Shown here: positions 1-54,120 of the stretch, one piece after another | Position numbering within the stretch: position 1 is the first letter of the stretch | How the letters are laid out: each line of letters begins with the position of its first letter | IMG/VR virus record: IMGVR_UViG_3300009788_000118 | Coordinates: 1-54,120 of that record | Source of the DNA: a virus | Lineage: Duplodnaviria > Caudoviricetes | Reading direction: 5' to 3' (one strand) | Length of the DNA stretch: 54,120 bases | Program-made: the position numbers and the translations under genes | The notes under the pieces: generated by a model | Databases searched by the model: none | What the model was told of the DNA's origin: nothing | What the model saw: only the letters and a program-made list of their open reading frames with translations

Positions 1-71
1 AGATTATAACGCAACTCAACAACCTCTCTATTGATGTGAGTGAAAGGCGTTCCTAGGTATTCTATGTCCAT
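1..71 (-). CDS. Partial (runs off window) DUF1937/nucleoside deoxyribosyltransferase-like protein
   Basis: ATG at 71 reads MDIEYLGTPFTHINREVVELRYN, resembling the YLxxPYSH N-terminus of this family. Confidence 0.4.
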   Translation of the reverse strand, partial: MDIEYLGTPFTHINREVVELRYN

Positions 72-290
72 TCAACCCTCCCTTTTTATAAATATCTTTT
101 TTATTTCCGATAAATTTATTTCTTTAAATATTTTCATTCTCCAATAAGATCCTACAGTTACGATATCCTCAAACCTTTGCCCACGGAGATGTCTTATTTC
201 TTGAATATGCCTATGATTTCTTGAGTCAAGTTTTTTACTTCTAAGATAGTCTCGATAATGTTTTTGTGTTTCTGCTATAACTCCGATCAT
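72..290 (-). CDS. Hypothetical protein
   Basis: ATGA overlap with polymerase stop. Confidence 0.6.
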   Translation of the reverse strand: MIGVIAETQKHYRDYLRSKKLDSRNHRHIQEIRHLRGQRFEDIVTVGSYWRMKIFKEINLSEIKKIFIKREG

Positions 291-2641
291 ATATCAATTA
301 CCTCCATTTCATCCCAATTCGGCCCTACTGATATCTCAACTGGAAGTGTATGAGTCTCGTCCCAGATTTTAAAAGGTATATCATAGGCCTCTTTTAATGC
401 GTGAGCAGCATTCATCACTTCAGGTTCTGGAACAGATAAAACTAGACCATCATGTAACTCCAAGAATACTGTGTAATGTTTATCAATCTCTTTCATCGCC
501 TTTTTGTTGATATCAGATGACGTACTCTGTGGAAGAAAGGCGTATCCTTTTCTATAGGTATCATCATCTTTTCTTCCAATAAAAACTTCTCGACGACCAA
601 AGGGATTATATAACATCCGACTTTTATTGATCTCTCGTTGAACATAAGTATGAAAGATAGCATGTACGCCTGGATAGGTTGCATGATATGTTGCGATATG
701 TGATTTTGCATCTGAGAAAGGGATGTTTGCCATACGAGCAAATTTCCATGGGCCAATTCCATAATTTCCGCCAAAGATGAGCGACTTAGCAATGGTGTAA
801 AGAGGATCATCTTTTGTCAATTCGATACCAAATACATTGAGTCCATTTTGGATATGAATCGAAACACCAGAATCAAAAAGAGCTATCATAGCGTTATCTT
901 GTGACCACCATCCACAAAGACGAGCTTCGGCTTGGGATTGATCTGCTCCAAGGAGAACTTGTTTTGGGCTCATGTTAGGTTCAGCGATGAAGAATCTTCT
1001 TTGGAGGCCAGTTTTTACATTTTGAAGATTCATCCCACCTTTACCAAATGCTTTTCGAGACTTAAATCGTCCAGTTTCTGCTCTGGGGGAATATTCTGTT
1101 AGAATACGACCATCGACAACATTTTCATCACTAAACAACCCAAGCTCTTTTCTAGCTGATCGAATATCAATGATCCATTTAGGTACATCTGTTTGATATT
1201 TATATGCCAACTTCTCTAAAGTTTTCTTTGCAGTAGCTTCTCCTTTGTATCTATCCATGCTCATACGATCATAAAGAAGAAAGCTTACTTGTTTAGGAGA
1301 ATTGATGTTTATTTTATCCATATTCTCCTTCAGTCGTTTTGATCCACCTGGAGCAAGAAGATGGTCGACATCTATCTCATATCCAGTTTCGTCTGTGATG
1401 TTTTGGGAATAGTCTCTGAGAAGCTGTTGACGTTCTTTGCGGACATCGGCTAGAAGTGGAACATCAACCGGAACTCCACGCATATTCATTTTAAAGATGA
1501 CTGGAATAATCTCTGCATAAAGATCAATATAGACATCCATCATCTTTTCTTCAATGAGCTCTTTACGAAGTTCGTCTATCGCCCAGTGAGGTGCGATACA
1601 ATCAAAACAGTTATATGTCCAATGATTCTTTTCACCTCCTGGCCTTAAGGAAGATCCTTTTTCTTCCTTTTCATCCTTTTTATAGAATTCAAGGTTTGTG
1701 TAGATGCTTGTGATATCATCGAGTTTGTGAGGCATTTCACTGTAGAGGCAGTGATGCATAAGCATTGGGTCCCATGTAGGCATTTTGAGATGGAGGCCAT
1801 GTTCAGCTAGAATCCTCCAGTCAAATAATACATTCTGATTTGCCATGTCCAACTCAGGAAGAACTTGAGACATTCTGCGCCATATAAATGCTTCTTGCTC
1901 AAGGCTCCAGTAGTTTGATCTATCTCCATTATAGAGTGGGATAGAGATAGCCTCGCGACGATTCCATGCGATTCCAATAGCTGATAACACATTCTGAGGG
2001 GTTTCGACATCAATAGTGTAGTATTCTGATGGATTGGTCTCTAAAAAGTCTAGAATCTCCATCACCTTGTCGAAATCAGGTTTAATGATAAAATCCCATG
2101 TTGGAAACTCAAACTCAAAATTTTTGTCTGCAATAGTTTTGATCTTAATAAGATCAGCGACAATGAGAATCCATACTTTGTAGTTATAATGAAGATTTGA
2201 CGGGTGTAATGTTGGAATGACAATGCAGTCATGTTTGATAGCGTTTTTAGGCTGTAGAGGCGATCCTCTAAAATGCGTGATGGACTTCTTATCCGTAAGT
2301 GCACGAAGTGCATAAGCCCCCATAGGAACAAGAATTTTGGGATCTGGAAGTGCATTGATTCTTGCGATGAGATCACTCTCCCAATACTTAATTTCTTCAT
2401 ATGACATCCTTTCAATCTTATCTCCAGGAGCACGGACCTCTGAGAGATTTTCAAGACGAACCTCTTCTCGGATAATGGCTGCAAGATTGAATAATTTATC
2501 TAAATATTGACCTGCTGATCCGACAAAGGGCTTCATTTCAAAAAGCTCATTTTTTGCAGGAGCTTCGCCAATAAAGACGAGTTCTGCATCTGCAGGTCCT
2601 GCAGCAGGAACTTTTACTTTACCTTCTAAGAATTGGTTCAT
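287..2641 (-). CDS. polA: Family A DNA polymerase with N-terminal uracil-DNA glycosylase-like and 3'-5' exonuclease domains (SPO1-type architecture)
   Basis: UDG motifs FIGEAP and TLHPS; exonuclease DVET, NQNVLFD, YNCFD; polymerase TGRFKS, NLQNV, GADQSQAEAR (A), KSLIFGGNYG (B), LHDGLV (C). Confidence 0.93.
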   Translation of the reverse strand: MNQFLEGKVKVPAAGPADAELVFIGEAPAKNELFEMKPFVGSAGQYLDKLFNLAAIIREEVRLENLSEVRAPGDKIERMSYEEIKYWESDLIARINALPDPKILVPMGAYALRALTDKKSITHFRGSPLQPKNAIKHDCIVIPTLHPSNLHYNYKVWILIVADLIKIKTIADKNFEFEFPTWDFIIKPDFDKVMEILDFLETNPSEYYTIDVETPQNVLSAIGIAWNRREAISIPLYNGDRSNYWSLEQEAFIWRRMSQVLPELDMANQNVLFDWRILAEHGLHLKMPTWDPMLMHHCLYSEMPHKLDDITSIYTNLEFYKKDEKEEKGSSLRPGGEKNHWTYNCFDCIAPHWAIDELRKELIEEKMMDVYIDLYAEIIPVIFKMNMRGVPVDVPLLADVRKERQQLLRDYSQNITDETGYEIDVDHLLAPGGSKRLKENMDKININSPKQVSFLLYDRMSMDRYKGEATAKKTLEKLAYKYQTDVPKWIIDIRSARKELGLFSDENVVDGRILTEYSPRAETGRFKSRKAFGKGGMNLQNVKTGLQRRFFIAEPNMSPKQVLLGADQSQAEARLCGWWSQDNAMIALFDSGVSIHIQNGLNVFGIELTKDDPLYTIAKSLIFGGNYGIGPWKFARMANIPFSDAKSHIATYHATYPGVHAIFHTYVQREINKSRMLYNPFGRREVFIGRKDDDTYRKGYAFLPQSTSSDINKKAMKEIDKHYTVFLELHDGLVLSVPEPEVMNAAHALKEAYDIPFKIWDETHTLPVEISVGPNWDEMEVIDI

Positions 2642-2832
2642 TCCTTAATTTCCTTTTCTAATCGGTTGATTAAACTAGATTTCCATTTATTGAGATTACC
2701 AAGAATTATGTTTAGATGCGTAGTATCTTCTAGATTATCAGGAGTATATGTATCTAATATTCCTCTTATATCAGATACTTTCGTTTTAAGTGATGCAAGT
2801 CTGAAAATTTTTGATAGTTTATTCGGCTCCAT
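2638..2832 (-). CDS. Hypothetical protein
   Basis: ATG at 2832 preceded by GGGAGGG RBS; stop overlaps polymerase start. Confidence 0.55.
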   Translation of the reverse strand: MEPNKLSKIFRLASLKTKVSDIRGILDTYTPDNLEDTTHLNIILGNLNKWKSSLINRLEKEIKE

Positions 2833-3046
2833 CTGTTTTAAGTCCCTCCCAGACTTTCTTATCAATAGAACCAATCTCATTTTTAAGGTTTCCAGCAAGC
2901 CATTTATCGATTTCCTCTTTGCTGAATCTCCAAGATCGTCCAATACGAATAGACGGAATTACTCCATCAGCGGCATATCGCTGAATGGTGACCTCATGAA
3001 GTCTTAGATATGCTGCTAGTTCCTTTGTCGTCATTATTTCTGGCAT
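2819..3046 (-). CDS. Excisionase-like HTH_17 DNA-binding protein
   Basis: MTTKELAAYLRLHEVTIQRYAADGVIPSIRIGRSWRF winged-HTH signature; GGAGG RBS. Confidence 0.85.
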   Translation of the reverse strand: MPEIMTTKELAAYLRLHEVTIQRYAADGVIPSIRIGRSWRFSKEEIDKWLAGNLKNEIGSIDKKVWEGLKTDGAE

Positions 3047-3073
3047 TGTTTTTCCTCCATTCTTCAAGAATTT

Positions 3074-3604
3074 TCATAAAAGGCTCATCGCATAACAACA
3101 ATATCGAATTTGATAATAACAGTCATCGAGAGCGGTATGAGCAATATTATCTGGACTTCGTGGATTTTCTTCTTTCCATTTATCGAGATCCATTCTTGAA
3201 AGACTGATAAGTGTTCTAATATCTCTCATGATTCGATAAGATGTATTAAATCTTGAAAAAAGTTTTTTAAAATGATTCATTATAATAACTCCATCGAACA
3301 TTGCATGAGACCAAATGCTTTCCGCTGACATTAGAAATTGATCAAGATTCATCCATGCCTCAGCAGACTTAACTAAAGGATCTCCAAAAATGAATTTTCT
3401 TGCTTCCTCTGATTGATTCATCCACCATTGAATGGTTGATGCATCAACTCCAAATCCACTTGTCATTTCAGTTGATAGATCGATATTAATTGAAAGATCT
3501 TTGCTCGTCCTTCCCGTAAAATCGAAGTAGACTGCTCCGATTTGAATGACAGCTGCGTTATTTGATGTGCTCATTGTTTCCAGATCAAGCATTACGTTTT
3601 TCAC
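3074..3604 (-). CDS. DEDDh 3'-5' exonuclease (exonuclease VIII/DUF5051-like)
   Basis: MLDLETMST, TIQWWMNQ, FDGVI, RDIRT, HTALDDCYYQ. Confidence 0.85.
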   Translation of the reverse strand: MKNVMLDLETMSTSNNAAVIQIGAVYFDFTGRTSKDLSINIDLSTEMTSGFGVDASTIQWWMNQSEEARKFIFGDPLVKSAEAWMNLDQFLMSAESIWSHAMFDGVIIMNHFKKLFSRFNTSYRIMRDIRTLISLSRMDLDKWKEENPRSPDNIAHTALDDCYYQIRYCCYAMSLL

Positions 3605-5013
3605 TCTTCGCTCTCCTCTCCTTCTTCACCATCCTCTGCCATTAATCCCGAAATCCTTGCAAGCCCTTTTTCATACGCCTCTTTATTGTTATCAATAGCA
3701 ATTGATCTCCTGCCCGACAATGTTGCAGCAACTGTGGTAACGAATGAGCCGGCACAGGGATCAAGTACAATTTGATTAGGTTGAGTGGATACTTTGATCA
3801 AGCGCTCGATCAACTCAATCGGCTTTTCTTGGGTGTGATATCTCTCAGTAGTAAGTGGGCGGTTGATGTTGAATACATTTGACGTGGGTTCATTAAGCGG
3901 ACGAACTCGTTCTCTGGAGCAGAAAAGAATTGTTTCATATCGTGGCATAAACTTATTCTCGAAATCTGTGAATCCTCCACCTTCCTTGACCCAGATTAAG
4001 GGAATCTCTTCGACATGAAACTTCCACGTAAGAGTCTCAACATGCGCTTGAATTTTGGCTAGAAGATTATCATAGTGGAGACTGAGATTAGGAAAATTAA
4101 CAGCCATGATCTCACACATTTCGATAGATTTTTGGAACCCTGAAAGAAGATCGATATAAAAATCTTTATACTGCATCCCAATAAACATATATAAATGAGC
4201 ATCCTCTTTCATAACTCGATGAAGTTCTGGGAGAAGGTTCATGGTGAGTTTGATTGCAGACTCTTCAGTATCGTCTTTATAGGATGTTTTCTCTCCACGA
4301 GGACCGCGAGAGGATGCAATACGATGAACATCTATTCCCCAAGGAGGATCAAATATAACAAGATCAATTGTGTCATTGTCGATTCTCTTTGAGACGATGT
4401 CTATAGCATCTCCATGATATAAAAGATAAGGAATCGAGACCATTTGATCTTTCTCTGCTTCTCGCCTAGCAAGCTCAGTTAAAATAGCAGTCTCGTTTAC
4501 TTTATCTAAAACTTTTAATGCTTGGCGACGTGATGCCATATCTTTCAATCCTGGCAGAATTTCCATAGCATGTACAAGAGCCGTATCTTGAGAAATTGTA
4601 GCTGCAGATACATTCAAAAGCTCTGCAGATTTCTCAACACCCCATCCCTCAGATTTATGACCCTTTACGGCCTCACCATGAATTTTCTGATATAAGTTAT
4701 GGATTTCGGTACGAAGCTTTGCTTTTTCATCCCATGTGAGTTCTTTGTGGATGTTTTCCTCAAGCTCATAAAGTTTTTTCTCCATTCCGGTAAGATCTTC
4801 CTTGAATTTGCATTCAATAATACCAAGGTTGAGATCTATATGACATGATAGCCTACGAAATCCTGCGACAAGAGTCATATCTTTCTTATTTACGAGAATA
4901 GGATGAATTAATCCTCGTTTATCAATGCTCTCCTTGAGTTGTTCGTAGTCATCTCCTAATTCCATCCGAGCTCGAGAAGTAATTATGACTTCTTCAACCT
5001 TGATTTTTGGCAT
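3601..5013 (-). CDS. ParB-like domain fused to N4/N6 DNA methyltransferase
   Basis: N-terminal GLIHPILV, LVAGFRRL, ELEENIHK plus HTH; C-terminal FDPPW, HTQEKP, VLDPCAGS. Confidence 0.88.
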   Translation of the reverse strand: MPKIKVEEVIITSRARMELGDDYEQLKESIDKRGLIHPILVNKKDMTLVAGFRRLSCHIDLNLGIIECKFKEDLTGMEKKLYELEENIHKELTWDEKAKLRTEIHNLYQKIHGEAVKGHKSEGWGVEKSAELLNVSAATISQDTALVHAMEILPGLKDMASRRQALKVLDKVNETAILTELARREAEKDQMVSIPYLLYHGDAIDIVSKRIDNDTIDLVIFDPPWGIDVHRIASSRGPRGEKTSYKDDTEESAIKLTMNLLPELHRVMKEDAHLYMFIGMQYKDFYIDLLSGFQKSIEMCEIMAVNFPNLSLHYDNLLAKIQAHVETLTWKFHVEEIPLIWVKEGGGFTDFENKFMPRYETILFCSRERVRPLNEPTSNVFNINRPLTTERYHTQEKPIELIERLIKVSTQPNQIVLDPCAGSFVTTVAATLSGRRSIAIDNNKEAYEKGLARISGLMAEDGEEGEESEE

Positions 5014-5280
5014 CTAATCCTCCTTAATTTTTAATGCGTTTCGAACAGCATTTAAAACATATTCATCCATATGAAAAACCATTTCAATAGCGTCATACCA
5101 ATCTGTTCCTCTAACTGAATCCATTAAGATAACTAAATCTTTAGGAATCGGTCGAGTGTTATGTTCGACTTTTGAGAGATAGGATATAGAACATCCAATA
5201 CGATCTGCAACGTTTTGGAGGGTCCATCCTTGACCGATTCGTGCAAGACGAACTCGATTGCCATCGCTTAAGATTATCAT
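5014..5280 (-). CDS. XRE-family HTH regulator
   Basis: RLARIGQGWTLQNVADRIGCSISYLSKVE. Confidence 0.85.
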   Translation of the reverse strand: MIILSDGNRVRLARIGQGWTLQNVADRIGCSISYLSKVEHNTRPIPKDLVILMDSVRGTDWYDAIEMVFHMDEYVLNAVRNALKIKED

Positions 5281-5447
5281 TTTAGATCCTTGTGAGGTAT
5301 TTCTTTAAATCCCTTTTTTAGTTTTTTATATCCTTTTAGAGTTGTGATGTATGTATCTGGTATTAACTTATCTTTCTTTCCTATTATCTTCATTGCTGTC
5401 TTGATGTTTACTATAGGATCACTTTCTTGCTCTTTCCAATCGGTCAT
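5277..5447 (-). CDS. Small hypothetical protein (56 aa; not in ORF track)
   Basis: Open frame MTDWKEQESDP...; stop overlaps XRE start (ATGA). Confidence 0.45.
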   Translation of the reverse strand: MTDWKEQESDPIVNIKTAMKIIGKKDKLIPDTYITTLKGYKKLKKGFKEIPHKDLK

Positions 5448-5576
5448 TTTAATCCCTTATTATTCTTGCATAAACCTCAACAAATATTTCTTTTGTCCAA
5501 TTATTGATAGGCCATTTATGCATCGGAGAGCTTGTATCTAGATACTCAAGTTGCCATAAAAACCATTCATAAAACA

Positions 5577-6140
5577 TTATTTTAGCTCCGCCTTTAAAAG
5601 AAGATACAAATCCCTTGTTGCGATAATATCTGAGATCGCTTTATGAGCCTCTATTTCAATCTCGTAATGTTTACATACAGTCTCTAACTGATAATTCGGA
5701 AGTCGAAGACCTTTGGCTACCATCTCTGCAACAAGATTTTGGGCATCAATCGATGGCCAGAAAAACCAGCTTCCGAAATAGTTATCATTTTCCTTGAGGA
5801 AGGCTGCTCGAAGAAAATTGATATCAAAAGGGGTATTATAACCAGCCAGAACTAGTTTGTCATCTCGATCATATTTATTAACAAATCTTTTGAGAAACCA
5901 TCTTAATCTGTTTAAGGATTCCCTAGGTGGAGGAAACTTCATAATCTCTTCTATTGTGAGGTTATTTTTCTCAAGGGCATCTCCTGCGACTTTAGCATTT
6001 TCATATGGTCGAAATTTTAGATCGATCTGATCTACAATTTGATCATTCATTTCGACAACCCCTCCAAGGGTTAGTAGTGCATGTTCTTTCGGGTCAATTC
6101 CTGATGTTTCAACATCGAACCAAAAAATTTTGCCTTTCAT
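5577..6140 (-). CDS. DnaQ-like (Pol III epsilon-type) 3'-5' exonuclease
   Basis: FDVETSG, AGYNTPFD, AHKAISDI DEDDh motifs. Confidence 0.88.
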   Translation of the reverse strand: MKGKIFWFDVETSGIDPKEHALLTLGGVVEMNDQIVDQIDLKFRPYENAKVAGDALEKNNLTIEEIMKFPPPRESLNRLRWFLKRFVNKYDRDDKLVLAGYNTPFDINFLRAAFLKENDNYFGSWFFWPSIDAQNLVAEMVAKGLRLPNYQLETVCKHYEIEIEAHKAISDIIATRDLYLLLKAELK

Positions 6141-6352
6141 GTTGTCCTCCAATGTTTCCATAAACCATAAGCATGATTACCTGTAAACCATAAACTCACT
6201 AAAAACATTCCCCATTGACTTGATGTATATGTTGCATAAATCCAAAAAGGTTGACCACAGATGCCTATAAGGAACCCAAAACGGTATCTTTTAGTGGCTA
6301 GAGACCAGATGGATATACATGAAAAAAGAACTATTGCGATTTGAGTAATCAT
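6137..6352 (-). CDS. Small membrane protein (PnuC-repeat-like)
   Basis: Three hydrophobic segments; GQPFWIY...QWGMF motif. Confidence 0.6.
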   Translation of the reverse strand: MITQIAIVLFSCISIWSLATKRYRFGFLIGICGQPFWIYATYTSSQWGMFLVSLWFTGNHAYGLWKHWRTT

Positions 6353-6372
6353 CTATGTTCCTTTCATAAGTG

Positions 6373-6513
6373 TGCTGCGAGGCAGGATTTAAACCTGCAC
6401 CACATCACTGTGGCTCGGGATTTTCTCCCAAGGTGTCTCCAATGGCAATCTGGCCGCAACGTCTTCCCTGCACTCCAGTGTATCCGTCGTTTGCCATTTC
6501 CACCACTCGCAGC
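6373..6513 (-). ncRNA. tRNA-like RNA (class II-like) with 8-bp acceptor stem and anticodon arm replaced by a ~70-nt insert
   Basis: GCTGCGAG/CTCGCAGC-A acceptor; TG-GTGGAAATGGCAAAC D arm; GCCACA-GTGA-TGTGGT variable arm; GCAGG-TTTAAAT-CCTGC T arm. Confidence 0.65.
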
Positions 6514-6521
6514 ATAAATAT

Positions 6522-6752
6522 TTATTTTCTGCTTCTTAGATATCTTTTTACAGTGAAATATAGTTTATCTTGTACAGTGTAATGCTCAAGCATGTTAGCA
6601 CGTATAAAAATGCATTGCCATCCATGTATAGGTACTTGAACTTGCAGCGCTTGCCAGGGACCTTTGCCTGGACGATAAGCGATGTCTTTTGAATCGAGAT
6701 ACTCCTTGAAGTCATTAAGTTTAGATTTATGTAACAAATTTCGATGAGCCAT
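6522..6752 (-). CDS. Hypothetical protein
   Basis: ORF in co-oriented gene run. Confidence 0.6.
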   Translation of the reverse strand: MAHRNLLHKSKLNDFKEYLDSKDIAYRPGKGPWQALQVQVPIHGWQCIFIRANMLEHYTVQDKLYFTVKRYLRSRK

Positions 6753-6756
6753 TGTT

Positions 6757-6948
6757 TCAATCTTCTATGAATTTCAGGCTGTCATGACCCACTTCGATGA
6801 CTTCTCCGTCTTCCTTTTCTACAGATGCAGCTATCATTGATCCGCCTTCATCGGCGACTGTACCGATGTGCAAAACTGTTACGGTTTCAATAGGTGCACC
6901 GACTTTTTTATAATCTTTGTATAAATGTGCTTTTCTATCTATTGTCAT
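6757..6948 (-). CDS. Hypothetical protein
   Basis: GAGGAG RBS before ATG 6948. Confidence 0.6.
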   Translation of the reverse strand: MTIDRKAHLYKDYKKVGAPIETVTVLHIGTVADEGGSMIAASVEKEDGEVIEVGHDSLKFIED

Positions 6949-7117
6949 GTCTATCTCCTCACATCTCAAAAATAGTTTCTTCCTTATCTTTTGCTCCTTG
7001 TGTATAGCCCATTGTATAAATCTCCCGAAAAAGATCTTTACCAATGATAACCTCTTCTCGTAAGATTCTGAAAACTTTGTCCATCTCTTCTTCCGTTTTT
7101 GGATAAATAAAACTATT

Positions 7118-7149
7118 GTTCATATTTTTACCCCGCTAAAATTATAAAG
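7118..7149. repeat. 13-6-13 palindromic site, copy 1
   Basis: GTTCATATTTTTA-CCCCGC-TAAAATTATAAAG. Confidence 0.55.
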
Positions 7150-7334
7150 ATTAATCACCTTCATAGCTTTCCTATTTGTTTATTAAGCTCAATCATTATT
7201 GAAATTATTCTTTTGTCAATCTCCATACAAACAGAATAAACATCTCGGACATCATTACCACTATCACCACGCTCAGCAGCTTCTTCGGCGATTAGTATAA
7301 CTATTTTATCTATTCTATTCATTCGACATCTCCA

Positions 7335-7580
7335 TCAAAAAGGCTTGCCACAGGTTTTACAACAAGATTCTTTAACTCCGATTCTTTTAACTCCTGCACC
7401 AAGATTTTCCACTTTGGGAATCAATCCGGCGTCTGCCATGCTTGCGATTAACCATTGGGCTCCAGGATTAAAACTAACAACTTCGGGTGGAAAGGAGATG
7501 GGATCAATTAGATTTGTAGCTCTTCCAAGCTGCTCTCTCATCCTTTCTGCCCACCTTGGATTTATCCTCATTCTAGCCAT
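7335..7580 (-). CDS. Hypothetical protein with C-terminal CxxC
   Basis: AAGGAG RBS; CCKTCGKPF. Confidence 0.65.
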   Translation of the reverse strand: MARMRINPRWAERMREQLGRATNLIDPISFPPEVVSFNPGAQWLIASMADAGLIPKVENLGAGVKRIGVKESCCKTCGKPF

Positions 7581-7591
7581 TAAATCTCCTT

Positions 7592-7780
7592 AATGTGAGA
7601 AGCTCTATCTTAACACGGACTTCCACCGCTCATGTTGAAAGATCTTTGGACATTTCTGATCCTTCTCAAGTGATGAGCTCCTCACAAATAAGTGGCAGAA
7701 AAGCGAGCCAAGGGATACTCTCCTACCGAGCCAAATTGCCCGCGCTTGTATCCAGGGATAGCGTTGCCTGCTCGCTAATC
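7592..7780 (-). ncRNA. Candidate structured intergenic RNA/leader
   Basis: 12-bp (7594-7605/7675-7686) and 10-bp (7694-7703/7718-7727) helices with G-U pairs on the minus strand. Confidence 0.4.
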
Positions 7781-7791
7781 TTACCACTCGA

Positions 7792-8190
7792 TTAATCTTC
7801 GCTTCCCTCGCCTTCTTCAGACTCATTCACCGAAAAATAATTGATGATGTTATTTCGATCCCGACCATCATATTTTCGGACCTCATTCTCGACAATGATC
7901 TGAAGACCGAAGACATCTTCCATTTCGAATCCATCCTCATCCCAATCGACGCCAATCTTTTCCAGCATATCCTTGAGGTTCCAGAGGGCCTGCTCTTGTA
8001 AGGATGTGTTCCAAGAGACCATCTTGTCCTCAAATTCTCCTTCCAGAATTTTACCGATCCATAGAATATATGGCCCGTTCTCAGATTTCTTGGTCTTGCT
8101 GGACTCCTGGATTTCTACGATGTACTTGTCATCAGGATATATCTCAAATCCTGATTCTACTTCATCCAACTTTACATTGATTCTTGGCAT
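7792..8190 (-). CDS. DUF669-like single-stranded DNA-binding protein
   Basis: GFEIYPDDKYIVEI, SENGPY, YDGRDRNNI, acidic C-terminal tail; near AAA_24 and nuclease genes. Confidence 0.75.
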   Translation of the reverse strand: MPRINVKLDEVESGFEIYPDDKYIVEIQESSKTKKSENGPYILWIGKILEGEFEDKMVSWNTSLQEQALWNLKDMLEKIGVDWDEDGFEMEDVFGLQIIVENEVRKYDGRDRNNIINYFSVNESEEGEGSED

Positions 8191-8259
8191 AACATTTTCC
8201 TCCTGCGTTATGGATTAAGGGTTAATAAGATCTAATTTCACCTCCTTTCTTATACCTCC

Positions 8260-8685
8260 TTAATAAACTAGATGTATAAAAGTTAATCCGTTTTGAGGAT
8301 AAGCTCCAAGTGGAATCAAAAAGCGAGTATTTGATATCATCTGTTCTCGCTGAAGGTTTGAAACTTGATAAATTCCTAACTGCTCATCTTCTATTTGCCT
8401 ATATCGATAGATGTTCTGACTGTGAGCATAAAAAATATGGCATTCAAAAGACTTCATATCATTATTGGTGCCATTCATGATACCCTTATAGATCCATGTT
8501 ATCTGAGTAATCCCTGTTTCTTCTTTGCATTCTCGTTTCATGGCATCTAAAGGAGGTTCTCCTTTTTCTATATGACCACCGATACCATTGAGAAGCCCTC
8601 TCATCCATCTTGGGCGTAACTTTTTTACGAGTAAAATCTCTCCTGCATCTTTGTTAAAAGCAAATCCTACTACGTATCTCTCCAT
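8260..8685 (-). CDS. NUDIX hydrolase
   Basis: Nudix box GGHIEKGEPPLDAMKRECKEETG. Confidence 0.9.
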   Translation of the reverse strand: MERYVVGFAFNKDAGEILLVKKLRPRWMRGLLNGIGGHIEKGEPPLDAMKRECKEETGITQITWIYKGIMNGTNNDMKSFECHIFYAHSQNIYRYRQIEDEQLGIYQVSNLQREQMISNTRFLIPLGAYPQNGLTFIHLVY

Positions 8686-8964
8686 GAATTACCTCTCAAC
8701 TGTTTCATAAAACTTATAATCGTTAACTTTTTTATCCCAAGGCGTTCAATAACAACATCTATATTTAAATGCTCAACCTCAAGAAGATAAATGATACGAC
8801 TTTTCTGATAGTCTGTTAATGGGATTCCTTTTGGCATTTGTTATCTACTCCTATAAGGCAGTCGCAAGTATGTACAAACTCAAGATTATCCTCATCCCAA
8901 TAAACTGCGCTTCCACAATCTGGACAGAATCCAGTTAACTCTTTATTAAACTCAACATTTGGCA

Positions 8965-9204
8965 TTATTTGATATCCTCCAAATAATTAGGCTCCATGAG
9001 AGTCTCTTCAGTAATGTCACATTTTCGATACCCCATATAACGATAAAGAGGTATATCCCAAGGGCCACGAACTTTTATATAAATGTTTGTAACATCTCCT
9101 AAATCAACCTCACAGTAGGGTGCGCCCTTTTCAACTTCTATTATGTTACCATCAAGTTTCTTTGGACCTCCCTCCAGCTTCACTTTCTCGAAGATCTTTT
9201 TCAT
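8965..9204 (-). CDS. Hypothetical protein
   Basis: AGGAGG RBS before ATG 9204; LEGGP-LDG motif. Confidence 0.6.
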   Translation of the reverse strand: MKKIFEKVKLEGGPKKLDGNIIEVEKGAPYCEVDLGDVTNIYIKVRGPWDIPLYRYMGYRKCDITEETLMEPNYLEDIK

Positions 9205-9517
9205 TGTCTTCCTCCTTTTTGAGAAGCTCAACGTATATATCCCCATGACAATCTCCCGGTTTGCAATTTCCAGGGCATCCCAATCTCTTTCCTTTGAGTG
9301 CATAAAGGTTTTCTAGAATCCATTTTCGTCTCTTGGGTTGGATATGAGCATAAGCAACTCCTGCAAGCCAGTTACGACATTTGGTTATGACTGTTTCTCT
9401 TGATCCGTCACGACCAATAATAAATGGATTACCGTAATGTGTGTTACTTCCTCTTATACGACCGATGTAAATGTCGTATGCTCCATCTCCTGTACATACA
9501 ACCTTAGTTTGGCTCAT
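9152..9517 (-). CDS. DUF4326 family protein
   Basis: YDIYIGR, YGNPF, LKGKRLGC...CHGD. Confidence 0.85.
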   Translation of the reverse strand: MSQTKVVCTGDGAYDIYIGRIRGSNTHYGNPFIIGRDGSRETVITKCRNWLAGVAYAHIQPKRRKWILENLYALKGKRLGCPGNCKPGDCHGDIYVELLKKEEDNEKDLRESEAGGRSKET

Positions 9518-9674
9518 TTTTCCTCTCTTTCAAGACATTCCTGAAAAAGAGCATGAACTGCTTTATCACCAATAAAATCTCTCCAGGGTTCTCCATATCT
9601 ATCGCAACAAAGAATGTCATCTTTTACATAAAATCTATATTTGCCATTTTCTAAAATAATCTCTTCCATTAAAG

Positions 9675-10469
9675 CTACTCCTCGTTTAAGATCTTTGAAA
9701 GATTCGGCTCAACTAATTCATCGAGTTTGTAAGATGTCCTTGCACAATACTTCTTTCCCATTGTGCGGAAGTGATAATCAATACCCGCTGGAATAACTCC
9801 CTTTTTAATCCTGTTTTGTTTTTGCATAAAATAAACCTCATTAAAATATCCAGCAAGCTTTTCTCGCATTTGGCCATCGATCATTGGCCAGTATCCCTTG
9901 GTGATCTCGACTTCTGTAATGGGATCTTTCTCAGTATACTCTTTTTCATGGACACAGCATACAAAATGCTTTCCTTTTGGCCAGTATCCAGCGGCAGCTC
10001 CAAAAATCTCCTCAAGATTTGAAAGGTATGATCCCCATGAGGGCCAGTTCATATCTTCCATCTTTTTGTCATCCTTAATCTTACCAAACTTTCCCTTGGC
10101 TCGGTGGTAGATTAAAAGGCGTTTCATGTGTTCGACAGTCCTGCTGAGGGAATCTAAACATGTCGTTTTAAAATCTTTAAAGATTCCATCATTATCAATG
10201 GCTGAGTTAAGCATATTAACGATTTCAATGTAACCCTTCGGCTGCTCTTTAGGTCCTTTATCCGGATTAAGGGCACGATATTCAAAAGTATCTTCCACCA
10301 TTTTGGATTTAACGGGAACGATTACGACATCACCTTTTTTGATAAGGTGTTGGATATTATGCATTTGATCTGCTTTTCCATCAACATCAATTAATCCAAC
10401 TGGTGGAGGTGCTGTGCATGCAGCGGTTGTTTTTCCTGATCCTGGTACGCCTATTAGTAGTGTGATCAT
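9675..10469 (-). CDS. AAA_24/Sak4-like P-loop ATPase (recombination)
   Basis: GVPGSGKTT Walker A, CLDSLS Walker B, VHEKE, ARTS. Confidence 0.85.
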   Translation of the reverse strand: MITLLIGVPGSGKTTAACTAPPPVGLIDVDGKADQMHNIQHLIKKGDVVIVPVKSKMVEDTFEYRALNPDKGPKEQPKGYIEIVNMLNSAIDNDGIFKDFKTTCLDSLSRTVEHMKRLLIYHRAKGKFGKIKDDKKMEDMNWPSWGSYLSNLEEIFGAAAGYWPKGKHFVCCVHEKEYTEKDPITEVEITKGYWPMIDGQMREKLAGYFNEVYFMQKQNRIKKGVIPAGIDYHFRTMGKKYCARTSYKLDELVEPNLSKILNEE

Positions 10470-11440
10470 TGCGTCTCCTCCAAAGCTTTTTGTCGCTTCT
10501 CAGCACGTTTTTTCTCTTCCTCTTCTCTTGAAAGATACGGCCTATAGTTCGTTTTTATCAATGTCTCCCGGATTGATTCACTTGCATTACGTAGCGGGAG
10601 ATACTCACATCCGCCATATTTGAGACATATCTCTGAGTTAGCTTGGGGAAAGTGATTAGTTTCGATAGCCCATTGAATTTGTTTGATCCACATGAGCAAG
10701 TCTTGGTAGGATGCATCAACTTCTCGATTCGTTTTAATCGCAAGTTGTTGTTCAAATCGGAAATTTTTTGCATGAATATAAACCACGTTCATTAAAAGCA
10801 TCGGCTTTTGAGATCCGTAAATTTCGAAAAGTTTGAGATGTTTTGCAATCCAGAGATACCATAAAACCTGATATGACGATCTCAGCTGCTTGAAGTAAAA
10901 ATCTCCAAGACGCGATGCCGTTTTATCTTCATCAATAGCAATGCCCTGATTATCGGCAAGCTTCACGACACCATCAATACGACCTTCAAAAAAGATTCCA
11001 GGAGCAATCTCTTCTTTGAAGACAATTTCTGGTTGGATAAATATCTCAGCATCGTCGACATACGTTTTACAATATTCAGATAAAATTTCTAATGCTCTTG
11101 GAATTGATCTCAGAGGATCGTTTTCTCGCACGAGCTCAAGTACTCGTTCCTCTTCTGCCCATGTTTTCATAAAAGCATCTTCAGCGAGTTCGGCAGGCGA
11201 CAATGCACCAAGAGTTTCTTGGATACCCTCTGGCGAATTTTTCATAGCTGAGGCTTCTTTGATTAATCCCGCTAATGCAGTCTCGGGGTTTCTAAATGCT
11301 GCAAGACCTGCAGCCATACATGATCCTAAAGCCAATGGCTTTGCTTTCTTAATCGGGACGATTCTTTGGATATACCGGCGGTAGAACTTCATGGGACAAT
11401 TTATGTATGTATCAATCTTAGTATGTGAAAATCTATCCAT
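10466..11440 (-). CDS. PD-(D/E)XK nuclease (RecB/Cas4-like)
   Basis: SHTKIDTYINCPMKF, GRIDG, IDEDKT, QVLWY, C-terminal CLKYGGCEY. Confidence 0.85.
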   Translation of the reverse strand: MDRFSHTKIDTYINCPMKFYRRYIQRIVPIKKAKPLALGSCMAAGLAAFRNPETALAGLIKEASAMKNSPEGIQETLGALSPAELAEDAFMKTWAEEERVLELVRENDPLRSIPRALEILSEYCKTYVDDAEIFIQPEIVFKEEIAPGIFFEGRIDGVVKLADNQGIAIDEDKTASRLGDFYFKQLRSSYQVLWYLWIAKHLKLFEIYGSQKPMLLMNVVYIHAKNFRFEQQLAIKTNREVDASYQDLLMWIKQIQWAIETNHFPQANSEICLKYGGCEYLPLRNASESIRETLIKTNYRPYLSREEEEKKRAEKRQKALEETQ

Positions 11441-11466
11441 GTTTTCTCCTTTATGGCTTTTTAAAT

Positions 11467-11658
11467 TCATTCATCTTTCAGCAATTCATCAAGGATTTTT
11501 GTCGCAATGTCGTCATCTAAGCCTTTAAGAGAATCCATAATGACCTCATCCTTCTTCGGCTTTGATTTTTTGCGGGACGTAAATCCAGTCTTTCGACGAG
11601 ATCTAATCTCAGTCAGTTGATCAAGCAGCTCCTTTTCAGATAGATTTTTTATATCCAT
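11467..11658 (-). CDS. Hypothetical protein
   Basis: Coupled to neighbouring genes. Confidence 0.6.
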   Translation of the reverse strand: MDIKNLSEKELLDQLTEIRSRRKTGFTSRKKSKPKKDEVIMDSLKGLDDDIATKILDELLKDE

Positions 11659-11831
11659 TAACTTTCTTGCTCCTTCTTTTGGCTTCCGGCTTGCTTTTGG
11701 AGATCTTGTTTAATCATAGCCCTTAGTGCGATAAAACAGTAATCTAGCATTGTGATATCCTTCATTGCCGATGCTGCTTTCCATGCCCTGTGTAGGTCTC
11801 CTGGTATATTGCGAAGTGTGTAATCGCTCAT
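11658..11831 (-). CDS. Ribbon-helix-helix (Arc/ParG-like) DNA-binding protein (not in ORF track)
   Basis: AAGGAG RBS; MSDYTLRNIPGDLHRAWKAASAMKDITMLDY RHH pattern; TAATG overlap with next gene. Confidence 0.7.
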   Translation of the reverse strand: MSDYTLRNIPGDLHRAWKAASAMKDITMLDYCFIALRAMIKQDLQKQAGSQKKEQES

Positions 11832-11844
11832 AAATAAACTCCTT

Positions 11845-11883
11845 AAAAAGGCACGCTGCGTTTTCTTTATCAGCGTGCCTTTT
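11845..11883 (-). terminator. Intrinsic terminator (possibly bidirectional)
   Basis: AAAAGGCACGCTG-loop-CAGCGTGCCTTTTT. Confidence 0.75.
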
Positions 11884-11920
11884 GTTGCAAAATCGAACTA
11901 CACGTTCATGATAAACCGGC

Positions 11921-12247
11921 CTACTTTCTATCTCCGCCAGTAGGTTTTGATGTGCCGCCAGCGGCTGTATCGACGACGCCGTATTTTGCGACCAGGGCAT
12001 CAATTTTAGTCTGCAATTCTGGGTTGGTTTTCGCCATCTTTTGGAGCTTGTTGATAGGCGAAATATCCCGTGTTTGAGATGCCCGGAATTCGTTCATAAA
12101 ATCGGAGGCCACTTGTCGATTAAGTTTGCTGAGAGCAGTTGCCTCGGTGAGGCCTTTTACTGCTTCGGCGACGTTGTCATACTGCGGAACTTCAATTTCA
12201 CCAATAATTTTTCCATCCGTTTTAACGCTTTTTTTGATCGTTTTCAT
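11921..12247 (-). CDS. Hypothetical protein, paralogue of 25237..25560
   Basis: AAGGAGG RBS; shared LNRQ..D..N..R and NPEL....L..KYG motifs. Confidence 0.75.
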   Translation of the reverse strand: MKTIKKSVKTDGKIIGEIEVPQYDNVAEAVKGLTEATALSKLNRQVASDFMNEFRASQTRDISPINKLQKMAKTNPELQTKIDALVAKYGVVDTAAGGTSKPTGGDRK

Positions 12248-12480
12248 AAAACTTGATCCTCCTTAAGGGGTAATAGGGTTAATAAAATCTACTCTAGCCA
12301 GGATGTTCACCTCCTTTCATTTTTTCGATCGTTTGTTCGAGATACTCAATTCTACGCTCTAAGGGTTTATGCTTACCAACGACTGATATGATGCTAGTCA
12401 AAAAAATAATAGCGATGGTTATCCAAATCAAAAACTCGAACTTTGTTATATCATTCACATAATGCTCCCCCTCCTTCCAT

Positions 12481-12512
12481 CTTTGTAATTTCAGAGTGTT
12501 AAAAATACGGAG
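12481..12512. repeat. 13-6-13 palindromic site, copy 2
   Basis: CTTTGTAATTTCA-GAGTGT-TAAAAATACGGAG, just downstream of the promoter at 12535-12563. Confidence 0.7.
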
Positions 12513-12534
12513 ATACTGAAACATTTTCTACTGC

Positions 12535-12563
12535 ATGGTAACACACTTAAAAATGTTTGTCAA
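12535..12563 (-). promoter_or_regulatory. Sigma70-type promoter
   Basis: TTGACA-17 nt-TACCAT. Confidence 0.7.
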
Positions 12564-12613
12564 GTTATTTTTTCGGATATTGGCAGTTATCCCAGATGGG
12601 CCTGCATAGAGGC

Positions 12614-12796
12614 TTACTTCATATCATCTGTAGTTCTCGGGAAGGTTATTTTTCGGCTTTCAAGTTCGTATGCAAGTTCGGCAACCCGATCTGCCATTTT
12701 TCGGATGAGTTTGCCTTCAGGACCAGCATCTGCGGTCCAATCGAATTTGACTTCGAGGGCATCTCGCTTCCATTTTTTAATTGTTGAATCTTTCAT
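12614..12796 (-). CDS. Hypothetical protein
   Basis: GAGGAG RBS. Confidence 0.55.
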   Translation of the reverse strand: MKDSTIKKWKRDALEVKFDWTADAGPEGKLIRKMADRVAELAYELESRKITFPRTTDDMK

Positions 12797-12918
12797 AGGT
12801 TTTGATCTCCTCTGTAATGATTGTGATCTCCTCTATAATGACTGTGGTAACAAAAATCAGATATGGTATAATGATAATAAATTGAGATAAAATAGACAGA
12901 TCTTCCATTTGTCACCTC

Positions 12919-13095
12919 CTAAACTTCAAACTCATGAATAAGGTTTCTCTTACGTTTGCATTTGAAACAATACATCCATTTCTTATGACCGATTTCTCGT
13001 AGCCTAGATGCTGGACGATATACAAATGTGTTCCAATCACAGAAGGGACATACGTATTTCTCAGCATGCATTCCACTTATATGCAGACGTTTCAT
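12919..13095 (-). CDS. Small zinc-ribbon protein
   Basis: CPFC...CFKC; ATGA overlap. Confidence 0.6.
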   Translation of the reverse strand: MKRLHISGMHAEKYVCPFCDWNTFVYRPASRLREIGHKKWMYCFKCKRKRNLIHEFEV

Positions 13096-13817
13096 TTTAC
13101 GATGTTTGGAACCTGTATACAATATTTTCGAAGGTTTTTATTTCCTATACAAGAACGACAAGATCTTAACTGATAAGGATAAACATCTGGAAAGAAATTC
13201 ATGTAATACATCTCCACCTTTTTGGTTATCCAGCTAAAAACTGTATCTTCTTTGGCTATTGGATGAAGATGTCCCATTGTTCTCATAGGAGAGCAGTAAC
13301 TGATTTGATCACCGCAGATAGTAAATCCAGGACAATCGCAATCGACATGGAAATCCCATGGTACAATTTGGCTCGCTGGAAGAAATCTTCGGTTTCTGTG
13401 ATCTACGACCTTAACCTGTGATGGAAAATGTTTCAATGCAAACTCAATGTTTTCTTCATTTCCAAAATAACGTGAGATACGGAAGAAGTCGATGTGATCT
13501 GCTACCATCTCGATGAAGTTTAGATTCTCTTCTTTCATCAACAAGGCGTTCGTGGTCATTATGATCTCGCTCTTTGGAAATGTACTCACAAGAAGGAAAG
13601 TACCTTCAACGATGTTTTTCCACATCAAAGGTTCGCCTCCAATAAGAGCGATCCTTTCGGGTTTGTATTTAGAATATGTGGTAGTATCACAAAAGAGATC
13701 AAGGTCTTCCATCGAAAGATGATATGGATCTTTTTCATGATATTTCATCCACGGTCTAACGCTGCAATGGGCGCATGCACCATTACATTGACTCGTTACG
13801 AGCAACTTAATTCTCAT
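13092..13817 (-). CDS. Radical SAM protein
   Basis: CNGACAHC, IGGEPL, MTTNA, C-terminal Cys cluster. Confidence 0.88.
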   Translation of the reverse strand: MRIKLLVTSQCNGACAHCSVRPWMKYHEKDPYHLSMEDLDLFCDTTTYSKYKPERIALIGGEPLMWKNIVEGTFLLVSTFPKSEIIMTTNALLMKEENLNFIEMVADHIDFFRISRYFGNEENIEFALKHFPSQVKVVDHRNRRFLPASQIVPWDFHVDCDCPGFTICGDQISYCSPMRTMGHLHPIAKEDTVFSWITKKVEMYYMNFFPDVYPYQLRSCRSCIGNKNLRKYCIQVPNIVK

Positions 13818-14730
13818 TATCCACCTCCTCTTTTTCTAGATAATCATCTTTATGAATTACTTCAATGACTACGGGAGAATATGGAACGTCTCTCCCGATG
13901 GTTAAATATTGATACTTAACAACTGCTACATGTTCTCCATTCGTGATAACGTTTCTATAGTTCCACATCTCTTGACGGCCTAGCTTTGTAAGAACTGGAC
14001 CTGATCCCACCTGGAAACGCTGACCATTCTTCTCACAAATAAATGCCCCTAATGTTCCTTTAGGATGACCATCTTTTGAAATTTCCTCATTGACTCCGAC
14101 GATGCGATAAGCGTCTTGATTTCTCGGTTTAAACTTCATGAGAGATGAAACTCTTTTACGTTGATAAGATGCTTGAGGATGACGAAGAATAATTCCTTCG
14201 TAACCTTCGGCCATGCAATCTGCAAGATATCGAGCAACATCATTCGAATCTTTGAGTAAGACATGATCGACATGTTTAATCGAATCTTTAAATGCTTGTG
14301 ATAAGATCTTTAAATGAAACGTCCTATCAATTTGAACATTTTCATTTATGATGTCGAAAATATGATACTCCATTTTCTCATATTCCGGATGTCGATTCAC
14401 CGTGCGCCTGCCGATGCTTGAGATTGAATTGCTTGGCCCACTGAATGGAACTCCATGGATGTAGAGTTCACCATCAAGCTCGACAGTGTCTCCTGTAAAG
14501 ATATCTCGTCTCATATGATCTGCAAGTTGCTTGTTGATATGGGGAACTGAGATAACTTCAGCTGCAGAAGACGATAACAACTCACATTGAATTCCTCCAG
14601 GCCATCGTTTAAGGATCGCTCGATTTCTTAATCCTTCCACTTTTGGTTGAGCAATGAATGGTTTTGGCCAATGCTCGAGACGTCGAACATCAAGTGGTAA
14701 TGCCAACATGACATCTTTACGTTTTGCCAT
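13807..14730 (-). CDS. ATP-dependent DNA ligase
   Basis: QPKVEGLR (I), LDGELY (III), YHIFDI (IIIa), EGIILR (IV), LMKFK (V), VGSG OB fold. Confidence 0.9.
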   Translation of the reverse strand: MAKRKDVMLALPLDVRRLEHWPKPFIAQPKVEGLRNRAILKRWPGGIQCELLSSSAAEVISVPHINKQLADHMRRDIFTGDTVELDGELYIHGVPFSGPSNSISSIGRRTVNRHPEYEKMEYHIFDIINENVQIDRTFHLKILSQAFKDSIKHVDHVLLKDSNDVARYLADCMAEGYEGIILRHPQASYQRKRVSSLMKFKPRNQDAYRIVGVNEEISKDGHPKGTLGAFICEKNGQRFQVGSGPVLTKLGRQEMWNYRNVITNGEHVAVVKYQYLTIGRDVPYSPVVIEVIHKDDYLEKEEVDNEN

Positions 14731-14765
14731 TTTGCTTCTCCTTGTTTGGTGGATCTTCAATAGAT

Positions 14766-14984
14766 TTAAGCTTCTTCATCCTCTTCGACTTCAATCTCAC
14801 TTTTGAGGGACATCTTTTTTAATGAAGAGTAGTATAAATCCACTACTTGAGGATTTGCGTCACCAACGACTTTATCCCAAGCATTAACTGCATCAGTGTG
14901 TCTATCACGAGCAGCTGTAAGCTTATCCTTTGCCGCATTGTACTCACGTGCAACCCTTCTAAGGTCATCTAATGTAGCCGACAT
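14766..14984 (-). CDS. Hypothetical protein
   Basis: GGAGG RBS. Confidence 0.6.
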   Translation of the reverse strand: MSATLDDLRRVAREYNAAKDKLTAARDRHTDAVNAWDKVVGDANPQVVDLYYSSLKKMSLKSEIEVEEDEEA

Positions 14985-14994
14985 GTTGTTCCTC

Positions 14995-15288
14995 CTATGA
15001 ATAGTATGGATTCCAACCCGCCTTGCGGAGTTGAGTGTATCGAGAGGTTATACCATTAACGCTACGACCATGACGTTTGGCAATGATTCCGATTAATTCA
15101 ATCCACTCTCGTTTGAATGCTTCATTTTCACCAGTCGACCAAGAGGCTCCTCTGTTGAATGCCTGGTCATCAGCCTCTTTTCTGATCTCTCTTCTCAGAG
15201 ATACTTCCATTTCACGTGATTGGTTGACTATACATCTCTTTACAATCTTTTCAATACTGTCTTCTAGTCCTCTGATTTCGACTTCCAT
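14995..15288 (-). CDS. Hypothetical protein with C-terminal HTH/Myb-like motif
   Basis: GASWSTGE...IAKRHGRSVNGITSR. Confidence 0.6.
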   Translation of the reverse strand: MEVEIRGLEDSIEKIVKRCIVNQSREMEVSLRREIRKEADDQAFNRGASWSTGENEAFKREWIELIGIIAKRHGRSVNGITSRYTQLRKAGWNPYYS

Positions 15289-15319
15289 ATTTTCTCCTTT
15301 ATGATGTTTAAAATCTCGG

Positions 15320-15598
15320 TTAGGTATCAAAATATCCAAGTCCTTTTAGCATTATATCTACAATCTCCTTAAGAACTGAATCCTGTTTTACGAGATTCAT
15401 CTTTGGAGTTGCTTCACTATTTGCTACTGTTCTTAATATTCCTGGATTGCCCTTAACCCAATATCTACAGAAATAACTATCTCCTTTTACAGAATCGCCT
15501 GTAACAAATCCTCGTTCTGCATCTTTGTGATTAACATCACCTTTTGCGTGATCGGGAACGTAGACGATTTGATCTCCAATTTTAAAATCGTTTGGCAT
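15320..15598 (-). CDS. Hypothetical protein
   Basis: AGGAGGTGA RBS; FKIGDQIVY. Confidence 0.65.
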   Translation of the reverse strand: MPNDFKIGDQIVYVPDHAKGDVNHKDAERGFVTGDSVKGDSYFCRYWVKGNPGILRTVANSEATPKMNLVKQDSVLKEIVDIMLKGLGYFDT

Positions 15599-15671
15599 TA
15601 TATCACCTCCTTTCAAATGAATTCATTCGAAGAGGAGAACGATTTATGCTCTCCTCTTCTGATGAAGCCAC

Positions 15672-15986
15672 TTATGCCGCCCTGCGTTGATTTACTTTCC
15701 TGCTCTTTGCCGCGATCTTGTTATTTCGCCTCCGGCGTGCAACTATCTTCTCCTTTGCGCGTCCCATGGACGGATGATATGTTGACCACTTAGATCCCAC
15801 CCGTTTGAGGCGTTGAGGACGTGGGTCTGTATCAGCATATTTCGCTTTTTTGAGGTGGTCTAATCGGGTTGTCAATCGCTTCGCTTTTCGTGTGATTCGA
15901 AATAATGCAATAGGTTTTGATCTTTTTTTATCGAACATTTCTTCAAGATCCTTGATCTCTTTCTTGATCCTTTGTTCTTCCTTCAT
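15672..15986 (-). CDS. Highly basic hypothetical protein
   Basis: GAGGAGG RBS; K/R rich. Confidence 0.6.
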   Translation of the reverse strand: MKEEQRIKKEIKDLEEMFDKKRSKPIALFRITRKAKRLTTRLDHLKKAKYADTDPRPQRLKRVGSKWSTYHPSMGRAKEKIVARRRRNNKIAAKSRKVNQRRAA

Positions 15987-16161
15987 TTTGCACCTCCTCA
16001 TGTAGGTTGAAAGGACATCCTTTTTGGCAGAACAGGTCTGGACAATCTTTAGGTTCGCTTAAGGGATGTCTGGTTACGCCAAAAGTGGCTCGGTGTTTGA
16101 TGCACTCGTTTAAGTATTTATCAGATACGGTAGGATCGTGAATGGTTGAGTCAGAATTCAT
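15943..16161 (-). CDS. Hypothetical Cys-containing protein
   Basis: GGAG RBS; ORF track. Confidence 0.45.
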   Translation of the reverse strand: MNSDSTIHDPTVSDKYLNECIKHRATFGVTRHPLSEPKDCPDLFCQKGCPFNLHEEVQNEGRTKDQERDQGS

Positions 16162-16179
16162 TTGCCTATCTCCGATGGG

Positions 16180-16367
16180 TTACGGGATTAAATGTCTCTT
16201 AGCAAAATCGTTCAAAGACTTTAATACTTCAGGCTCAAGATAAACCTGTCAGTTGCATGTGTTTCTCTATGATCATTAGCATGAAGCCATATTCCAAAAC
16301 CATCGAATATGGCATAGACGCCATCTCCTAAATATGTCGTGGGTCTTTTATTTTCTTTTTCTACCAT
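16180..16367 (-). pseudogene. Small phage gene with apparent single-base frameshift near 16245
   Basis: MVEKENKRPTTYLGDGVYAIFDG... continues in the -1 frame as VYLEPEVLKSLNDFAKRHLIP*. Confidence 0.45.
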
Positions 16368-16384
16368 CAAATCACCTCACTTAT

Positions 16385-16416
16385 CTTTGAATTTTTACAC
16401 CGTTAAAATTACGGAG
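16385..16416. repeat. 13-6-13 palindromic site, copy 3
   Basis: CTTTGAATTTTTA-CACCGT-TAAAATTACGGAG. Confidence 0.7.
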
Positions 16417-16747
16417 ATTCAACTCTTATCGGTGTTTCGGAAATCCTATGAACTTTGATCGTTTTTGAATATCCCTCCCAGCCCCTGATTTTTATCCATT
16501 CATCCATTATCGTCTTTGATCCCCAACAAGCGTGGGGAGCTTGATTATAGAAGAATCTAACGATATCGTCCAGTCGAGGCAGGTTAAAGTCATCTGCCTT
16601 CATCACAGCTATTTTTAGATCATTGCAAATTACAGCGGTGAGGAATGATCCGACTGGACGTCCTACACGGATGTACTGCTCAATTCCTTCACGAATATGA
16701 TATGGGACTGTGTCCAAATTTAACACAAGCTCTATAGTTGTGCTCAT
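16409..16747 (-). CDS. Hypothetical phage protein
   Basis: PVGSFLTAVICNDL...APHACWGS; ATGA coupling. Confidence 0.7.
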   Translation of the reverse strand: MSTTIELVLNLDTVPYHIREGIEQYIRVGRPVGSFLTAVICNDLKIAVMKADDFNLPRLDDIVRFFYNQAPHACWGSKTIMDEWIKIRGWEGYSKTIKVHRISETPIRVESP

Positions 16748-17154
16748 TTTTTTCTCTCCTCATCTTTCAAAAGTTCACAACTATCTTTGTTTGAGCATCC
16801 TTCACAAGCTTCAGGATTTGCAGTGTGGGCATGAAAACCCGCCGATACAGCTCCCTTTGCGAGAGCATCAAAAAATATGATGTCTATACCAAGGCCTTTA
16901 AGAGAAGCCTTCTCACTGATCTCCTTAGCAGCAAGACCTAGATGCTTAACAAATATCGATCCCATATTGAGCCCTGCTGCGCTAGACGCTAAAAACTCGA
17001 CTGCTGGAAAAACGGCTCTTATGAATTTTACATGTTTATAAGCCGTATTTATCAATAAAAGACTCTCTTGTTCATCCTCCGATAGTTCAGGAGCATCTGA
17101 TTTATTGATGAAATCTTCAATTGATTTAAAAAATTCCTCTCTATCTTTTGACAT
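16744..17154 (-). CDS. Hypothetical protein
   Basis: GGAGGTGA RBS. Confidence 0.65.
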   Translation of the reverse strand: MSKDREEFFKSIEDFINKSDAPELSEDEQESLLLINTAYKHVKFIRAVFPAVEFLASSAAGLNMGSIFVKHLGLAAKEISEKASLKGLGIDIIFFDALAKGAVSAGFHAHTANPEACEGCSNKDSCELLKDEERKK

Positions 17155-17174
17155 TTATATCACCTCCGAATGAT

Positions 17175-17477
17175 TTATTCCTCTGAAAATCTCCAGATTG
17201 GAACTGAAACGAATCCAGAATGAACACCTTTACCTGTATTCTTAAACAAACCTGATGCCATACAAAGTATGGCGACTTCCTCATTCTCGCTCCAATCTTT
17301 TATAAAAAACTCTCCTTCTTCAAGATGTTTATCCGGCAGGTTAGTTGTTAGAGTAGCAAAAGGCGAGTCATCACTATCTATGAAAAGCTGGATGGCAACT
17401 CTTTTATTCGGGTACTCCCCAATCTTGAACTTCAGTAATTCATAGATTGGGGAGTCGATCTTTGCGTCAAGAGTCAT
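17175..17477 (-). CDS. DUF4313-like protein
   Basis: PFATLTTNL, IKDWSENE, TGKGVHSGFV. Confidence 0.6.
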   Translation of the reverse strand: MTLDAKIDSPIYELLKFKIGEYPNKRVAIQLFIDSDDSPFATLTTNLPDKHLEEGEFFIKDWSENEEVAILCMASGLFKNTGKGVHSGFVSVPIWRFSEE

Positions 17478-17478
17478 G

Positions 17479-17739
17479 TTAGTTTAAGAAGTTGCCTTTT
17501 GACATGACGCCTTTTGTGTGGTGATGAACGACGTAGTTGCCATCTTGGAAGAGCTCGACTGAGTAGAATTGACATTGGCCACATGGACAGATCACATCGT
17601 TCCATATCCCACGGACTTGCTTGGCTGTAAGTGTTATATCACCTTCTGTGATTCCCTCAACTTCTCTGAACTTTTCTTTGAGAGTCTCGGCAGCAATGAA
17701 CTCGCCTCTATCTTTATGTTCTTTTCCCACATGTTTCAT
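17479..17739 (-). CDS. Hypothetical protein
   Basis: GGAGGG RBS; CPCGQC. Confidence 0.6.
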   Translation of the reverse strand: MKHVGKEHKDRGEFIAAETLKEKFREVEGITEGDITLTAKQVRGIWNDVICPCGQCQFYSVELFQDGNYVVHHHTKGVMSKGNFLN

Positions 17740-17769
17740 ACTTCCCTCCTGATTGATTAGATGTTTTGA

Positions 17770-17985
17770 CTAAAGGACACATTCGTTTGAATTCTTAAGG
17801 GCTTCATTGTTTTTGTATCTCTGTGCTATTGATACTAGCGCAGATGTAAGATCATAAAGATAAATCCTACATCGATTTAAGTAATAAAGATGCAGAACTA
17901 CTACTATTATCTGAAAGACTATCAATCCAATAACAATTTTCAGGAGATAAGGAAGTATGAATTTAATAATTTCTGCGTCTGACAT
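17770..17985 (-). CDS. Small membrane protein
   Basis: GGAGGTGA RBS; one hydrophobic helix. Confidence 0.6.
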   Translation of the reverse strand: MSDAEIIKFILPYLLKIVIGLIVFQIIVVVLHLYYLNRCRIYLYDLTSALVSIAQRYKNNEALKNSNECVL

Positions 17986-18008
17986 CTATATCACCTCCTC
18001 CGTTTCTG

Positions 18009-18236
18009 TTATTCGATTACTTCTATTGTGACCTTAAATTTCTTGGCAAATTTGCCACCAGCTCGGGAATATGCTTGCTGCACATAGATCTTTCCCAAGA
18101 CTGCTATTTCGGTAGGCGCATGTTGTTCTTGATACTTATCGCCTCCTCCGCCTTGTGCCTCTTTTAATAAGATGAACTCACGAGTTATCTTTTCCACCTT
18201 TGTCCTCCTTGACGTTAAGATTGTTTTCTTCGGCAT
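18009..18236 (-). CDS. Hypothetical protein
   Basis: ORF track, co-oriented. Confidence 0.55.
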   Translation of the reverse strand: MPKKTILTSRRTKVEKITREFILLKEAQGGGGDKYQEQHAPTEIAVLGKIYVQQAYSRAGGKFAKKFKVTIEVIE

Positions 18237-18420
18237 ACTTAGCGACTTCCTCAGGAGTGTATATCTTACACCTTCGGGTCGTACAAAGCTGCCTTGGGGT
18301 GTACCATCCTGGACCTCTACGATAAAGGTATCGATGTGCCTTCATTGTATCATGTTCCGGTTCGATTTGTTTGGTTAAATCCAGTTCTTTTCCATTGACA
18401 CTCACTCGTTCGACTGGCAC
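18178..18420 (-). CDS. Hypothetical protein
   Basis: GGAGG RBS, GTG start. Confidence 0.5.
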   Translation of the reverse strand: MPVERVSVNGKELDLTKQIEPEHDTMKAHRYLYRRGPGWYTPRQLCTTRRCKIYTPEEVAKYAEENNLNVKEDKGGKDNS

Positions 18421-18430
18421 GATGCACCTC

Positions 18431-18703
18431 CTAAGTGGATTTTGCTGCGGTTGCTGGTTCTTTGGATAAGTTCATTTGAAACATTGAGATCGTTTCAACC
18501 TCTTCCGGACTCACTGGCATTTGATAAATCATGGCAATTACTTTGAGCGCACTAGGTTGAACTTCTGGTGCAATGTTTGCGGCCATGAAATTGAGAACAG
18601 TCATCCAGTCATCTTTTGTGTTAGGCTCGCAGTTGTTAAGCATTTGCTTCTTTGCTTCTTGAAGAAGCATCTTCGGACTTACTAAGTTTCTCTTATCCAC
18701 CAT
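18431..18703 (-). CDS. Hypothetical protein
   Basis: AGGAGGTGA RBS. Confidence 0.6.
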   Translation of the reverse strand: MVDKRNLVSPKMLLQEAKKQMLNNCEPNTKDDWMTVLNFMAANIAPEVQPSALKVIAMIYQMPVSPEEVETISMFQMNLSKEPATAAKST

Positions 18704-19034
18704 CTGTATCACCTCCTTTTTTAAGATTATAATATGTTTTATGTTCTTTAGCTACAGCCTCTCCGAGATACGATTCGTCGATGTTTTTAGCATCAAACAA
18801 CCATCGAGGCATATCAAGCTCGTAGATATCAATAAGTTCAATCTGACTTAAAGGTAGCCAGACTTTCCTACTGCCAAATAGGCATAATGCTGCACCTGAA
18901 TGTTTTTTAGTAGGAAGAGTTCGTTTGATGGCTCCATCAAAGTGGACAGGGATTATTGTATTTCCATCTTCATCAAAACTTATGCGAGTCATTGAGGAAA
19001 CATTTTTGATGCTTGCCATATGATGACAAGCCAT
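18693..19034 (-). CDS. Hypothetical protein
   Basis: VWLPLSQIE...MPRWL motif. Confidence 0.55.
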   Translation of the reverse strand: MACHHMASIKNVSSMTRISFDEDGNTIIPVHFDGAIKRTLPTKKHSGAALCLFGSRKVWLPLSQIELIDIYELDMPRWLFDAKNIDESYLGEAVAKEHKTYYNLKKGGDTDGG

Positions 19035-19131
19035 ATGGCAAGCGTGAAAACAACAGCAAGAATGATGCTAACGATAAAAGCCCCATCGCTTCTTTTTGCT
19101 CTAAGATTGTATCTTTTCATAATAACCTCCT

Positions 19132-19422
19132 CTATGTTGGCTCATTTCTTTGTTTCTCTCTCATAACCATTCCATCCTCAGCCCACTCAGCCCAAGGCTC
19201 AGTTAGGGACGATGTCTTTTTTACTGCTGGAAGTCCTTCAATCCTGTGCCAACAATGGCCCCAACGTTGATCTCCCCAACAGTTACATTTCCATCCTGAT
19301 TTAGTTTTTCGGATCGTGTACTCCTCTTTGAGATGGCCTTTGTCTATGATACAGACACCAGCCATCTCGAAAAGCTCGAACAGGTACTCGATTCCTTTGT
19401 GTTTAATCTTCTTTTGTTTCAT
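19132..19422 (-). CDS. SWIM zinc-finger-like protein
   Basis: CNCWGDQRWGHCWH (CxC...CxH). Confidence 0.65.
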   Translation of the reverse strand: MKQKKIKHKGIEYLFELFEMAGVCIIDKGHLKEEYTIRKTKSGWKCNCWGDQRWGHCWHRIEGLPAVKKTSSLTEPWAEWAEDGMVMREKQRNEPT

Positions 19423-19502
19423 TGTCTACCCAGATTCTGAGTTTTATCATGATAGATATTGCAACGATGAGAAAAGCCGTGCCTATGATAAAGTTCCACA
19501 TT

Positions 19503-19913
19503 TTAATCCTCCTTCAAGGAGCTTAATGTTCCTTTTTCGGCCATTTCTTTAATCATCTTTTCAAGCCTTCCATCCTTAGCCATCTCAAGATAGTCTGCAT
19601 CTGAGAGTTGATCAATCTTATCTTTCTTCTTAGGAAATTTGATACGCGTCACCGGAGTAAGTTCGATTTCGATCTCATTTTTAGTCTTTATGAGTTCCTT
19701 GAGATCTAACGTATGTTCTTCTGCTTCGATGAGCAGCTTTTTCTTCCTGGCAGCGATCTGCCGTATTCGATGTGTTATATCTTTGAGATCTTGCTGAGGA
19801 TCTTTTCCACGATAGAATTTTGCTTTACGAGGAATTGTTAATCCAAATCTCTTTGCAGCTTCTTCCATAATAGATTTATGTTCTCGATACTCTTCTAAAG
19901 TTTCCTCTGACAT
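19503..19913 (-). CDS. Hypothetical coiled-coil protein
   Basis: AGGAGGT RBS before ATG 19913. Confidence 0.65.
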   Translation of the reverse strand: MSEETLEEYREHKSIMEEAAKRFGLTIPRKAKFYRGKDPQQDLKDITHRIRQIAARKKKLLIEAEEHTLDLKELIKTKNEIEIELTPVTRIKFPKKKDKIDQLSDADYLEMAKDGRLEKMIKEMAEKGTLSSLKED

Positions 19914-19929
19914 TTGGATTACCTCCTTT

Positions 19930-20130
19930 TGAGCCGAGGAGAGGATGACAGGACACATCTCGGTATCTCTGTCTGTCCTTCTCCTCAGCTGGATATGCCA
20001 CAAGCACGGCCTTGTAACTTATGATAGCTGAGATACGGTATAATCTACGGCAACATAGTCCGACCCGTCTCAACCAGCCCTCGGATCTCTTCCTACATGC
20101 TTGAGTCATAAGATTTCTGCTTGTAGCACG
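19930..20130 (-). ncRNA. Candidate structured intergenic RNA
   Basis: Helices 19996-20006/20118-20128, 20018-20024/20106-20112 (nested) and 19932-19942/19980-19990, with G-U pairs on the minus strand. Confidence 0.45.
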
Positions 20131-20132
20131 AT

Positions 20133-20339
20133 TTATGAAAGTTCTTTTATTGATCTTTCCACTTGTTGCATTGCCCAATCAAGATTCTCGACTTTCATCT
20201 TGTCAACTACCTCATCTATAGGTAGCTCAAGGTTCTTGTGAGAATACATGCACTTAAAGATTAGCTGGTTTCTATCTGGCAACTGAGCAAGGCCATCTTT
20301 TAATGTTTGTCTTGCAAAATCCTCTAATTGTTTGTTCAT
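20133..20339 (-). CDS. Hypothetical protein
   Basis: AAGGAG RBS. Confidence 0.65.
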   Translation of the reverse strand: MNKQLEDFARQTLKDGLAQLPDRNQLIFKCMYSHKNLELPIDEVVDKMKVENLDWAMQQVERSIKELS

Positions 20340-20351
20340 AATTTATGCTCC

Positions 20352-20567
20352 TTAACTGGATGTTATAGGAATCGATCCTGGCCTTCGAATATCATCATGC
20401 TCTCTAATAGCTTTACCTTCATAAGATCCCTCGATCTCGACCATTGAGTACATGCTTGAGATCATACTATCCCGCTTTCTGATGGCATTTTCTTCTAAAT
20501 AAAAAGTGCCGGCATCTTCTCTTTTTCTGAGACGGAAAGATGAGTAACTTTGAGCATTATTTATCAC
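20352..20567 (-). CDS. Hypothetical protein
   Basis: ORF track; start uncertain. Confidence 0.4.
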   Translation of the reverse strand: MINNAQSYSSFRLRKREDAGTFYLEENAIRKRDSMISSMYSMVEIEGSYEGKAIREHDDIRRPGSIPITSS

Positions 20568-20645
20568 CTCCTTTCACGAATCTTTTATCCATCGCGATGC
20601 TTACTTGATTCTCCATTTGTTTCCTCCTTTCATCTAAACAGGCTC

Positions 20646-20672
20646 GGAGGTTGAGATTTCCTCTCAACCTCC
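20646..20672 (-). terminator. Stem-loop (possible terminator/processing site)
   Basis: GGAGGTTGAGA/TCTCAACCTCC 11-bp inverted repeat after the stop at 20681. Confidence 0.5.
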
Positions 20673-20680
20673 TGGTCTGA

Positions 20681-21034
20681 TTAGATTAAGTTGCTCCACT
20701 TTGCTATGCCATGCCACTGATCAACTGGTATGGTATCACAAATTTCGTTTGCTATGCCATTTAGTTCATCCTGAAGCTCGTTCCACTTTTCATAACTCAT
20801 CCCGCTAGGGAGATAGAAAGGAGCCATTATTGGCATGCAGTGATGAATATCCATCGTACTGATCTGGAAGGCTACCATTCTCCAGACGTAATCGATAATG
20901 CCTGTTCCTCTAGGTCGCCTCTTGTGAAGCCGTCCATGTCTATCTGTGATTTCTGAAATCATCGCTTTCGCTAATGCAGACAAACCTTTAGCTTTATCTG
21001 TTAGCATCGGCATTGGAAGTCCTAATGTTTCCAC
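20681..21034 (-). CDS. Hypothetical protein
   Basis: AAGGAGG RBS, GTG start. Confidence 0.65.
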   Translation of the reverse strand: METLGLPMPMLTDKAKGLSALAKAMISEITDRHGRLHKRRPRGTGIIDYVWRMVAFQISTMDIHHCMPIMAPFYLPSGMSYEKWNELQDELNGIANEICDTIPVDQWHGIAKWSNLI

Positions 21035-21048
21035 TTTTAAACACCTCC

Positions 21049-21270
21049 TTATGGTAGTTTTCCTTTGAAACCATGACGTCCCATGTGAATTCTTACAGAG
21101 ATCGTTTCGTTATCTTTCATGAAGAGACCGAGATTATTTATGTGTTGCTCTATAGCAAGGATCGCTTTATGTTTCTTTTCTTCGATCTCTTTAGACGTCA
21201 CATCTAGTTTAATGTTCGGTAATGTGATTATCACCTTAGCCGGAACTTTAAATCTTAGCATATTTTTCAT
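21049..21270 (-). CDS. Hypothetical protein
   Basis: AAGGAG RBS. Confidence 0.55.
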   Translation of the reverse strand: MKNMLRFKVPAKVIITLPNIKLDVTSKEIEEKKHKAILAIEQHINNLGLFMKDNETISVRIHMGRHGFKGKLP

Positions 21271-21352
21271 CTCCTTTATCCTTGAGTGCTCATCCAAAAA
21301 GCCATTGCAATAATAATCAAACAAAGAATTGCAAGATCCCACATTCTGTTTT

Positions 21353-21706
21353 TCATGTTATCTCCGGATTAATACGATCGTCGATGTCATCTTCATCCTT
21401 GTCACCCCCTCTCTTTTTGACATCCTGTCTCCAGGAGTTAAGATTTGTAATGCATCCCATATCATGAGCTAGTCGGACTCCATAGTCAGCATGTTCTTGA
21501 CATCGATACATCTCTCCGTTCCAGAATAGAGATGGACAGCTTTTATCATCGTTATACAAGTCATCCAAAATCTTGATGCCGTACCTTCTTCTAGCCACCT
21601 CACATGGTCCTGCCATGCAGCAATAGCCACATCCTACACATGATGGAAACTTCATTTCTTTTATTAGCTCCTTAAATGTTGGTTCCAGTTTATTCTTACA
21701 CACCAA
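21353..21706 (-). CDS. CxxCxxCC (YkgJ-like) Fe-S/Zn cluster protein
   Basis: CVGCGYCCMAGPC...CPSL...YRC. Confidence 0.65.
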   Translation of the reverse strand: MVCKNKLEPTFKELIKEMKFPSCVGCGYCCMAGPCEVARRRYGIKILDDLYNDDKSCPSLFWNGEMYRCQEHADYGVRLAHDMGCITNLNSWRQDVKKRGGDKDEDDIDDRINPEIT

Positions 21707-21739
21707 TTCATCACCTCCTTCTCTGGCTAGTTACCCAAT

Positions 21740-21786
21740 CCTGCCGATTAAGGAACCTGCCTTTTGGAACCATTTTAATCGGCAGG
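21740..21786. repeat. 12-bp inverted repeat (stem-loop)
   Basis: CCTGCCGATTAA...TTAATCGGCAGG in intergenic space. Confidence 0.55.
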
Positions 21787-21856
21787 CTTTGGTATCTAGG
21801 TATTCATATTATCACCTTCTTTCATTAAAGGTGAGTAAGAGAGACATTGTGAATCT

Positions 21857-22228
21857 TTACCATGTCTCCGGTGTTGGATGATCTATGAGGTATTTTTCAA
21901 TTTGATCTTCTTCTCCAAAGATCCCGAGAGTAACTTCCGTGTTGTCATCAGCAATACCAATATACTCCTTCTTTTCAAAATTCATAATTATGTCAGTTTT
22001 GATGATGAGTTCGGTTAACTTTCTGTTGATCAACTTATCTTGTTCCATTTTACCCCTTCCTTCGTTATCATAGAATTTTATGATCTTTCGAGTCAGTTCC
22101 ATGTCCGCGCTGATGCGTTTATCCAGCTCCCAGCATCGGTCGCACATTCTTGTACCAATCATGAGAGTCGGCTCGTTGCACCATTTGCATGGCACGGTTA
22201 GATCTTTGTCTTTTACATATCTAAGCAT
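21857..22228 (-). CDS. Hypothetical protein with N-terminal zinc finger
   Basis: CKWC...CDRC. Confidence 0.6.
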   Translation of the reverse strand: MLRYVKDKDLTVPCKWCNEPTLMIGTRMCDRCWELDKRISADMELTRKIIKFYDNEGRGKMEQDKLINRKLTELIIKTDIIMNFEKKEYIGIADDNTEVTLGIFGEEDQIEKYLIDHPTPETW

Positions 22229-22249
22229 TTTCTCATCCCTCCCATTTTC

Positions 22250-22480
22250 TCATCCCTCCCATCCTATTTTCTTTGATATCTCTGGATTGAATCCACCGAG
22301 TTTGTTAAATCTCTCCTTGAAGTAATCAGAAAGAGGGAGATCAGATCTGAAGTAGATGTGTCCACTAGGAGCAAACCTCCATAGGCTTGCCATCTCTTCC
22401 TGAGATAGTTTGTCAATATTCTTTTTATGTTGTTCTATCCTTTCATCGGTTATCATTTTCATCACCTCTTTTTTTTTCAT
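22250..22480 (-). CDS. Hypothetical phage protein
   Basis: MASLWRFAPSGH...GGFNPEISKKIGW; start uncertain. Confidence 0.65.
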   Translation of the reverse strand: MKKKEVMKMITDERIEQHKKNIDKLSQEEMASLWRFAPSGHIYFRSDLPLSDYFKERFNKLGGFNPEISKKIGWEG

Positions 22481-23070
22481 GATATTAGTAAGATGATGGA
22501 AATAGATGATCTATCACTTCAGATCAAATTTCTCCATCACCCGTAAATATCAGGAAGTGTAATTGTTATCCGTTGAAAGAGATTGGCTAGCGGGGTGTCA
22601 TCCGTTTGCTGGCATACTTAGCTTAGAATCAAAGCGTCATCCACTTTGTAGTCCTGCTCGGTCGTGGCAGTCCTCTGCCGTTTGATCGGCGATACCAAGT
22701 GCATCGGTCTCAAGGAGGCTCTGCTCACACGTCCTGGTGCGTAGGATGGTCGGAGGGAAGGCATTCTCGCTACTAGCAGGGGACTGAGTATCTCCACACC
22801 CAGCCTTACGTTGGCAATGTTCCCTCACACATGTTCCCTCACACATGTTGACGCTTTGATCTTTGGGTCGCATTCACAGCCCAGAAGATCCCCTCTCAGG
22901 TCTTTCTCTGCTCGATTGTCAAGGTACATGTCACTTACGATCAAAAGACCTCTAAGGCTATGCGGTGCCGTGTATACAGGCTTTGCAGTCCTCAGAGTTA
23001 GATCAAGAAGAGCAGATGATCCAGTCACGTCTCGCCCGGAACTCCGCTCTTTTTGAAGTAACTCTAAAGT
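22480..23070 (-). ncRNA. Candidate large (~590 nt) structured ncRNA
   Basis: GC-richer gap without a convincing CDS; many helices incl. 12-bp long-range pair 22628-22639/22849-22860. Confidence 0.5.
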
Positions 23071-23090
23071 ATATTTTTGTTTCATGATCT

Positions 23091-23222
23091 TTACTTGATG
23101 CGTATGGCGTCTTTTAGGTTGAAAAATAGGCGGCACTTTTTACAAGTTCTAAAGCCCGCCTGCAGAGACCGTCTCCAATGTTTTCTACCTGCTTTACATT
23201 TTGGGCAACCAAATTTCATCAT
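23091..23222 (-). CDS. Small zinc-ribbon protein, first gene of the left operon (not in ORF track)
   Basis: MMKFGCPKCKAGRKHWRRSLQAGFRTCKKCRLFFNLKDAIRIK; GAGG RBS. Confidence 0.55.
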   Translation of the reverse strand: MMKFGCPKCKAGRKHWRRSLQAGFRTCKKCRLFFNLKDAIRIK

Positions 23223-23255
23223 CCCAACCTCAACCTATCTTCATTTTCAACCTCC

Positions 23256-23284
23256 ATTCTACTACAAAAAAGCCAGGTTGTCAA
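23256..23284 (-). promoter_or_regulatory. Strong sigma70-type early promoter
   Basis: TTGACA-17 nt-TAGAAT at the head of the minus-strand arm. Confidence 0.8.
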
Positions 23285-23298
23285 GTCTTTTTTTGGGC

Positions 23299-23384
23299 CG
23301 TAAGTGCCTGAAATAACTCAAGAAAGTCATATACCTGTAAGTTTCACTGTAAACCGAGAAACTTAGTAATTTCAGACACTTACG
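23299..23384. repeat. Inverted pair of IHF-like sites
   Basis: CGTAAGTGCCTGAAATAACT (23299-23318) vs reverse complement of 23365-23384, 18/20 identical. Confidence 0.6.
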
Positions 23385-23746
23385 CGCCCTAAAACATGCG
23401 ATCCCATGCCTTATCCTGTTCAACGGCTGATGCTAGTCACTTGATTGGTCAAAGGGATGGGCTGAGTGATACATTCAAGCAAAGGGATAGGCTAGGAAGC
23501 CTTCCAGTGAGTGCAGGAACTCTGAATTATCCTCTAGCTTAACGCTGGAGGTATCGTGTATCGTATCTTGATCCATCGTTCCTACTCCGCTGCTCTGAGT
23601 TATCCCGGCGACTCCCCGTAACCCCTTGATTTTTCTCGGTTTACCTTGAGTTATCCCTCACCTAGTTTAACCCAATTTAACAACACAAAAAACCCAACAA
23701 TTCCGGTCTCTTACCAGTTATCCCAATTTCCCAGTTATCCCTCTGG

Positions 23747-23778
23747 TAGTCACTTTCAAAAGCGGTAAAAATACGAAC
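23747..23778. repeat. 13-6-13 site, copy 4 (inverted, degenerate)
   Basis: Reverse complement GTTCGTATTTTTA-CCGCTT-TTGAAAGTGACTA. Confidence 0.5.
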
Positions 23779-23891
23779 ATGACCCATCTCTCACTTGCTC
23801 CTCCCTCCGATTCGGGTTGGGTGCATTGACTTATGGAAAAATAAATAAAAAAATATACAAGCTACCTTTACTTCTCTTTCCTTACCACCTC

Positions 23892-23923
23892 CTCCGTAAT
23901 TTCACCCCGTTAAAAATACGGAG
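23892..23923. repeat. 13-6-13 palindromic site, copy 5
   Basis: CTCCGTAATTTCA-CCCCGT-TAAAAATACGGAG. Confidence 0.75.
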
Positions 23924-24224
23924 ATGAGATATAGACATGTTGACCCTTTCCAATTTGTGTAAAACGACCTCCGGACAGATAACTGGGAAATTAGGGAAAC
24001 TTGTAAGTGTTTGAAATTGTTGGAGAAAACGTGTTGTTTAATTGAGTTAAATATAGTGAGGGATAACTGGGGGATAACCTAGTTATTTCAACGACTTAGG
24101 AGGGGCCAGACCTTTACTCTGGGATAACTCTATCTAATTAGATGGATCAAATTAGTGTAACCGACTGAAATAACTAGGTTTTTAGCTCTACCCGTAACCC
24201 TCCGATTTTCTTGGAGAAATTGAG

Positions 24225-24256
24225 TTCCGTATTTTTACCGCGTTAAAGTTATGAAG
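24225..24256. repeat. 13-6-13 palindromic site, copy 6
   Basis: TTCCGTATTTTTA-CCGCGT-TAAAGTTATGAAG. Confidence 0.65.
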
Positions 24257-24358
24257 ATGGGTTGAAAGTCATGAATTTGAATAGATTTGAATAGATTTGG
24301 TTGTGGGTGTTTTATTAAAAGACCTCGAAAGCGAATGAATAAATCTCACGGATTAGTT

Positions 24359-24374
24359 TGGCACAGTTCTTGCA
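24359..24374 (+). promoter_or_regulatory. Sigma54 (-24/-12) promoter
   Basis: TGGCAC-AGTTC-TTGCA consensus. Confidence 0.65.
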
Positions 24375-24474
24375 AGGGAGGATTCGGCTCGATCACGACA
24401 ATGGATGATCTCACCTATCACCGACAATGGATGATCCGACAATACTCCCGACACTTATGCCGGCTGCAGGCATC

Positions 24475-24717
24475 TTGTGAAAACCTTCACAAAGGCATGT
24501 GAAAATTTTCACGATCGCTTGTGAATCTTTTCACTTGATCCTTGTGAAAGGATTCACATTGTGTCAAAATATTGACAGCCACATTGTGATATCCTACTTT
24601 GTGGTATGTCAAAATATTGACGGAACCAGGACACATCAGGTATTTAAGACCTTTTTTGTCCTAGTTAGATGTGTCAAAAAATTGACGCTCGCTTGCCAGA
24701 TCGTCAAAATATTGGCA
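24475..24717. promoter_or_regulatory. Array of eight TGT-N10-ACA-type palindromic binding sites
   Basis: TGTGA-N6-TCACN at 24476, 24498, 24520, 24543; YGTCAAAAWATTGRCR at 24562, 24607, 24672, 24702. Confidence 0.75.
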
Positions 24718-24851
24718 CTGTGAAATAAAGCCACAGTTCGCTATAAGTTGCTGATTTTACAGCATATTTTACTGTGGCTTTATTGCCAGAATCGTGGTCT
24801 TTTTACCACAAATTTCCAGTGCAATTTTCTCGTTGCCATTTTTCTGGGGGC

Positions 24852-24864
24852 TAACTTGCTGATA
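24852..24864. promoter_or_regulatory. IHF-like site between palindrome array and sigma54 promoter
   Basis: TAACTTGCTGATA is the reverse complement of a WATCARNNNNTTR match. Confidence 0.55.
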
Positions 24865-24900
24865 TCACTCATAAAAATAGTTCAGTTCCTCGCCCCTTTT

Positions 24901-24916
24901 TGGCACAAAAGTTGCA
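24901..24916 (+). promoter_or_regulatory. Sigma54 (-24/-12) promoter
   Basis: TGGCAC-AAAAG-TTGCA, 30 bp upstream of the ATG at 24947 (GGGAGG RBS). Confidence 0.75.
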
Positions 24917-24946
24917 CCTTAAAAGTAGTAAAAAGGGAGGAACCAA

Positions 24947-25111
24947 ATGAAAAAAGCAAGTCGAAAAATAGGAACACCAAAACAGAGGGTAGTTTTTCAG
25001 TGCAATTTCTGTCAACACATTTGGAAAAGGATGATCTCACCTAAAACTTTTGAGGTTGTCTGCCCTAAGTGCAAGGAAATTGACACTGAAATTATTGGGA
25101 TCACAGAGTAA
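24947..25111 (+). CDS. Small zinc-ribbon protein (54 aa; not in ORF track)
   Basis: MKKASRKIGTPKQRVVFQCNFCQHIWKRMISPKTFEVVCPKCKEIDTEIIGITE; GGGAGG RBS. Confidence 0.7.
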   Translation: MKKASRKIGTPKQRVVFQCNFCQHIWKRMISPKTFEVVCPKCKEIDTEIIGITE

Positions 25112-25236
25112 GGAGGCTAACGCAGTGGAACTCAATTCAACTCAGTTTAACTCATTTTTGTCGGTCCTGGGTAGCTTGAACCCAGTTAGCCTTGGCTTGA
25201 CTGACTATTCCACAAATGAAGGGAGGTGAACACACT

Positions 25237-25560
25237 ATGACAAAGTTAAGCGCAAAACTCGTTAAAGAAACTAAAACTCACAGAACTCTGAGTGTTCCTG
25301 CTTATTCAGACGGAGTCCTGGTCGGTTGGGGTCAAGTTGAAGTATTCCAGACCACTCCGGCAGGGTTAGAGGCAGCCCGCAAGGCTTTAACAAAAGGTAA
25401 CGTAGTTGACCTTAATCGGCAGACTATTACCGATGTTAAGAACGCTATAAGGACCGGAAGGTCATTATGGGCAGCTTTAAAGAAGGAGAGCGCAAAGAAC
25501 CCTGAATTAGCTAAAGAGGTCGAAGTCTTGGCTAAAAAGTACGGGTTTAACGTGAAGTAG
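25237..25560 (+). CDS. Hypothetical protein, paralogue of 11921..12247
   Basis: GGAGGTGA RBS; shared motifs. Confidence 0.75.
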   Translation: MTKLSAKLVKETKTHRTLSVPAYSDGVLVGWGQVEVFQTTPAGLEAARKALTKGNVVDLNRQTITDVKNAIRTGRSLWAALKKESAKNPELAKEVEVLAKKYGFNVK

Positions 25561-25617
25561 TATACTTACTCCGAAGGGAACACTAACAAGCTAGTGTAAC
25601 CCAACCACTCTTAACCT

Positions 25618-25656
25618 AGGGCGGTCTGACTAATTAGAGGCCGCCCTTTCTTATTT
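25618..25656 (+). terminator. Intrinsic terminator
   Basis: AGGGCGGTCT-loop-AGGCCGCCCT-TTCTTATTT. Confidence 0.7.
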
Positions 25657-25851
25657 AGCACACCTCGAACCGAATTAAACTCAATTTAACTGAATAAAAT
25701 GCATTTTTACACAATTTAAAATTTCTGGGGAGGCATCTCGAACCGAGCATCGATTTTCAACTAGATAGCAAAGACTACAAAGGTGTGTGAGAGGGGATGG
25801 AGGAGAGTGGCAAACGCATGGAGGCGAACGCCTCTAATCCGTATAAAGTCC

Positions 25852-25880
25852 TTGACAAAGGGCGAGGGGTATGGTATTCT
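25852..25880 (+). promoter_or_regulatory. Sigma70-type promoter for the packaging operon
   Basis: TTGACA-17 nt-TATTCT with extended -10 TG. Confidence 0.65.
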
Positions 25881-25975
25881 AGGATCAGATGGATATGAAT
25901 AGCGGAGACTATAAAGGTGGGTAGAGATGAGCGACAACTTGAGAGATTTGGTTAAAAACTTGCAGAGGGAAGAAG

Positions 25976-26575
25976 ATGTTAAAAAGGCTGAAGCCGAGGC
26001 ATATGGACATAATTCGGAGACTGTTGGTGTCCGAGACTCCAGGGGAAATCTGCCTAGAGTTAGGCATGTCCGAGTCCTATTTAAGCGTGCTGCAGATCGA
26101 TCCGCTTTTTAAAGAGAAGTTGGGGGAAATGCAGTTTGAGCTTGATGAGCGGTTTCTAGAAGATCGTGCTAATGCGATGCAAATTCTAGAAGCGGGAGCA
26201 GTGAAATCCGCGAGGGTGGTGGTTCAAGCTGCAACCGAGGGAAGGGTTGGAAATGTTGATCCTGAAACGGGAGGTATCGATTACGAAACTGTTTCTGTAG
26301 CGAATCAGATTAAGTCGGCATGGGATGTACTCGATCACACCGGCAATAAGGCTCCAGAAAAGAGGTTAGTCGGGCATTTTGACGCCGCTGAGCTTGTGAA
26401 GGAGGCGTATGTTAGAAAGTATCCTAAAGAGGACAATGGAGGAAATGGTGATAAGCCTTCTTCAGGGAAGCCTCCAGAGACTTCACATGCATCCTCCGCT
26501 TTCGATAACTTGAATGAATCTTCCCCAAAGCCCGTGGATGAGGAAGTAAAATTTTTGGTGGAACAAAATCCATGA
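25976..26575 (+). CDS. Probable terminase small subunit
   Basis: N-terminal HTH (ETPGEICLELGMSESYLS); ATGA overlap with TerL. Confidence 0.7.
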   Translation: MLKRLKPRHMDIIRRLLVSETPGEICLELGMSESYLSVLQIDPLFKEKLGEMQFELDERFLEDRANAMQILEAGAVKSARVVVQAATEGRVGNVDPETGGIDYETVSVANQIKSAWDVLDHTGNKAPEKRLVGHFDAAELVKEAYVRKYPKEDNGGNGDKPSSGKPPETSHASSAFDNLNESSPKPVDEEVKFLVEQNP

Positions 26576-28062
26576 AAGACGCCGCCGATCTCAGTATAGA
26601 GGCAATGCAATTTTATGAAGGACACCCTGTAGATTTCTGTCAGGATCTTATTGAAGGTGTAGATTTCGACGACTGGCAAATTGAAGCATTTGATAACCTC
26701 GTTAATCATCATTTCGTAGCTATTGCAGCGGGATCAGGTGTAGGAAAAACTGTTTGGATCGCACTAGCTCTCTGCTGGTTCCTGGCCACAAAGCCATTTT
26801 CTAAAGTTCCATGTACGGCACCGAGCCAGCATCAACTTAACGACCTTCTTTGGGGAGAAGCACATAAGTGGATATCTCGCTCAGAGTTTTTATCGGGGAT
26901 GCTCGAATGGACACAAACGAAGATTGCGGTTAAGCGATATGCCCCTCAGTGGTATGCTGTCGCTCGAACTGCTCGAGTATCTCCACAGGGTCAAGTTGCA
27001 GAAGGTCTGCAAGGGTTTCATGCTGAAGAGAATCTGCTTTATATCATCGATGAGGCTTCAGGTGTCCCGGATGAAATCTTCCCAGCCGTTGAAGGAGCAT
27101 TAACAGGGAAGAAGGCGTATGCCATCTTAACAGCGAATCCTACAAGATTGGCCGGATATTTTTATTCAATATTTAATGATCTTAAAATGCGTGGGTTGTA
27201 TAAAACAATGCACGTATCCTGTTTAGACTCAAAGTTCGTTGACGATCGTTACATTAAAATGATGGAGGCAAGGTATGGAAGAAACCATCCGATCTGGCAA
27301 ATTAAGGTTGCTGGTGATTTTCCTACTGCGGATATTAACCTCTTATTTCCTCCTGCGGATGTGGAAGTCTTTAAGAATCATGATCCGATTGATCTTCGTG
27401 GCCTGCGCCTTCCGACTGAGCTTGGGTTGGATGTTGGCCGGACGACTAATAAATCTCTGCTGTGTGCACGTAAAGGTCCGGTTATTTTAGGATTTGAGGA
27501 GAAGAATCTTACGGGAGGTATTGCGGATACGATAGATGTTTTTGATTGGGCGTGTGATCTTATTAACGTCTATAATCCCAGTCTTGTGAAGGTTGACTGT
27601 ATCGGAATTGGTGCAGGAGTATATGACCTACTTGTAAGAATTTTTCCGAAGCTCATTAAGCCTGTCATCGGAAATGCGATGCCAGAGGAATCGAAGAAGG
27701 CGAGATATGCTAATCTGAGAGCACAGGGATATTGGGAACTGCGGGATATTATTAAATCATTATATTGTAAAGACATTCCCGACGACTTGATCAATCAGCT
27801 TAACGCGATTATGTACAAAATTCGAATGGGAAAGATTCTGATTCAAGCAAAAGATGAAATGGAAGAGTCTCCTGATTATGCAGATGCTCTAATGTATGCT
27901 TATATAGATGGAGATCTCTGTATTGATAAGGGAAACATTCTTCATTTTCCTATTAGTCTTGGAGTTATGAATGCAACTCTCGAAAAAACAAGTAGTTGGG
28001 ATAAGATAGGAAAAGATCGAGACGTACCTATATCAAACAAATGGGATATATTACATGCCTAG
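26572..28062 (+). CDS. terL: Terminase large subunit
   Basis: AAGSGVGKT Walker A, YIIDEASG Walker B, TANP, LGLDVGR, SPDYADAL nuclease. Confidence 0.95.
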   Translation: MKDAADLSIEAMQFYEGHPVDFCQDLIEGVDFDDWQIEAFDNLVNHHFVAIAAGSGVGKTVWIALALCWFLATKPFSKVPCTAPSQHQLNDLLWGEAHKWISRSEFLSGMLEWTQTKIAVKRYAPQWYAVARTARVSPQGQVAEGLQGFHAEENLLYIIDEASGVPDEIFPAVEGALTGKKAYAILTANPTRLAGYFYSIFNDLKMRGLYKTMHVSCLDSKFVDDRYIKMMEARYGRNHPIWQIKVAGDFPTADINLLFPPADVEVFKNHDPIDLRGLRLPTELGLDVGRTTNKSLLCARKGPVILGFEEKNLTGGIADTIDVFDWACDLINVYNPSLVKVDCIGIGAGVYDLLVRIFPKLIKPVIGNAMPEESKKARYANLRAQGYWELRDIIKSLYCKDIPDDLINQLNAIMYKIRMGKILIQAKDEMEESPDYADALMYAYIDGDLCIDKGNILHFPISLGVMNATLEKTSSWDKIGKDRDVPISNKWDILHA

Positions 28063-29269
28063 AGTAAGGTCAGATTTCCTCGAAATAGGAAAAACGGGGC
28101 TTAATTGGTCTGCAGGATACATCTATGATGAATTTTTATCAGCTCTTCGGGGGAAACGAGGGGTAAGAACTTACAGAGAGATGAAGGATAATGATGCAAT
28201 TGTTGGTTCAGTGTTGTTTGCAATAACTCAAATCCTTCGTGAAGCTAAATGGGATGTCCAAGTTCCAGATGGTGGAAAAGAGGAAGATGCCGAGTTCCTC
28301 CGTAGTAATATGACTGGTATGACCCACTCCTGGATGGACTTTTATACAGAGACTCTCTCGATGTTACCTTATGGATGGTCCTGGTTCGAGCAGGTTTATT
28401 ATCGGAGACCTGATAATAAAATCGGATGGAAGAAAATGGCCCCTCGAAAGCAGATATCTATGGAAAAATGGGAGATGAGTCCTGTGGGAGAGACGTTGGG
28501 TATGTGGCAGAGGCCTCCTCCAGATTATCAACTTTATTATCTTCCTATTGAAAAATCTTTGCATTTCCGTACCGAGCCGAACGGAAATAATCCTGAGGGT
28601 AGATCAATTATGAGGTCCGCATTCCGTCCCTGGTTCTTTAAGAAGAACATCGAAGAAATTGAAGGGATTGGAATTGAACGAGATCTCACTGGCCTCCCTG
28701 TTCTTAAGCTTCCAGAGGGTTTGAATCCTAATAGCGATGATACTAATATTCAGGTTCAGATCACAGCTGCAAAAAGATTGATATCTAACGTTCGTCGAGA
28801 TGAACAAGATGGAATTATTCTTCCATTTGGGTGGGAATTTGATCTTCTTGCATCGAAAGGAACTCGTCAGTTTGATACATCAACAATCGTCAATCGATTT
28901 AATAAAGAGATAGCAGTCACAGTTCTAGCTCAGTTTGTCATGCTTGGAATGGAGCGAACAGGGAGTTATGCACTTGCTAAAGAACAGACGGATATGTTTT
29001 ATCAATGTCTTGAGGGATGGATTGATGTTTTCATGACCACCGTTAATCGACATGCTGTCTCAAAATTGTTTCTTTTGAATGGTGTTATAGATAGACCGTT
29101 GCCGTATGTTGTACATACCCCGATAAGAAGGTTTAATTTGAAAGATCTTGCGGATTATGTGGCAAAACTTGGTGGCGATAAGGTTAATGCTTTGGATATT
29201 GATGCTGATGTCAAAAGCTTTTTAGCGAGATATGCTAGGCTCAAAGAATATAGCGAAGTTAGGAAATAG
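28055..29269 (+). CDS. Portal protein (DUF935-like)
   Basis: Follows TerL; EIGKTGL, NPEGRS, GIERDLTGLP, GSYAL. Confidence 0.9.
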   Translation: MPRVRSDFLEIGKTGLNWSAGYIYDEFLSALRGKRGVRTYREMKDNDAIVGSVLFAITQILREAKWDVQVPDGGKEEDAEFLRSNMTGMTHSWMDFYTETLSMLPYGWSWFEQVYYRRPDNKIGWKKMAPRKQISMEKWEMSPVGETLGMWQRPPPDYQLYYLPIEKSLHFRTEPNGNNPEGRSIMRSAFRPWFFKKNIEEIEGIGIERDLTGLPVLKLPEGLNPNSDDTNIQVQITAAKRLISNVRRDEQDGIILPFGWEFDLLASKGTRQFDTSTIVNRFNKEIAVTVLAQFVMLGMERTGSYALAKEQTDMFYQCLEGWIDVFMTTVNRHAVSKLFLLNGVIDRPLPYVVHTPIRRFNLKDLADYVAKLGGDKVNALDIDADVKSFLARYARLKEYSEVRK

Positions 29270-29404
29270 GTTATAAGAGGAGGTGAAATTGAGAATATAG
29301 TAGAAGTAAAATCTATTAAAAGGAGCCCAAATATGGATACAAAAGAGATTAAAGAGTTGGCTGATTTAATCGTCAACGAACTAAAAAAGGGAGGTAACAA
29401 CGAC

Positions 29405-29584
29405 ATGCCAAATGACTATAGCAGAACAAATATCGATGACTTCTTGACAGTTCGTGGATTTGGAGGATATGGTTACGGTGGAGGCGGAGGAGGTTATGGT
29501 GGTGGCGGTTATGGTGGCCACGGTGGAATCCTTCGTGAAGATGCTCATGCCGACGGAACTGGTCATGTTATGAAAATAGCATGA
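29405..29584 (+). CDS. Short glycine-rich protein, possibly truncated
   Basis: GGAGGT RBS; GFGGYGYGGGGGGYGGGGYGG. Confidence 0.4.
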   Translation: MPNDYSRTNIDDFLTVRGFGGYGYGGGGGGYGGGGYGGHGGILREDAHADGTGHVMKIA

Positions 29585-29587
29585 CCA
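29560..29587 (+). terminator. 12-bp hairpin with GAAA tetraloop
   Basis: TGGTCATGTTAT-GAAA-ATAGCATGACCA. Confidence 0.5.
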
Positions 29588-29595
29588 TATTCGTA

Positions 29596-29627
29596 AAGTG
29601 TATTTTTACTGTGTTAAAAATACGAAG
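29596..29627. repeat. 13-6-13 palindromic site, copy 7
   Basis: AAGTGTATTTTTA-CTGTGT-TAAAAATACGAAG. Confidence 0.75.
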
Positions 29628-29642
29628 ATACAAGGAGATATA

Positions 29643-30467
29643 ATGAGCAAAGTATCCATCATAATACCAGCACGACATGAGCCGTATCTTCAAAAGACGA
29701 TCGATGTTATTTTGGAGGCAGCTGAAGGAGATATCGAAATTATAGCAATTCTTGATGGATATTGGCCAGATGTACCTATAAAAGATGATCCTCATGTCAA
29801 GCAGATTCACTTCTCGGAGTCAAAGGGTATGCGAGCGTCAATCAATGCAGGCGCAAGAATCGCACAAGGAAAATATCTATTGAAATGTGACGCTCATTGT
29901 TTATTTGATGAAGGTTTTGATAAAAAACTTAAGACGGATTGTCAACCTAACTGGACGGTTGTGCCTATAAGATACTCTCTTTGTGTTAGAATTTTAGATG
30001 GTAAATTGACAGATTGGTCACGAAAGATACATAAAAAGTACGAGTTTGAATATATTGCTTCTGATGACTTAAAAGGTAGAAAATGGCCTGAGTATGCTAA
30101 ACGAGTAGAAGGTCAGAAGATTGTAGATTTGATGACGTCCCAAGGTTCATGTTGGTTTATGCATCGAGATAGGTTTTGGGCATTGGGTGGAGAAGATGAA
30201 GTAAACTATGGACAAATGGGTCGAGAAGCTCAAGAAATTTGCCTAAAGACGTGGTTATCTGGAGGACGTTTTATTCTCACTCGAAATACATGGTATGCTC
30301 ATTGGAGCAAAGCAAGAGGAAATCCTAGATTTTTAAGCAGAGAAGAGAAACAAAAATCTGTTGATTTTGCCAAAGATTTTTGGTTAAATGATAGATGGTC
30401 TCTAGCTACTAAAAAACTGAGTTGGTTGATAGAAAAGTTTGCTCCGGTGCCGACATGGAACCTCTAG
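29643..30467 (+). CDS. Glycosyltransferase family 2 (GT-A)
   Basis: VSIIIPARHE, ILDG, GMRASINAG, KCDAHC. Confidence 0.88.
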   Translation: MSKVSIIIPARHEPYLQKTIDVILEAAEGDIEIIAILDGYWPDVPIKDDPHVKQIHFSESKGMRASINAGARIAQGKYLLKCDAHCLFDEGFDKKLKTDCQPNWTVVPIRYSLCVRILDGKLTDWSRKIHKKYEFEYIASDDLKGRKWPEYAKRVEGQKIVDLMTSQGSCWFMHRDRFWALGGEDEVNYGQMGREAQEICLKTWLSGGRFILTRNTWYAHWSKARGNPRFLSREEKQKSVDFAKDFWLNDRWSLATKKLSWLIEKFAPVPTWNL

Positions 30468-31102
30468 AATATATAAAGAAGAAGTATGAGTTAGGTAGAT
30501 ATGGTGAATCAGTTCCTATAATTTTGTCTAAGGTTTTTAGAATTGGCATGTATGAACTTTTTAATGATCTTGGATATAAAATTGGATGTGAAGTAGGTGT
30601 TAGAGAAGGAAGAAATGCTGGAGAAATGATTCAAAAGATTCCAGGTTTGATGTTGTATTTGGTTGATCCATACAAAAATCATTCTTCTGCTCGAAGAAAG
30701 TATAGTGAGAAGCATTATGATAGAACGCAACGGAGAGCTCACCAAAGGTTAGATAAATTAAATGTGAAGTTTTTTGAGATGTTTAGTGAGCAAGCAGTAG
30801 AATTTGTAGAGGACAATTCGCTTGATTTTGTTTATATAGATGCAGATCATGATTATGATTTTGCAATGCAGGACATCATTATTTGGTCAAGAAAGGTTCG
30901 AAGTGGCGGGATTGTAAGTGGTCATGATTATTATCTTTCAAGGAGGCATGGACATCGAGGAGTAACCCATGCTGTTATTGATTATTCTAAGATGCTTTAT
31001 ATTTCCCCTTGGTTTTTGACTAGTTCTAGAGAAGAAGCTAAGGAAAGAAATGAGTATGGGCTTATTGATACTCTTCCTTCTTGGTTTTGGGTAAAGCCAT
31101 GA
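30455..31102 (+). CDS. Class I SAM-dependent methyltransferase (Methyltransf_24-like)
   Basis: GCEVGVREG, LVDPY, LDFVYIDADHDY, GGIVSGHDY. Confidence 0.88.
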   Translation: MEPLEYIKKKYELGRYGESVPIILSKVFRIGMYELFNDLGYKIGCEVGVREGRNAGEMIQKIPGLMLYLVDPYKNHSSARRKYSEKHYDRTQRRAHQRLDKLNVKFFEMFSEQAVEFVEDNSLDFVYIDADHDYDFAMQDIIIWSRKVRSGGIVSGHDYYLSRRHGHRGVTHAVIDYSKMLYISPWFLTSSREEAKERNEYGLIDTLPSWFWVKP

Positions 31103-31950
31103 ATCCGATAACATGTGAAATAGATCCGAGCAATCGGTGTCAGAATAATTGTAGTTTTTGTATGTATAAAGACTACCGCAGTTTTAATTCTGTGGATATG
31201 TCTTTAGATATGTATTTGGAGCTCATTGGGGATTTGAAAGATATTGGTGTGAAATCGATTACTTTCACAGGCGGTGGTGAACCATTAATGAATCCGAATT
31301 TTAATGAGATGGCAGAAGAAGCTTATAAACTTGGATTCGAGTTGGGGCTTATTACTAATGGGATATCCTTGAATGATCTTAGCAATTTTGATGTCTTCAA
31401 ATTTATCAGAATCAGTTTGGATGCAGCCACAAGAGAAACCTACAGAGCTTTAAAGGGTAATGATGATTTTGATAGGGTGGTTGAGAATATAAGATGTATG
31501 CCTTTGTGTTATGATGTCGATGTTGGCATTAGCTTTGTGGTATGTGAATTAAATAGTCATGAGGTAGATAAAATACAGATATTAGCTGAAGAATTACCTG
31601 TTGAGTATCTCCAACTTAAGCCGATATATGGAACTAATCTTCCTAAAATCGATGCTTTTAATTCCACAATAATAACAGACAGGCACAAAATTTCTAATCA
31701 CCTTCCTTGCTATATAGCTGGTCTTGTGGGTGTTGCTACTGCTGATGGTAAAGTATGGTACTGCTGTCAGAAGCGTGGAGTAGAGGATTTTTGCTTAGGG
31801 AATTTAGATCAACACTCTTTTGCAGAGATTTGGCAAGATAGATGGGCATTCCATGAGAAAACGAGATCTTGTAAAACTTGTCGATATCAAAATTATGTAG
31901 AGGAGTTATATAATCCAACAAAAGTGGTGAGACATAGATGGTTTCTTTAA
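31099..31950 (+). CDS. Radical SAM/SPASM protein
   Basis: CQNNCSFC, TGGGEPL, ITNG, ISLDA, DGKVWYCC, GNL, CKTC. Confidence 0.9.
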   Translation: MNPITCEIDPSNRCQNNCSFCMYKDYRSFNSVDMSLDMYLELIGDLKDIGVKSITFTGGGEPLMNPNFNEMAEEAYKLGFELGLITNGISLNDLSNFDVFKFIRISLDAATRETYRALKGNDDFDRVVENIRCMPLCYDVDVGISFVVCELNSHEVDKIQILAEELPVEYLQLKPIYGTNLPKIDAFNSTIITDRHKISNHLPCYIAGLVGVATADGKVWYCCQKRGVEDFCLGNLDQHSFAEIWQDRWAFHEKTRSCKTCRYQNYVEELYNPTKVVRHRWFL

Positions 31951-31964
31951 AAAGGAGGAGAATC

Positions 31965-32237
31965 ATGATTAAGCAAAGTAACAGGTCTCCACAGATTGGG
32001 CAGTCGGAGGGTTTGGTCGGAGATATGAACTTTGGCTCGGCTATGAATGCAGTTTTAAATGGTGAGAGAGTGAGGCGATTAGATTGGGAAAACGAAGATG
32101 TTTTTCTTGCGATGAGAGATGAGCAACTTATGATTTTTAAACCGGAAGATAATATGCTCCATCCATTAACAGTTTCCGCGGGAGATATGGCAGGGACAGA
32201 TTGGATTGTGATAAAGAGGATGGAAGTGGTTCATTAG
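31965..32237 (+). CDS. DUF2829 (Tad2-like) protein
   Basis: MNFGSAMNAVLNGERVRRLDW...DMAGTDWIVI. Confidence 0.7.
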   Translation: MIKQSNRSPQIGQSEGLVGDMNFGSAMNAVLNGERVRRLDWENEDVFLAMRDEQLMIFKPEDNMLHPLTVSAGDMAGTDWIVIKRMEVVH

Positions 32238-33977
32238 ATGACTGATCTCTCAATACTCATACCTGCTCGTAATGAGATGTTTCTTTCAAGAACTATTGAA
32301 AATATTCTTGAAAACATCGAAGGTGACACAGAGATTATTGCTGTGTGTGATGGCAACTGGCCAGATCCTACAGTTGAAGACCATCCAAGAGTGAATTTGA
32401 TTTATCACAGTGAGCCTATAGGTCAGCGAGCAGCAACAAATGAAGCAGCACGTTTATCTCAAGCAGAGTTTGTGATGAAGGCAGATGCACATTGTGCTTT
32501 TGATAAAGGTTTTGATGTTAAACTTATGGCGGATTGTAAGTATGATTGGACGGTTGTTCCACGAATGCATAATCTTCATGCTTTTAATTGGAAATGTGAA
32601 TTATGTGGTAATGAAACGTATCAAGGGCCTGAGCCAAAAAAATGTGAGAAATGTGGAAAATGTTGTATAGATACTATGTTTGAGAGAAAGATAATATGGC
32701 AGCGACGCGAAAATCGTAAATCAGATTACATGTGGTTTAATAAAGATTTAAAATTCTCTTATTTCGATAGAAGTCATTTAAAAGAATATGGTAATGACAT
32801 TTCTGCTCTTAAACATAAATATGCTCACTCTCGTCGAGATTGGGCAAAAGGAAAGATTACAGATCAGATGTGTGCGATTGGTGCATGTTGGATGATGCAT
32901 CGAAAACGATATTGGGAGTTAGATGGAGTTGACGAGGCTCATGGCTCTTGGGGTCAAATGGGTGTCGAAATTGCTATGAAAAGTTGGCTATCCGGTGGCA
33001 GGCAGGTTGTGAATAAGAATACTTGGTTTGCCCATATGTTTAGAACACAGGGCGGAGATTTTGGCTTTCCATATCCCCTAAGAGGAAAAGAAGTACAAAA
33101 TGCAAGAAAGTATTCTCAGAAGCTTTGGAAAGGAAATCTGTGGCCGAAGGCAATACGACCTTTATCATGGTTAATAGATCATTTTAGTCCTTTACCTGGA
33201 TGGGATGAGGAGTTGAAAAAGATGGATGAAGTTAAGAAACCTCAAATAAAAACCAAAAAAAGAGGGCTTACAAGAGGATTAGTTTATTATACTGATAATC
33301 GTTGTGAGGAACGAATCTTAGGTATAGTTCGGAGACAACTTACAAAAATATGCAAGGGTTATGAGATTATATCGGTGTCTCAATATCCAATAGACTGGGG
33401 AAGAAATATTGTGATGCCTTTTATACATAGCCCTCTGAGTATGTTCAAGCAGATGTTACGAGGTCTTCAAGAGAGTACAGCTGATATTGTGTTCTTTGCA
33501 GAAAATGATGTTTTATATCATTCATCTCATTTTGATTTTACTCCAACAGAGGAGAAAACTTTTTACTATGATCGGAATCGATGGGCAGTAGATACTGAAA
33601 CAGGAAAAACTGTCTTTTATCGATCTAATTGTGTTTCTTTGATGGTAGCTTTCAGAGAAGTTTTATTAAAGCATTATACTAAAAAGGTCGAGATTACAGA
33701 AAAAGATGGATTCAGAGGTCGTTTAGGATTCTCACCTCCGAAGGGATTAGAAGGTCCAGATAGGGTTGGTATTGCTCGATCTTATATGGCTGAGTTTCCT
33801 AGTGTAGATATCAGACATAATAATACTATGACGCGAAAACGCATGGAAAAGTCTATGTTTAGAAATGAACGATCATGCAAAGATTGGGCAGAATCCGATG
33901 GTGTTGTTGGATGGGGAAAAACAAAAGGACGATTTGATGAATTCTTGCGAGAAGTTGAGAGGGATAAGAAAGAGTAA
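32238..33977 (+). CDS. Two-domain glycosyltransferase (GT2 + second GT-A-like domain), paralogue of 29643 gene
   Basis: LSILIPARNE, KADAHCAFD, WLSGGR; Zn-ribbon insert CELC..CEKC; second domain VFFAENDVLYH. Confidence 0.85.
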   Translation: MTDLSILIPARNEMFLSRTIENILENIEGDTEIIAVCDGNWPDPTVEDHPRVNLIYHSEPIGQRAATNEAARLSQAEFVMKADAHCAFDKGFDVKLMADCKYDWTVVPRMHNLHAFNWKCELCGNETYQGPEPKKCEKCGKCCIDTMFERKIIWQRRENRKSDYMWFNKDLKFSYFDRSHLKEYGNDISALKHKYAHSRRDWAKGKITDQMCAIGACWMMHRKRYWELDGVDEAHGSWGQMGVEIAMKSWLSGGRQVVNKNTWFAHMFRTQGGDFGFPYPLRGKEVQNARKYSQKLWKGNLWPKAIRPLSWLIDHFSPLPGWDEELKKMDEVKKPQIKTKKRGLTRGLVYYTDNRCEERILGIVRRQLTKICKGYEIISVSQYPIDWGRNIVMPFIHSPLSMFKQMLRGLQESTADIVFFAENDVLYHSSHFDFTPTEEKTFYYDRNRWAVDTETGKTVFYRSNCVSLMVAFREVLLKHYTKKVEITEKDGFRGRLGFSPPKGLEGPDRVGIARSYMAEFPSVDIRHNNTMTRKRMEKSMFRNERSCKDWAESDGVVGWGKTKGRFDEFLREVERDKKE

Positions 33978-34384
33978 TGGCTGAATTTCTAATACAAGCA
34001 AAAGGTCATTGGATGGATGCTATATCACAGTCAATCAAGGATACATGGGATGTGAAAATGCAGGCAAGGTTCGCCAGGAGAAACTTAAAGGGTAGTCCTA
34101 TCGTAGTTAGACCGGATGGTTGGAAGTGGGGAAAAAGTGAAAGATTGCCTGAATATATTGTAGTCAAAGTTCCAAGTATGACTGTTGCAGATGCAGAAGA
34201 ATATATTCTGCCTGAATATGGAACATTTCTAGGACCAAATGCTACAACCGTAGAAAAAAAAGTAAAGAGGAGAAAATACCAATTTGCAGTAAGCCAGGTT
34301 GATACACTAATTTCTTTGAGTCAGAATACTACAACTACAAGTAAGAATACTTTTATCAGCTTGACTGTTGATAGGACTAAATAG
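33977..34384 (+). CDS. Hypothetical protein
   Basis: TAATG coupling. Confidence 0.7.
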   Translation: MAEFLIQAKGHWMDAISQSIKDTWDVKMQARFARRNLKGSPIVVRPDGWKWGKSERLPEYIVVKVPSMTVADAEEYILPEYGTFLGPNATTVEKKVKRRKYQFAVSQVDTLISLSQNTTTTSKNTFISLTVDRTK

Positions 34385-36280
34385 ATGGCAGAAATAAAAA
34401 AGACGATAGAAGAAGATGGTAATGGAGATTATACTTCTCTTGAAGCCTGTATGAATGCTAATGAACAAGATCTTACAGATGCAGGAGGGGATTATTTTCT
34501 TGCTGAAATAAATGGTACAGAGTTAGGTGGAGCCTGGAATTCTCCTGATACTTCTCCTGTAGACATAGATGGATGGACTACCTCAGCAACAAGTTACATA
34601 TCAGTTTACACAACCTCTACAGCTATACATCCTGGTAACTGGTCAACAGGAAACAACGAATATAGATTAGTAGTGGGACATGGTGAGTGCATAACCATAA
34701 TCGAGCAGTATGTTAGAATCGATGGAATTCAGATGAGTTTTCAGGTTAATTACGACTCTAGCCATTATGCTATCCATGTTAGCCCTGATAGTAGTGATAC
34801 TGACCACCGAATATCTAATTGTATCCTAAAAGAAGTTGGAAGTTATACTGGAGAACATGGTATTCTATTTGCTTGGCTTCCTGCGCAAACCAATATGACT
34901 GCCAAAGTGTGGAACTGTGTTATGTATGATTTTGACGGAACCGGTCAGTCTGCGGTTCATATTAATAGTGAGGGAGATTGGACTGTTGATATATATAATT
35001 GCACTATTGATAATTGCGGGGCATACGGCATTGAAAATGCAGGAGGTCAGGCAGATTGTAGAGTTTATAATACAGGAGCAATCAACTGTGGTACTGCTGG
35101 ATTTTTAAATCTTGACGTAGATACAACAAACAGCACCACAGCACCTACATTTGTTGATATAGATGCAGAGGATTATCATCTTGCGGCTAGTGACGTTACT
35201 TGGACAGGTCAAGGGACTGATACTCCGAGTGGATATCAATCAAGTCTAGATATCGATGGAGAGACTAGAACAAGTACATGGGATATAGGGGCGGATGAGA
35301 ATTTGTTGGTAGCATCTCCCTCTTTATCACCAAGTATATCACCGTCTGCATCAGAATCTCCCAGCATTTCACTTTCTCCATCACCTTCGGTGTCTTCATC
35401 CGCAAGTTTAAGTCCTAGTGTGTCTCGAAGCGAATCTGCGAGTATTTCTCCATCGATATCGTCTTCATTATCACCTTCAGCTAGTTTATCACCTAGCATT
35501 AGTCCGAGCATTAGTCCTTCAATATCACTTTCTATATCTTCATCATTAAGTCCATCAGCATCGATAAGTCCTTCAATTAGTCCTAGTGAATCGGCTTCTA
35601 TATCACCATCAATTAGTCCATCTGTGTCTCCGTCAGCTTCTATTAGTCCATCTATATCTCCATCTGAATCTTTAAGCATTTCACCATCAATCAGTCCTAG
35701 TATTTCTCCATCTGCTAGTGTTTCTCCTAGTGTTAGTCCATCTATATCATTATCTATATCATTATCTATATCTCCATCTATATCTCCTTCAATATCACCA
35801 TCTGCTTCTGAATCGCCAAGTATATCATCCTCGATCTCTCCTAGTGTGTCACCATCTGCATCTATCTCTCCTTCAGCATCTGTATCCTCATCCATTAGTC
35901 TTAGTGAATCACCCTCAATTTCACCAAGTATAAGTCCTTCTGTTAGTCCAAGTGCAAGTATTTCACCATCGGCATCAATATCAGCATCTATTTCTCCAAG
36001 TCCAAGTTGTCCAGCAGGTTGTGCTGCATGTGAAGATTGTATAGAAGTAACATTTGCTGGTCTTTCAGGTACTTGTGAAGTTGGTTGTGTTGATTATAAT
36101 ACTACTTATACACTTAGTCAGGTTGCTGATACTTGTGTGTGGCAATATACTTCTGGTAATCTTGTTGTTTCTGTAACATGTTCTGCTTCGTATTGGTGGC
36201 TTAAGGTTGTAAATGATGGAACAGAGTGTGCAGTTTGGAAATATCCAACTGCAGATAGATCAGACTGTCCACGTTATTAA
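34385..36280 (+). CDS. Beta-helix (pectin lyase-like) protein with (S-X)n Ser/Pro repeat and Cys-rich C-terminus
   Basis: GDYTSL, repeated IxNC/VYN motifs, DYHL, DIDGETR..WDIGADE; repeat at 35315-36007. Confidence 0.8.
   Translation: MAEIKKTIEEDGNGDYTSLEACMNANEQDLTDAGGDYFLAEINGTELGGAWNSPDTSPVDIDGWTTSATSYISVYTTSTAIHPGNWSTGNNEYRLVVGHGECITIIEQYVRIDGIQMSFQVNYDSSHYAIHVSPDSSDTDHRISNCILKEVGSYTGEHGILFAWLPAQTNMTAKVWNCVMYDFDGTGQSAVHINSEGDWTVDIYNCTIDNCGAYGIENAGGQADCRVYNTGAINCGTAGFLNLDVDTTNSTTAPTFVDIDAEDYHLAASDVTWTGQGTDTPSGYQSSLDIDGETRTSTWDIGADENLLVASPSLSPSISPSASESPSISLSPSPSVSSSASLSPSVSRSESASISPSISSSLSPSASLSPSISPSISPSISLSISSSLSPSASISPSISPSESASISPSISPSVSPSASISPSISPSESLSISPSISPSISPSASVSPSVSPSISLSISLSISPSISPSISPSASESPSISSSISPSVSPSASISPSASVSSSISLSESPSISPSISPSVSPSASISPSASISASISPSPSCPAGCAACEDCIEVTFAGLSGTCEVGCVDYNTTYTLSQVADTCVWQYTSGNLVVSVTCSASYWWLKVVNDGTECAVWKYPTADRSDCPRY
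35315..36007 (+). repeat. Coding (S-X)n repeat, ~230 aa
   Basis: SPSISPSASESPS... with diversified Ser codons. Confidence 0.9.
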
Positions 36281-36293
36281 AAAGGTAAAATAA

Positions 36294-39200
36294 ATGGCAA
36301 CTCCTGTAATAGATAGTGTTGGTGCTTTAGTACATGGCCAGTCCTGTATTATTACCAGCACAGGCACTAATTTTGGTACTAAATCAGTTGCTGCTCCTAC
36401 TATGTGGGACGACGGTTCTGGAGTATCAGAAGGAGATCCACCAAGTTCAAAGGGATGGACAGGTAACTATCCAAGTGGTCTAACTGGTGGGAATGCACAA
36501 TATAATTTGCAATATCGTCCAGTTAATTATAGAAGCATAGCTGGTCCACATGGTATTACCAATTATTATTTAGCAGGATGTGGCTTAGGTTATGGTATTG
36601 CCGGAGCTGATACAGCTAATGTAATGGTATGGAAGTCATTAAGTATCTCAAAACCGCAGAAAGTTTTTATTAGTTTTTATCAGAGATTTGATCCGAGTTG
36701 GGTGTTTGGGGATGATAATAATATAAAGGAAGTGCTTTGGTCAGTAGGTACTCCTTATGGTCCCAGTTATTGGTATGTTACCTTTAATCCAGTCTTTAGC
36801 AGCCCTACCAATTTAGGAGAATGGAGAACTACCTGTGAATGGGGAAATGTGGCAACAAGCCCTTGGTTAGGCTGGGTAAAAGTCGAGATAGAGTTTCTCT
36901 TTGATAGTAGTGGTGGCAAGGCAGATATTTGGGATAATGGCGTACAGAAGACGTTTGCTACTTGCAATACAGATTCATGGAGTGGAACAGATCGTCATCT
37001 TTCAGTTGGAGGTTTTCAGCGTCCTCATTCTGATTGGGGTGGTGAACCTTATACTGATAATTTTCGTTATCAAGCAGATATTTATATAGATACAGCATGG
37101 TCAAGAGTAGTCATTGGTGATAATCAAACTTATGCAAATTGCACAAAAAGGGAAATACAAATTCCTACAGCATGGGCTACTGATGAAATAACAGTAACAG
37201 TTAATCAAGGTATTTTTTCTGCTGAGGATGATATATATGTATTCGTTATTGATTCGAATGGAGACCCGAATGTTACTGGTTATGGTCCATTAAGCTTTGG
37301 AGGTTCTGTAAGTCCATCGCCATCATCTTCAATATCACCGTCATCTTCAATATCACTATCACCGTCATCTTCATTATCTTTATCTCCGAGTTCTTCAGTA
37401 TCGCCTTCATCATCACCAAGTCCCTCAGGAGGTACGATTTCACCAAGTCCTTCATCTTCAATCTCTCCAAGTTTGAGTCCATCAGCAAGTATATCGCCTT
37501 CAGTGAGTCCAAGTCCTGAATGTCTTGGTGGGGGACAAGGTGATGAATTTAACGACGAATCTATCGATGTTTTATGGACACAAGATTCAGGAGTTGGAGG
37601 TTCCTTTGCGGAGACTGCTGGAGGTGATTTGGAAGTAACTTCTGGTAGTGGTAATATTTGGGGTTCTACATTTACTCCGACTTGGATTTATCAATGTGTA
37701 TGAGGAGATTTTGATGTTTATATAAAAGTAACTGCTGCAGATATTAATATTTTTGCTGAGGCTGCTGGAATAATTTTTCAAGAGTTTGATCAACCAACTA
37801 ATTATAATATCTTTGTTTCTTTGGAATATTTTGGAGGTCTGATATATCAAAGACGAGATACTATTAATAATAGTAGTGATACAACAGATATTGGTGGTGC
37901 TGCAAGTCCATGTTGGCTTAGATTACGCAGGATAGGTCAGTATTTTTCAGCATATTATGCTACTGTTGAACCCACTCAATTAAATGATTGGATATTAATT
38001 AATGCTCCTATAGACTTAGTTACTTCTGCAAGGGGTTTTTTAGGTCATGGTGCTATTCATCCGGAGAGTGGTTCTCAGTTTGTATCTACTGTTGATTATT
38101 TTAGAGCTCCAGCTCCTGCATGGATATGGGATAGTGGTGTTTGCAATGAGGGGACAGTAGTAACAAATACGTGTTCTTCAGCTAGTATCAGTCCATCAAT
38201 ATCACCAAGTATATCTCCAAGTGCGAGTCTGTCTGCTAGTTTGAGTCCATCTATATCTCCATCTATATCTCCATCTGAGTCTCCTTCGATTTCTTCGTCT
38301 CCATCTCCAAGTTTAAGTCCATCTGCTTCTTTGTCTCCATCGTTGTCACTTAGCATATCTGCTTCGGTATCTCCTTCGATAAGTCCATCTGCATCGATTT
38401 CGCCTTCTATCTCACCATCTCCATCGGAGTCAGGAAGTCCAAGTTTATCTCCCAGTATCTCACCATCAGTATCACCTAGTGCTAGTTTATCATCTTCAAT
38501 CAGTCCAAGTGAGTCAGCATCTGTATCACCTAGCGTAAGTCCTTCAATCTCTCCAAGTTTGAGTGCTTCTATTAGTTCATCAGCTTCATTGTCTCCATCT
38601 ATATCTCTATCAATATCTCCATCAGTTAGTCTTTCGATTTCACCGTCTGTATCTCCAAGCATTAGCCCAAGTATTAGTCCCTCAGTTTCTCCGTCAGCGT
38701 CTATATCTCTTAGTTTGAGTCCATCAATTTCGCCAAGTATATCTCCGAGTGCTAGTATATCTCCGAGTTTATCTCCGTCTATATCTCCTTCAGTTAGTCC
38801 ATCAGCGTCGTTATCTCCGAGCATATCTCCAAGTATTTCTCCGAGTATAAGTCCAAGTGAATCTCCCAGTTTATCTCCATCAGTATCTCCATCTGCATCA
38901 ATTAGTCCATCTGAGAGTTTGTCGATATCTGCGAGTATATCACTTTCACTTTCACCTTCGATATCTCCTAGTGAGTCTCCAAGTATATCTGCAAGTGTAT
39001 CACCGAGTGAGTCTCCATCCATATCTCCAAGTGCAAGTTTGTCTCCAAGTTTATCTCCATCACTTAGTCCATCAATTTCACTGAGTTTGTCTCCATCACT
39101 TTCACCATCTGAGTCTCCGTCTATATCTTTTAGTCCTTCTCCATCACTTAGTCCATCAATCTCATTGTCATTAAGTCCATCGATTAGTCTGAGTATATCT

Positions 39201-39401
39201 CCAAGTCTAAGCCCTTCGGCTAGTGTTAGTCCTTCGCTTTCTCCAAGCATAAGTCCTAGTATTAGCCTAAGTGTTTCGCCTTCGATATCTCCATCACCCT
39301 CAGTATTTATTACTGAAAGGATGTTTGTTGCATTTTCAAGTACGAAACCTGATGTATCTTTTGAAGGCAGAAAACCAGATATCACTTTTACAGGAGATTA
39401 A
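36294..39401 (+). CDS. Large lectin/lyase-like protein with two (S-X)n repeats; single in-frame TGA at 37701-37703 (readthrough, nonsense mutation or error)
   Basis: ORFs 36294..37703 and 37821..39401 are in the same frame with no other stop; IYQCV*GDFDVYIKV reads as one continuous beta-sandwich domain. Confidence 0.7.
38175..39302 (+). repeat. Coding (S-X)n repeat, ~375 aa
   Basis: SPSISPSASLSPS... with diversified Ser codons. Confidence 0.9.
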
Positions 39402-39406
39402 ATAAA

Positions 39407-39754
39407 ATGCCAGCAACACTGTCAGTACATGCAATAGAAGAATCAACTTATATAATTACATTAGCTTTTACTGATGAAGATGGTGATCCTGTAGTTCCTA
39501 CTATGATTACATGGACTTTATCTAATACTACAGGTACGGTTGTAAATTCACGATTAGACGTTGCTATTGCAGTTCCTGCTGCTTCAGTTGATGTTTTACT
39601 TCAAGGTGATGACTTGCAGATACTCAGTGGAGAAGTAAATCAAGGAGTAAGAACTTTTACAGTAGAAGCAACATATCTTTCGCTTCTTGGTGCTGATCTT
39701 CCACTGAATGCAAGTGTGCGATTTATTGTGGATAATCTTTTGATGATAACATAA
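39407..39754 (+). CDS. BppU-N/Ig-like virion adaptor protein
   Basis: ITLAFTDEDGDPVVPT...TWTL; beta-rich. Confidence 0.55.
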   Translation: MPATLSVHAIEESTYIITLAFTDEDGDPVVPTMITWTLSNTTGTVVNSRLDVAIAVPAASVDVLLQGDDLQILSGEVNQGVRTFTVEATYLSLLGADLPLNASVRFIVDNLLMIT

Positions 39755-39779
39755 AGACAACCCTGGGCCGATGCGTGTT

Positions 39780-39846
39780 TCCTCCTGGGCAGTATTCGTG
39801 AGGGGATGTAACCGGCACATTCCCTTGCGATACTGTTTTCTGAGGA
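39780..39846 (+). other. Long G-U-rich RNA hairpin (possible RNase III processing site)
   Basis: TCGTGAGGGGATGT/ACATTCCCTTGCGA, extended by GGGCAGTA/TACTGTTT and TCCTC/GAGGA. Confidence 0.55.
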
Positions 39847-39875
39847 TGAGGCTCTTTAAATGAGGAGGTAAGATT

Positions 39876-40190
39876 ATGGCTGCTCCAGTGGTAACAAAAA
39901 GTATAGGTGTTCAAAACATCTTTAGTGATTGGTTGTTTGTGAAGGGATATTTCAATTGGTCTCTTTGGGGGACATGGGTTGGAACAGTAACATTGCAGAG
40001 AACTTTTGATGGTGGGAGTACACAACTTGATGTTACTACATCGGCTGCAAACACGGAGTCTATAAAACATGAACCTGAAGGTGCATACTACCGTTTCGGC
40101 ATTAAGACTGGTGATTATACCAGTGGAACTTTACAGGGAAGGATAGGGGCTGATCCAAGTTTTGTTCCAAAGAAACAAAGTATGACTTAA
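39876..40190 (+). CDS. Small beta-sandwich virion protein
   Basis: GTWVGTVTLQRTFDGG...YYRFG...YTSGT; GAGGAGG RBS. Confidence 0.7.
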   Translation: MAAPVVTKSIGVQNIFSDWLFVKGYFNWSLWGTWVGTVTLQRTFDGGSTQLDVTTSAANTESIKHEPEGAYYRFGIKTGDYTSGTLQGRIGADPSFVPKKQSMT

Positions 40191-40211
40191 AAGTTCAAAG
40201 AGAGGTATGTT

Positions 40212-40670
40212 ATGAAGAAATTTTATTTTATAATATCTTTTCTTTTCTTCATTTATTTTCCTGTTAATGCGGCAATGGTTGACGATTTTCCAAAAGACAT
40301 AGGATCATTACTAATTACTGCTAAATATTTTGATGCCGATAATGAAATCGCTTGGCTGATTAGTCCTGCGACTGAAGATCGACTAACAGTAGGAATAGGT
40401 TATCATGCAGAGAAAGTAGCTGAAATGGAGACTCCATATGGAAAGCAGTATAGTATTCAAATGGAAGTAGATGCTCCAATTCTTTACTATTGGATAGATC
40501 GAAACAGTGATAATATGTTAATGATCGAACTTGAAGGAAAGTATTATTATGATGCTCGGGAAGTTGTTTATGATGAAGCGGGTGATGGCCTAAATGGAAA
40601 TGAGAAACCTTGGGAGATGTATCCAGTTTCATCTGAACCGTTAGATAAAACTAATTTTTCTCATGTCTGA
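40212..40670 (+). CDS. Exported protein with signal peptide
   Basis: MKKFYFIISFLFFIYFPVNA signal-like N-terminus. Confidence 0.7.
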   Translation: MKKFYFIISFLFFIYFPVNAAMVDDFPKDIGSLLITAKYFDADNEIAWLISPATEDRLTVGIGYHAEKVAEMETPYGKQYSIQMEVDAPILYYWIDRNSDNMLMIELEGKYYYDAREVVYDEAGDGLNGNEKPWEMYPVSSEPLDKTNFSHV

Positions 40671-40710
40671 ACCAACTGGAGATGAACTACACATAGAGGG
40701 GTTTATAGAT

Positions 40711-41259
40711 ATGCCTTGGACAGTTGCAGATGTCGAAAGACATAATAAGAATTTATCAGATAAACAAAAGCGACAGTGGGTACATGTTGCTAATGATGCA
40801 TTGCAAAGATGTCTTGATGCAGGTGGAAAAGAATGTGAAGCGAGTGCGATCAAACAAGCTAATGCATCCGTCACTCAAAAAGATGGTGTCACAATGAAGT
40901 TTTTGAAAAGCCGCGAAGAAAAACAAATCCTTTATGGGATCATTTTTGAACCTGATTTTGTTGATGCCCATGATGAATTTGTAGAAAAAGATGACATTGA
41001 GGAAGCTGCTCATGGATATATGATCCGATTGCAAAACGAAAAAGGATCAATGATTAAATTAAGTCATCAAATTGAAATTGATAAAGAAGCAGATATCGTT
41101 GAATGTTATGTCGCCCCTGTAGATTTTGAAATGGGTGATGAAAAAGTTAAAAAAGGTTCGTGGGTTGTTGCAATAAAGATTTGGAATAAGGATCTTTGGG
41201 ATGCGACAAAGGATGAAATCTCTGGTCTGTCAGCTGGAGGGTGGAAAACATTCACGTAG
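40711..41259 (+). CDS. Prohead serine protease (XkdF-like) with ChaB-like N-terminus
   Basis: YGIIFEPDFVDAHDE, KKGSWVV, SGLSAGG. Confidence 0.8.
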   Translation: MPWTVADVERHNKNLSDKQKRQWVHVANDALQRCLDAGGKECEASAIKQANASVTQKDGVTMKFLKSREEKQILYGIIFEPDFVDAHDEFVEKDDIEEAAHGYMIRLQNEKGSMIKLSHQIEIDKEADIVECYVAPVDFEMGDEKVKKGSWVVAIKIWNKDLWDATKDEISGLSAGGWKTFT

Positions 41260-41265
41260 TCTATG

Positions 41266-41297
41266 AAGTGTAAATTTACACCGTTAAAAATACAGAG
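41266..41297. repeat. 13-6-13 palindromic site, copy 8
   Basis: AAGTGTAAATTTA-CACCGT-TAAAAATACAGAG. Confidence 0.75.
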
Positions 41298-41305
41298 ATG
41301 AGTTT

Positions 41306-41698
41306 ATGGAGCAGTGGAAGAAAGTTAAGGATTATCCAGATTATGAAGTTTCTGATCAAGGTAGAGTAAGATCTTATAAAAGATCTGGACCACCGCAGAT
41401 TCTTCAAAATGTTTGTAGTAATTATTGTCAGGTTTCGCTTTATAATGAACACGGTGTAAGGAACTTTTTAGTTCATTTACTTGTAATTAAAGCTTTTATA
41501 GGCCCACGTCCTGATGGTTGCGAAGCAGATCATGAAAACGGTAAGCATCGAGATAACAAACTATCTAATCTTCGATGGTTAGAAGTTTGTGCTAATAGAA
41601 AGCATAGGTTTAAACCTAAAATGATCGAGAAAGCTAGATCACAAAAGATATGGGATGATTTAGTAAAAAGATTTCAAAAGGAGGAATGCCATGCCTAA
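41306..41698 (+). CDS. NUMOD4-HNH homing endonuclease
   Basis: EQWKKVKDYPDYEVSDQGRVRS; VHLLV..AF; ADHENGKHRDNKLSNLRW. Confidence 0.92.
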   Translation: MEQWKKVKDYPDYEVSDQGRVRSYKRSGPPQILQNVCSNYCQVSLYNEHGVRNFLVHLLVIKAFIGPRPDGCEADHENGKHRDNKLSNLRWLEVCANRKHRFKPKMIEKARSQKIWDDLVKRFQKEECHA

Positions 41699-42899
41699 AA
41701 AGATCAAACCTAGTATAGAGGAAATTTCTTTAGCATTTCAGCCAGCCAATCTAAAGAAGTTTCTTTTGAGAAAGGATCAAAAAAGTCTATTGAAGTATAA
41801 AGGAGTTGAAACGATTGCGTGGGATGTTAATAAAGATACATTTGAATCATATCGAGATATGTATTTCAAGGAAATGAATATAAAAAATGATCATACTTCA
41901 ATATTTAAGAATGCATCTCGAGCTATGAAAGAATGGATCGCTGATAAGAGTCTACTCGGTGATCCAGAGGGTAGTAGCTGGAGTGATGTCAATAACCTGC
42001 CTGTGGTAAACCCGCATACAGGTAAACTTAACAAGGAGGCTTTAGAAGCTGTATTCAATGGTAGTGATGTAACAGAGGCCATGAAAAATGCAGCCAAGAA
42101 CCTTCTTGAAAAAGGGTTCTCGAAGCAAGACTCGATGCTTCAGAAAGTGTTATCCAAATTCTTTAAGAAAGGAGATTCAAGTATGGATAAAGCGAAGATG
42201 ATCGAACTTTTGATCACAGATGAAAGATATCCATTTGGCAAAGACGATCAACCAACCTTGGAGCAGTTAGAAGTGAAAACGCTTCAGTTAATGGTTGATA
42301 TGAAAAAAGATGGAATCGATGAGGCAGCAATCCGAGAGAAGCTCACGAAGGAGCTCACGAAAAGCCTTACCAAGGATTTGACAAAGATGTTGACTGAAAA
42401 GATCACTAAGGATCTTAAACTCTCAAGTGATGACAAGGTCAAACTCCTTAACGATGAAATTGCAACCTTTAAAACTACCATCGAGAAGTTGACGAAAGAG
42501 ATCAACGACACAAAGGCTATGGCGATGGCTGAAGCTGATGTGAGAAAGACGATGGAGTTTACCCAATTCATCAAGGACAATAACGTTCCTGGTGATATCG
42601 AAAAATTGACGAAGACGATGCTGGGCCTCTCAAAGGGCGATCCAGAGATCTTCAAAACCTACAAAGAAAGTCTTCAAGCTGCGGGTGCAGCGTTAACAGC
42701 TGCTGGTGTTTTCTCCGAAGTTGGTGGTGTTGGAGATGGAGAAAGTAGCGATTCTGCATATTTGCAACTGCAATCATTGAAGGTTGAAGCCATGAAAAAG
42801 GATAGCAACCTCACCGAGCTTAAAGCTTGGAAGGCTGTTATTAAAGGAAACTCCAAGCTCTATCAGGAGTACATGGCTGAAAAGAAGGAGGTCAAGTAA
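41691..42899 (+). CDS. Capsid scaffolding protein
   Basis: EISLAFQPAN N-terminus, long coiled coil, FSEVG, position before cement and MCP. Confidence 0.7.
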   Translation: MPKKIKPSIEEISLAFQPANLKKFLLRKDQKSLLKYKGVETIAWDVNKDTFESYRDMYFKEMNIKNDHTSIFKNASRAMKEWIADKSLLGDPEGSSWSDVNNLPVVNPHTGKLNKEALEAVFNGSDVTEAMKNAAKNLLEKGFSKQDSMLQKVLSKFFKKGDSSMDKAKMIELLITDERYPFGKDDQPTLEQLEVKTLQLMVDMKKDGIDEAAIREKLTKELTKSLTKDLTKMLTEKITKDLKLSSDDKVKLLNDEIATFKTTIEKLTKEINDTKAMAMAEADVRKTMEFTQFIKDNNVPGDIEKLTKTMLGLSKGDPEIFKTYKESLQAAGAALTAAGVFSEVGGVGDGESSDSAYLQLQSLKVEAMKKDSNLTELKAWKAVIKGNSKLYQEYMAEKKEVK

Positions 42900-42901
42900 T
42901 T

Positions 42902-43273
42902 ATGGCCGTCGAACTAGAGATTTTTGATATTGGCGTATTGAAGGCCGATGCTGATCGTAGCGGGAAACAGTTTTATTTCATGAAGATGTCTTCCACTGAT
43001 TTCACATTCAGTCTCTGTGGAGCTGGTGAGGTTCCTTTAGGCATTCTTCAGAATAAGCCTGCTGCTGCAGGACGAGCTGGCCAAATTCGTCGAGTTGGAC
43101 TCTCCAAGTTAGTTCTTGGAGGCACTGTGGCTGCAGGAGGTTTGATTAAGTCCGATGCAGCTGGCGCAGGAGTTGCTGCTGATACGAATAACGACAACTA
43201 CGGTGCCATGTGTCTCGAAGGTGGGGACTCCGGAGATACCGTCACGGTTTTGATGGAATTCGGCGAAGTTTAA
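42902..43273 (+). CDS. Capsid cement/head decoration protein (DUF2190-like)
   Basis: LGILQNKP, LGGTVAAG..IKSDAAG; small Gly/Ala-rich gene before MCP. Confidence 0.75.
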   Translation: MAVELEIFDIGVLKADADRSGKQFYFMKMSSTDFTFSLCGAGEVPLGILQNKPAAAGRAGQIRRVGLSKLVLGGTVAAGGLIKSDAAGAGVAADTNNDNYGAMCLEGGDSGDTVTVLMEFGEV

Positions 43274-43335
43274 ATCTTAATCTTTAACGCATTAAACTTT
43301 ACTTTGATTAATCTTTTAAATGAAAGGAGCATCTA

Positions 43336-44346
43336 ATGCCAGAACCTACTGGTCAAGATCTTCATATTGACGTGCTCTTGAGTAATATGAGCATTGCTTA
43401 TATGAATGAGCCTAGCTCCTATATCGCGGAAAAAGCTTTTCCGGTTGTATATAGTAATAAGCAGTCGAATAAATATGCTGTTTATAACAAATACGACTGG
43501 TTTCGTGATGAGGCACAAAAGCGGGCTCCATTAACCGAAAGTGCAGGCGGCGGATATGCCCTAGAAACACCTGGAACCTTTTACTGTGACGAATATGCCT
43601 ACCATAAGGATTACTCTGACGATGACTCGGACAATGCAGATGACGTCTTTAATCTTGACGATGACTCGACCGAATACTGCGTTGAAAAACTGAGATTAAG
43701 TCGGGAACGTCGATGGGCAACGGCATACTTCGGTGCAAGTATCTGGGGTACCGATCTCGCGGGTCAAACTGATACCCCTGGCTCTAATGAATTCAAGTGC
43801 TGGGATCTCGCCGCATCAACACCAATTGACGATGTTGACGCTGCCAAGGCAATTGTCCGTACAGCAACCGGCCTTTTGCCTAATACACTAATCGTTGCAG
43901 AGAAGGTTCATATGGCACTTAAGAACAATGCAAGTGTCTTGGATCGATTCAAGTATACCCAAGCAGGTATCATCACCGAGCAGCTTCTGGCTCGGGTGTT
44001 CGAGATAAAGAACTATCTCGTCGGAAGAGCAATTTATGCCGCTTCTCCTGAGGGTTCAGAATCCTTGAGTTACATTTTAACTCAATATGATGCACTGCTG
44101 GTATATGCCGCTCCCACACCGTCCAGACGTCGGCCATCCGGAGGATATACATTCCGTTGGAGACGGCCTCGTTATGGTGGTAATACGGGCGAACGACTTG
44201 AAACCACGATTCGTAAGTGGTACATGAAAAACCTCCGTGGAACACGAGTCGAAGGAAGTATGTATGAGGATATCAAGTTGGTAGCCTCGGACTGCGGTGT
44301 GTATTTTGATGATGCCATCGCCGATGGACGGACCATAATTTCATAG
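43336..44346 (+). CDS. Major capsid protein
   Basis: LSNMSIAYMN, IAEKAFPVV, PNTLIV, PSGGYTF; position in head module. Confidence 0.9.
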   Translation: MPEPTGQDLHIDVLLSNMSIAYMNEPSSYIAEKAFPVVYSNKQSNKYAVYNKYDWFRDEAQKRAPLTESAGGGYALETPGTFYCDEYAYHKDYSDDDSDNADDVFNLDDDSTEYCVEKLRLSRERRWATAYFGASIWGTDLAGQTDTPGSNEFKCWDLAASTPIDDVDAAKAIVRTATGLLPNTLIVAEKVHMALKNNASVLDRFKYTQAGIITEQLLARVFEIKNYLVGRAIYAASPEGSESLSYILTQYDALLVYAAPTPSRRRPSGGYTFRWRRPRYGGNTGERLETTIRKWYMKNLRGTRVEGSMYEDIKLVASDCGVYFDDAIADGRTIIS

Positions 44347-44363
44347 TCCTATAACATTTATTC

Positions 44364-44393
44364 ATGTGGGAGGAGCCTACACTCCTCTCACAT
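44364..44393 (+). terminator. Stem-loop after MCP
   Basis: ATGTGGGAGGAG-CCTACA-CTCCTCTCACAT. Confidence 0.6.
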
Positions 44394-44408
44394 CTTAGGA
44401 GATAAATT

Positions 44409-44813
44409 ATGACATGGTCATATGACGAAGCAGCTTTAGATCAGGCACTGAATCGTATCCGACTTGAGATTGGCGATACAAATACAGATCGTCAACTTTT
44501 GAAGGATGAAGAGATCACTGAGATCACTACTGAGGAATCAGTGTTTAATCTAAGGGTAGCTAAATGTTGTCGTTTGATATGTGCTCTGTTTGCAGGTAAG
44601 CCCGAGAGATTTCGTCTTGAGGATTTCTCTGAGAGCCAAAAAGAGATTTATAATCGTTTTGAAGCGATGGCTAAAAGATACGAAGGTCTTAGCGGAGGAG
44701 CTCCTTGGACAGGAGCTATTGAAGAGAGCTTTAAGGATGCTACTGTATTGGATACAACGTTGGTATCTCCATCTTTTAAAAAAGGAATGCATGATAACAA
44801 ACAAACACAATGA
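44409..44813 (+). CDS. Head-tail adaptor
   Basis: MTWSY, IRLEIGDT, LLKDEEI, FKKGMHDN. Confidence 0.75.
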   Translation: MTWSYDEAALDQALNRIRLEIGDTNTDRQLLKDEEITEITTEESVFNLRVAKCCRLICALFAGKPERFRLEDFSESQKEIYNRFEAMAKRYEGLSGGAPWTGAIEESFKDATVLDTTLVSPSFKKGMHDNKQTQ

Positions 44814-45112
44814 CTGAGATTGATCAATTTTTAAAACATACTGTTAGCATTAACACAGTGACGTTTTCTGAGGGATCAAGGTCTATCACAACGGTTGATG
44901 ATATTCCTGCATTCATCACTCAAAGGAGACGTTTGGGTAGATCTGTGGCTGGAGATAGCGAAGAATCACATACAGTTGTATATCTAAAAGCAACTCAAAC
45001 GATTACTCGTGAAGATGAAATCATATTTGATGGTGAGACGCGGCCTGTTAAGGATATTCATACACCAAGAAATCTTGCGGGAGTCATGTATAAAAGAGTA
45101 TTCTTGTCATGA
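44810..45112 (+). CDS. Head closure/head-tail joining protein
   Basis: Synteny; beta-rich. Confidence 0.6.
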   Translation: MTEIDQFLKHTVSINTVTFSEGSRSITTVDDIPAFITQRRRLGRSVAGDSEESHTVVYLKATQTITREDEIIFDGETRPVKDIHTPRNLAGVMYKRVFLS

Positions 45113-45591
45113 AAATGCGACTTGAAACAGATCTATCCCTTTTTAACAACGGAATGATTCAAGTAAAGTCCGCTGTTGTTGTAGGAAGTAAGGCAGGTAT
45201 GCAACAAGCAATGGAGGAGTTTCGAGAAGACGCTTTTACAATTCCTCCAACGGTACCATATAAAGACGGAGCCTTAAAAGAGGCTCATGAAATAAGAGTC
45301 GAAAGTGTTCTAGGTGGTGTTAGAGGAATGCTTGAAGTCGTAGAAGTTAGACAGGCAGCCTCTCTTCATGAAGGGATTTCTCGACATGGAACTCCTTACA
45401 AAAAATGGACGACGCCTGGATCAGGTTCCCATTGGCTTTCTTCAAAGTTGTTAATGTTTAAAGATGAATATGTGCGAAAAGTTGCAGCAGGGATTCGTCA
45501 GGCTTTTCGTATAATCAAAGTTCGTGGTCATTTTCGACATTTCGGAACTACTTGGGTACAACCACATCTTAGAAAGATAAGAATTAGATGA
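45109..45591 (+). CDS. Neck/tail completion protein (HK97 gp10-like)
   Basis: VPYKDGALK, AASLHEG, TPGSGSHWL. Confidence 0.7.
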   Translation: MKMRLETDLSLFNNGMIQVKSAVVVGSKAGMQQAMEEFREDAFTIPPTVPYKDGALKEAHEIRVESVLGGVRGMLEVVEVRQAASLHEGISRHGTPYKKWTTPGSGSHWLSSKLLMFKDEYVRKVAAGIRQAFRIIKVRGHFRHFGTTWVQPHLRKIRIR

Positions 45592-45974
45592 GCTTAATAG
45601 TTAATCTTGCAAAATTTATTGATACAAATACATCCTTAACGATGGATATAGATCTTTTTGTAGGAGCAGATGTTTTAGACGCTCCTGCGGAATCTGTAGT
45701 CATTAGGGAGATTCCAGGATCAACGGAAAACTTCTCTACGATGGAATCAAGAGCGATCCAAGTAGCAGTAAAGAGTTTATCCTATGTTGAAGCGGAGACT
45801 CTGGCATGGACTGTTTATAACCTCTTAAAAAATAAGTCGGGATTTAATGATGTCGACCTCGCGGGAGAAAATATCTTCTATTGTGAAGTCATTGGAAGCC
45901 CAGTTCCTATGGATAGGGATGAGCGAGGCAGTTTTATTTTTACATCAAATTTTTTGATCAAAAGGGCATTATGA
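45588..45974 (+). CDS. Tail terminator protein
   Basis: IQVAVK, PVPMDRDERG..IFTSNF. Confidence 0.7.
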   Translation: MSLIVNLAKFIDTNTSLTMDIDLFVGADVLDAPAESVVIREIPGSTENFSTMESRAIQVAVKSLSYVEAETLAWTVYNLLKNKSGFNDVDLAGENIFYCEVIGSPVPMDRDERGSFIFTSNFLIKRAL

Positions 45975-46426
45975 ATCATAAATCTGTTTTTGTATCTAAG
46001 TCTGCAAAGCCGGAACTTTTAGCTCCAAGATATTATGCTAAAGATAAAACTAAAACTAAAGCTAAAGGTAATGTTATTAAAGCTGATCTTGTCAAGTTCA
46101 AAAAAGCTACAGTCTTTTGGATGGGCAAACCGTTGCCTAAATCATTGTTAGGTTTTGGAGAACATCTTGGGTTAGATATTCTGAAACTGGATGGTGATAT
46201 AACATTACTTATTAATGCCCAAGCTCTTGTGATACACGAAGTCGATACTTATAGATTTAATGGAGTCATTGCTGCAATTAATCTTGCAGTGAATTATGAT
46301 GTTCCTGTTTTTTGGATTGACAAAAATGTTGCACCTCGTCAATGGATGTTCTCTTTTAAAAAAGTTTTCGTGGGGGATCTTTATGCAGGATTCTTCTGGA
46401 AAGAGGTTATGCAATGGATCGTGTAG
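45971..46426 (+). CDS. Hypothetical protein (first gene of second glycan cassette)
   Basis: ATGA coupling. Confidence 0.6.
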   Translation: MNHKSVFVSKSAKPELLAPRYYAKDKTKTKAKGNVIKADLVKFKKATVFWMGKPLPKSLLGFGEHLGLDILKLDGDITLLINAQALVIHEVDTYRFNGVIAAINLAVNYDVPVFWIDKNVAPRQWMFSFKKVFVGDLYAGFFWKEVMQWIV

Positions 46427-48090
46427 CAATAGCATTTAACAACAAATTAGGTAATTTTATTTACATGACGTCTGCGGTAAAGATTCTTCGGCAGTGGGGA
46501 TATAAGGAGATAGATCTAATAACAGATCAATCATTCTTAAGCAGTCCTGCTGAGGAACTTACCGCAGATGTTTTCGACAATGTAGTGACGGAATATGATG
46601 AAGAAGCTTATGATCGTATTTTCCGAGCTGAGTGGTCTGTTCCGATGAATGCTCAGAATCGACTTTTTGGGGGATTTGATCAAGCTACGTCTCGAAATGT
46701 TGATTGGAATGGAAGAGGTATACATGAAGTACAGGTCTATCTTAATATGATCGGAGCTTCTTGGGAGGATTTTGATGGGTATATACTTTATCCAAAAGAG
46801 GTGGCAGTATTAAATCCTTTAAAGTCAAAATTTATTGCTTTAGCAAATTGCTCTGGCTCAGATCAAGCAAATCTTAAAGGATGGCCCAAATTTCCTGAGC
46901 TTTCAGAGGTTTTAAGTGGGTTAGGATATAATATAATACTTGTGGGAGCTGGCGATGAACTTAAAGGATGTAAAGGTCATAACTTCGTGGGGAGTTATTC
47001 AATCAAAGAAACCGCAGATATTATTCGACAATGTGATCTCTTGATTGCTTCATCAACAGGTCTTGCTATTGTAGCTGATGCAGTTGGAACTCCAGTGATA
47101 CAGTTAGATGGTCCAATTCCATCGACAAAGACGCATCCTCTTCTTGTTGATTATTCAATCGTTCGAAGTTATATTTCATGTGCTCCATGTTTTCAATCTC
47201 TTCTTTTTACTTCATGTAAAGATCCAATTTGCATGAAGAACATACAAGTGGATAAGGTGATTAATGCGACGACAAAGATGTTATCATCTCCTCCAGTAAA
47301 AGGACATTTCTTTGGGTCTTATCAGTCTCCAAAAAGTGATGTACCTGATTGTGATGATAGGGTCGCATATTTAATTGCATGCTTTAACCGTTACCATGTT
47401 TTATATGAGTTTTTGGCTAATCTCGAACATAGCAGTCCTCAAAAAGGTGAGATTTTCTTTCTTAATGATGCCAGTTCCGATCCAAGAATTGAGACTGCAT
47501 TAAAATCATTTCATCTTGACGACATCAAGATACACTATCTCGAAACAGATTACAAAGAAAAACTTGCACTTTTGAGGAGGTATAAGAAAATGCCTTCGGC
47601 ACATGCCTACAATCGACTTTTTAGAGAAGCTTTTAAAATGCATGAAAAAGATCCTTTTGATTTTATAATGATTCTTGATCCAGACTCTATTATGCACGAT
47701 CGATGGATTCAAAAGATGATTGTGACATATCGAGAGGCTAAAAAACTTCACCCAAATATCGGGCTTTTTTCTGGATTCAATAATGAAAATCATCCGATAT
47801 ATGATAATGAAGAAACAAAAGAGATTTATCGAGGCACATATAGCGACTATCGCTTGCGAAACGGAGTAAATCTTCAGTTCATGTTCGAGCCGAGTTTCTT
47901 TCCGGAACATGGATTTTACGATCTTGAAACTGAACATGCAACTCTTTCGTCTGATCTTCCAAAGAATGAGATGCTCACAAAGAAGGGATTTAAGAGTATG
48001 ATTCTTGTACCGTCTATGCTTCAGCAAATTGGAGCTTACGACTCAGCTCTTCCAAGAAGGAGGAGTAATGAAGTTGCAAAGGATTTCTGA
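46414..48090 (+). CDS. GT9 (heptosyltransferase-like) + GT2 fusion glycosyltransferase
   Basis: KLGNFI, KGWPKF, STGLAIVADAVGTP, CAPC...C...CM; second domain IACFNR, LNDASSD, ILDPD. Confidence 0.85.
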   Translation: MDRVAIAFNNKLGNFIYMTSAVKILRQWGYKEIDLITDQSFLSSPAEELTADVFDNVVTEYDEEAYDRIFRAEWSVPMNAQNRLFGGFDQATSRNVDWNGRGIHEVQVYLNMIGASWEDFDGYILYPKEVAVLNPLKSKFIALANCSGSDQANLKGWPKFPELSEVLSGLGYNIILVGAGDELKGCKGHNFVGSYSIKETADIIRQCDLLIASSTGLAIVADAVGTPVIQLDGPIPSTKTHPLLVDYSIVRSYISCAPCFQSLLFTSCKDPICMKNIQVDKVINATTKMLSSPPVKGHFFGSYQSPKSDVPDCDDRVAYLIACFNRYHVLYEFLANLEHSSPQKGEIFFLNDASSDPRIETALKSFHLDDIKIHYLETDYKEKLALLRRYKKMPSAHAYNRLFREAFKMHEKDPFDFIMILDPDSIMHDRWIQKMIVTYREAKKLHPNIGLFSGFNNENHPIYDNEETKEIYRGTYSDYRLRNGVNLQFMFEPSFFPEHGFYDLETEHATLSSDLPKNEMLTKKGFKSMILVPSMLQQIGAYDSALPRRRSNEVAKDF

Positions 48091-48809
48091 TGAATGGTCC
48101 GGCTGATATTCCGTATATCGAATTGATTAAAAGATTCAAAGCTAAAACCATCTTTTTTCACGAGCTCAAAGGTCGTGGAAGGAGATTGGCTATTCGACAT
48201 GACGTAGATCACGACATCGATAAAGCAATATCAATGGCTAGATTTGAAAGTCTTCATGAAATTTCATCGACTTATTTTCTATTACCAACAGCTAGATACT
48301 TTGATTACACAAATGCTTTTTTAGCCAAATGTAAGACTCTTACAGATCTTAGACACCGCATTGGTTTTCATAATAATGCTGTCACAATGTGGTATAAATC
48401 ATCTAAACCTATTTTAAACATCGTCAAAAAGCCGATTAGGTTTTTAAGGCAGGCTGGATTTAAAATTGATTTCTCTTCGTCTCATGGATCATTTGAAGGA
48501 CGAAAATTGGGATTTCGTAACTTCGATGTTTGGAGCGAAAGTCATGATCGTTCTACGTTGGGAAATCCTCAGATCTCTTTAAGAGATGTAGGCTTAAAAA
48601 ATGAAGTTTATTTTATGCCATTTACTTTTTATCTATCTGAGTCTGGAGCTAAATGGCGTGGTGGCATGTTAAATGGTCACAAATCTTGGTTTGAACAGGA
48701 TTTTCCTTTTTTGAATCAAGAAAAGGTTTATAAACAAGTGGATAAGTTTGCCAAGTTTGAGAGGGCTTCAGCTCAGTTATTAGTTCATCCTAAATGGTGG
48801 CCGGTATGA
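48090..48809 (+). CDS. Polysaccharide deacetylase-like protein
   Basis: IRHDVDHD, STYF, IGFH, SSHG, QLLVHPKWW. Confidence 0.75.
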   Translation: MNGPADIPYIELIKRFKAKTIFFHELKGRGRRLAIRHDVDHDIDKAISMARFESLHEISSTYFLLPTARYFDYTNAFLAKCKTLTDLRHRIGFHNNAVTMWYKSSKPILNIVKKPIRFLRQAGFKIDFSSSHGSFEGRKLGFRNFDVWSESHDRSTLGNPQISLRDVGLKNEVYFMPFTFYLSESGAKWRGGMLNGHKSWFEQDFPFLNQEKVYKQVDKFAKFERASAQLLVHPKWWPV

Positions 48810-49654
48810 TAAAATTTTTAGTCGTGAGATGTACTACATATGATCTTGCTGGAGTAGCAATGATTACAGGAGCAGTTAATGGTTTCCAAGAACTTGGAGC
48901 TGAGATTGATCTTCGGATACTAGTTGCTGATAAAGATTATACTTGGCATGCCTCTTATATTACATATGTCGATCCCCGTGAACGAAAAGAAGCCTTTAAG
49001 TGGGCAGATGTAATTCTCGACATCGGTGGAGTTTGTAAAGGATTTGGTAGTCGCTTATCTTCGTATATTCAGACCGCTAAAAATATGAAGATACCTTATG
49101 TTTACATGAGTCAGAGTTTTATTGATCCAGATCCGAGAGCTCTTGAAGTTGATGCAATCATTGCAAGAGGGCCTCGATCTGCAGAAGCAGTTGAGAAAGC
49201 ATCAGGAAAAAAGGTGTCTGTTGGTGCAGATTTAGGATTTCTTGTAAATCCAAGGAAGATACGTCAAACTAATTATTCTAGAGGTTTTACGACATATCAA
49301 AATCGAGATTTGAGTGGTATGCGAAAGCAGGTTGATTGGGAATCTATACAAGTTATATGGAAAAAGGATAAAGGACATCAAGTATTCGAACCTCGATTAG
49401 GTCTTGATGAATATATCTCTTCAGTTGAACATACGTTTGGTTTTATATCAACCCTTAAAGAGGTGCACACTGCACGTTATCATGCAGGTGTTGCTGCGAT
49501 TTTAGCAGGGATAGATTTACAAGTTTATCCCTTTGAAGGTAATAAATCCAAATATACAGATTTGTTATCATTTCGATCGCTATCTCCAAATCAACTCAAG
49601 CTTTCAGCTTTATCATCTTGTATAATAGCATTAGAGGTTGCTAATGGAAGTTAA
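48806..49654 (+). CDS. Polysaccharide pyruvyl transferase-like protein
   Basis: IARGPRS, ADLGF, TARYHAGVAA. Confidence 0.7.
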   Translation: MIKFLVVRCTTYDLAGVAMITGAVNGFQELGAEIDLRILVADKDYTWHASYITYVDPRERKEAFKWADVILDIGGVCKGFGSRLSSYIQTAKNMKIPYVYMSQSFIDPDPRALEVDAIIARGPRSAEAVEKASGKKVSVGADLGFLVNPRKIRQTNYSRGFTTYQNRDLSGMRKQVDWESIQVIWKKDKGHQVFEPRLGLDEYISSVEHTFGFISTLKEVHTARYHAGVAAILAGIDLQVYPFEGNKSKYTDLLSFRSLSPNQLKLSALSSCIIALEVANGS

Positions 49655-50087
49655 TGTAGCATTACAAAGAAGGCATAGTTGTAGATCTTTTAGATCTGAA
49701 AAGGTGCCAAAGTCTTTGATAAAACGCTTAACAGTTGCCTTTAGTCAGGCACCTTATGCAAGTGGAGGTCCACGAAGGAGATTATATATTGTAGATAAAC
49801 CCGAATCTTTAATGGAGCTTCAAGTTGCATGTTGTCATCAATCTCATGTAGGGTCTTGTACAGCAGCGTTTATTATATGTGGTGAAGATACGAATGTATC
49901 CTTAAGATCTGGACACTCAAAATATGTTTTTGATTGTGTAGCATCTGCTATGTGTATTGATTTAATGGCTACATCCTATGATTTAGGTATATGTTGGATA
50001 GGTAATTTTCATCCTGAAAAGGTCGCAAAGTTTATTAAATATGATCTAAAGCCTGTAATCATTTTGGTCGTGGGGAATCCTGAATGA
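49644..50087 (+). CDS. Nitroreductase family protein
   Basis: RRHSCRSF, APYA, DLGICWIG. Confidence 0.85.
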   Translation: MEVNVALQRRHSCRSFRSEKVPKSLIKRLTVAFSQAPYASGGPRRRLYIVDKPESLMELQVACCHQSHVGSCTAAFIICGEDTNVSLRSGHSKYVFDCVASAMCIDLMATSYDLGICWIGNFHPEKVAKFIKYDLKPVIILVVGNPE

Positions 50088-50791
50088 AGATCGTTTGTGT
50101 GATGTGCATTCATCAAAGGAAACAAGTTACAGAATTTGTTTTGGGTTATCTCCAAAAGCAAACGATACCGATTGAGATTTTGCTTATAGGTGATTCTGAA
50201 ACAGAATTCAATATCGCACGTGATACAGGTTGTTTATACCTTCATCATGAAAATAAACCTTTAGGTAAAAAATGGCAGTATGGGATTTCTTATGCCTGGA
50301 GAGTTCTTAAAGCGGATGTAATTCTGATTTTAGGATCTGATGATTTAATATCTCATGACTGGTGTGATGTTGGTGTGAGGTATATGGAGTTTTATGATTA
50401 TGATCTCGTAGGTACGAACGTTAGATATGTATTGAGAATTAAGAAAGATGAACCTCTTGAAATCATACAGAAAAAATATCCAACAGATCGCTTACTCGGT
50501 GCAGGACGACTTATATCTCGACGAATTTTAGATAAATTAGATGGCATTTTATTTAATCCTGTATCAGTTAAATTAGATAGCACTTCTTCTGAGCGGATTC
50601 AAAAGATTGGAGGTAAGATAGGCTCTTTAGATGAATTAGATTCAAATATCCTACTTCTCAAAGGCGACTGGAATTGTATGAATCCATGGAATCTTACAAA
50701 AGACATCTATCGAATAGGTTCTATAGACAATCCAGATAGCTGGTTAAGCTACAACTTTCCAGATGCTATTCCTGGCTTAGGAAGATTATGA
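50084..50791 (+). CDS. GT-A fold glycosyltransferase
   Basis: NKPLGKKWQ, ILGSDD, GAGRLI. Confidence 0.75.
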   Translation: MKIVCVMCIHQRKQVTEFVLGYLQKQTIPIEILLIGDSETEFNIARDTGCLYLHHENKPLGKKWQYGISYAWRVLKADVILILGSDDLISHDWCDVGVRYMEFYDYDLVGTNVRYVLRIKKDEPLEIIQKKYPTDRLLGAGRLISRRILDKLDGILFNPVSVKLDSTSSERIQKIGGKIGSLDELDSNILLLKGDWNCMNPWNLTKDIYRIGSIDNPDSWLSYNFPDAIPGLGRL

Positions 50792-51420
50792 TATCTGAAG
50801 AGGAAAAGAAATTATATAAAATCTCAGGTGATAATACATTAGCTGAAAAAGGTTATGCATCATTGGAAGTTTTCTTAAATATTTACGAGGATTTCTTTAA
50901 GGATCTTGATTTAAGGAAGAAAACTATCCTTGAATTTGGCTCTGGCAGATTTGAAATGGCAGAAGTTTTTAAAAAACATGGAGCTGTTTATACAGGAATT
51001 GATAAAAGTCTTGGTGTATACAATGTAGGAGATAGTCGAGGGTTTAGAATGTATCGACAAGATTATAAAAATAATCCTTTAAAAGTTATCGTAGATAGTT
51101 TCGATGGCATATTCTGTAGAGAGTCGGTTAATGCTTTCTGGTATTTAGACGATGACAACCATGTCAATCAAGTTAGAAAATGGTGCAGAACACTCAGGGA
51201 TAATGGATGGGGTTGGATACTTCCATGTAATCATGTACCAACCAGTATTGTGATCTCCGATTGGGACATTTTTAGGGTTTTAGATATTCAAATAAGGGCA
51301 TTCCAAAGCGCAGGGTTTAGGTGTTTACATTTACCAAGGATGCTGGCAGAGAGATATGGTCAGCAGAAGAATGTTATTAACACACCATTATTTATTAAAA
51401 ACTTGGAGGTACCAACATGA
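50788..51420 (+). CDS. Class I SAM-dependent methyltransferase
   Basis: ILEFGSGR, YTGID, FDGIF, LRDNGWG. Confidence 0.8.
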   Translation: MISEEEKKLYKISGDNTLAEKGYASLEVFLNIYEDFFKDLDLRKKTILEFGSGRFEMAEVFKKHGAVYTGIDKSLGVYNVGDSRGFRMYRQDYKNNPLKVIVDSFDGIFCRESVNAFWYLDDDNHVNQVRKWCRTLRDNGWGWILPCNHVPTSIVISDWDIFRVLDIQIRAFQSAGFRCLHLPRMLAERYGQQKNVINTPLFIKNLEVPT

Positions 51421-52592
51421 TGCATGAAAAACACAATCAATTGCCGATGTTGCCTATTTATCATGATGTTGAGTCAGGCATAAGTTATCTAACTTTTCAA
51501 GAGGCTGCAATAGCATGCGGAAAACTTACTTTAATAGAAGAGGATAGTGGGTATTGGACTGATAACATCTTGTATAAATCTACAATATTCAAAGAAGTGA
51601 AGGCGATTACTCTCAAGATGACAGATCAAATTGAAGCATTACTTGATAAAAGTCCGGTTATAGATGTTGATCCGTCTACCGCAGAAAAAGCTGTTCTCGC
51701 TTTGAGGGAGGCTCTTATCAGACAATGGGACCCTGAAAAAATCCATGTTATGGCAACAAGTTCTGGATATGATACCAGATTACTTCTAGCGATCATAAAA
51801 CAAGAACAGGAAGCGCGTGGAGAAGATTGGTTTGGAGAAACTTATTTTTATTGTGTGCAGCCTGAAATTCCAGAATGGCGTAAGGTAATGGATTATTTCG
51901 GATGGCCCGAAGTAGTCTTACGTCCGATTGGAGAGTATGCGGAACCTTTAGATTTCTTTGCGCCTACTATGACGTTTGATGCCATAGGCAAAGCTAATGC
52001 TGGAATTAATCGATATCGTAAAGCAATAAGCATTGCGGAACTGCAACTGGAATCATTTATCACTGTCGATGAAAACATTCAGAGAGTATCAGCAACATGG
52101 AGTGATGAGACTTCAGTTTGGATCGGTAAGAAAACCGAAACTACGAGAGAATTTATACATCGTAAATTGTTTGATAATCCGTCTCCATGGTATTCAAAAG
52201 GTACTGAATTTATTTATCCATTTGCGTCTTTTGAGTATGTTAGTCTTCTTTTAAAGCAGCAGCCTCCGCTGTTTGGTAATGCATTTAAATTGGCAAAGTT
52301 AAAAGTTGTTGATCCAATTTTAACAGATTTGGAGAGATTTCCAAACGGAAAGTTCCGATTAGTGAAGGAACTTAAAGAAAAAGGATTTCTCTCCTATAGG
52401 GAATTATCAGCTGAAACTATATCTAAAATGGAGCAGCAATTTAAAGATTCATGGTATTATCAAACTATGAATCCAAAAAATGTTCTTCCTTTTAAGATGG
52501 AAGTTACTTTGGCAATGAATCATGAAGTGAGAGAATACATTAAAGCAGCTATTTGTGAACATTTGATAGAAAGGGGATGTGAAATATCATGA
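51417..52592 (+). CDS. Asparagine synthase-like (N-type ATP pyrophosphatase) protein
   Basis: PP-loop variant ATSSGYDTRLLLA; IYPF. Confidence 0.6.
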   Translation: MMHEKHNQLPMLPIYHDVESGISYLTFQEAAIACGKLTLIEEDSGYWTDNILYKSTIFKEVKAITLKMTDQIEALLDKSPVIDVDPSTAEKAVLALREALIRQWDPEKIHVMATSSGYDTRLLLAIIKQEQEARGEDWFGETYFYCVQPEIPEWRKVMDYFGWPEVVLRPIGEYAEPLDFFAPTMTFDAIGKANAGINRYRKAISIAELQLESFITVDENIQRVSATWSDETSVWIGKKTETTREFIHRKLFDNPSPWYSKGTEFIYPFASFEYVSLLLKQQPPLFGNAFKLAKLKVVDPILTDLERFPNGKFRLVKELKEKGFLSYRELSAETISKMEQQFKDSWYYQTMNPKNVLPFKMEVTLAMNHEVREYIKAAICEHLIERGCEIS

Positions 52593-53011
52593 CAAATTCA
52601 GTTATTGATTCATCAGCCTACATCGGAGAAAACGTCACCATCAAAAACTTTTGCGTAATTGATAAAGGTGTAATCATTGGTGATAATGTATATCTTGATA
52701 ACTATGTTAATCTTGGTGCGGGATGTCATATTGAACATAATGTCAAACTGAAGCAGGGAGTAATTCTTGCTAGAGGAACACTTATTTATTCAGGTGCATT
52801 TCTTGGGCCACATGTTGTTACTTTGACTGATCAAAAGATAGGTAGGACAAACACCATAATAGGCCAGAATGCTTTTATTGGTTCAGGTGTAAAAATACTG
52901 CCTGATCTAAGAATTGGAGATAATGTCATCATAGGTGCAATGGCATTAGTTCATAAAGATTGTCTCGAAGCTGGAACCTATGTAGGCGTTCCAGTAAGGA
53001 AGATTAAATGA
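52589..53011 (+). CDS. Hexapeptide-repeat (LbH) acyltransferase
   Basis: IGENVTI repeats; YVGVPVR. Confidence 0.88.
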   Translation: MTNSVIDSSAYIGENVTIKNFCVIDKGVIIGDNVYLDNYVNLGAGCHIEHNVKLKQGVILARGTLIYSGAFLGPHVVTLTDQKIGRTNTIIGQNAFIGSGVKILPDLRIGDNVIIGAMALVHKDCLEAGTYVGVPVRKIK

Positions 53012-53454
53012 ATATACATCCCACAGCAATAATTGGACCAAACGTTATCATTCCGAGAAACTCAAAAGTCCGAGAGTTTGTTATGATCCGAGGTCATTCT
53101 AAAATCGGACAAGGGGTTGATATCTATCAATTTGCAAACATTGCTCGTGGAACGATTATTGAAGATGACGTATACTTCGGCGCTCGAGCTACTACTACAA
53201 ATACTCGACATATACGTCATGGCCGAAAACACATGAAAACAGGTGTAATGCAAGACCCTGTTCTCATTAAGCGTGGAGCCCGTATTGCAACTGGGGCTCT
53301 TATCCTCCCAGGAGTTATAATCGGTGAGGAATGCTTAATTGGTGCAGGTTCTGTTGTAACGAAATCGACAAAGCCATATAGCATTTACTATGGTAATCCT
53401 GCTCGTTATATCGGACCTGTTTCAAAAGATGAGTGGCTAGTGCCACCTAAATAA
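53008..53454 (+). CDS. Hexapeptide-repeat (LbH) acyltransferase
   Basis: IHPTAII, IGAGSVVTK, YGNPAR. Confidence 0.9.
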   Translation: MNIHPTAIIGPNVIIPRNSKVREFVMIRGHSKIGQGVDIYQFANIARGTIIEDDVYFGARATTTNTRHIRHGRKHMKTGVMQDPVLIKRGARIATGALILPGVIIGEECLIGAGSVVTKSTKPYSIYYGNPARYIGPVSKDEWLVPPK

Positions 53455-53477
53455 AAACATTTTAAAGGAGGTACATT

Positions 53478-54011
53478 ATGTCAGATTTAGATCTTGGACC
53501 CTGTAGGGTCTACTATGGAACCGCAGCTGCTGAAGTGGATATAGGTAAAACTCAGGGTGGAGTAAGAGTTACATTCTCTGAGGATGTTGCGGATTTGCTG
53601 TCTGATCAATATGGTACCCAACCTGAGGATCAGGTCATTACTGGAACTGGAGCAGAAATCGTCGTGCCAATGGCTGATTACACGCTTGATAGTCTCGCGA
53701 CAGCTTTAAATCAATCGAAGCTAACTCTTGGTCTTGATAGCGGTATCGCAGGAGAAAGATTAGTTGGAACCAAAAAGGCGACGCCCACAACTGGAAAGAG
53801 TCTGCTTTTAAAGAAGTATGTTGATGGTGCAATTTCTGCAGACACTCAAAACTGGATTCGATTCCCAATTGCTGCTCCTGTAGGTAATGTTGAGATAGCT
53901 TTTGATGGATCAAATCAACGAATAATTGAGGCTACATTTCGAGCCTTTCCTGATGCAAATAGTCGCCTTTACTTCCTCGGTGATGAAACTGCAGCAATCG
54001 GCGGATCGTAG
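53478..54011 (+). CDS. Major tail (tube) protein
   Basis: LGPCRVY, IGKTQGGV, DQYG, FRAFPD; AGGAGG RBS. Confidence 0.8.
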   Translation: MSDLDLGPCRVYYGTAAAEVDIGKTQGGVRVTFSEDVADLLSDQYGTQPEDQVITGTGAEIVVPMADYTLDSLATALNQSKLTLGLDSGIAGERLVGTKKATPTTGKSLLLKKYVDGAISADTQNWIRFPIAAPVGNVEIAFDGSNQRIIEATFRAFPDANSRLYFLGDETAAIGGS

Positions 54012-54021
54012 GAGTAATTAG

Positions 54022-54120
54022 ATGACGAAGAAACAAGTTAATATTGACGATCTCTTGGCGGAAAATGAGCTCACGTTAACGATTGGTGGAAAAGATTATG
54101 TCGTTCGTGATGTTCAAATG
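54022..54120 (+). CDS. Partial probable tail assembly chaperone
   Basis: MTKKQVNIDDLLAENELTLTIGGKDYVV directly after the tail tube gene. Confidence 0.55.
   Translation, partial: MTKKQVNIDDLLAENELTLTIGGKDYVVRDVQM

Follow-up and report, generated by a model that had tools for sequence, protein, structure and literature searches.

A probable broken orphan early gene between two very stable hairpins in place of a supposed large phage RNA

The question raised by this locus is whether a GC-rich interval near the start of the early transcript of an uncultivated phage is a large structured RNA or a gene that has become hard to recognize. The window, i.e., the whole stretch of DNA analyzed here, is the 54,120-nt record IMGVR_UViG_3300009788_000118 (Caudoviricetes). 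The original prediction placed a candidate large, ornate noncoding RNA (ncRNA) at positions 22480 to 23070. On the evidence presented below, we favor, with a probability of about 0.52, the message of a small orphan early gene that is frameshifted in this genome and bracketed by two very stable intercistronic hairpins. If this reading is true, the locus represents ordinary phage biology (i.e., a lineage-restricted early gene being lost, with T7-like intercistronic hairpins). If the ncRNA reading is true, the locus would add to the few large RNA families of phages, a rare event.

The interval belongs to the minus strand, on which a near-consensus promoter and a 43-codon zinc-ribbon ORF precede it. 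Leftward minus-strand genes (PolA-UDG, methylase, ligase, and nucleases) extend from 22480, and rightward genes (portal and terminase) begin at about 24947. Adjoining the interval is a repeat-rich region of ~1.9 kb that is clearly noncoding (noncoding windows for the analyses below were taken from 23300-24900). This region contains a large imperfect palindrome and iteron-like repeats; repeated motifs resembling protein sites occur at 23600-24720, outside the interval. The features that frame the interval are as follows.

23256..23284, minus strand: sigma-70-like early promoter (TTGACA-17-TAGAAT; matched at 11 of 12 positions), top scoring among 7 sites in 22000-25300
23091..23222, minus strand: 43-codon CxxC...CxxC zinc-ribbon-like ORF, the putative first cistron of the early transcript, with GAGG 5 or 8 nt before its ATGs
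22250..22456, minus strand: next early gene (76 aa if begun at 22480, as listed; ATG 22456 is the likelier start)

The near-consensus sigma70 promoter that had been reported upstream of the interval was found again, and the number of promoter-like sites in 22000-25300 was at chance (7; mean in shuffles, 6.3). The 43-codon ORF had weak matches only (phrog_14027, E value of 0.0055; Zn_ribbon_4, E value of 0.0089, below the cut-off) and no codon usage signal (z, -1.35). The start of the next gene at ATG 22456 is preceded by GAGG 8 nt upstream, and a homolog of the 76-aa protein (59% identity; 65 aa) aligned from query residue 6; the protein belongs to no family in Pfam or PHROGs. No terminator-like site was detected on the minus strand of 22000-25300, in which the 3' hairpin described below is followed by an A run, and the window contained no tRNA or tmRNA. 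Judging from this layout, the early transcript would begin at promoter 23284..23256 and carry the 43-codon ORF first and the GC-rich orphan gene second. The interval would then lie within a polycistronic early message, in a phage that is uncultivated and of the lytic type, rather than being a free-standing ornate RNA.

The GC enrichment that had drawn attention to the interval is present: the G+C content was 0.545 to 0.55 over 22600-22899 versus 0.34 to 0.46 in the flanks (phage overall, ~40%). Folding of the 611-nt interval yielded a z score of -4.5 for the minus strand (20 shuffles) and -2.1 for the plus strand. This whole-interval signal is due to two end hairpins (z, -5.9 and -4.7). The center (22600-22890) had a z score of -1.45, with 15 of 200 shuffles folding equally well, and the spacer at 22553-22640 had a z score of +1.37. 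Regarding known RNA families, the whole window produced no match at the gathering score against Rfam 15 (4227 families, including GOLLD, ROOL, HEARO, group I/II introns, and ribozymes), in agreement with the earlier statement that no family could be assigned. When E values of up to 10 were admitted, 22000-24600 yielded four rows, all far below the gathering scores (best, a snoRNA model outside the interval; E value of 0.029), and 22540-22900 yielded one (Sphinx_2; 12.6 bits versus a gathering score of 34).

The hairpins at the two ends are as follows.

22990..23069, minus strand: 5' hairpin (HP5'), ~33 pairs in three stacked stems with internal loops
22480..22552, minus strand: 3' hairpin (HP3'), 28 pairs interrupted by internal loops, located in the spacer that separates the gene stop from the next cistron

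On the minus strand, HP5' folded at -38.8 kcal/mol (z, -5.9; 0 of 200 shuffles; plus strand, -28.0) and HP3', which had been proposed as a long terminal hairpin, at -29.8 kcal/mol (z, -4.7; 0 of 200 shuffles; plus strand, -20.0). They are the strongest local RNA structures in this genome (first and third, respectively, among 7204 local 90-nt folds of the window). The proposal of RNA-level structure on the minus-strand early transcript was borne out at both ends of the interval, far beyond shuffles. Two of the shorter helices in that proposal also held, i.e., 23043-23051/23008-23016 (8 of 9 matched) and 23059-23068/22991-23000 (8 of 10 matched), and their mismatches are G·U pairs on the minus strand. 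There are 5 minus-strand G·U pairs in HP5' and 4 in HP3' (total, 9) versus one A/C opposition, and a change at 23014 in a relative converts a G·U pair of HP5' to G-C.

These data bear on the possibility that the interval is a DNA-level cis element (an origin, packaging site, or operator array) with inverted repeats bound by proteins on dsDNA. The interval borders the 1.9-kb noncoding region with its palindrome and iteron-like repeats, as such an element might, but the hairpins are more stable on the minus strand by ~10 kcal/mol, and the repeated motifs resembling protein sites lie outside the interval. Moreover, a site in duplex DNA would lack the minus-strand G·U asymmetry, so the G·U bias counts against this explanation, which we consider highly improbable. 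We conclude that both end hairpins are real RNA-level features of the minus strand.

Hairpins with a similar appearance were found on the minus strand at 19921-20010 and 15586-15675, just upstream of ribosome-binding sites. Both end hairpins offer imperfect dsRNA of at least about two helical turns on the transcribed strand, as RNase III-type sites need. In the early region of T7 (R0.3 to R1.3), RNase III processing hairpins lie between the cistrons of a polycistronic transcript made by the host polymerase; in one account, they are long and imperfect, contain internal loops, and are located just upstream of the next ribosome-binding site (PMC4858673). HP3' and the hairpins at 19921-20010 and 15586-15675 are like these T7 hairpins in form and place, a likeness that leaves sequence and box motifs aside. 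Unlike the T7 sites so described, HP5' would overlap the start of a putative ORF instead of occupying a clean intercistronic position. HP5', directly after the first cistron, and HP3', in the spacer before the next ribosome-binding site, would together bracket the gene on the RNA. By analogy, they may act like the T7 intercistronic hairpins, as RNase III-type processing sites or stabilizers, and such processing or stabilization would set the ends and lifetimes of the cistrons. The presence of these hairpins, and of similar ones farther along the early operon, suggests an important role for transcript processing in a phage group without a cultured member.

The sequence between the hairpins had been described as containing only unconvincing ORFs. 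This description did not hold, because the two minus-strand ORFs are the halves of one ~161-codon frame split by a duplication, as follows.

22817..22844: exact 14-nt tandem duplication; 0 of 1000 shuffles carried a direct repeat so long
22825..23085, minus strand: ORF A, the N-terminal portion of the split gene (86 codons from ATG 23085 or 103 from GTG 23136)
22637..22816, minus strand: C-terminal part of the split gene, in the frame of ORF B (22637..22873), ending at TGA 22637-22639

The tandem duplication is exact, as originally stated, and because its length is not a multiple of 3, it shifts the frame. The TGA stop of ORF A lies inside the second repeat copy, so the duplication is located at the stop of 22825..23136. 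When one repeat copy was removed, the longest stop-free frame was ~161 to 162 codons; of 3000 dinucleotide shuffles, 0.33% had a frame of this length. With both copies in place, the maximum in the window is 104 codons, and 20% of shuffles equaled it; the gene thus appears to be broken in this genome. One contig of a relative (X2 record 6; 395 nt, covering 22667-23067) lacks the 14 nt at 22821; besides this, it has a gap of -2 at 22921 and one of -1 at 22934, which add up to 3. Application of the listed differences (26 substitutions and 3 gaps) left the frame of ORF A open for ~161 codons to TGA 22637, a result that rests on 26 of 34 substitutions, any of the other 8 of which could close the frame. 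The same differences broke the plus-strand 103-codon frame (longest piece, 48 codons).

In the relatives, the orphan gene would accordingly read as one frame of ~144 codons from ATG 23085 (~161 from stop to stop), ending at TGA 22637. Here, the frame would be shifted by the duplication, and only an 86-residue truncated product, or none, would be possible. The orphan gene is probably decaying in this genome. Its ATG at 23085 is 5 nt after the TAA of the 43-codon ORF, a spacing that makes translational coupling of ORF A to that ORF possible. A Shine-Dalgarno core precedes only 30 of the 49 longest-ORF starts in the window, so its absence at ATG 23085 is not unusual. Two other ways of joining the halves were rejected: read-through of TGA 22825-22827 into ORF C (by recoding or selenocysteine), as the frame of ORF C is without a coding signal (z, -1.13), and -1 ribosomal frameshifting at the duplication, as no slippery heptamer was seen in the sequence. 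For genome scanning, the lesson of this reading is that a gene can be masked by a tandem duplication of a length not divisible by three, with the result that its mRNA resembles a large ncRNA.

To score coding signals, 49 ORFs of the window were used to train a 3-periodic Markov model. Frame 0 scored best between 23140 and 22811, and frame 1 did so in most windows between 22900 and 22571; with this change of best frame, the switch in the coding signal falls at the duplication. The joined reading scored -0.003 per nt, a value reached by 2 of 500 shuffles, whereas the noncoding windows of 23300-24900 scored -0.045 or less; the 214 gene windows scored at least 0.014, so the joined reading was below all of them. 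Compared with 2000 stop-free random ORFs, codon usage in the joined reading had a z score of 1.74 (reached by 4.5%), and the part in ORF B alone had a z score of 1.30. The corresponding values were 1.09 to 1.93 for four real small genes, 0.10 for the plus-strand ORF, and -1.13 for ORF C. G+C content decreased in the order GC1 > GC2 > GC3, and the first codon position resembled that of the phage's genes in its purine and G content.

Several results count against coding, including the G+C content of 55% versus ~40% for the phage and the position of HP5', the strongest hairpin of the window, which would fall inside codons 6 to 32. Within these codons, four of the five listed changes in the relative alter the protein; only one breaks a well-supported (terminal) pair, and the change at 23033 also loses a weak inner pair (probability, 0.45). 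The isolated substitutions in the relative (n = 13) comprised 3 synonymous and 10 nonsynonymous changes and no stops (null mean, 3.7; P[≥3] = 0.78), i.e., purifying selection was not evident as an excess of synonymous changes among 13 substitutions in one relative. This test has low power, and the broken copy is itself a member of the pair that was compared. The replacements were slightly conservative (mean BLOSUM, +0.2 versus -0.46; P = 0.089).

The predicted protein is an orphan in every collection searched. A word-based search of 5.8 billion clusters with ORF A scored 8 candidates and found only the window's own 86-aa protein, and the same type of search with ORF B gave one candidate, which did not score. 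Exhaustive HMMER searches of 1.84 billion representatives returned only the protein itself, tblastn against 50,697 phage records returned nothing, and neither Pfam nor PHROGs provided a family. Single-sequence AlphaFold2 predictions had pLDDT values of 34.2 (86-aa part) and 49.7 (59-aa part), which, as predictions for fragments, are weak evidence; the ESM Atlas model had a pLDDT of 0.38. Feature matches in the ESM Atlas for ORF A (0.76; IS240-type transposase fragments) and ORF B (0.90; unnamed clusters with low recognition) were at chance level and were set aside. The original prediction had named conserved protein coding in 22825..23136 or 22637..22873 as evidence against an ncRNA. The two ORFs do fuse when the duplication is absent, as in the relative, but conservation of the protein ends at close relatives, and this leaves the ncRNA reading weakened only.

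Orphan (ORFan) early genes and "morons" are a known class of small, lineage-restricted phage genes. The split gene is like them in that it is small, evolves fast, is restricted to one lineage, lies close to an early promoter, deviates in composition, and can be spared to the point of being frameshifted in one lineage. Unlike them, it had no promoter or terminator of its own, and its coding score is below that of every phage gene window.

Relatives of the stretch were present in sequencing runs from three studies. One record (X3 record 13) had 8 differences in 152 nt within 22598-22790, which is among the best-kept parts, and X2 depth within the interval peaked at 22598-22711. One X2 contig was a mosaic, with ~1% divergence over 22698-22890 and ~16% over 22890-23036 among the listed differences. 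The stretch was in no RNA run among the runs listed; the runs compared were represented by DNA contigs. Searches by blastn of 22400-24800 (2401 nt) against 50,697 phage records and of 22480-23300 (821 nt) against 72,556 plasmid records gave no match, and exact IMG/VR patterns (21 nt of the core and 19 nt of the GGGATAAC repeats) gave 0 each. A 20-mer sought in 185,579 genomes matched one Phyllobacterium contig, which aligned over 24 nt only, and this match was dismissed as chance.

Related loci were also sought through neighboring genes. The 123-aa neighbor led to 15 stretches, none of which was confirmed. For the terminase, confirmation was obtained for 2 of 5 IMG/VR stretches and for 2 of 49 metagenome stretches, none of which reaches the interval. 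With the 76-aa neighbor, 2 of 8 (L007, which is the source of the homolog with 59% identity, and L008) were confirmed; in these, the gene lies among unrelated small genes, with nothing like the interval upstream.

Could the interval be inert acquired DNA, i.e., a functionless GC-rich moron remnant or MITE-like insert bounded by 12-nt inverted repeats, in which the frame and central folds are leftovers? The G+C content of 55% in a phage of ~40%, the tolerated frameshifting duplication, the neutral-looking substitution pattern, the mosaic similarity within one X2 contig, and inverted repeats 209 nt apart are all compatible with this idea. Nevertheless, there is no target-site duplication around the inverted repeats, the insert is single copy in the phage record, nothing similar was found in the phage records, plasmid records, or exact IMG/VR patterns (the genome 20-mer match being chance), and the stretch has been kept in relatives from three studies. 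We therefore regard inert DNA as improbable. An attP site or host-derived fragment was rejected as well, with no tRNA and no genome match beyond chance; Pfam scans of 20 large and 10 small ORFs detected no integrase.

The repeats and motifs between and within the hairpins are as follows.

22849..22860: arm 1 of a perfect 12-nt inverted repeat, inside ORF A
22628..22639: arm 2 of the inverted repeat, whose first three minus-strand bases are the TGA stop of the gene
22981-22992, minus strand: first copy of the 12-mer AGGACURCAAAG, found twice in the window, both within the interval
22644..22655, minus strand: second of the two window copies of this 12-mer
22669-22674, minus strand: third AGGACU (short motif only)

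The long-range pair between the two arms, as first described, matches at 12 of 12 positions, and a length of 12 nt was reached in 1.5% of 1000 shuffles. The elements GATCTT (22858) and AAGATC (22885) are present, and the motif GGACTRCAAAG recurs as claimed, with its only two window copies on the minus strand at 22991 and 22654. AGGACT occurs three times on the minus strand of the 611 nt versus 0.18 expected from the window-wide rate, and its copies are in different reading frames, a distribution suggestive of a signal at the nucleotide level. Evasion of type III restriction was considered as the source of the AGGACT strand bias and dropped, since the bias is mostly explained by Ser-Pro codons.

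A reduced form of the original prediction is a new noncoding RNA or structured leader, i.e., an untranslated, GC-rich RNA of ~450 to 600 nt between the hairpins, perhaps cleaved out, that would work through nucleotide-level motifs such as the three AGGACU copies and the 12-nt long-range helix and in which the open frame is fortuitous. Besides these motifs, this reading is favored by hairpins that are RNA level and exceptional for the window, an orphan "protein" without a homolog or confident fold, substitutions without a synonymous excess, the good preservation of 22598-22790 in other runs, and the neighboring ~1.9 kb of clearly noncoding DNA. It is opposed by the lack of a matching Rfam family, a center that folds like shuffles, and the pattern of change in paired positions. 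In the relative, 14 of ~27 listed substitutions hit paired positions, of which 10 break the pair, 4 keep it one-sidedly, and none is two-sided; these are thin data from one relative contig, with 26 to 27 of its 34 substitutions listed. The covariation among homologs that the original prediction had asked for is consequently absent only within that one comparison. The helix at 22944-22951/22898-22905, which is intact in the window (8 of 8), loses 5 of 9 pairs in the relative, with none compensated. An ncRNA would also need the coincidence of a ~162-codon frame (0.33%), gene-like codon usage, and a frame switch at the duplication. On balance, we consider a noncoding RNA or leader rather unlikely, and the claim of one large ornate ncRNA was not supported, in view of its center (z, -1.45), the lack of two-sided compensation, and the helix destroyed in the relative. 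More doubtful still is a specific form of it, in which the core (~22553-22989) is excised as a ~450-nt ncRNA of an undescribed family, confined to subsurface/cold-seep phages and acting via the AGGACU motifs, with the frame as a relic or accident. Such an excised RNA might serve as, e.g., a decoy or guide against a host factor.

Compared with known large RNAs, the interval is like GOLLD and ROOL in being phage borne, several hundred nucleotides long, GC-richer than its surroundings, and without a recognized protein. Unlike GOLLD and ROOL, it had no covariance-model match up to an E value of 10, its center is not unusually stable, no covariation was observed in one relative, and an open, codon-biased frame spans it. 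Retrons carry an msr-msd region flanked by a1/a2 inverted repeats, and the 12-nt inverted repeat around ~209 nt is like this arrangement; a retron was rejected because no reverse transcriptase was found with Pfam in 20 large ORFs (10 per window arm) and the neighboring ORFs are without a family. Promoter-proximal antitermination RNAs are represented by lambda nut and HK022 put. Unlike the case expected for these RNAs, no Rfam model for them matched; like them, a stacked stem-loop is located ~180 nt downstream of the early promoter, a likeness that we offer as a lead only.

The virus record is linear (54,120 bp), with an estimated completeness of 69% (IMG/VR). Minus-strand ORFs with replication and nucleotide-metabolism functions occupy positions 287 to 22480, and the gap between this arm and the plus-strand arm (22480 to 24947; ~2.4 kb) is without a convincing long ORF. 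The interval 22480 to 23070, for which the original prediction proposed one large ornate noncoding RNA, forms the left end of this gap.

Features of the interval and its surroundings
287 to 22480, minus strand: arm encoding a family A DNA polymerase fused to a UDG-like domain, DNA methylase, ATP-dependent ligase, PD-(D/E)XK nuclease, exonucleases, a radical-SAM protein, and a NUDIX protein
22480 to 22552, minus strand: hairpin HP3'
22873..22637, minus strand: ORF B, reading the 14-nt repeat in the next frame
23136 or 23085 to 22825, minus strand: ORF A, with its TGA stop inside the second 14-nt repeat copy
22990 to 23069, minus strand: hairpin HP5'
23222..23091, minus strand: 43-codon CxxC...CxxC ORF downstream of the promoter-like site, GAGG 5 to 8 nt ahead of its start
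23284..23256, minus strand: promoter-like site, TTGACA-17-TAGAAT (11/12 matches)
From ~24947, plus strand: Mu-like portal, terminase (name taken from relatives), several glycosyltransferases

Because the promoter-like site and then the 43-codon ORF precede the interval on the minus strand, we infer that it is transcribed leftwards from this putative promoter, which would make it the early operon's second unit. A 30-nt inverted repeat (23289 to 23394; 80% complementary; 46-nt loop) abuts the promoter's -35 box on the upstream side; it is among the top local folds, and a U run is absent on both strands.

With a probability of about one-half, we read the interval as the mRNA of an orphan early gene, frameshifted here and bracketed by processing or stability hairpins. 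The gene would be of foreign composition and whole in relatives, the 14-nt duplication having shifted its frame in this genome. The exact tandem duplication (22817 to 22844) was found as predicted, and none of 1,000 shuffles attained a direct repeat of this length. The prediction had seen only unconvincing ORFs; the frames of ORF A and ORF B in fact meet at the duplication, and removing one copy leaves a 162-codon stop-free frame (the joined reading), attained by 0.33% of 3,000 dinucleotide shuffles. The longest frame of the window as it stands (104 codons; 20% of shuffles) is unremarkable.

The stretch occurs in three sequencing runs, of which X1 is the probable source and the others (X2 and X3) come from two further studies; the comparison with relatives covers short contigs and those of their substitutions and gaps that were listed. 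A 395-nt X2 contig spanning 22667 to 23067 (the relative) leaves out 14 nt at 22821, with further gaps of -2 at 22921 and -1 at 22934 (sum, 3). We rebuilt its frame by script, applying the three gaps and 26 listed substitutions of 34 (the other eight probably lie near the contig ends). On this provisional basis, no stop interrupts the ORF A frame over 161 codons before TGA 22637, and the rival plus-strand frame shrinks from 103 to 48 codons. A second X2 contig (22676 to 22873) has 193 nt versus 198 nt of the window and 23 gap letters; by arithmetic, these totals would agree with a 14-nt deletion plus 9 inserted nt.

Trained on 49 long ORFs from the window, a second-order, 3-periodic Markov model favored the frame of ORF A (frame 0) between 23140 and 22811; between 22900 and 22571, its choice in most windows was frame 1, that of ORF B. 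The preferred frame thus changes at the duplication. The joined reading scored -0.003 per nt (noncoding windows of 23300 to 24900, at most -0.045; 214 gene windows, at least 0.014), a score attained by 2 of 500 shuffles. Given that a stop-free frame scores well for being stop-free alone, the joined reading was also set against 2,000 random ORFs, likewise free of stops and matched in dinucleotide composition (z, 1.74; attained by 4.5%). In the same test, four real small phage genes had z scores of 1.09 to 1.93, the plus-strand ORF 0.10, ORF C (reached by reading through TGA 22825-22827) -1.13, and the 43-codon ORF -1.35. The joined reading has GC1 > GC2 > GC3, and in purine and G its first codon position is similar to that of the phage's genes. 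ATG 23085 is without a Shine-Dalgarno core but sits 5 nt downstream of the upstream ORF's TAA, and no more than 30 of 49 longest-ORF starts in the window have such a core; TTG 22944, an alternative in-frame start for ORF A, is preceded by GAGG. An 18-nt minus-strand string, AUCAUGAAAnAAAAA, recurs with 89% identity around ATG 22480 (22469 to 22486) and ATG 23085 (23074 to 23091), which may reflect a shared start context or chance.

Other results count against a real protein. A word-based search of 5.8 billion clusters returned only ORF A itself (one of eight candidates, on three contigs) and no match to ORF B; exhaustive HMMER on 1.84 billion representatives found self only, and tblastn against phages, Pfam, and PHROGs yielded no homologue of either half. 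Structure models were poor: fragments modeled without alignments had pLDDT values of 34.2 and 49.7 for the two parts (AlphaFold2) and 0.38 (ESM Atlas). In the relative, isolated substitutions number 13 (3 synonymous, 10 nonsynonymous; null mean, 3.7 synonymous), a split expected without selection; the replacements are no more than slightly conservative (P = 0.089), and the window's broken copy may be drifting, which would raise the nonsynonymous share. HP5' would span codons 6 to 32 of the frame, where the five listed changes are mostly protein altering and largely spare the stems. The neutral-looking substitutions would also suit inert acquired DNA, a reading that we consider decidedly unlikely.

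The minus strand of 22480 to 23090 folds at -198.2 kcal/mol (z, -4.5; 20 shuffles; plus strand, -2.1). Folded alone, HP5' (22985 to 23075; -38.8 kcal/mol; z, -5.9) and HP3' (22476 to 22556; -29.8 kcal/mol; z, -4.7) ranked first and third in a GC-corrected scan of 7,204 90-nt windows on both strands. The hairpin at 22890 to 22960 had a z score of -2.1, the spacer (22553 to 22640) +1.37, and the GC-rich center (22600 to 22890) -1.45, no excess over shuffles, which counts against a large structured RNA. All predicted elements are present at their coordinates: the 12/12 long-range pair (a perfect 12-nt inverted repeat, attained by 1.5% of 1,000 shuffles), an 8/8 pair, GATCTT/AAGATC, the hairpin 22480 to 22552, two minus-strand copies of GGACTRCAAAG, and the GC-richer composition (0.545 to 0.55 at 22600 to 22899 versus 0.34 to 0.46 in the surroundings). 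Two other helices are also present, with plus-strand mismatches that read as G·U on the minus strand. As predicted, no RNA family could be assigned: Rfam 15 gave zero matches reaching gathering scores in the window, relaxed searches gave only chance-level rows, and ARAGORN made zero predictions. Similar DNA was absent by blastn from phage and plasmid collections, and exact-pattern scans of IMG/VR gave 0 matches; a 20-mer match in one bacterial genome has an alignment that stops at 24 nt.

A new noncoding RNA or leader would suit the two exceptional hairpins. Among 14 listed substitutions at paired positions of the minimum-energy fold, however, 10 break a pair, 4 are one-sided keeps (e.g., G·U to G-C at 23014), and 0 are two-sided; helix 22943-22951/22897-22905 loses 5 of 9 pairs in the relative. 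One large ornate RNA is thus not borne out, and this class of explanation appears rather unlikely. The motif copy at 22981 to 22991 carries two changes in the relative, and the other copy becomes more like it via 22649 T>C.

HP5' and HP3' are RNA features of the minus-strand transcript and not DNA palindromes, because 9 of their 61 pairs are G·U (with one A/C opposition) and the plus-strand versions are each ~10 kcal/mol less stable. A DNA-level site is therefore very improbable; the small rest of the probability is assigned to no reading. For the orphan-gene reading, the flanking hairpins may be processing or stability signals between cistrons, by analogy with the T7 early region, whose precursor has five RNase III sites (PMC4858673). 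Strong minus-strand hairpins at 19921 to 20010 and 15586 to 15675 lie immediately 5' of GGAGG ribosome-binding sites, and this early operon seems habitually to carry long intercistronic hairpins. Very stable minus-strand hairpins also occur in it at 19306 to 19395 and 17371 to 17460.

Elsewhere in the gap, a large imperfect palindrome (23614 to 24256) has arms 23614-23686/24031-24103 (73 nt; 71% complementary) and 23694-23756/23961-24023 (63 nt; 75%) and is densely set with GGGATAAC/TTATCCC repeats; a 19-mer over two repeats had 0 exact matches in IMG/VR. This part of the divergent control area has the look of an origin, a packaging region, or a regulatory region. The depth maximum of the X2 relatives is at 23966 to 24535. 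Upstream of the plus-strand operon, CTTGTGAAAnnnTTCACA (three copies; 24474 to 24558) and TGTGTCAAAATATTGAC (four copies; 24560 to 24716) look like putative operator arrays overlapping -35-like TTGAC boxes.

In related loci found via the terminase (L003 1517 to 4051; also L004 and L005), the large terminase is 60% identical and carries an in-frame insertion of ~350 residues, absent from the window's terminase. A LAGLIDADG_3 domain (E, 6.7e-10) lies in the insertion, which therefore resembles an intein that includes a homing endonuclease.

The plus strand of the whole window has a single AGGACT, still short of the 5 to 12 expected under Markov models, and 31 copies of its complement AGTCCT (e.g., 35411 to 35933 and 37446 to 39252). 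This bias is largely a coding effect, since most copies are Ser-Pro(-Ser) codons of large late proteins (34385..36280, 36294..37703, and 37821..39401); likeness to the T7/EcoP15I same-orientation case (PMC3874151) was unconvincing. Glycosyltransferase genes (GT2, 29598 to 30467 and 32238 to 33977; GT9+GT2, 46414 to 48090) lie in the late operon beside those for Ser-Pro-Ser-repeat-rich proteins, which suggests that virion proteins are possibly glycosylated.

Follow-up and report, generated by a model that had tools for sequence, protein, structure and literature searches.

Serine-X repeat proteins encoded beside polypeptide GalNAc-transferase-like enzymes suggest mucin-like stalks in an uncultured tailed phage

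Polypeptide GalNAc-transferases (ppGalNAc-Ts), the enzymes that start mucin glycosylation in animals, prefer serines with a proline nearby (at position -1, +1, or +3). Among phage proteins, beta-helix and lyase-like heads are typical of tailspike depolymerases. Polyserine linkers are mentioned for the genomes of Saccharophagus, Teredinibacter, and Xanthomonas albilineans. Here, we analyze a 54,120-nt stretch of viral DNA (IMG/VR record IMGVR_UViG_3300009788_000118, Caudoviricetes; hereafter the window) in which two genes for proteins with very long (Ser-X)n tracts (SX tracts) lie just downstream from glycosyltransferase (GT) genes. The reading that we favor, with moderate confidence, is a phage system that makes mucin-like O-glycosylated stalks and that is widespread and apparently undescribed. 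All window features located below are on the plus strand.

Results

Genes A (34385-36280) and B (36294-39401) together encode 676 aa of strictly alternating Ser-X, predominantly as S-P-S-[IALVE], close to the roughly 680 aa of the initial annotation, whose tract coordinates lay within 3 nt of ours. Uninterrupted (S-X)n runs were found in four places, one in A and three in B. The tract of A is 232 aa long, or (S-X)116 (aa 311-542, nt 35315-36010). B has two short tracts (aa 338-379, nt 37305-37430; and, three residues later, aa 383-408, nt 37440-37517) and a long one of 376 aa, or (S-X)188 (aa 629-1004, nt 38178-39305). Serine occupies 100% of the in-register positions; the X positions hold, in order of frequency, P > I > L/A > V > E, and proline is at -1, +1, or +3 of 82-87% of the in-register serines. 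All six serine codons are used in the A tract and five or six in the long tract of B, from both the TCN and AGY classes in proportions about those of background genes, and Tandem Repeats Finder returned only short, imperfect 6-36-nt arrays over 34000-40000. Therefore, the repeat is maintained at the protein level, as had been proposed from the scrambled serine codons. Recent DNA expansion, considered as the origin of the tracts, is excluded by the mixed codons and the short, imperfect arrays.

In protein A, a beta-helix domain (34385-35314; weak Pfam Beta_helix match) precedes the tract, and a Cys-rich C-domain (36011-36277) ends the protein. The N-domain has 129 homologues at E <= 0.001; the near-duplicate loci L039 and L041 have an orthologue of A that shares its C-domain, and beyond these no relatives of the C-domain alone were found. 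Upstream, orf135 (33977-34384) is a separate ORF in frame with A, with a TAG between them (34385 - 33977 = 408 = 3 x 136). It corresponds to the N-terminal module of a beta-helix protein family: In 6/6 loci (L013-L018), this module is found either ahead of the beta-helix domain or fused to it, and orf135 matches the N-terminal parts of 13 of the 120 homologues listed (10 at E <= 7e-17, near residue 20). Searches of Pfam, PHROG, and NCBIfam gave no family match for orf135.

Protein B (1035 aa, single frame) starts with a TIG/lyase-like jelly roll/TIG module (36294-37304), assigned from its profile, the Pfam matches of homologues (Polysacc_lyase in 15 and TIG in 13 of the 47 aligned), and an AF2 model (pLDDT 93.6). 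Glucuronan lyase 2zzj is matched by the profile in PDB (E 0.0015) and ranks first for the model in Foldseek, with alginate lyases next. The short tracts (37305-37517) separate this module from a ConA-like domain (37518-38177), recognized from a homologue alignment that spans an in-frame TGA, and the long tract is followed by a tail with two KPDxxF motifs (39306-39398; ...STKPDVSFEGRKPDITFTGD). The tracts thus link carbohydrate-active-looking domains and B ends in the double motif, both as first described. The initial annotation counted three genes; there are in fact two, given that 36294-37703 and 37821-39401 are one frame split by one TGA (37701-37703), an altered Ser codon that reflects either a variant or an error. 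The frame is open on both sides of this single interruption in 1035 codons, TGA serves as a normal stop codon for 23 of 63 ORFs, and the column holds S in 7 of 14 homologue alignments (T, D, E, or A in the rest). In another assembly, a 20,809-nt contig of run X1 spans 34300-39800 unbroken and has C at 37702. The codon there is TCA (Ser), and B is therefore a single protein of 1035 aa.

Neither protein is N-terminally hydrophobic (over the first 40 aa, 12-aa hydropathy peaks at just 0.06 for A and 1.46 for B), consistent with the lack of a signal peptide noted at the outset. Values of at least 2.2 are reached by 54/120 beta-helix homologues and 89/140 lyase-module homologues; that A and B, compared with these, have lost the signal peptide is in keeping with modification and assembly in the cytoplasm. 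Few homologues carry SX tracts (3 of the 120 beta-helix proteins listed, 0/150 for the lyase module), and some have T-rich and PT-rich linkers instead. Against PHROGs, A and B matched no known virion protein (the only match, phrog_15511, is compositional and inside the repeat), and Pfam and PHROG revealed no known family of tail-attachment domain at either N terminus.

For the enzyme encoded nearest to A and B, GT_b (32238-33977), IMG/VR yielded 205 relatives, and the best 80 loci were surveyed. From profile, AF2, Foldseek, and VIA-align results, GT_b is a two-domain enzyme: an N-domain (aa 1-~335) that resembles ppGalNAc-Ts and carries a Cys4 insert, and a C-domain (aa ~343-579) with a nucleotidyltransferase-like fold (VIA-align to IspD/LicC/MobA, Z 11-12). 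The top 13 matches of profile A5 to PDB sequences are all ppGalNAc-Ts (best 1xhb, E 9.1e-11), and the profile reaches ppGalNAc-T1, T2, T9, T10, T4, T7, and T12 ahead of other GTs. Foldseek matches of the model (pLDDT 90.9) listed to rank 48 are all ppGalNAc-Ts except K4CP at rank 30. VIA-align placed GalNAc-T1 (Z 24.9, rmsd 2.9, 269 aligned) and GalNAc-T3 (Z 23.2) above the next other GT-A fold (17.6). All 38 sequences compared share D83, H85, and H266, which in the family correspond to the DxH motif and the "HxFR" His. A second GT-A glycosyltransferase, GT_a (29598-30467; Pfam Glycos_transf_2, E 2.1e-12), is a paralogue of the GT_b N-domain, and its weak PDB sequence matches include ppGalNAc-T10 and Toxoplasma GalNAc-T3. 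Profiles and models thus support placing GT_a and GT_b with the polypeptide-GalNAc-transferase kind, with the proviso that fold likeness alone proves no peptide acceptor. By tblastn, neither has a match in 50,697 GenBank phage records.

Between the two GTs are three further genes. The SAM-dependent methyltransferase (30422-31102; Pfam Methyltransf_24, E 2.5e-12), which probably tailors the glycan, has homologues at 61 of the best 80 GT_b loci and is fused to GT_a at L035. The radical SAM/SPASM enzyme (31081-31950; Pfam Radical_SAM and SPASM, NCBIfam matches all far under cut-offs) has a homologue at only 1 of the 80 and is an accessory outside the cassette core. At L014, a start-cut ORF upstream of the cassette has a Cys-rich C terminus that looks SPASM-like by eye. 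A small Tad2-like (DUF2829) protein (31938-32237; Pfam E 1.7e-8) is encoded inside the cassette and recurs at 18 of the 80 loci.

The initial annotation counted about a dozen glycan-related enzymes in two cassettes. Four genes at 29598-33977 and one GT9-like glycosyltransferase gene (46414-48090; PDB 1psw heptosyltransferase II, E 0.0029) bear this out in part. The first ESM Atlas match of the GT9-like gene (score 0.97, 204 shared features) is to viral clusters with Glyco_transf_9 in 90-98%, and the gene is conserved in L003, a relative without the first cassette in the part seen. Possibly, it starts a second glycan cluster. Of the ten largest minus-strand ORFs, nine belong to families of the replication or nucleic-acid type, and none is a glycan enzyme.

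The initial annotation would have been refuted had SX repeats not co-occurred with the GTs in relatives; they clearly do. A run of (S-X)n of at least 40 aa occurs at 26/26 GT_b loci for which both 10-kb flanks are available, versus 1/32 control loci (Fisher p ~1e-15), the controls being few and picked via other queries. The survey ran from GT_b to SX tracts. Across the 80 loci surveyed, a Ser-rich ORF shares the strand of the GT at 69, and an uninterrupted run is present at 66 with a threshold of at least 40 aa and at 61 with one of at least 100 aa (longest run per locus: median 234 aa, maximum 774 aa). A GT_a-type ORF accompanies GT_b, so that both GT types are together, at 70, and the SX ORF starts no more than 500 nt downstream from GT_b at 23. 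It should be noted that the 80 loci are not independent (near-duplicates are L055/L056, L063-L065, L039/L041, L042/L043, L077/L080, and L035/L107). The 14 loci with no run of at least 40 aa are all short pieces (4-13 kb) and, being cut short, count neither for nor against co-occurrence. G002, a complete genome with direct terminal repeats, has the same co-occurrence, and on MAG contigs an SX ORF is present at 12/25 GT_b loci. Locus L014 has a poly-Ser protein next to different GTs.

Several SX proteins of relatives are recognizable virion proteins. The product of L077:19455-20513, a major tail protein (phrog_9522, E 4.9e-13), ends in an SX tract of 113 aa, the SX protein of L057 has a C-domain like central tail fibre J (E 9.3e-19), and that of L088 has a virion structural protein domain (E 1.4e-15). 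The 91 domains flanking SX tracts include LamG (6), DUF2341 (3), F5/8-C (2), beta-helix (2), and CBM96, and their PHROG families include tail, baseplate (baseplate wedge among them), and virion families. In proteins with "SPSFPF" C-terminal ends, the L077 tail protein, and orf115-like proteins, the tract is terminal, with nothing beyond it to link. In the window, A and B are encoded inside the head module, with portal on one side and prohead protease on the other; no tail genes were recognized in the window, which may not be a complete genome. In the portal relatives L001 and L003, the head genes follow the portal directly, L004 has another insert in that slot, and L052 has the cassette in it. 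The absence of the cassette from close relatives marks it as mobile cargo.

At the 3' end of the cassette, orf115 (39407-39754) is a conserved small protein with 44 homologues (42-82% identity), present by HMM in 15 of the scanned sources. Its earlier description as BppU/Ig-like found no support, there being no match in Pfam or PHROG. It lies immediately 3' of an SX gene in the window, L037, L042, and L043; the homologues in L033, L035, and L052 are themselves SX-tailed. Short repeated C-terminal tails that look like docking elements recur behind SX tracts, and a strict [KR].?P.[IV].[FVS] tail occurs at 4/10 tail-scorable loci with orf115 and 0/45 without it. On this co-occurrence, orf115 becomes a candidate for the protein on which the C-terminal tail of B docks, as the initial annotation proposed.

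Discussion

In the mechanism that we propose, A and B would present glycan-degrading or glycan-binding heads (beta-helix, TIG/polysaccharide-lyase-like jelly roll, and ConA-like domain) on very long (Ser-X)n tracts, which would be the dedicated acceptor substrate of the phage's own GT_a and two-domain GT_b, encoded just upstream. We infer that the tract serines are glycosylated; modification would occur late in infection, in the cytoplasm of the host, with the glycan tailored by the methyltransferase and, in this phage, also by the radical-SAM enzyme. The product would be a stiff, protease-resistant, mucin-like bottle-brush stalk of about 58-72 nm (232 aa) or 94-117 nm (376 aa) at 0.25-0.31 nm per residue. 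The mobile cassette comprises GT_a, GT_b, the methyltransferase, and one to several SX proteins, and is widespread in uncultured tailed phages, with tracts on tail-tube, tail-fibre, and other virion proteins. Because relatives have the same tracts on virion proteins, display of the stalks on the particle is most likely for A and B too. There, the stalks might hold enzymes or lectins away from the particle, shield it, or both, and the docking element in this phage may be the 2 x KPDxxF tail of B.

The same stalks could instead sit on the tail rather than the capsid, A and B being depolymerase fibres that bind the receptor as tail fibres or tailspikes. We regard this as an unlikely though credible variant, to which the beta-helix and lyase-like heads, the tail-fibre-J-like and weakly baseplate-like domains and baseplate wedge PHROGs of relatives' SX proteins, and the lack of a recognized tail-fibre gene elsewhere in the window all lend weight. 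However, the genes sit between portal and prohead protease, outside any tail module, in a (perhaps incomplete) window with zero recognized tail genes, and the proteins have no N-terminal attachment domain of a known family. We consider it rather unlikely that A and B are glycosylated and remain off the virion, as soluble depolymerases or lectins freed at lysis, or cell-associated, acting on host exopolysaccharide or biofilm. Their head domains are common in N-terminally hydrophobic proteins, and therefore A and B could be free enzymes after lysis; they also match no virion families, and the cassette is cargo missing from close relatives. Loss of the signal peptide, the head-module position, the tracts on relatives' tail and virion proteins, and the docking-like tails behind tracts argue otherwise.

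More doubtful still is that the tracts are unglycosylated flexible or extended spacers, with the GTs acting on the host envelope, DNA, or another virion protein. The tracts do join CAZyme-like and lectin-like modules, as polyserine linkers do, and are swapped for T-rich or PT-rich linkers in some homologues. Yet a plain spacer needs no strict every-second-residue serine and would not account for tracts that terminate small proteins with no second module to link, for a GT nearest to peptide-O-glycosylating enzymes, or for SX tracts at every fully flanked GT_b locus versus a single control. Finally, the in-frame TGA in the window might mark B as a pseudogene and the tracts as functionless, decaying low-complexity DNA. 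We give this very little credence in view of the TCA in the other assembly, serine as the commonest residue in that column, the otherwise intact frame, serine preserved through mixed TCN and AGY codons, and an architecture repeated in dozens of phages.

Returning to the glycosylated-stalk reading, the GT neighbours of SX tracts point to sugar-coated stalks on many uncultured phages. The initial annotation likened A and B to serine-rich-repeat protein (SRRP) adhesins. As family membership this fails, with NCBIfam scores far under the cut-off, and it stands as an analogy: Unlike SRRPs, the phage proteins have no signal peptide, no cell-wall anchor motif was seen in them, and the GTs are of a different class. 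The fold of the GT_b N-domain instead resembles ppGalNAc-T, the initiating enzyme of mucin glycosylation in animals.

Gene order in the window

The window spans an entire 54,120-bp virus record. On its plus strand, the large terminase gene (26572) is followed by genes for a Mu-like portal (28055), the GT-A glycosyltransferase GT_a (29598–30467), a SAM methyltransferase (30422), and a radical-SAM/SPASM enzyme (31081). A gene for a Tad2-like small protein (31938) then precedes that for the second GT-A glycosyltransferase, GT_b (32238–33977), after which come orf135 (33977–34384) and the two serine-repeat genes, A (34385–36280) and B (36294–39401), whose products carry strictly alternating Ser-X (SX) tracts. 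We refer to GT_a, GT_b, the methyltransferase, and the SX proteins as the cassette. Located 3′ of B, also on the plus strand, are orf115 (39407–39754), orf104, and orf152, then genes for the prohead protease (40663), scaffold, a cement-like protein, and the major capsid protein (43336). The minus-strand arm of the window is the replication module.

Two small genes within this stretch deserve mention in their own right. The Tad2-like gene (31938–32237; Thoeris anti-defence 2, DUF2829) lies inside the glycosylation cassette and has homologues in 18 of the 80 GT_b loci that we surveyed; it may be either a component of the system or a passenger that recurs often. A 130-aa ORF between the prohead protease and scaffold genes (41306–41698) has, by eye, the look of an HNH/NUMOD-type homing endonuclease.

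Farther along, the gene at 46414 (558 aa) is GT9-like and may belong to a second glycan cluster; in the related locus L003 it is kept directly after the head-tail connector genes. PHROGs recognised no gene for a tail tube, tape measure, or baseplate in the window, perhaps because the record is incomplete or because its tail genes have diverged too far. The ORFs at 45971–53011 gave no PHROGs match, or weak unrelated ones, and those at 48794–49651, 50084–50788, and 51417–52589 had no match in PDB sequence searches.

Serine tracts and the proteins that carry them

Protein A contains one uninterrupted (S-X)n run of 232 aa and protein B contains runs of 42, 26, and 376 aa, for a total of 676 aa; the tract coordinates proposed in the initial annotation agree with these computed runs to within 3 nt. 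All in-register positions are Ser, and X is predominantly P, followed by I, L, A, V, and E. Because P and non-P residues alternate in 63–69% of neighbouring X pairs, the tract unit is roughly S-P-S-x, and 82–87% of the in-register Ser residues in the window have Pro at −1, +1, or +3. The Ser codons mix TCN and AGY much as background genes do, and Tandem Repeats Finder returned short imperfect arrays only, so the SX pattern is maintained at the protein level. Long minus-strand ORFs across the tracts (D/G/E/L-rich) are shadows of the repeat. The calculated span, at 0.25–0.31 nm per residue, is ~58–72 nm for A and ~94–117 nm for the long tract of B. Within the window, A and B alone carry tracts, and the major capsid protein has no SX tail.

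In the record as deposited, B is split into 36294–37703 and 37821–39401, which are in one frame, with a single TGA (37701–37703) in the middle of a ConA-like domain. Recoding of this codon was rejected: TGA terminates 23 of the 63 ORFs, and the codon is TCA in a second assembly. The latter is a 20,809-nt contig from sequencing run X1, which is possibly the window's own source, so that the contig serves as another assembly and does not count as independent sampling. It spans 34300–39800 unbroken, with three differences from the window. A G>C change at 37702 gives TCA (Ser), and Ser is the commonest residue in that column (7 of 14 homologue alignments of the ConA-like domain); a G>C change at 35427 turns CGA (Arg) into CCA (Pro) within the tract of A; the difference at 35227 is silent. 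Both non-silent differences restore the expected residue, and the window record may contain C-to-G errors or minor variants. The best reading of B is a single 1035-aa protein. Of the 25 run X1 contigs over 34300–39800, 23 fit partly, most of them on short SX-tract stretches (90–95% likeness), which suggests that the same sample holds many other SX-tract genes.

Protein A has three parts. It begins with a right-handed beta-helix domain, for which the Pfam match is weak and for which we found 129 homologues at E ≤ 0.001; most of these belong to uncultured bacteria and archaea, and several are fused to LamG or peptidoglycan-binding domains. The tract follows, and the protein ends in an 89-aa Cys-rich domain that occurs elsewhere only in the related loci L039 and L041 and has no relatives among proteins of 347–1105 aa.

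The small gene orf135 lies 5′ of the beta-helix in six of six related viral loci, is fused to it in three of these, and matches the N-terminal parts of 13 of 120 listed beta-helix homologues. In the window, orf135 and A share a reading frame with a TAG between them, and in many homologues the two form a single protein behind an N-terminal hydrophobic segment. Searches of orf135 against Pfam, PHROGs, and NCBIfam gave no match, and the ESM Atlas gave low-confidence, unrelated look-alikes. In three phage-like contigs (L015:6733–10990, L016:7456–10969, and L018:7773–11074), the orf135/beta-helix fusion and the preceding genes begin with signal-peptide-like hydrophobic segments, an odd feature for virion proteins.

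The N-module of B (aa 1–337) belongs to a family in which Pfam Polysacc_lyase is matched in 15 and TIG in 13 of 47 aligned homologues. The family profile matches the glucuronan lyase 2zzj (E 0.0015), and the AlphaFold model (pLDDT 93.6) has 2zzj as its best Foldseek match (E 1.6e-6), followed by alginate lyases. The module is thus a predicted jelly roll of the polysaccharide-lyase-like kind (PF14099/PL20-like), with the window's own N-module sequence falling below Pfam significance for PF14099. After it come, in order, short SX tracts, the ConA-like domain, the long tract, and a 31-aa tail with two KPDxxF motifs. An N-terminal hydrophobic segment is absent from both A and B, whereas 54 of 120 beta-helix homologues and 89 of 140 lyase-module homologues have one.

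The kind of enzyme encoded by GT_b

As single sequences, GT_a and GT_b gave weak PDB matches, with polypeptide GalNAc-transferases (ppGalNAc-Ts) among them. For a GT_b profile built from 38 sequences, the 13 best PDB sequences are ppGalNAc-T1, T2, T9, T10, T4, T7, and T12 (best E 9.1e-11; generic GT2 enzymes appear from 6.7e-6 on). The AlphaFold model of GT_b (pLDDT 90.9) points the same way: among the Foldseek matches listed to rank 48, all are ppGalNAc-Ts except one, and VIA-align superposes the model on GalNAc-T1 (8v9q) with Z 24.9 and rmsd 2.9 over 269 aligned residues, and on Toxoplasma GalNAc-T3 (8uhv) with Z 23.2, the next other GT-A fold scoring 17.6.

Residues D83, H85, H266, F268, and R269 are invariant in the 38 GT_b sequences. 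The DxH motif and the His of "HxFR" align to "lDaHce" and "gHvfR" of GalNAc-T1, and we take the DxH and the downstream His to be metal (Mn) ligands. In the region of the Gal/GalNAc-T motif (WGGENxE), GT_b has S237-W238-G239...E244 ("SWGQMGVE"), in which W, G, and E are invariant and the motif is not identical. Judged by sequence profile and predicted structure, the GT_b N-domain is ppGalNAc-T-like (CAZy GT27-like) in fold and key motifs, and a putative activity is GalNAc transfer, with UDP-GalNAc as donor, to Ser/Thr in a polypeptide.

The rest of the protein is differently built. The C-domain (aa 343–579) has a nucleotidyltransferase-like fold (IspD, LicC, MobA; Z 11–12), a ricin-type lectin domain and an N-terminal membrane anchor are absent, and the GT-A domain begins at the start of the protein. 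Inside the GT-A domain, at aa ~119–161, is a four-Cys insert that is nearly invariant in the 38 sequences and has a weak match (E 0.013–0.03) to the eL37 ribosomal-protein zinc ribbon.

Co-occurrence and spread of the cassette

The initial annotation would have been contradicted if SX repeats and glycosyltransferases did not occur together in relatives. We ran this test on the best 80 of the 205 relatives that the GT_b profile finds in IMG/VR, and the expectation of co-occurrence was borne out. An uninterrupted (S-X)n run of at least 40 aa is present in 66 of the 80 loci and a run of at least 100 aa in 61, and a Ser-rich ORF lies on the GT strand in 69. All 26 loci with both 10-kb flanks have a run of at least 40 aa, and the 14 loci that lack one are all cut short. 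Among control loci fetched via other queries, 1 of 32 reaches 40 aa (L014; Fisher p about 1e-15). Despite the fact that the 80 loci are not independent (several are near-duplicates) and that the control set is small, the effect is very large. The longest run per GT_b locus has a median of 234 aa and a maximum of 774 aa, and the X residues across loci are P (33%), A (18%), V (11%), I (8%), S (7%), E (7%), L (7%), and T (1.8%). GT_a-type and GT_b-type ORFs occur together in 70 of the 80 loci, the methyltransferase in 61, and an SX ORF starts within 500 nt downstream of GT_b in 23.

The full set is present in G002, a complete genome with direct terminal repeats. There the order is TerL, two small genes, the SX protein, a GT_a::MTase fusion, GT_b, an orf115-like protein with an SX tail, portal, scaffold, cement, MCP, and a 139-aa protein with an SX tail; the SX protein consists of a 425-aa head, a tract of >450 aa, and a tail. 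The one control with a long run, L014, is a variant in which a gene for a 1227-aa poly-Ser protein with a repeated C-terminal tail, followed by a 101-aa gene, adjoins orf135, a beta-helix protein, and GT-like genes of a different kind.

Comparison of 12 portal relatives shows how the cassette is distributed among related phages. L001 and L003 (61–66% portal identity) pass directly from the portal to orf104 or scaffold and the capsid genes, L004 has an unrelated 5-kb insert at the cassette position, and in L052 (43% portal identity) the cassette occupies the slot that it has in the window. The cassette is cargo.

Beyond the viral records, GT_b relatives occur on 25 MAG contigs of species-representative genomes, 12 of them with an SX ORF; 12 of the 25 are binned to Patescibacteria, 3 to archaea, and the rest elsewhere. 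On a 168-kb contig binned to a Thermoplasmatales archaeon (L120:10001–15697), a 1477-aa ORF containing 943 Ser-rich residues comes after a GT_a/GT_b-like gene. Archaeal cells or proviruses may have the system as well. With tblastn at a threshold of E 0.001, neither GT_a nor GT_b matched any of 50,697 GenBank phage records, and the family was therefore not found in isolated phages. Many genes of the SX/head-domain and orf115 types sit in public records without functional annotation.

Virion proteins with SX tracts in relatives

In several relatives, the tract is part of a recognisable virion protein. The major tail protein at L077:19455–20513 (phrog_9522, E 4.9e-13) ends in 126 residues made up of a 113-aa SX tract and 13 more residues. 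In L057, a tract lies between a 217-aa head and a domain like that of the central tail fibre J (E 9.3e-19), and in L088 a tract lies N-terminal to a "virion structural protein" domain (E 1.4e-15). Overall, we tallied 91 flanking domains (at least 70 aa, from ORFs with at least 100 Ser-rich residues), for which the Pfam matches include LamG (6), DUF2341 (3), F5/8-C (2), beta-helix (2), CBM96, and others, and the PHROGs matches include tail, baseplate-wedge, and virion-structural families. A recurrent small class consists of a 100- to 130-aa head followed by a tract that extends as far as an "SPSFPF"-type C-terminus. For 9 of 10 further SX-protein domains or neighbours there was no PHROGs match, including the 393-aa ORF at L052:18589–19767. 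The latter ends in an SX tract, follows the head-tail genes, and precedes two small ORFs and a 634-aa ORF whose positions resemble those of tail chaperones and a tape measure; from gene order alone, it is probably a tail-tube protein.

The tails that follow the tracts consist of two to five strand-like repeats and fall into several families, KPxIxF and NTYxDKY among them. In a table of tails from which duplicate sequences, ORFs open at the locus end, and tails of <8 or >70 aa were removed, the strict pattern [KR].?P.[IV].[FVS] is found in 4 of 10 orf115 loci with a scorable tail versus 0 of 45 loci without orf115. The orf115 gene directly follows the SX gene in the window, L037, L042, and L043, and it is common also in phages without the cassette (L019–L032). 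The tie between orf115 and the tail is one of co-occurrence only. The initial annotation had proposed orf115 as a BppU/Ig-like protein that could act as an anchor; we found no Pfam, PHROG, or NCBIfam match for it, BppU and Ig-like families included. A distant relative in L035 matches phrog_912 (unknown function; E 1.9e-5), and there is no similarity between orf115 and the 101-aa protein at the same position in L014. When the C-terminal 40 residues of B were modelled 1:1 with orf115 (alignment A2), without controls, the score was 0.19 against a mark of 0.32, which speaks neither for nor against binding.

Proposed mechanism and significance

Building on the observed anatomy, kinships, and co-occurrence of these genes, and on the virion link in relatives, we propose that the ppGalNAc-T-like enzymes would O-glycosylate tract Ser residues in the cytoplasm late in infection. 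Tailoring or supply of the glycan would fall to the methyltransferase, the GT_b C-domain, and, in this phage, the radical-SAM enzyme. The outcome would be extended mucin-like stalks with heads of the lyase-like, beta-helix, and ConA-like kinds; the stalks most likely sit on the particle, perhaps attached through the C-terminal tail. From this evidence we infer glycosylation, its sugar, and the location of the proteins, as well as a role in reach, shielding, adhesion, or exopolysaccharide digestion. Stated in full, the proposal is of a mobile "phage mucin" system of tailed phages with uncultured hosts, in which ppGalNAc-T-like enzymes densely O-glycosylate genetically encoded (Ser-X)n tracts (up to about 770 uninterrupted residues) on tail-tube, fibre, and decoration proteins, producing a glycocalyx of stalks, up to about 100 nm or more in length, with lyases and lectins; taken as a whole, we give it slightly less than an even chance of being correct.

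If it is true, this would be the first prokaryotic-virus counterpart of mucin-type O-glycosylation and a large unnoticed class of virion surface chemistry, with at least 205 IMG/VR loci and none in isolated phages. The GT_b family is the nearest prokaryotic-virus relative of the animal mucin-initiating transferases. A few mycobacteriophages are known to glycosylate their own particles with phage-encoded enzymes (PMC11256854; PMC12363180). The cassette would widen that idea with a different enzyme family and a dedicated, genetically encoded acceptor hundreds of residues long, widely distributed in uncultured phages and on contigs binned to Patescibacteria, archaea, and others. It would also offer a compact, two-enzyme route to mucin-like glycopolymers in bacteria. 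Testable predictions follow for the chemistry of the particle surface, for how host exopolysaccharide is bound and digested, and for the evasion of proteases and defences. For annotation, a simple rule follows: an (S-X)n tract adjoining a GT_b-type gene marks a candidate glycosylated virion protein.

Comparison with known systems

We found no description of the cassette in the main texts of the open-access literature. Virion glycosylation in the mycobacteriophages Che8, Corndog, and Myrna is reportedly the subject of a 2023 article by Freeman et al. in Cell Host Microbe. Phage-encoded GTs modify virion proteins of these phages in the cytoplasm, with the glycans at the C-termini of capsid and tail-tube subunits (PMC11256854; PMC12619734; PMC12363180), and the modification shields capsids and tails from antibodies (PMC11256854; PMC12363180); the GTs named are gp110 for Che8 and gp38 for Corndog (PMC12363180). 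The C-terminal SX tract on the major tail protein of L077 is like this arrangement, whereas the window itself has no such protein. The cassette differs in having as its proposed acceptor a dedicated tract that can reach hundreds of residues and is found also in separate fibre-like proteins with CAZyme or lectin heads. Homology of the mycobacteriophage GTs to GT_a or GT_b was not detected by tblastn, in a set of 50,697 records not confirmed to include Che8 and Corndog.

With mucin-type O-glycosylation (CAZy GT27), the likeness is in the enzyme: the GT_b N-domain is nearest to this family in profile and fold, with the DxH and the later His conserved. The acceptor-like SX tracts also resemble mucins in being long and repetitive, and the window tracts are Ser- and Pro-rich, as mucin repeats are rich in Ser, Thr, and Pro. 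However, GT_b has a nucleotidyltransferase-like domain in place of the ricin-type lectin, a Cys4 insert, and no membrane anchor, and the SX tracts have Ser alone at every second position, with Thr almost absent, in a cytoplasmic, prokaryotic setting.

The serine-rich-repeat proteins (SRRPs) of Gram-positive bacteria (Fap1, GspB, PsrP, SraP) have long tracts of the (S-X)n type; co-encoded GTs O-glycosylate these tracts in the cytoplasm, and the tracts form a stalk carrying the binding region. A and B likewise have alternating Ser tracts flanking or carrying a binding region, a resemblance in design and not in descent; the compositional NCBIfam matches of the tracts (ser_rich_anae_1, ClfA/Sdr SD-repeat adhesins) reach 35–57 bits against cut-offs of 650–2500. 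Unlike SRRPs, which have a long N-terminal signal peptide and leave the cell through SecA2/SecY2, A and B lack a signal peptide and are set in a phage. There is no LPXTG motif in the A or B translations, and no accessory Sec gene among the annotated window genes. The cassette GTs are GT-A enzymes of the ppGalNAc-T-like kind, in contrast to SRRP GtfA/GtfB. The phage system is not a member of the SRRP system.

Another possible comparison is with the polyserine linkers of secreted carbohydrate-active enzymes (Saccharophagus degradans, Teredinibacter turnerae, Xanthomonas albilineans), which are Ser-rich and separate carbohydrate-binding modules from catalytic ones. Such linkers consist of Ser homopolymers and are not known to have dedicated GTs, whereas in A and B Ser alternates with P, A, V, I, L, or E, no signal peptide is present, and the SX tracts co-occur very tightly with ppGalNAc-T-like GTs. 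Among other viruses, Mimivirus encodes its own glycosylation machinery and coats its particle with glycosylated fibrils, and Hoc of phage T4 is an Ig-like capsid decoration, such capsid appendages mediating adherence to glycans. The likeness to both is one of description, as the proteins, enzymes, and hosts differ and no homology is claimed. Considered by analogy, the system would work like mycobacteriophage virion glycosylation, mucins, and SRRP stalks.
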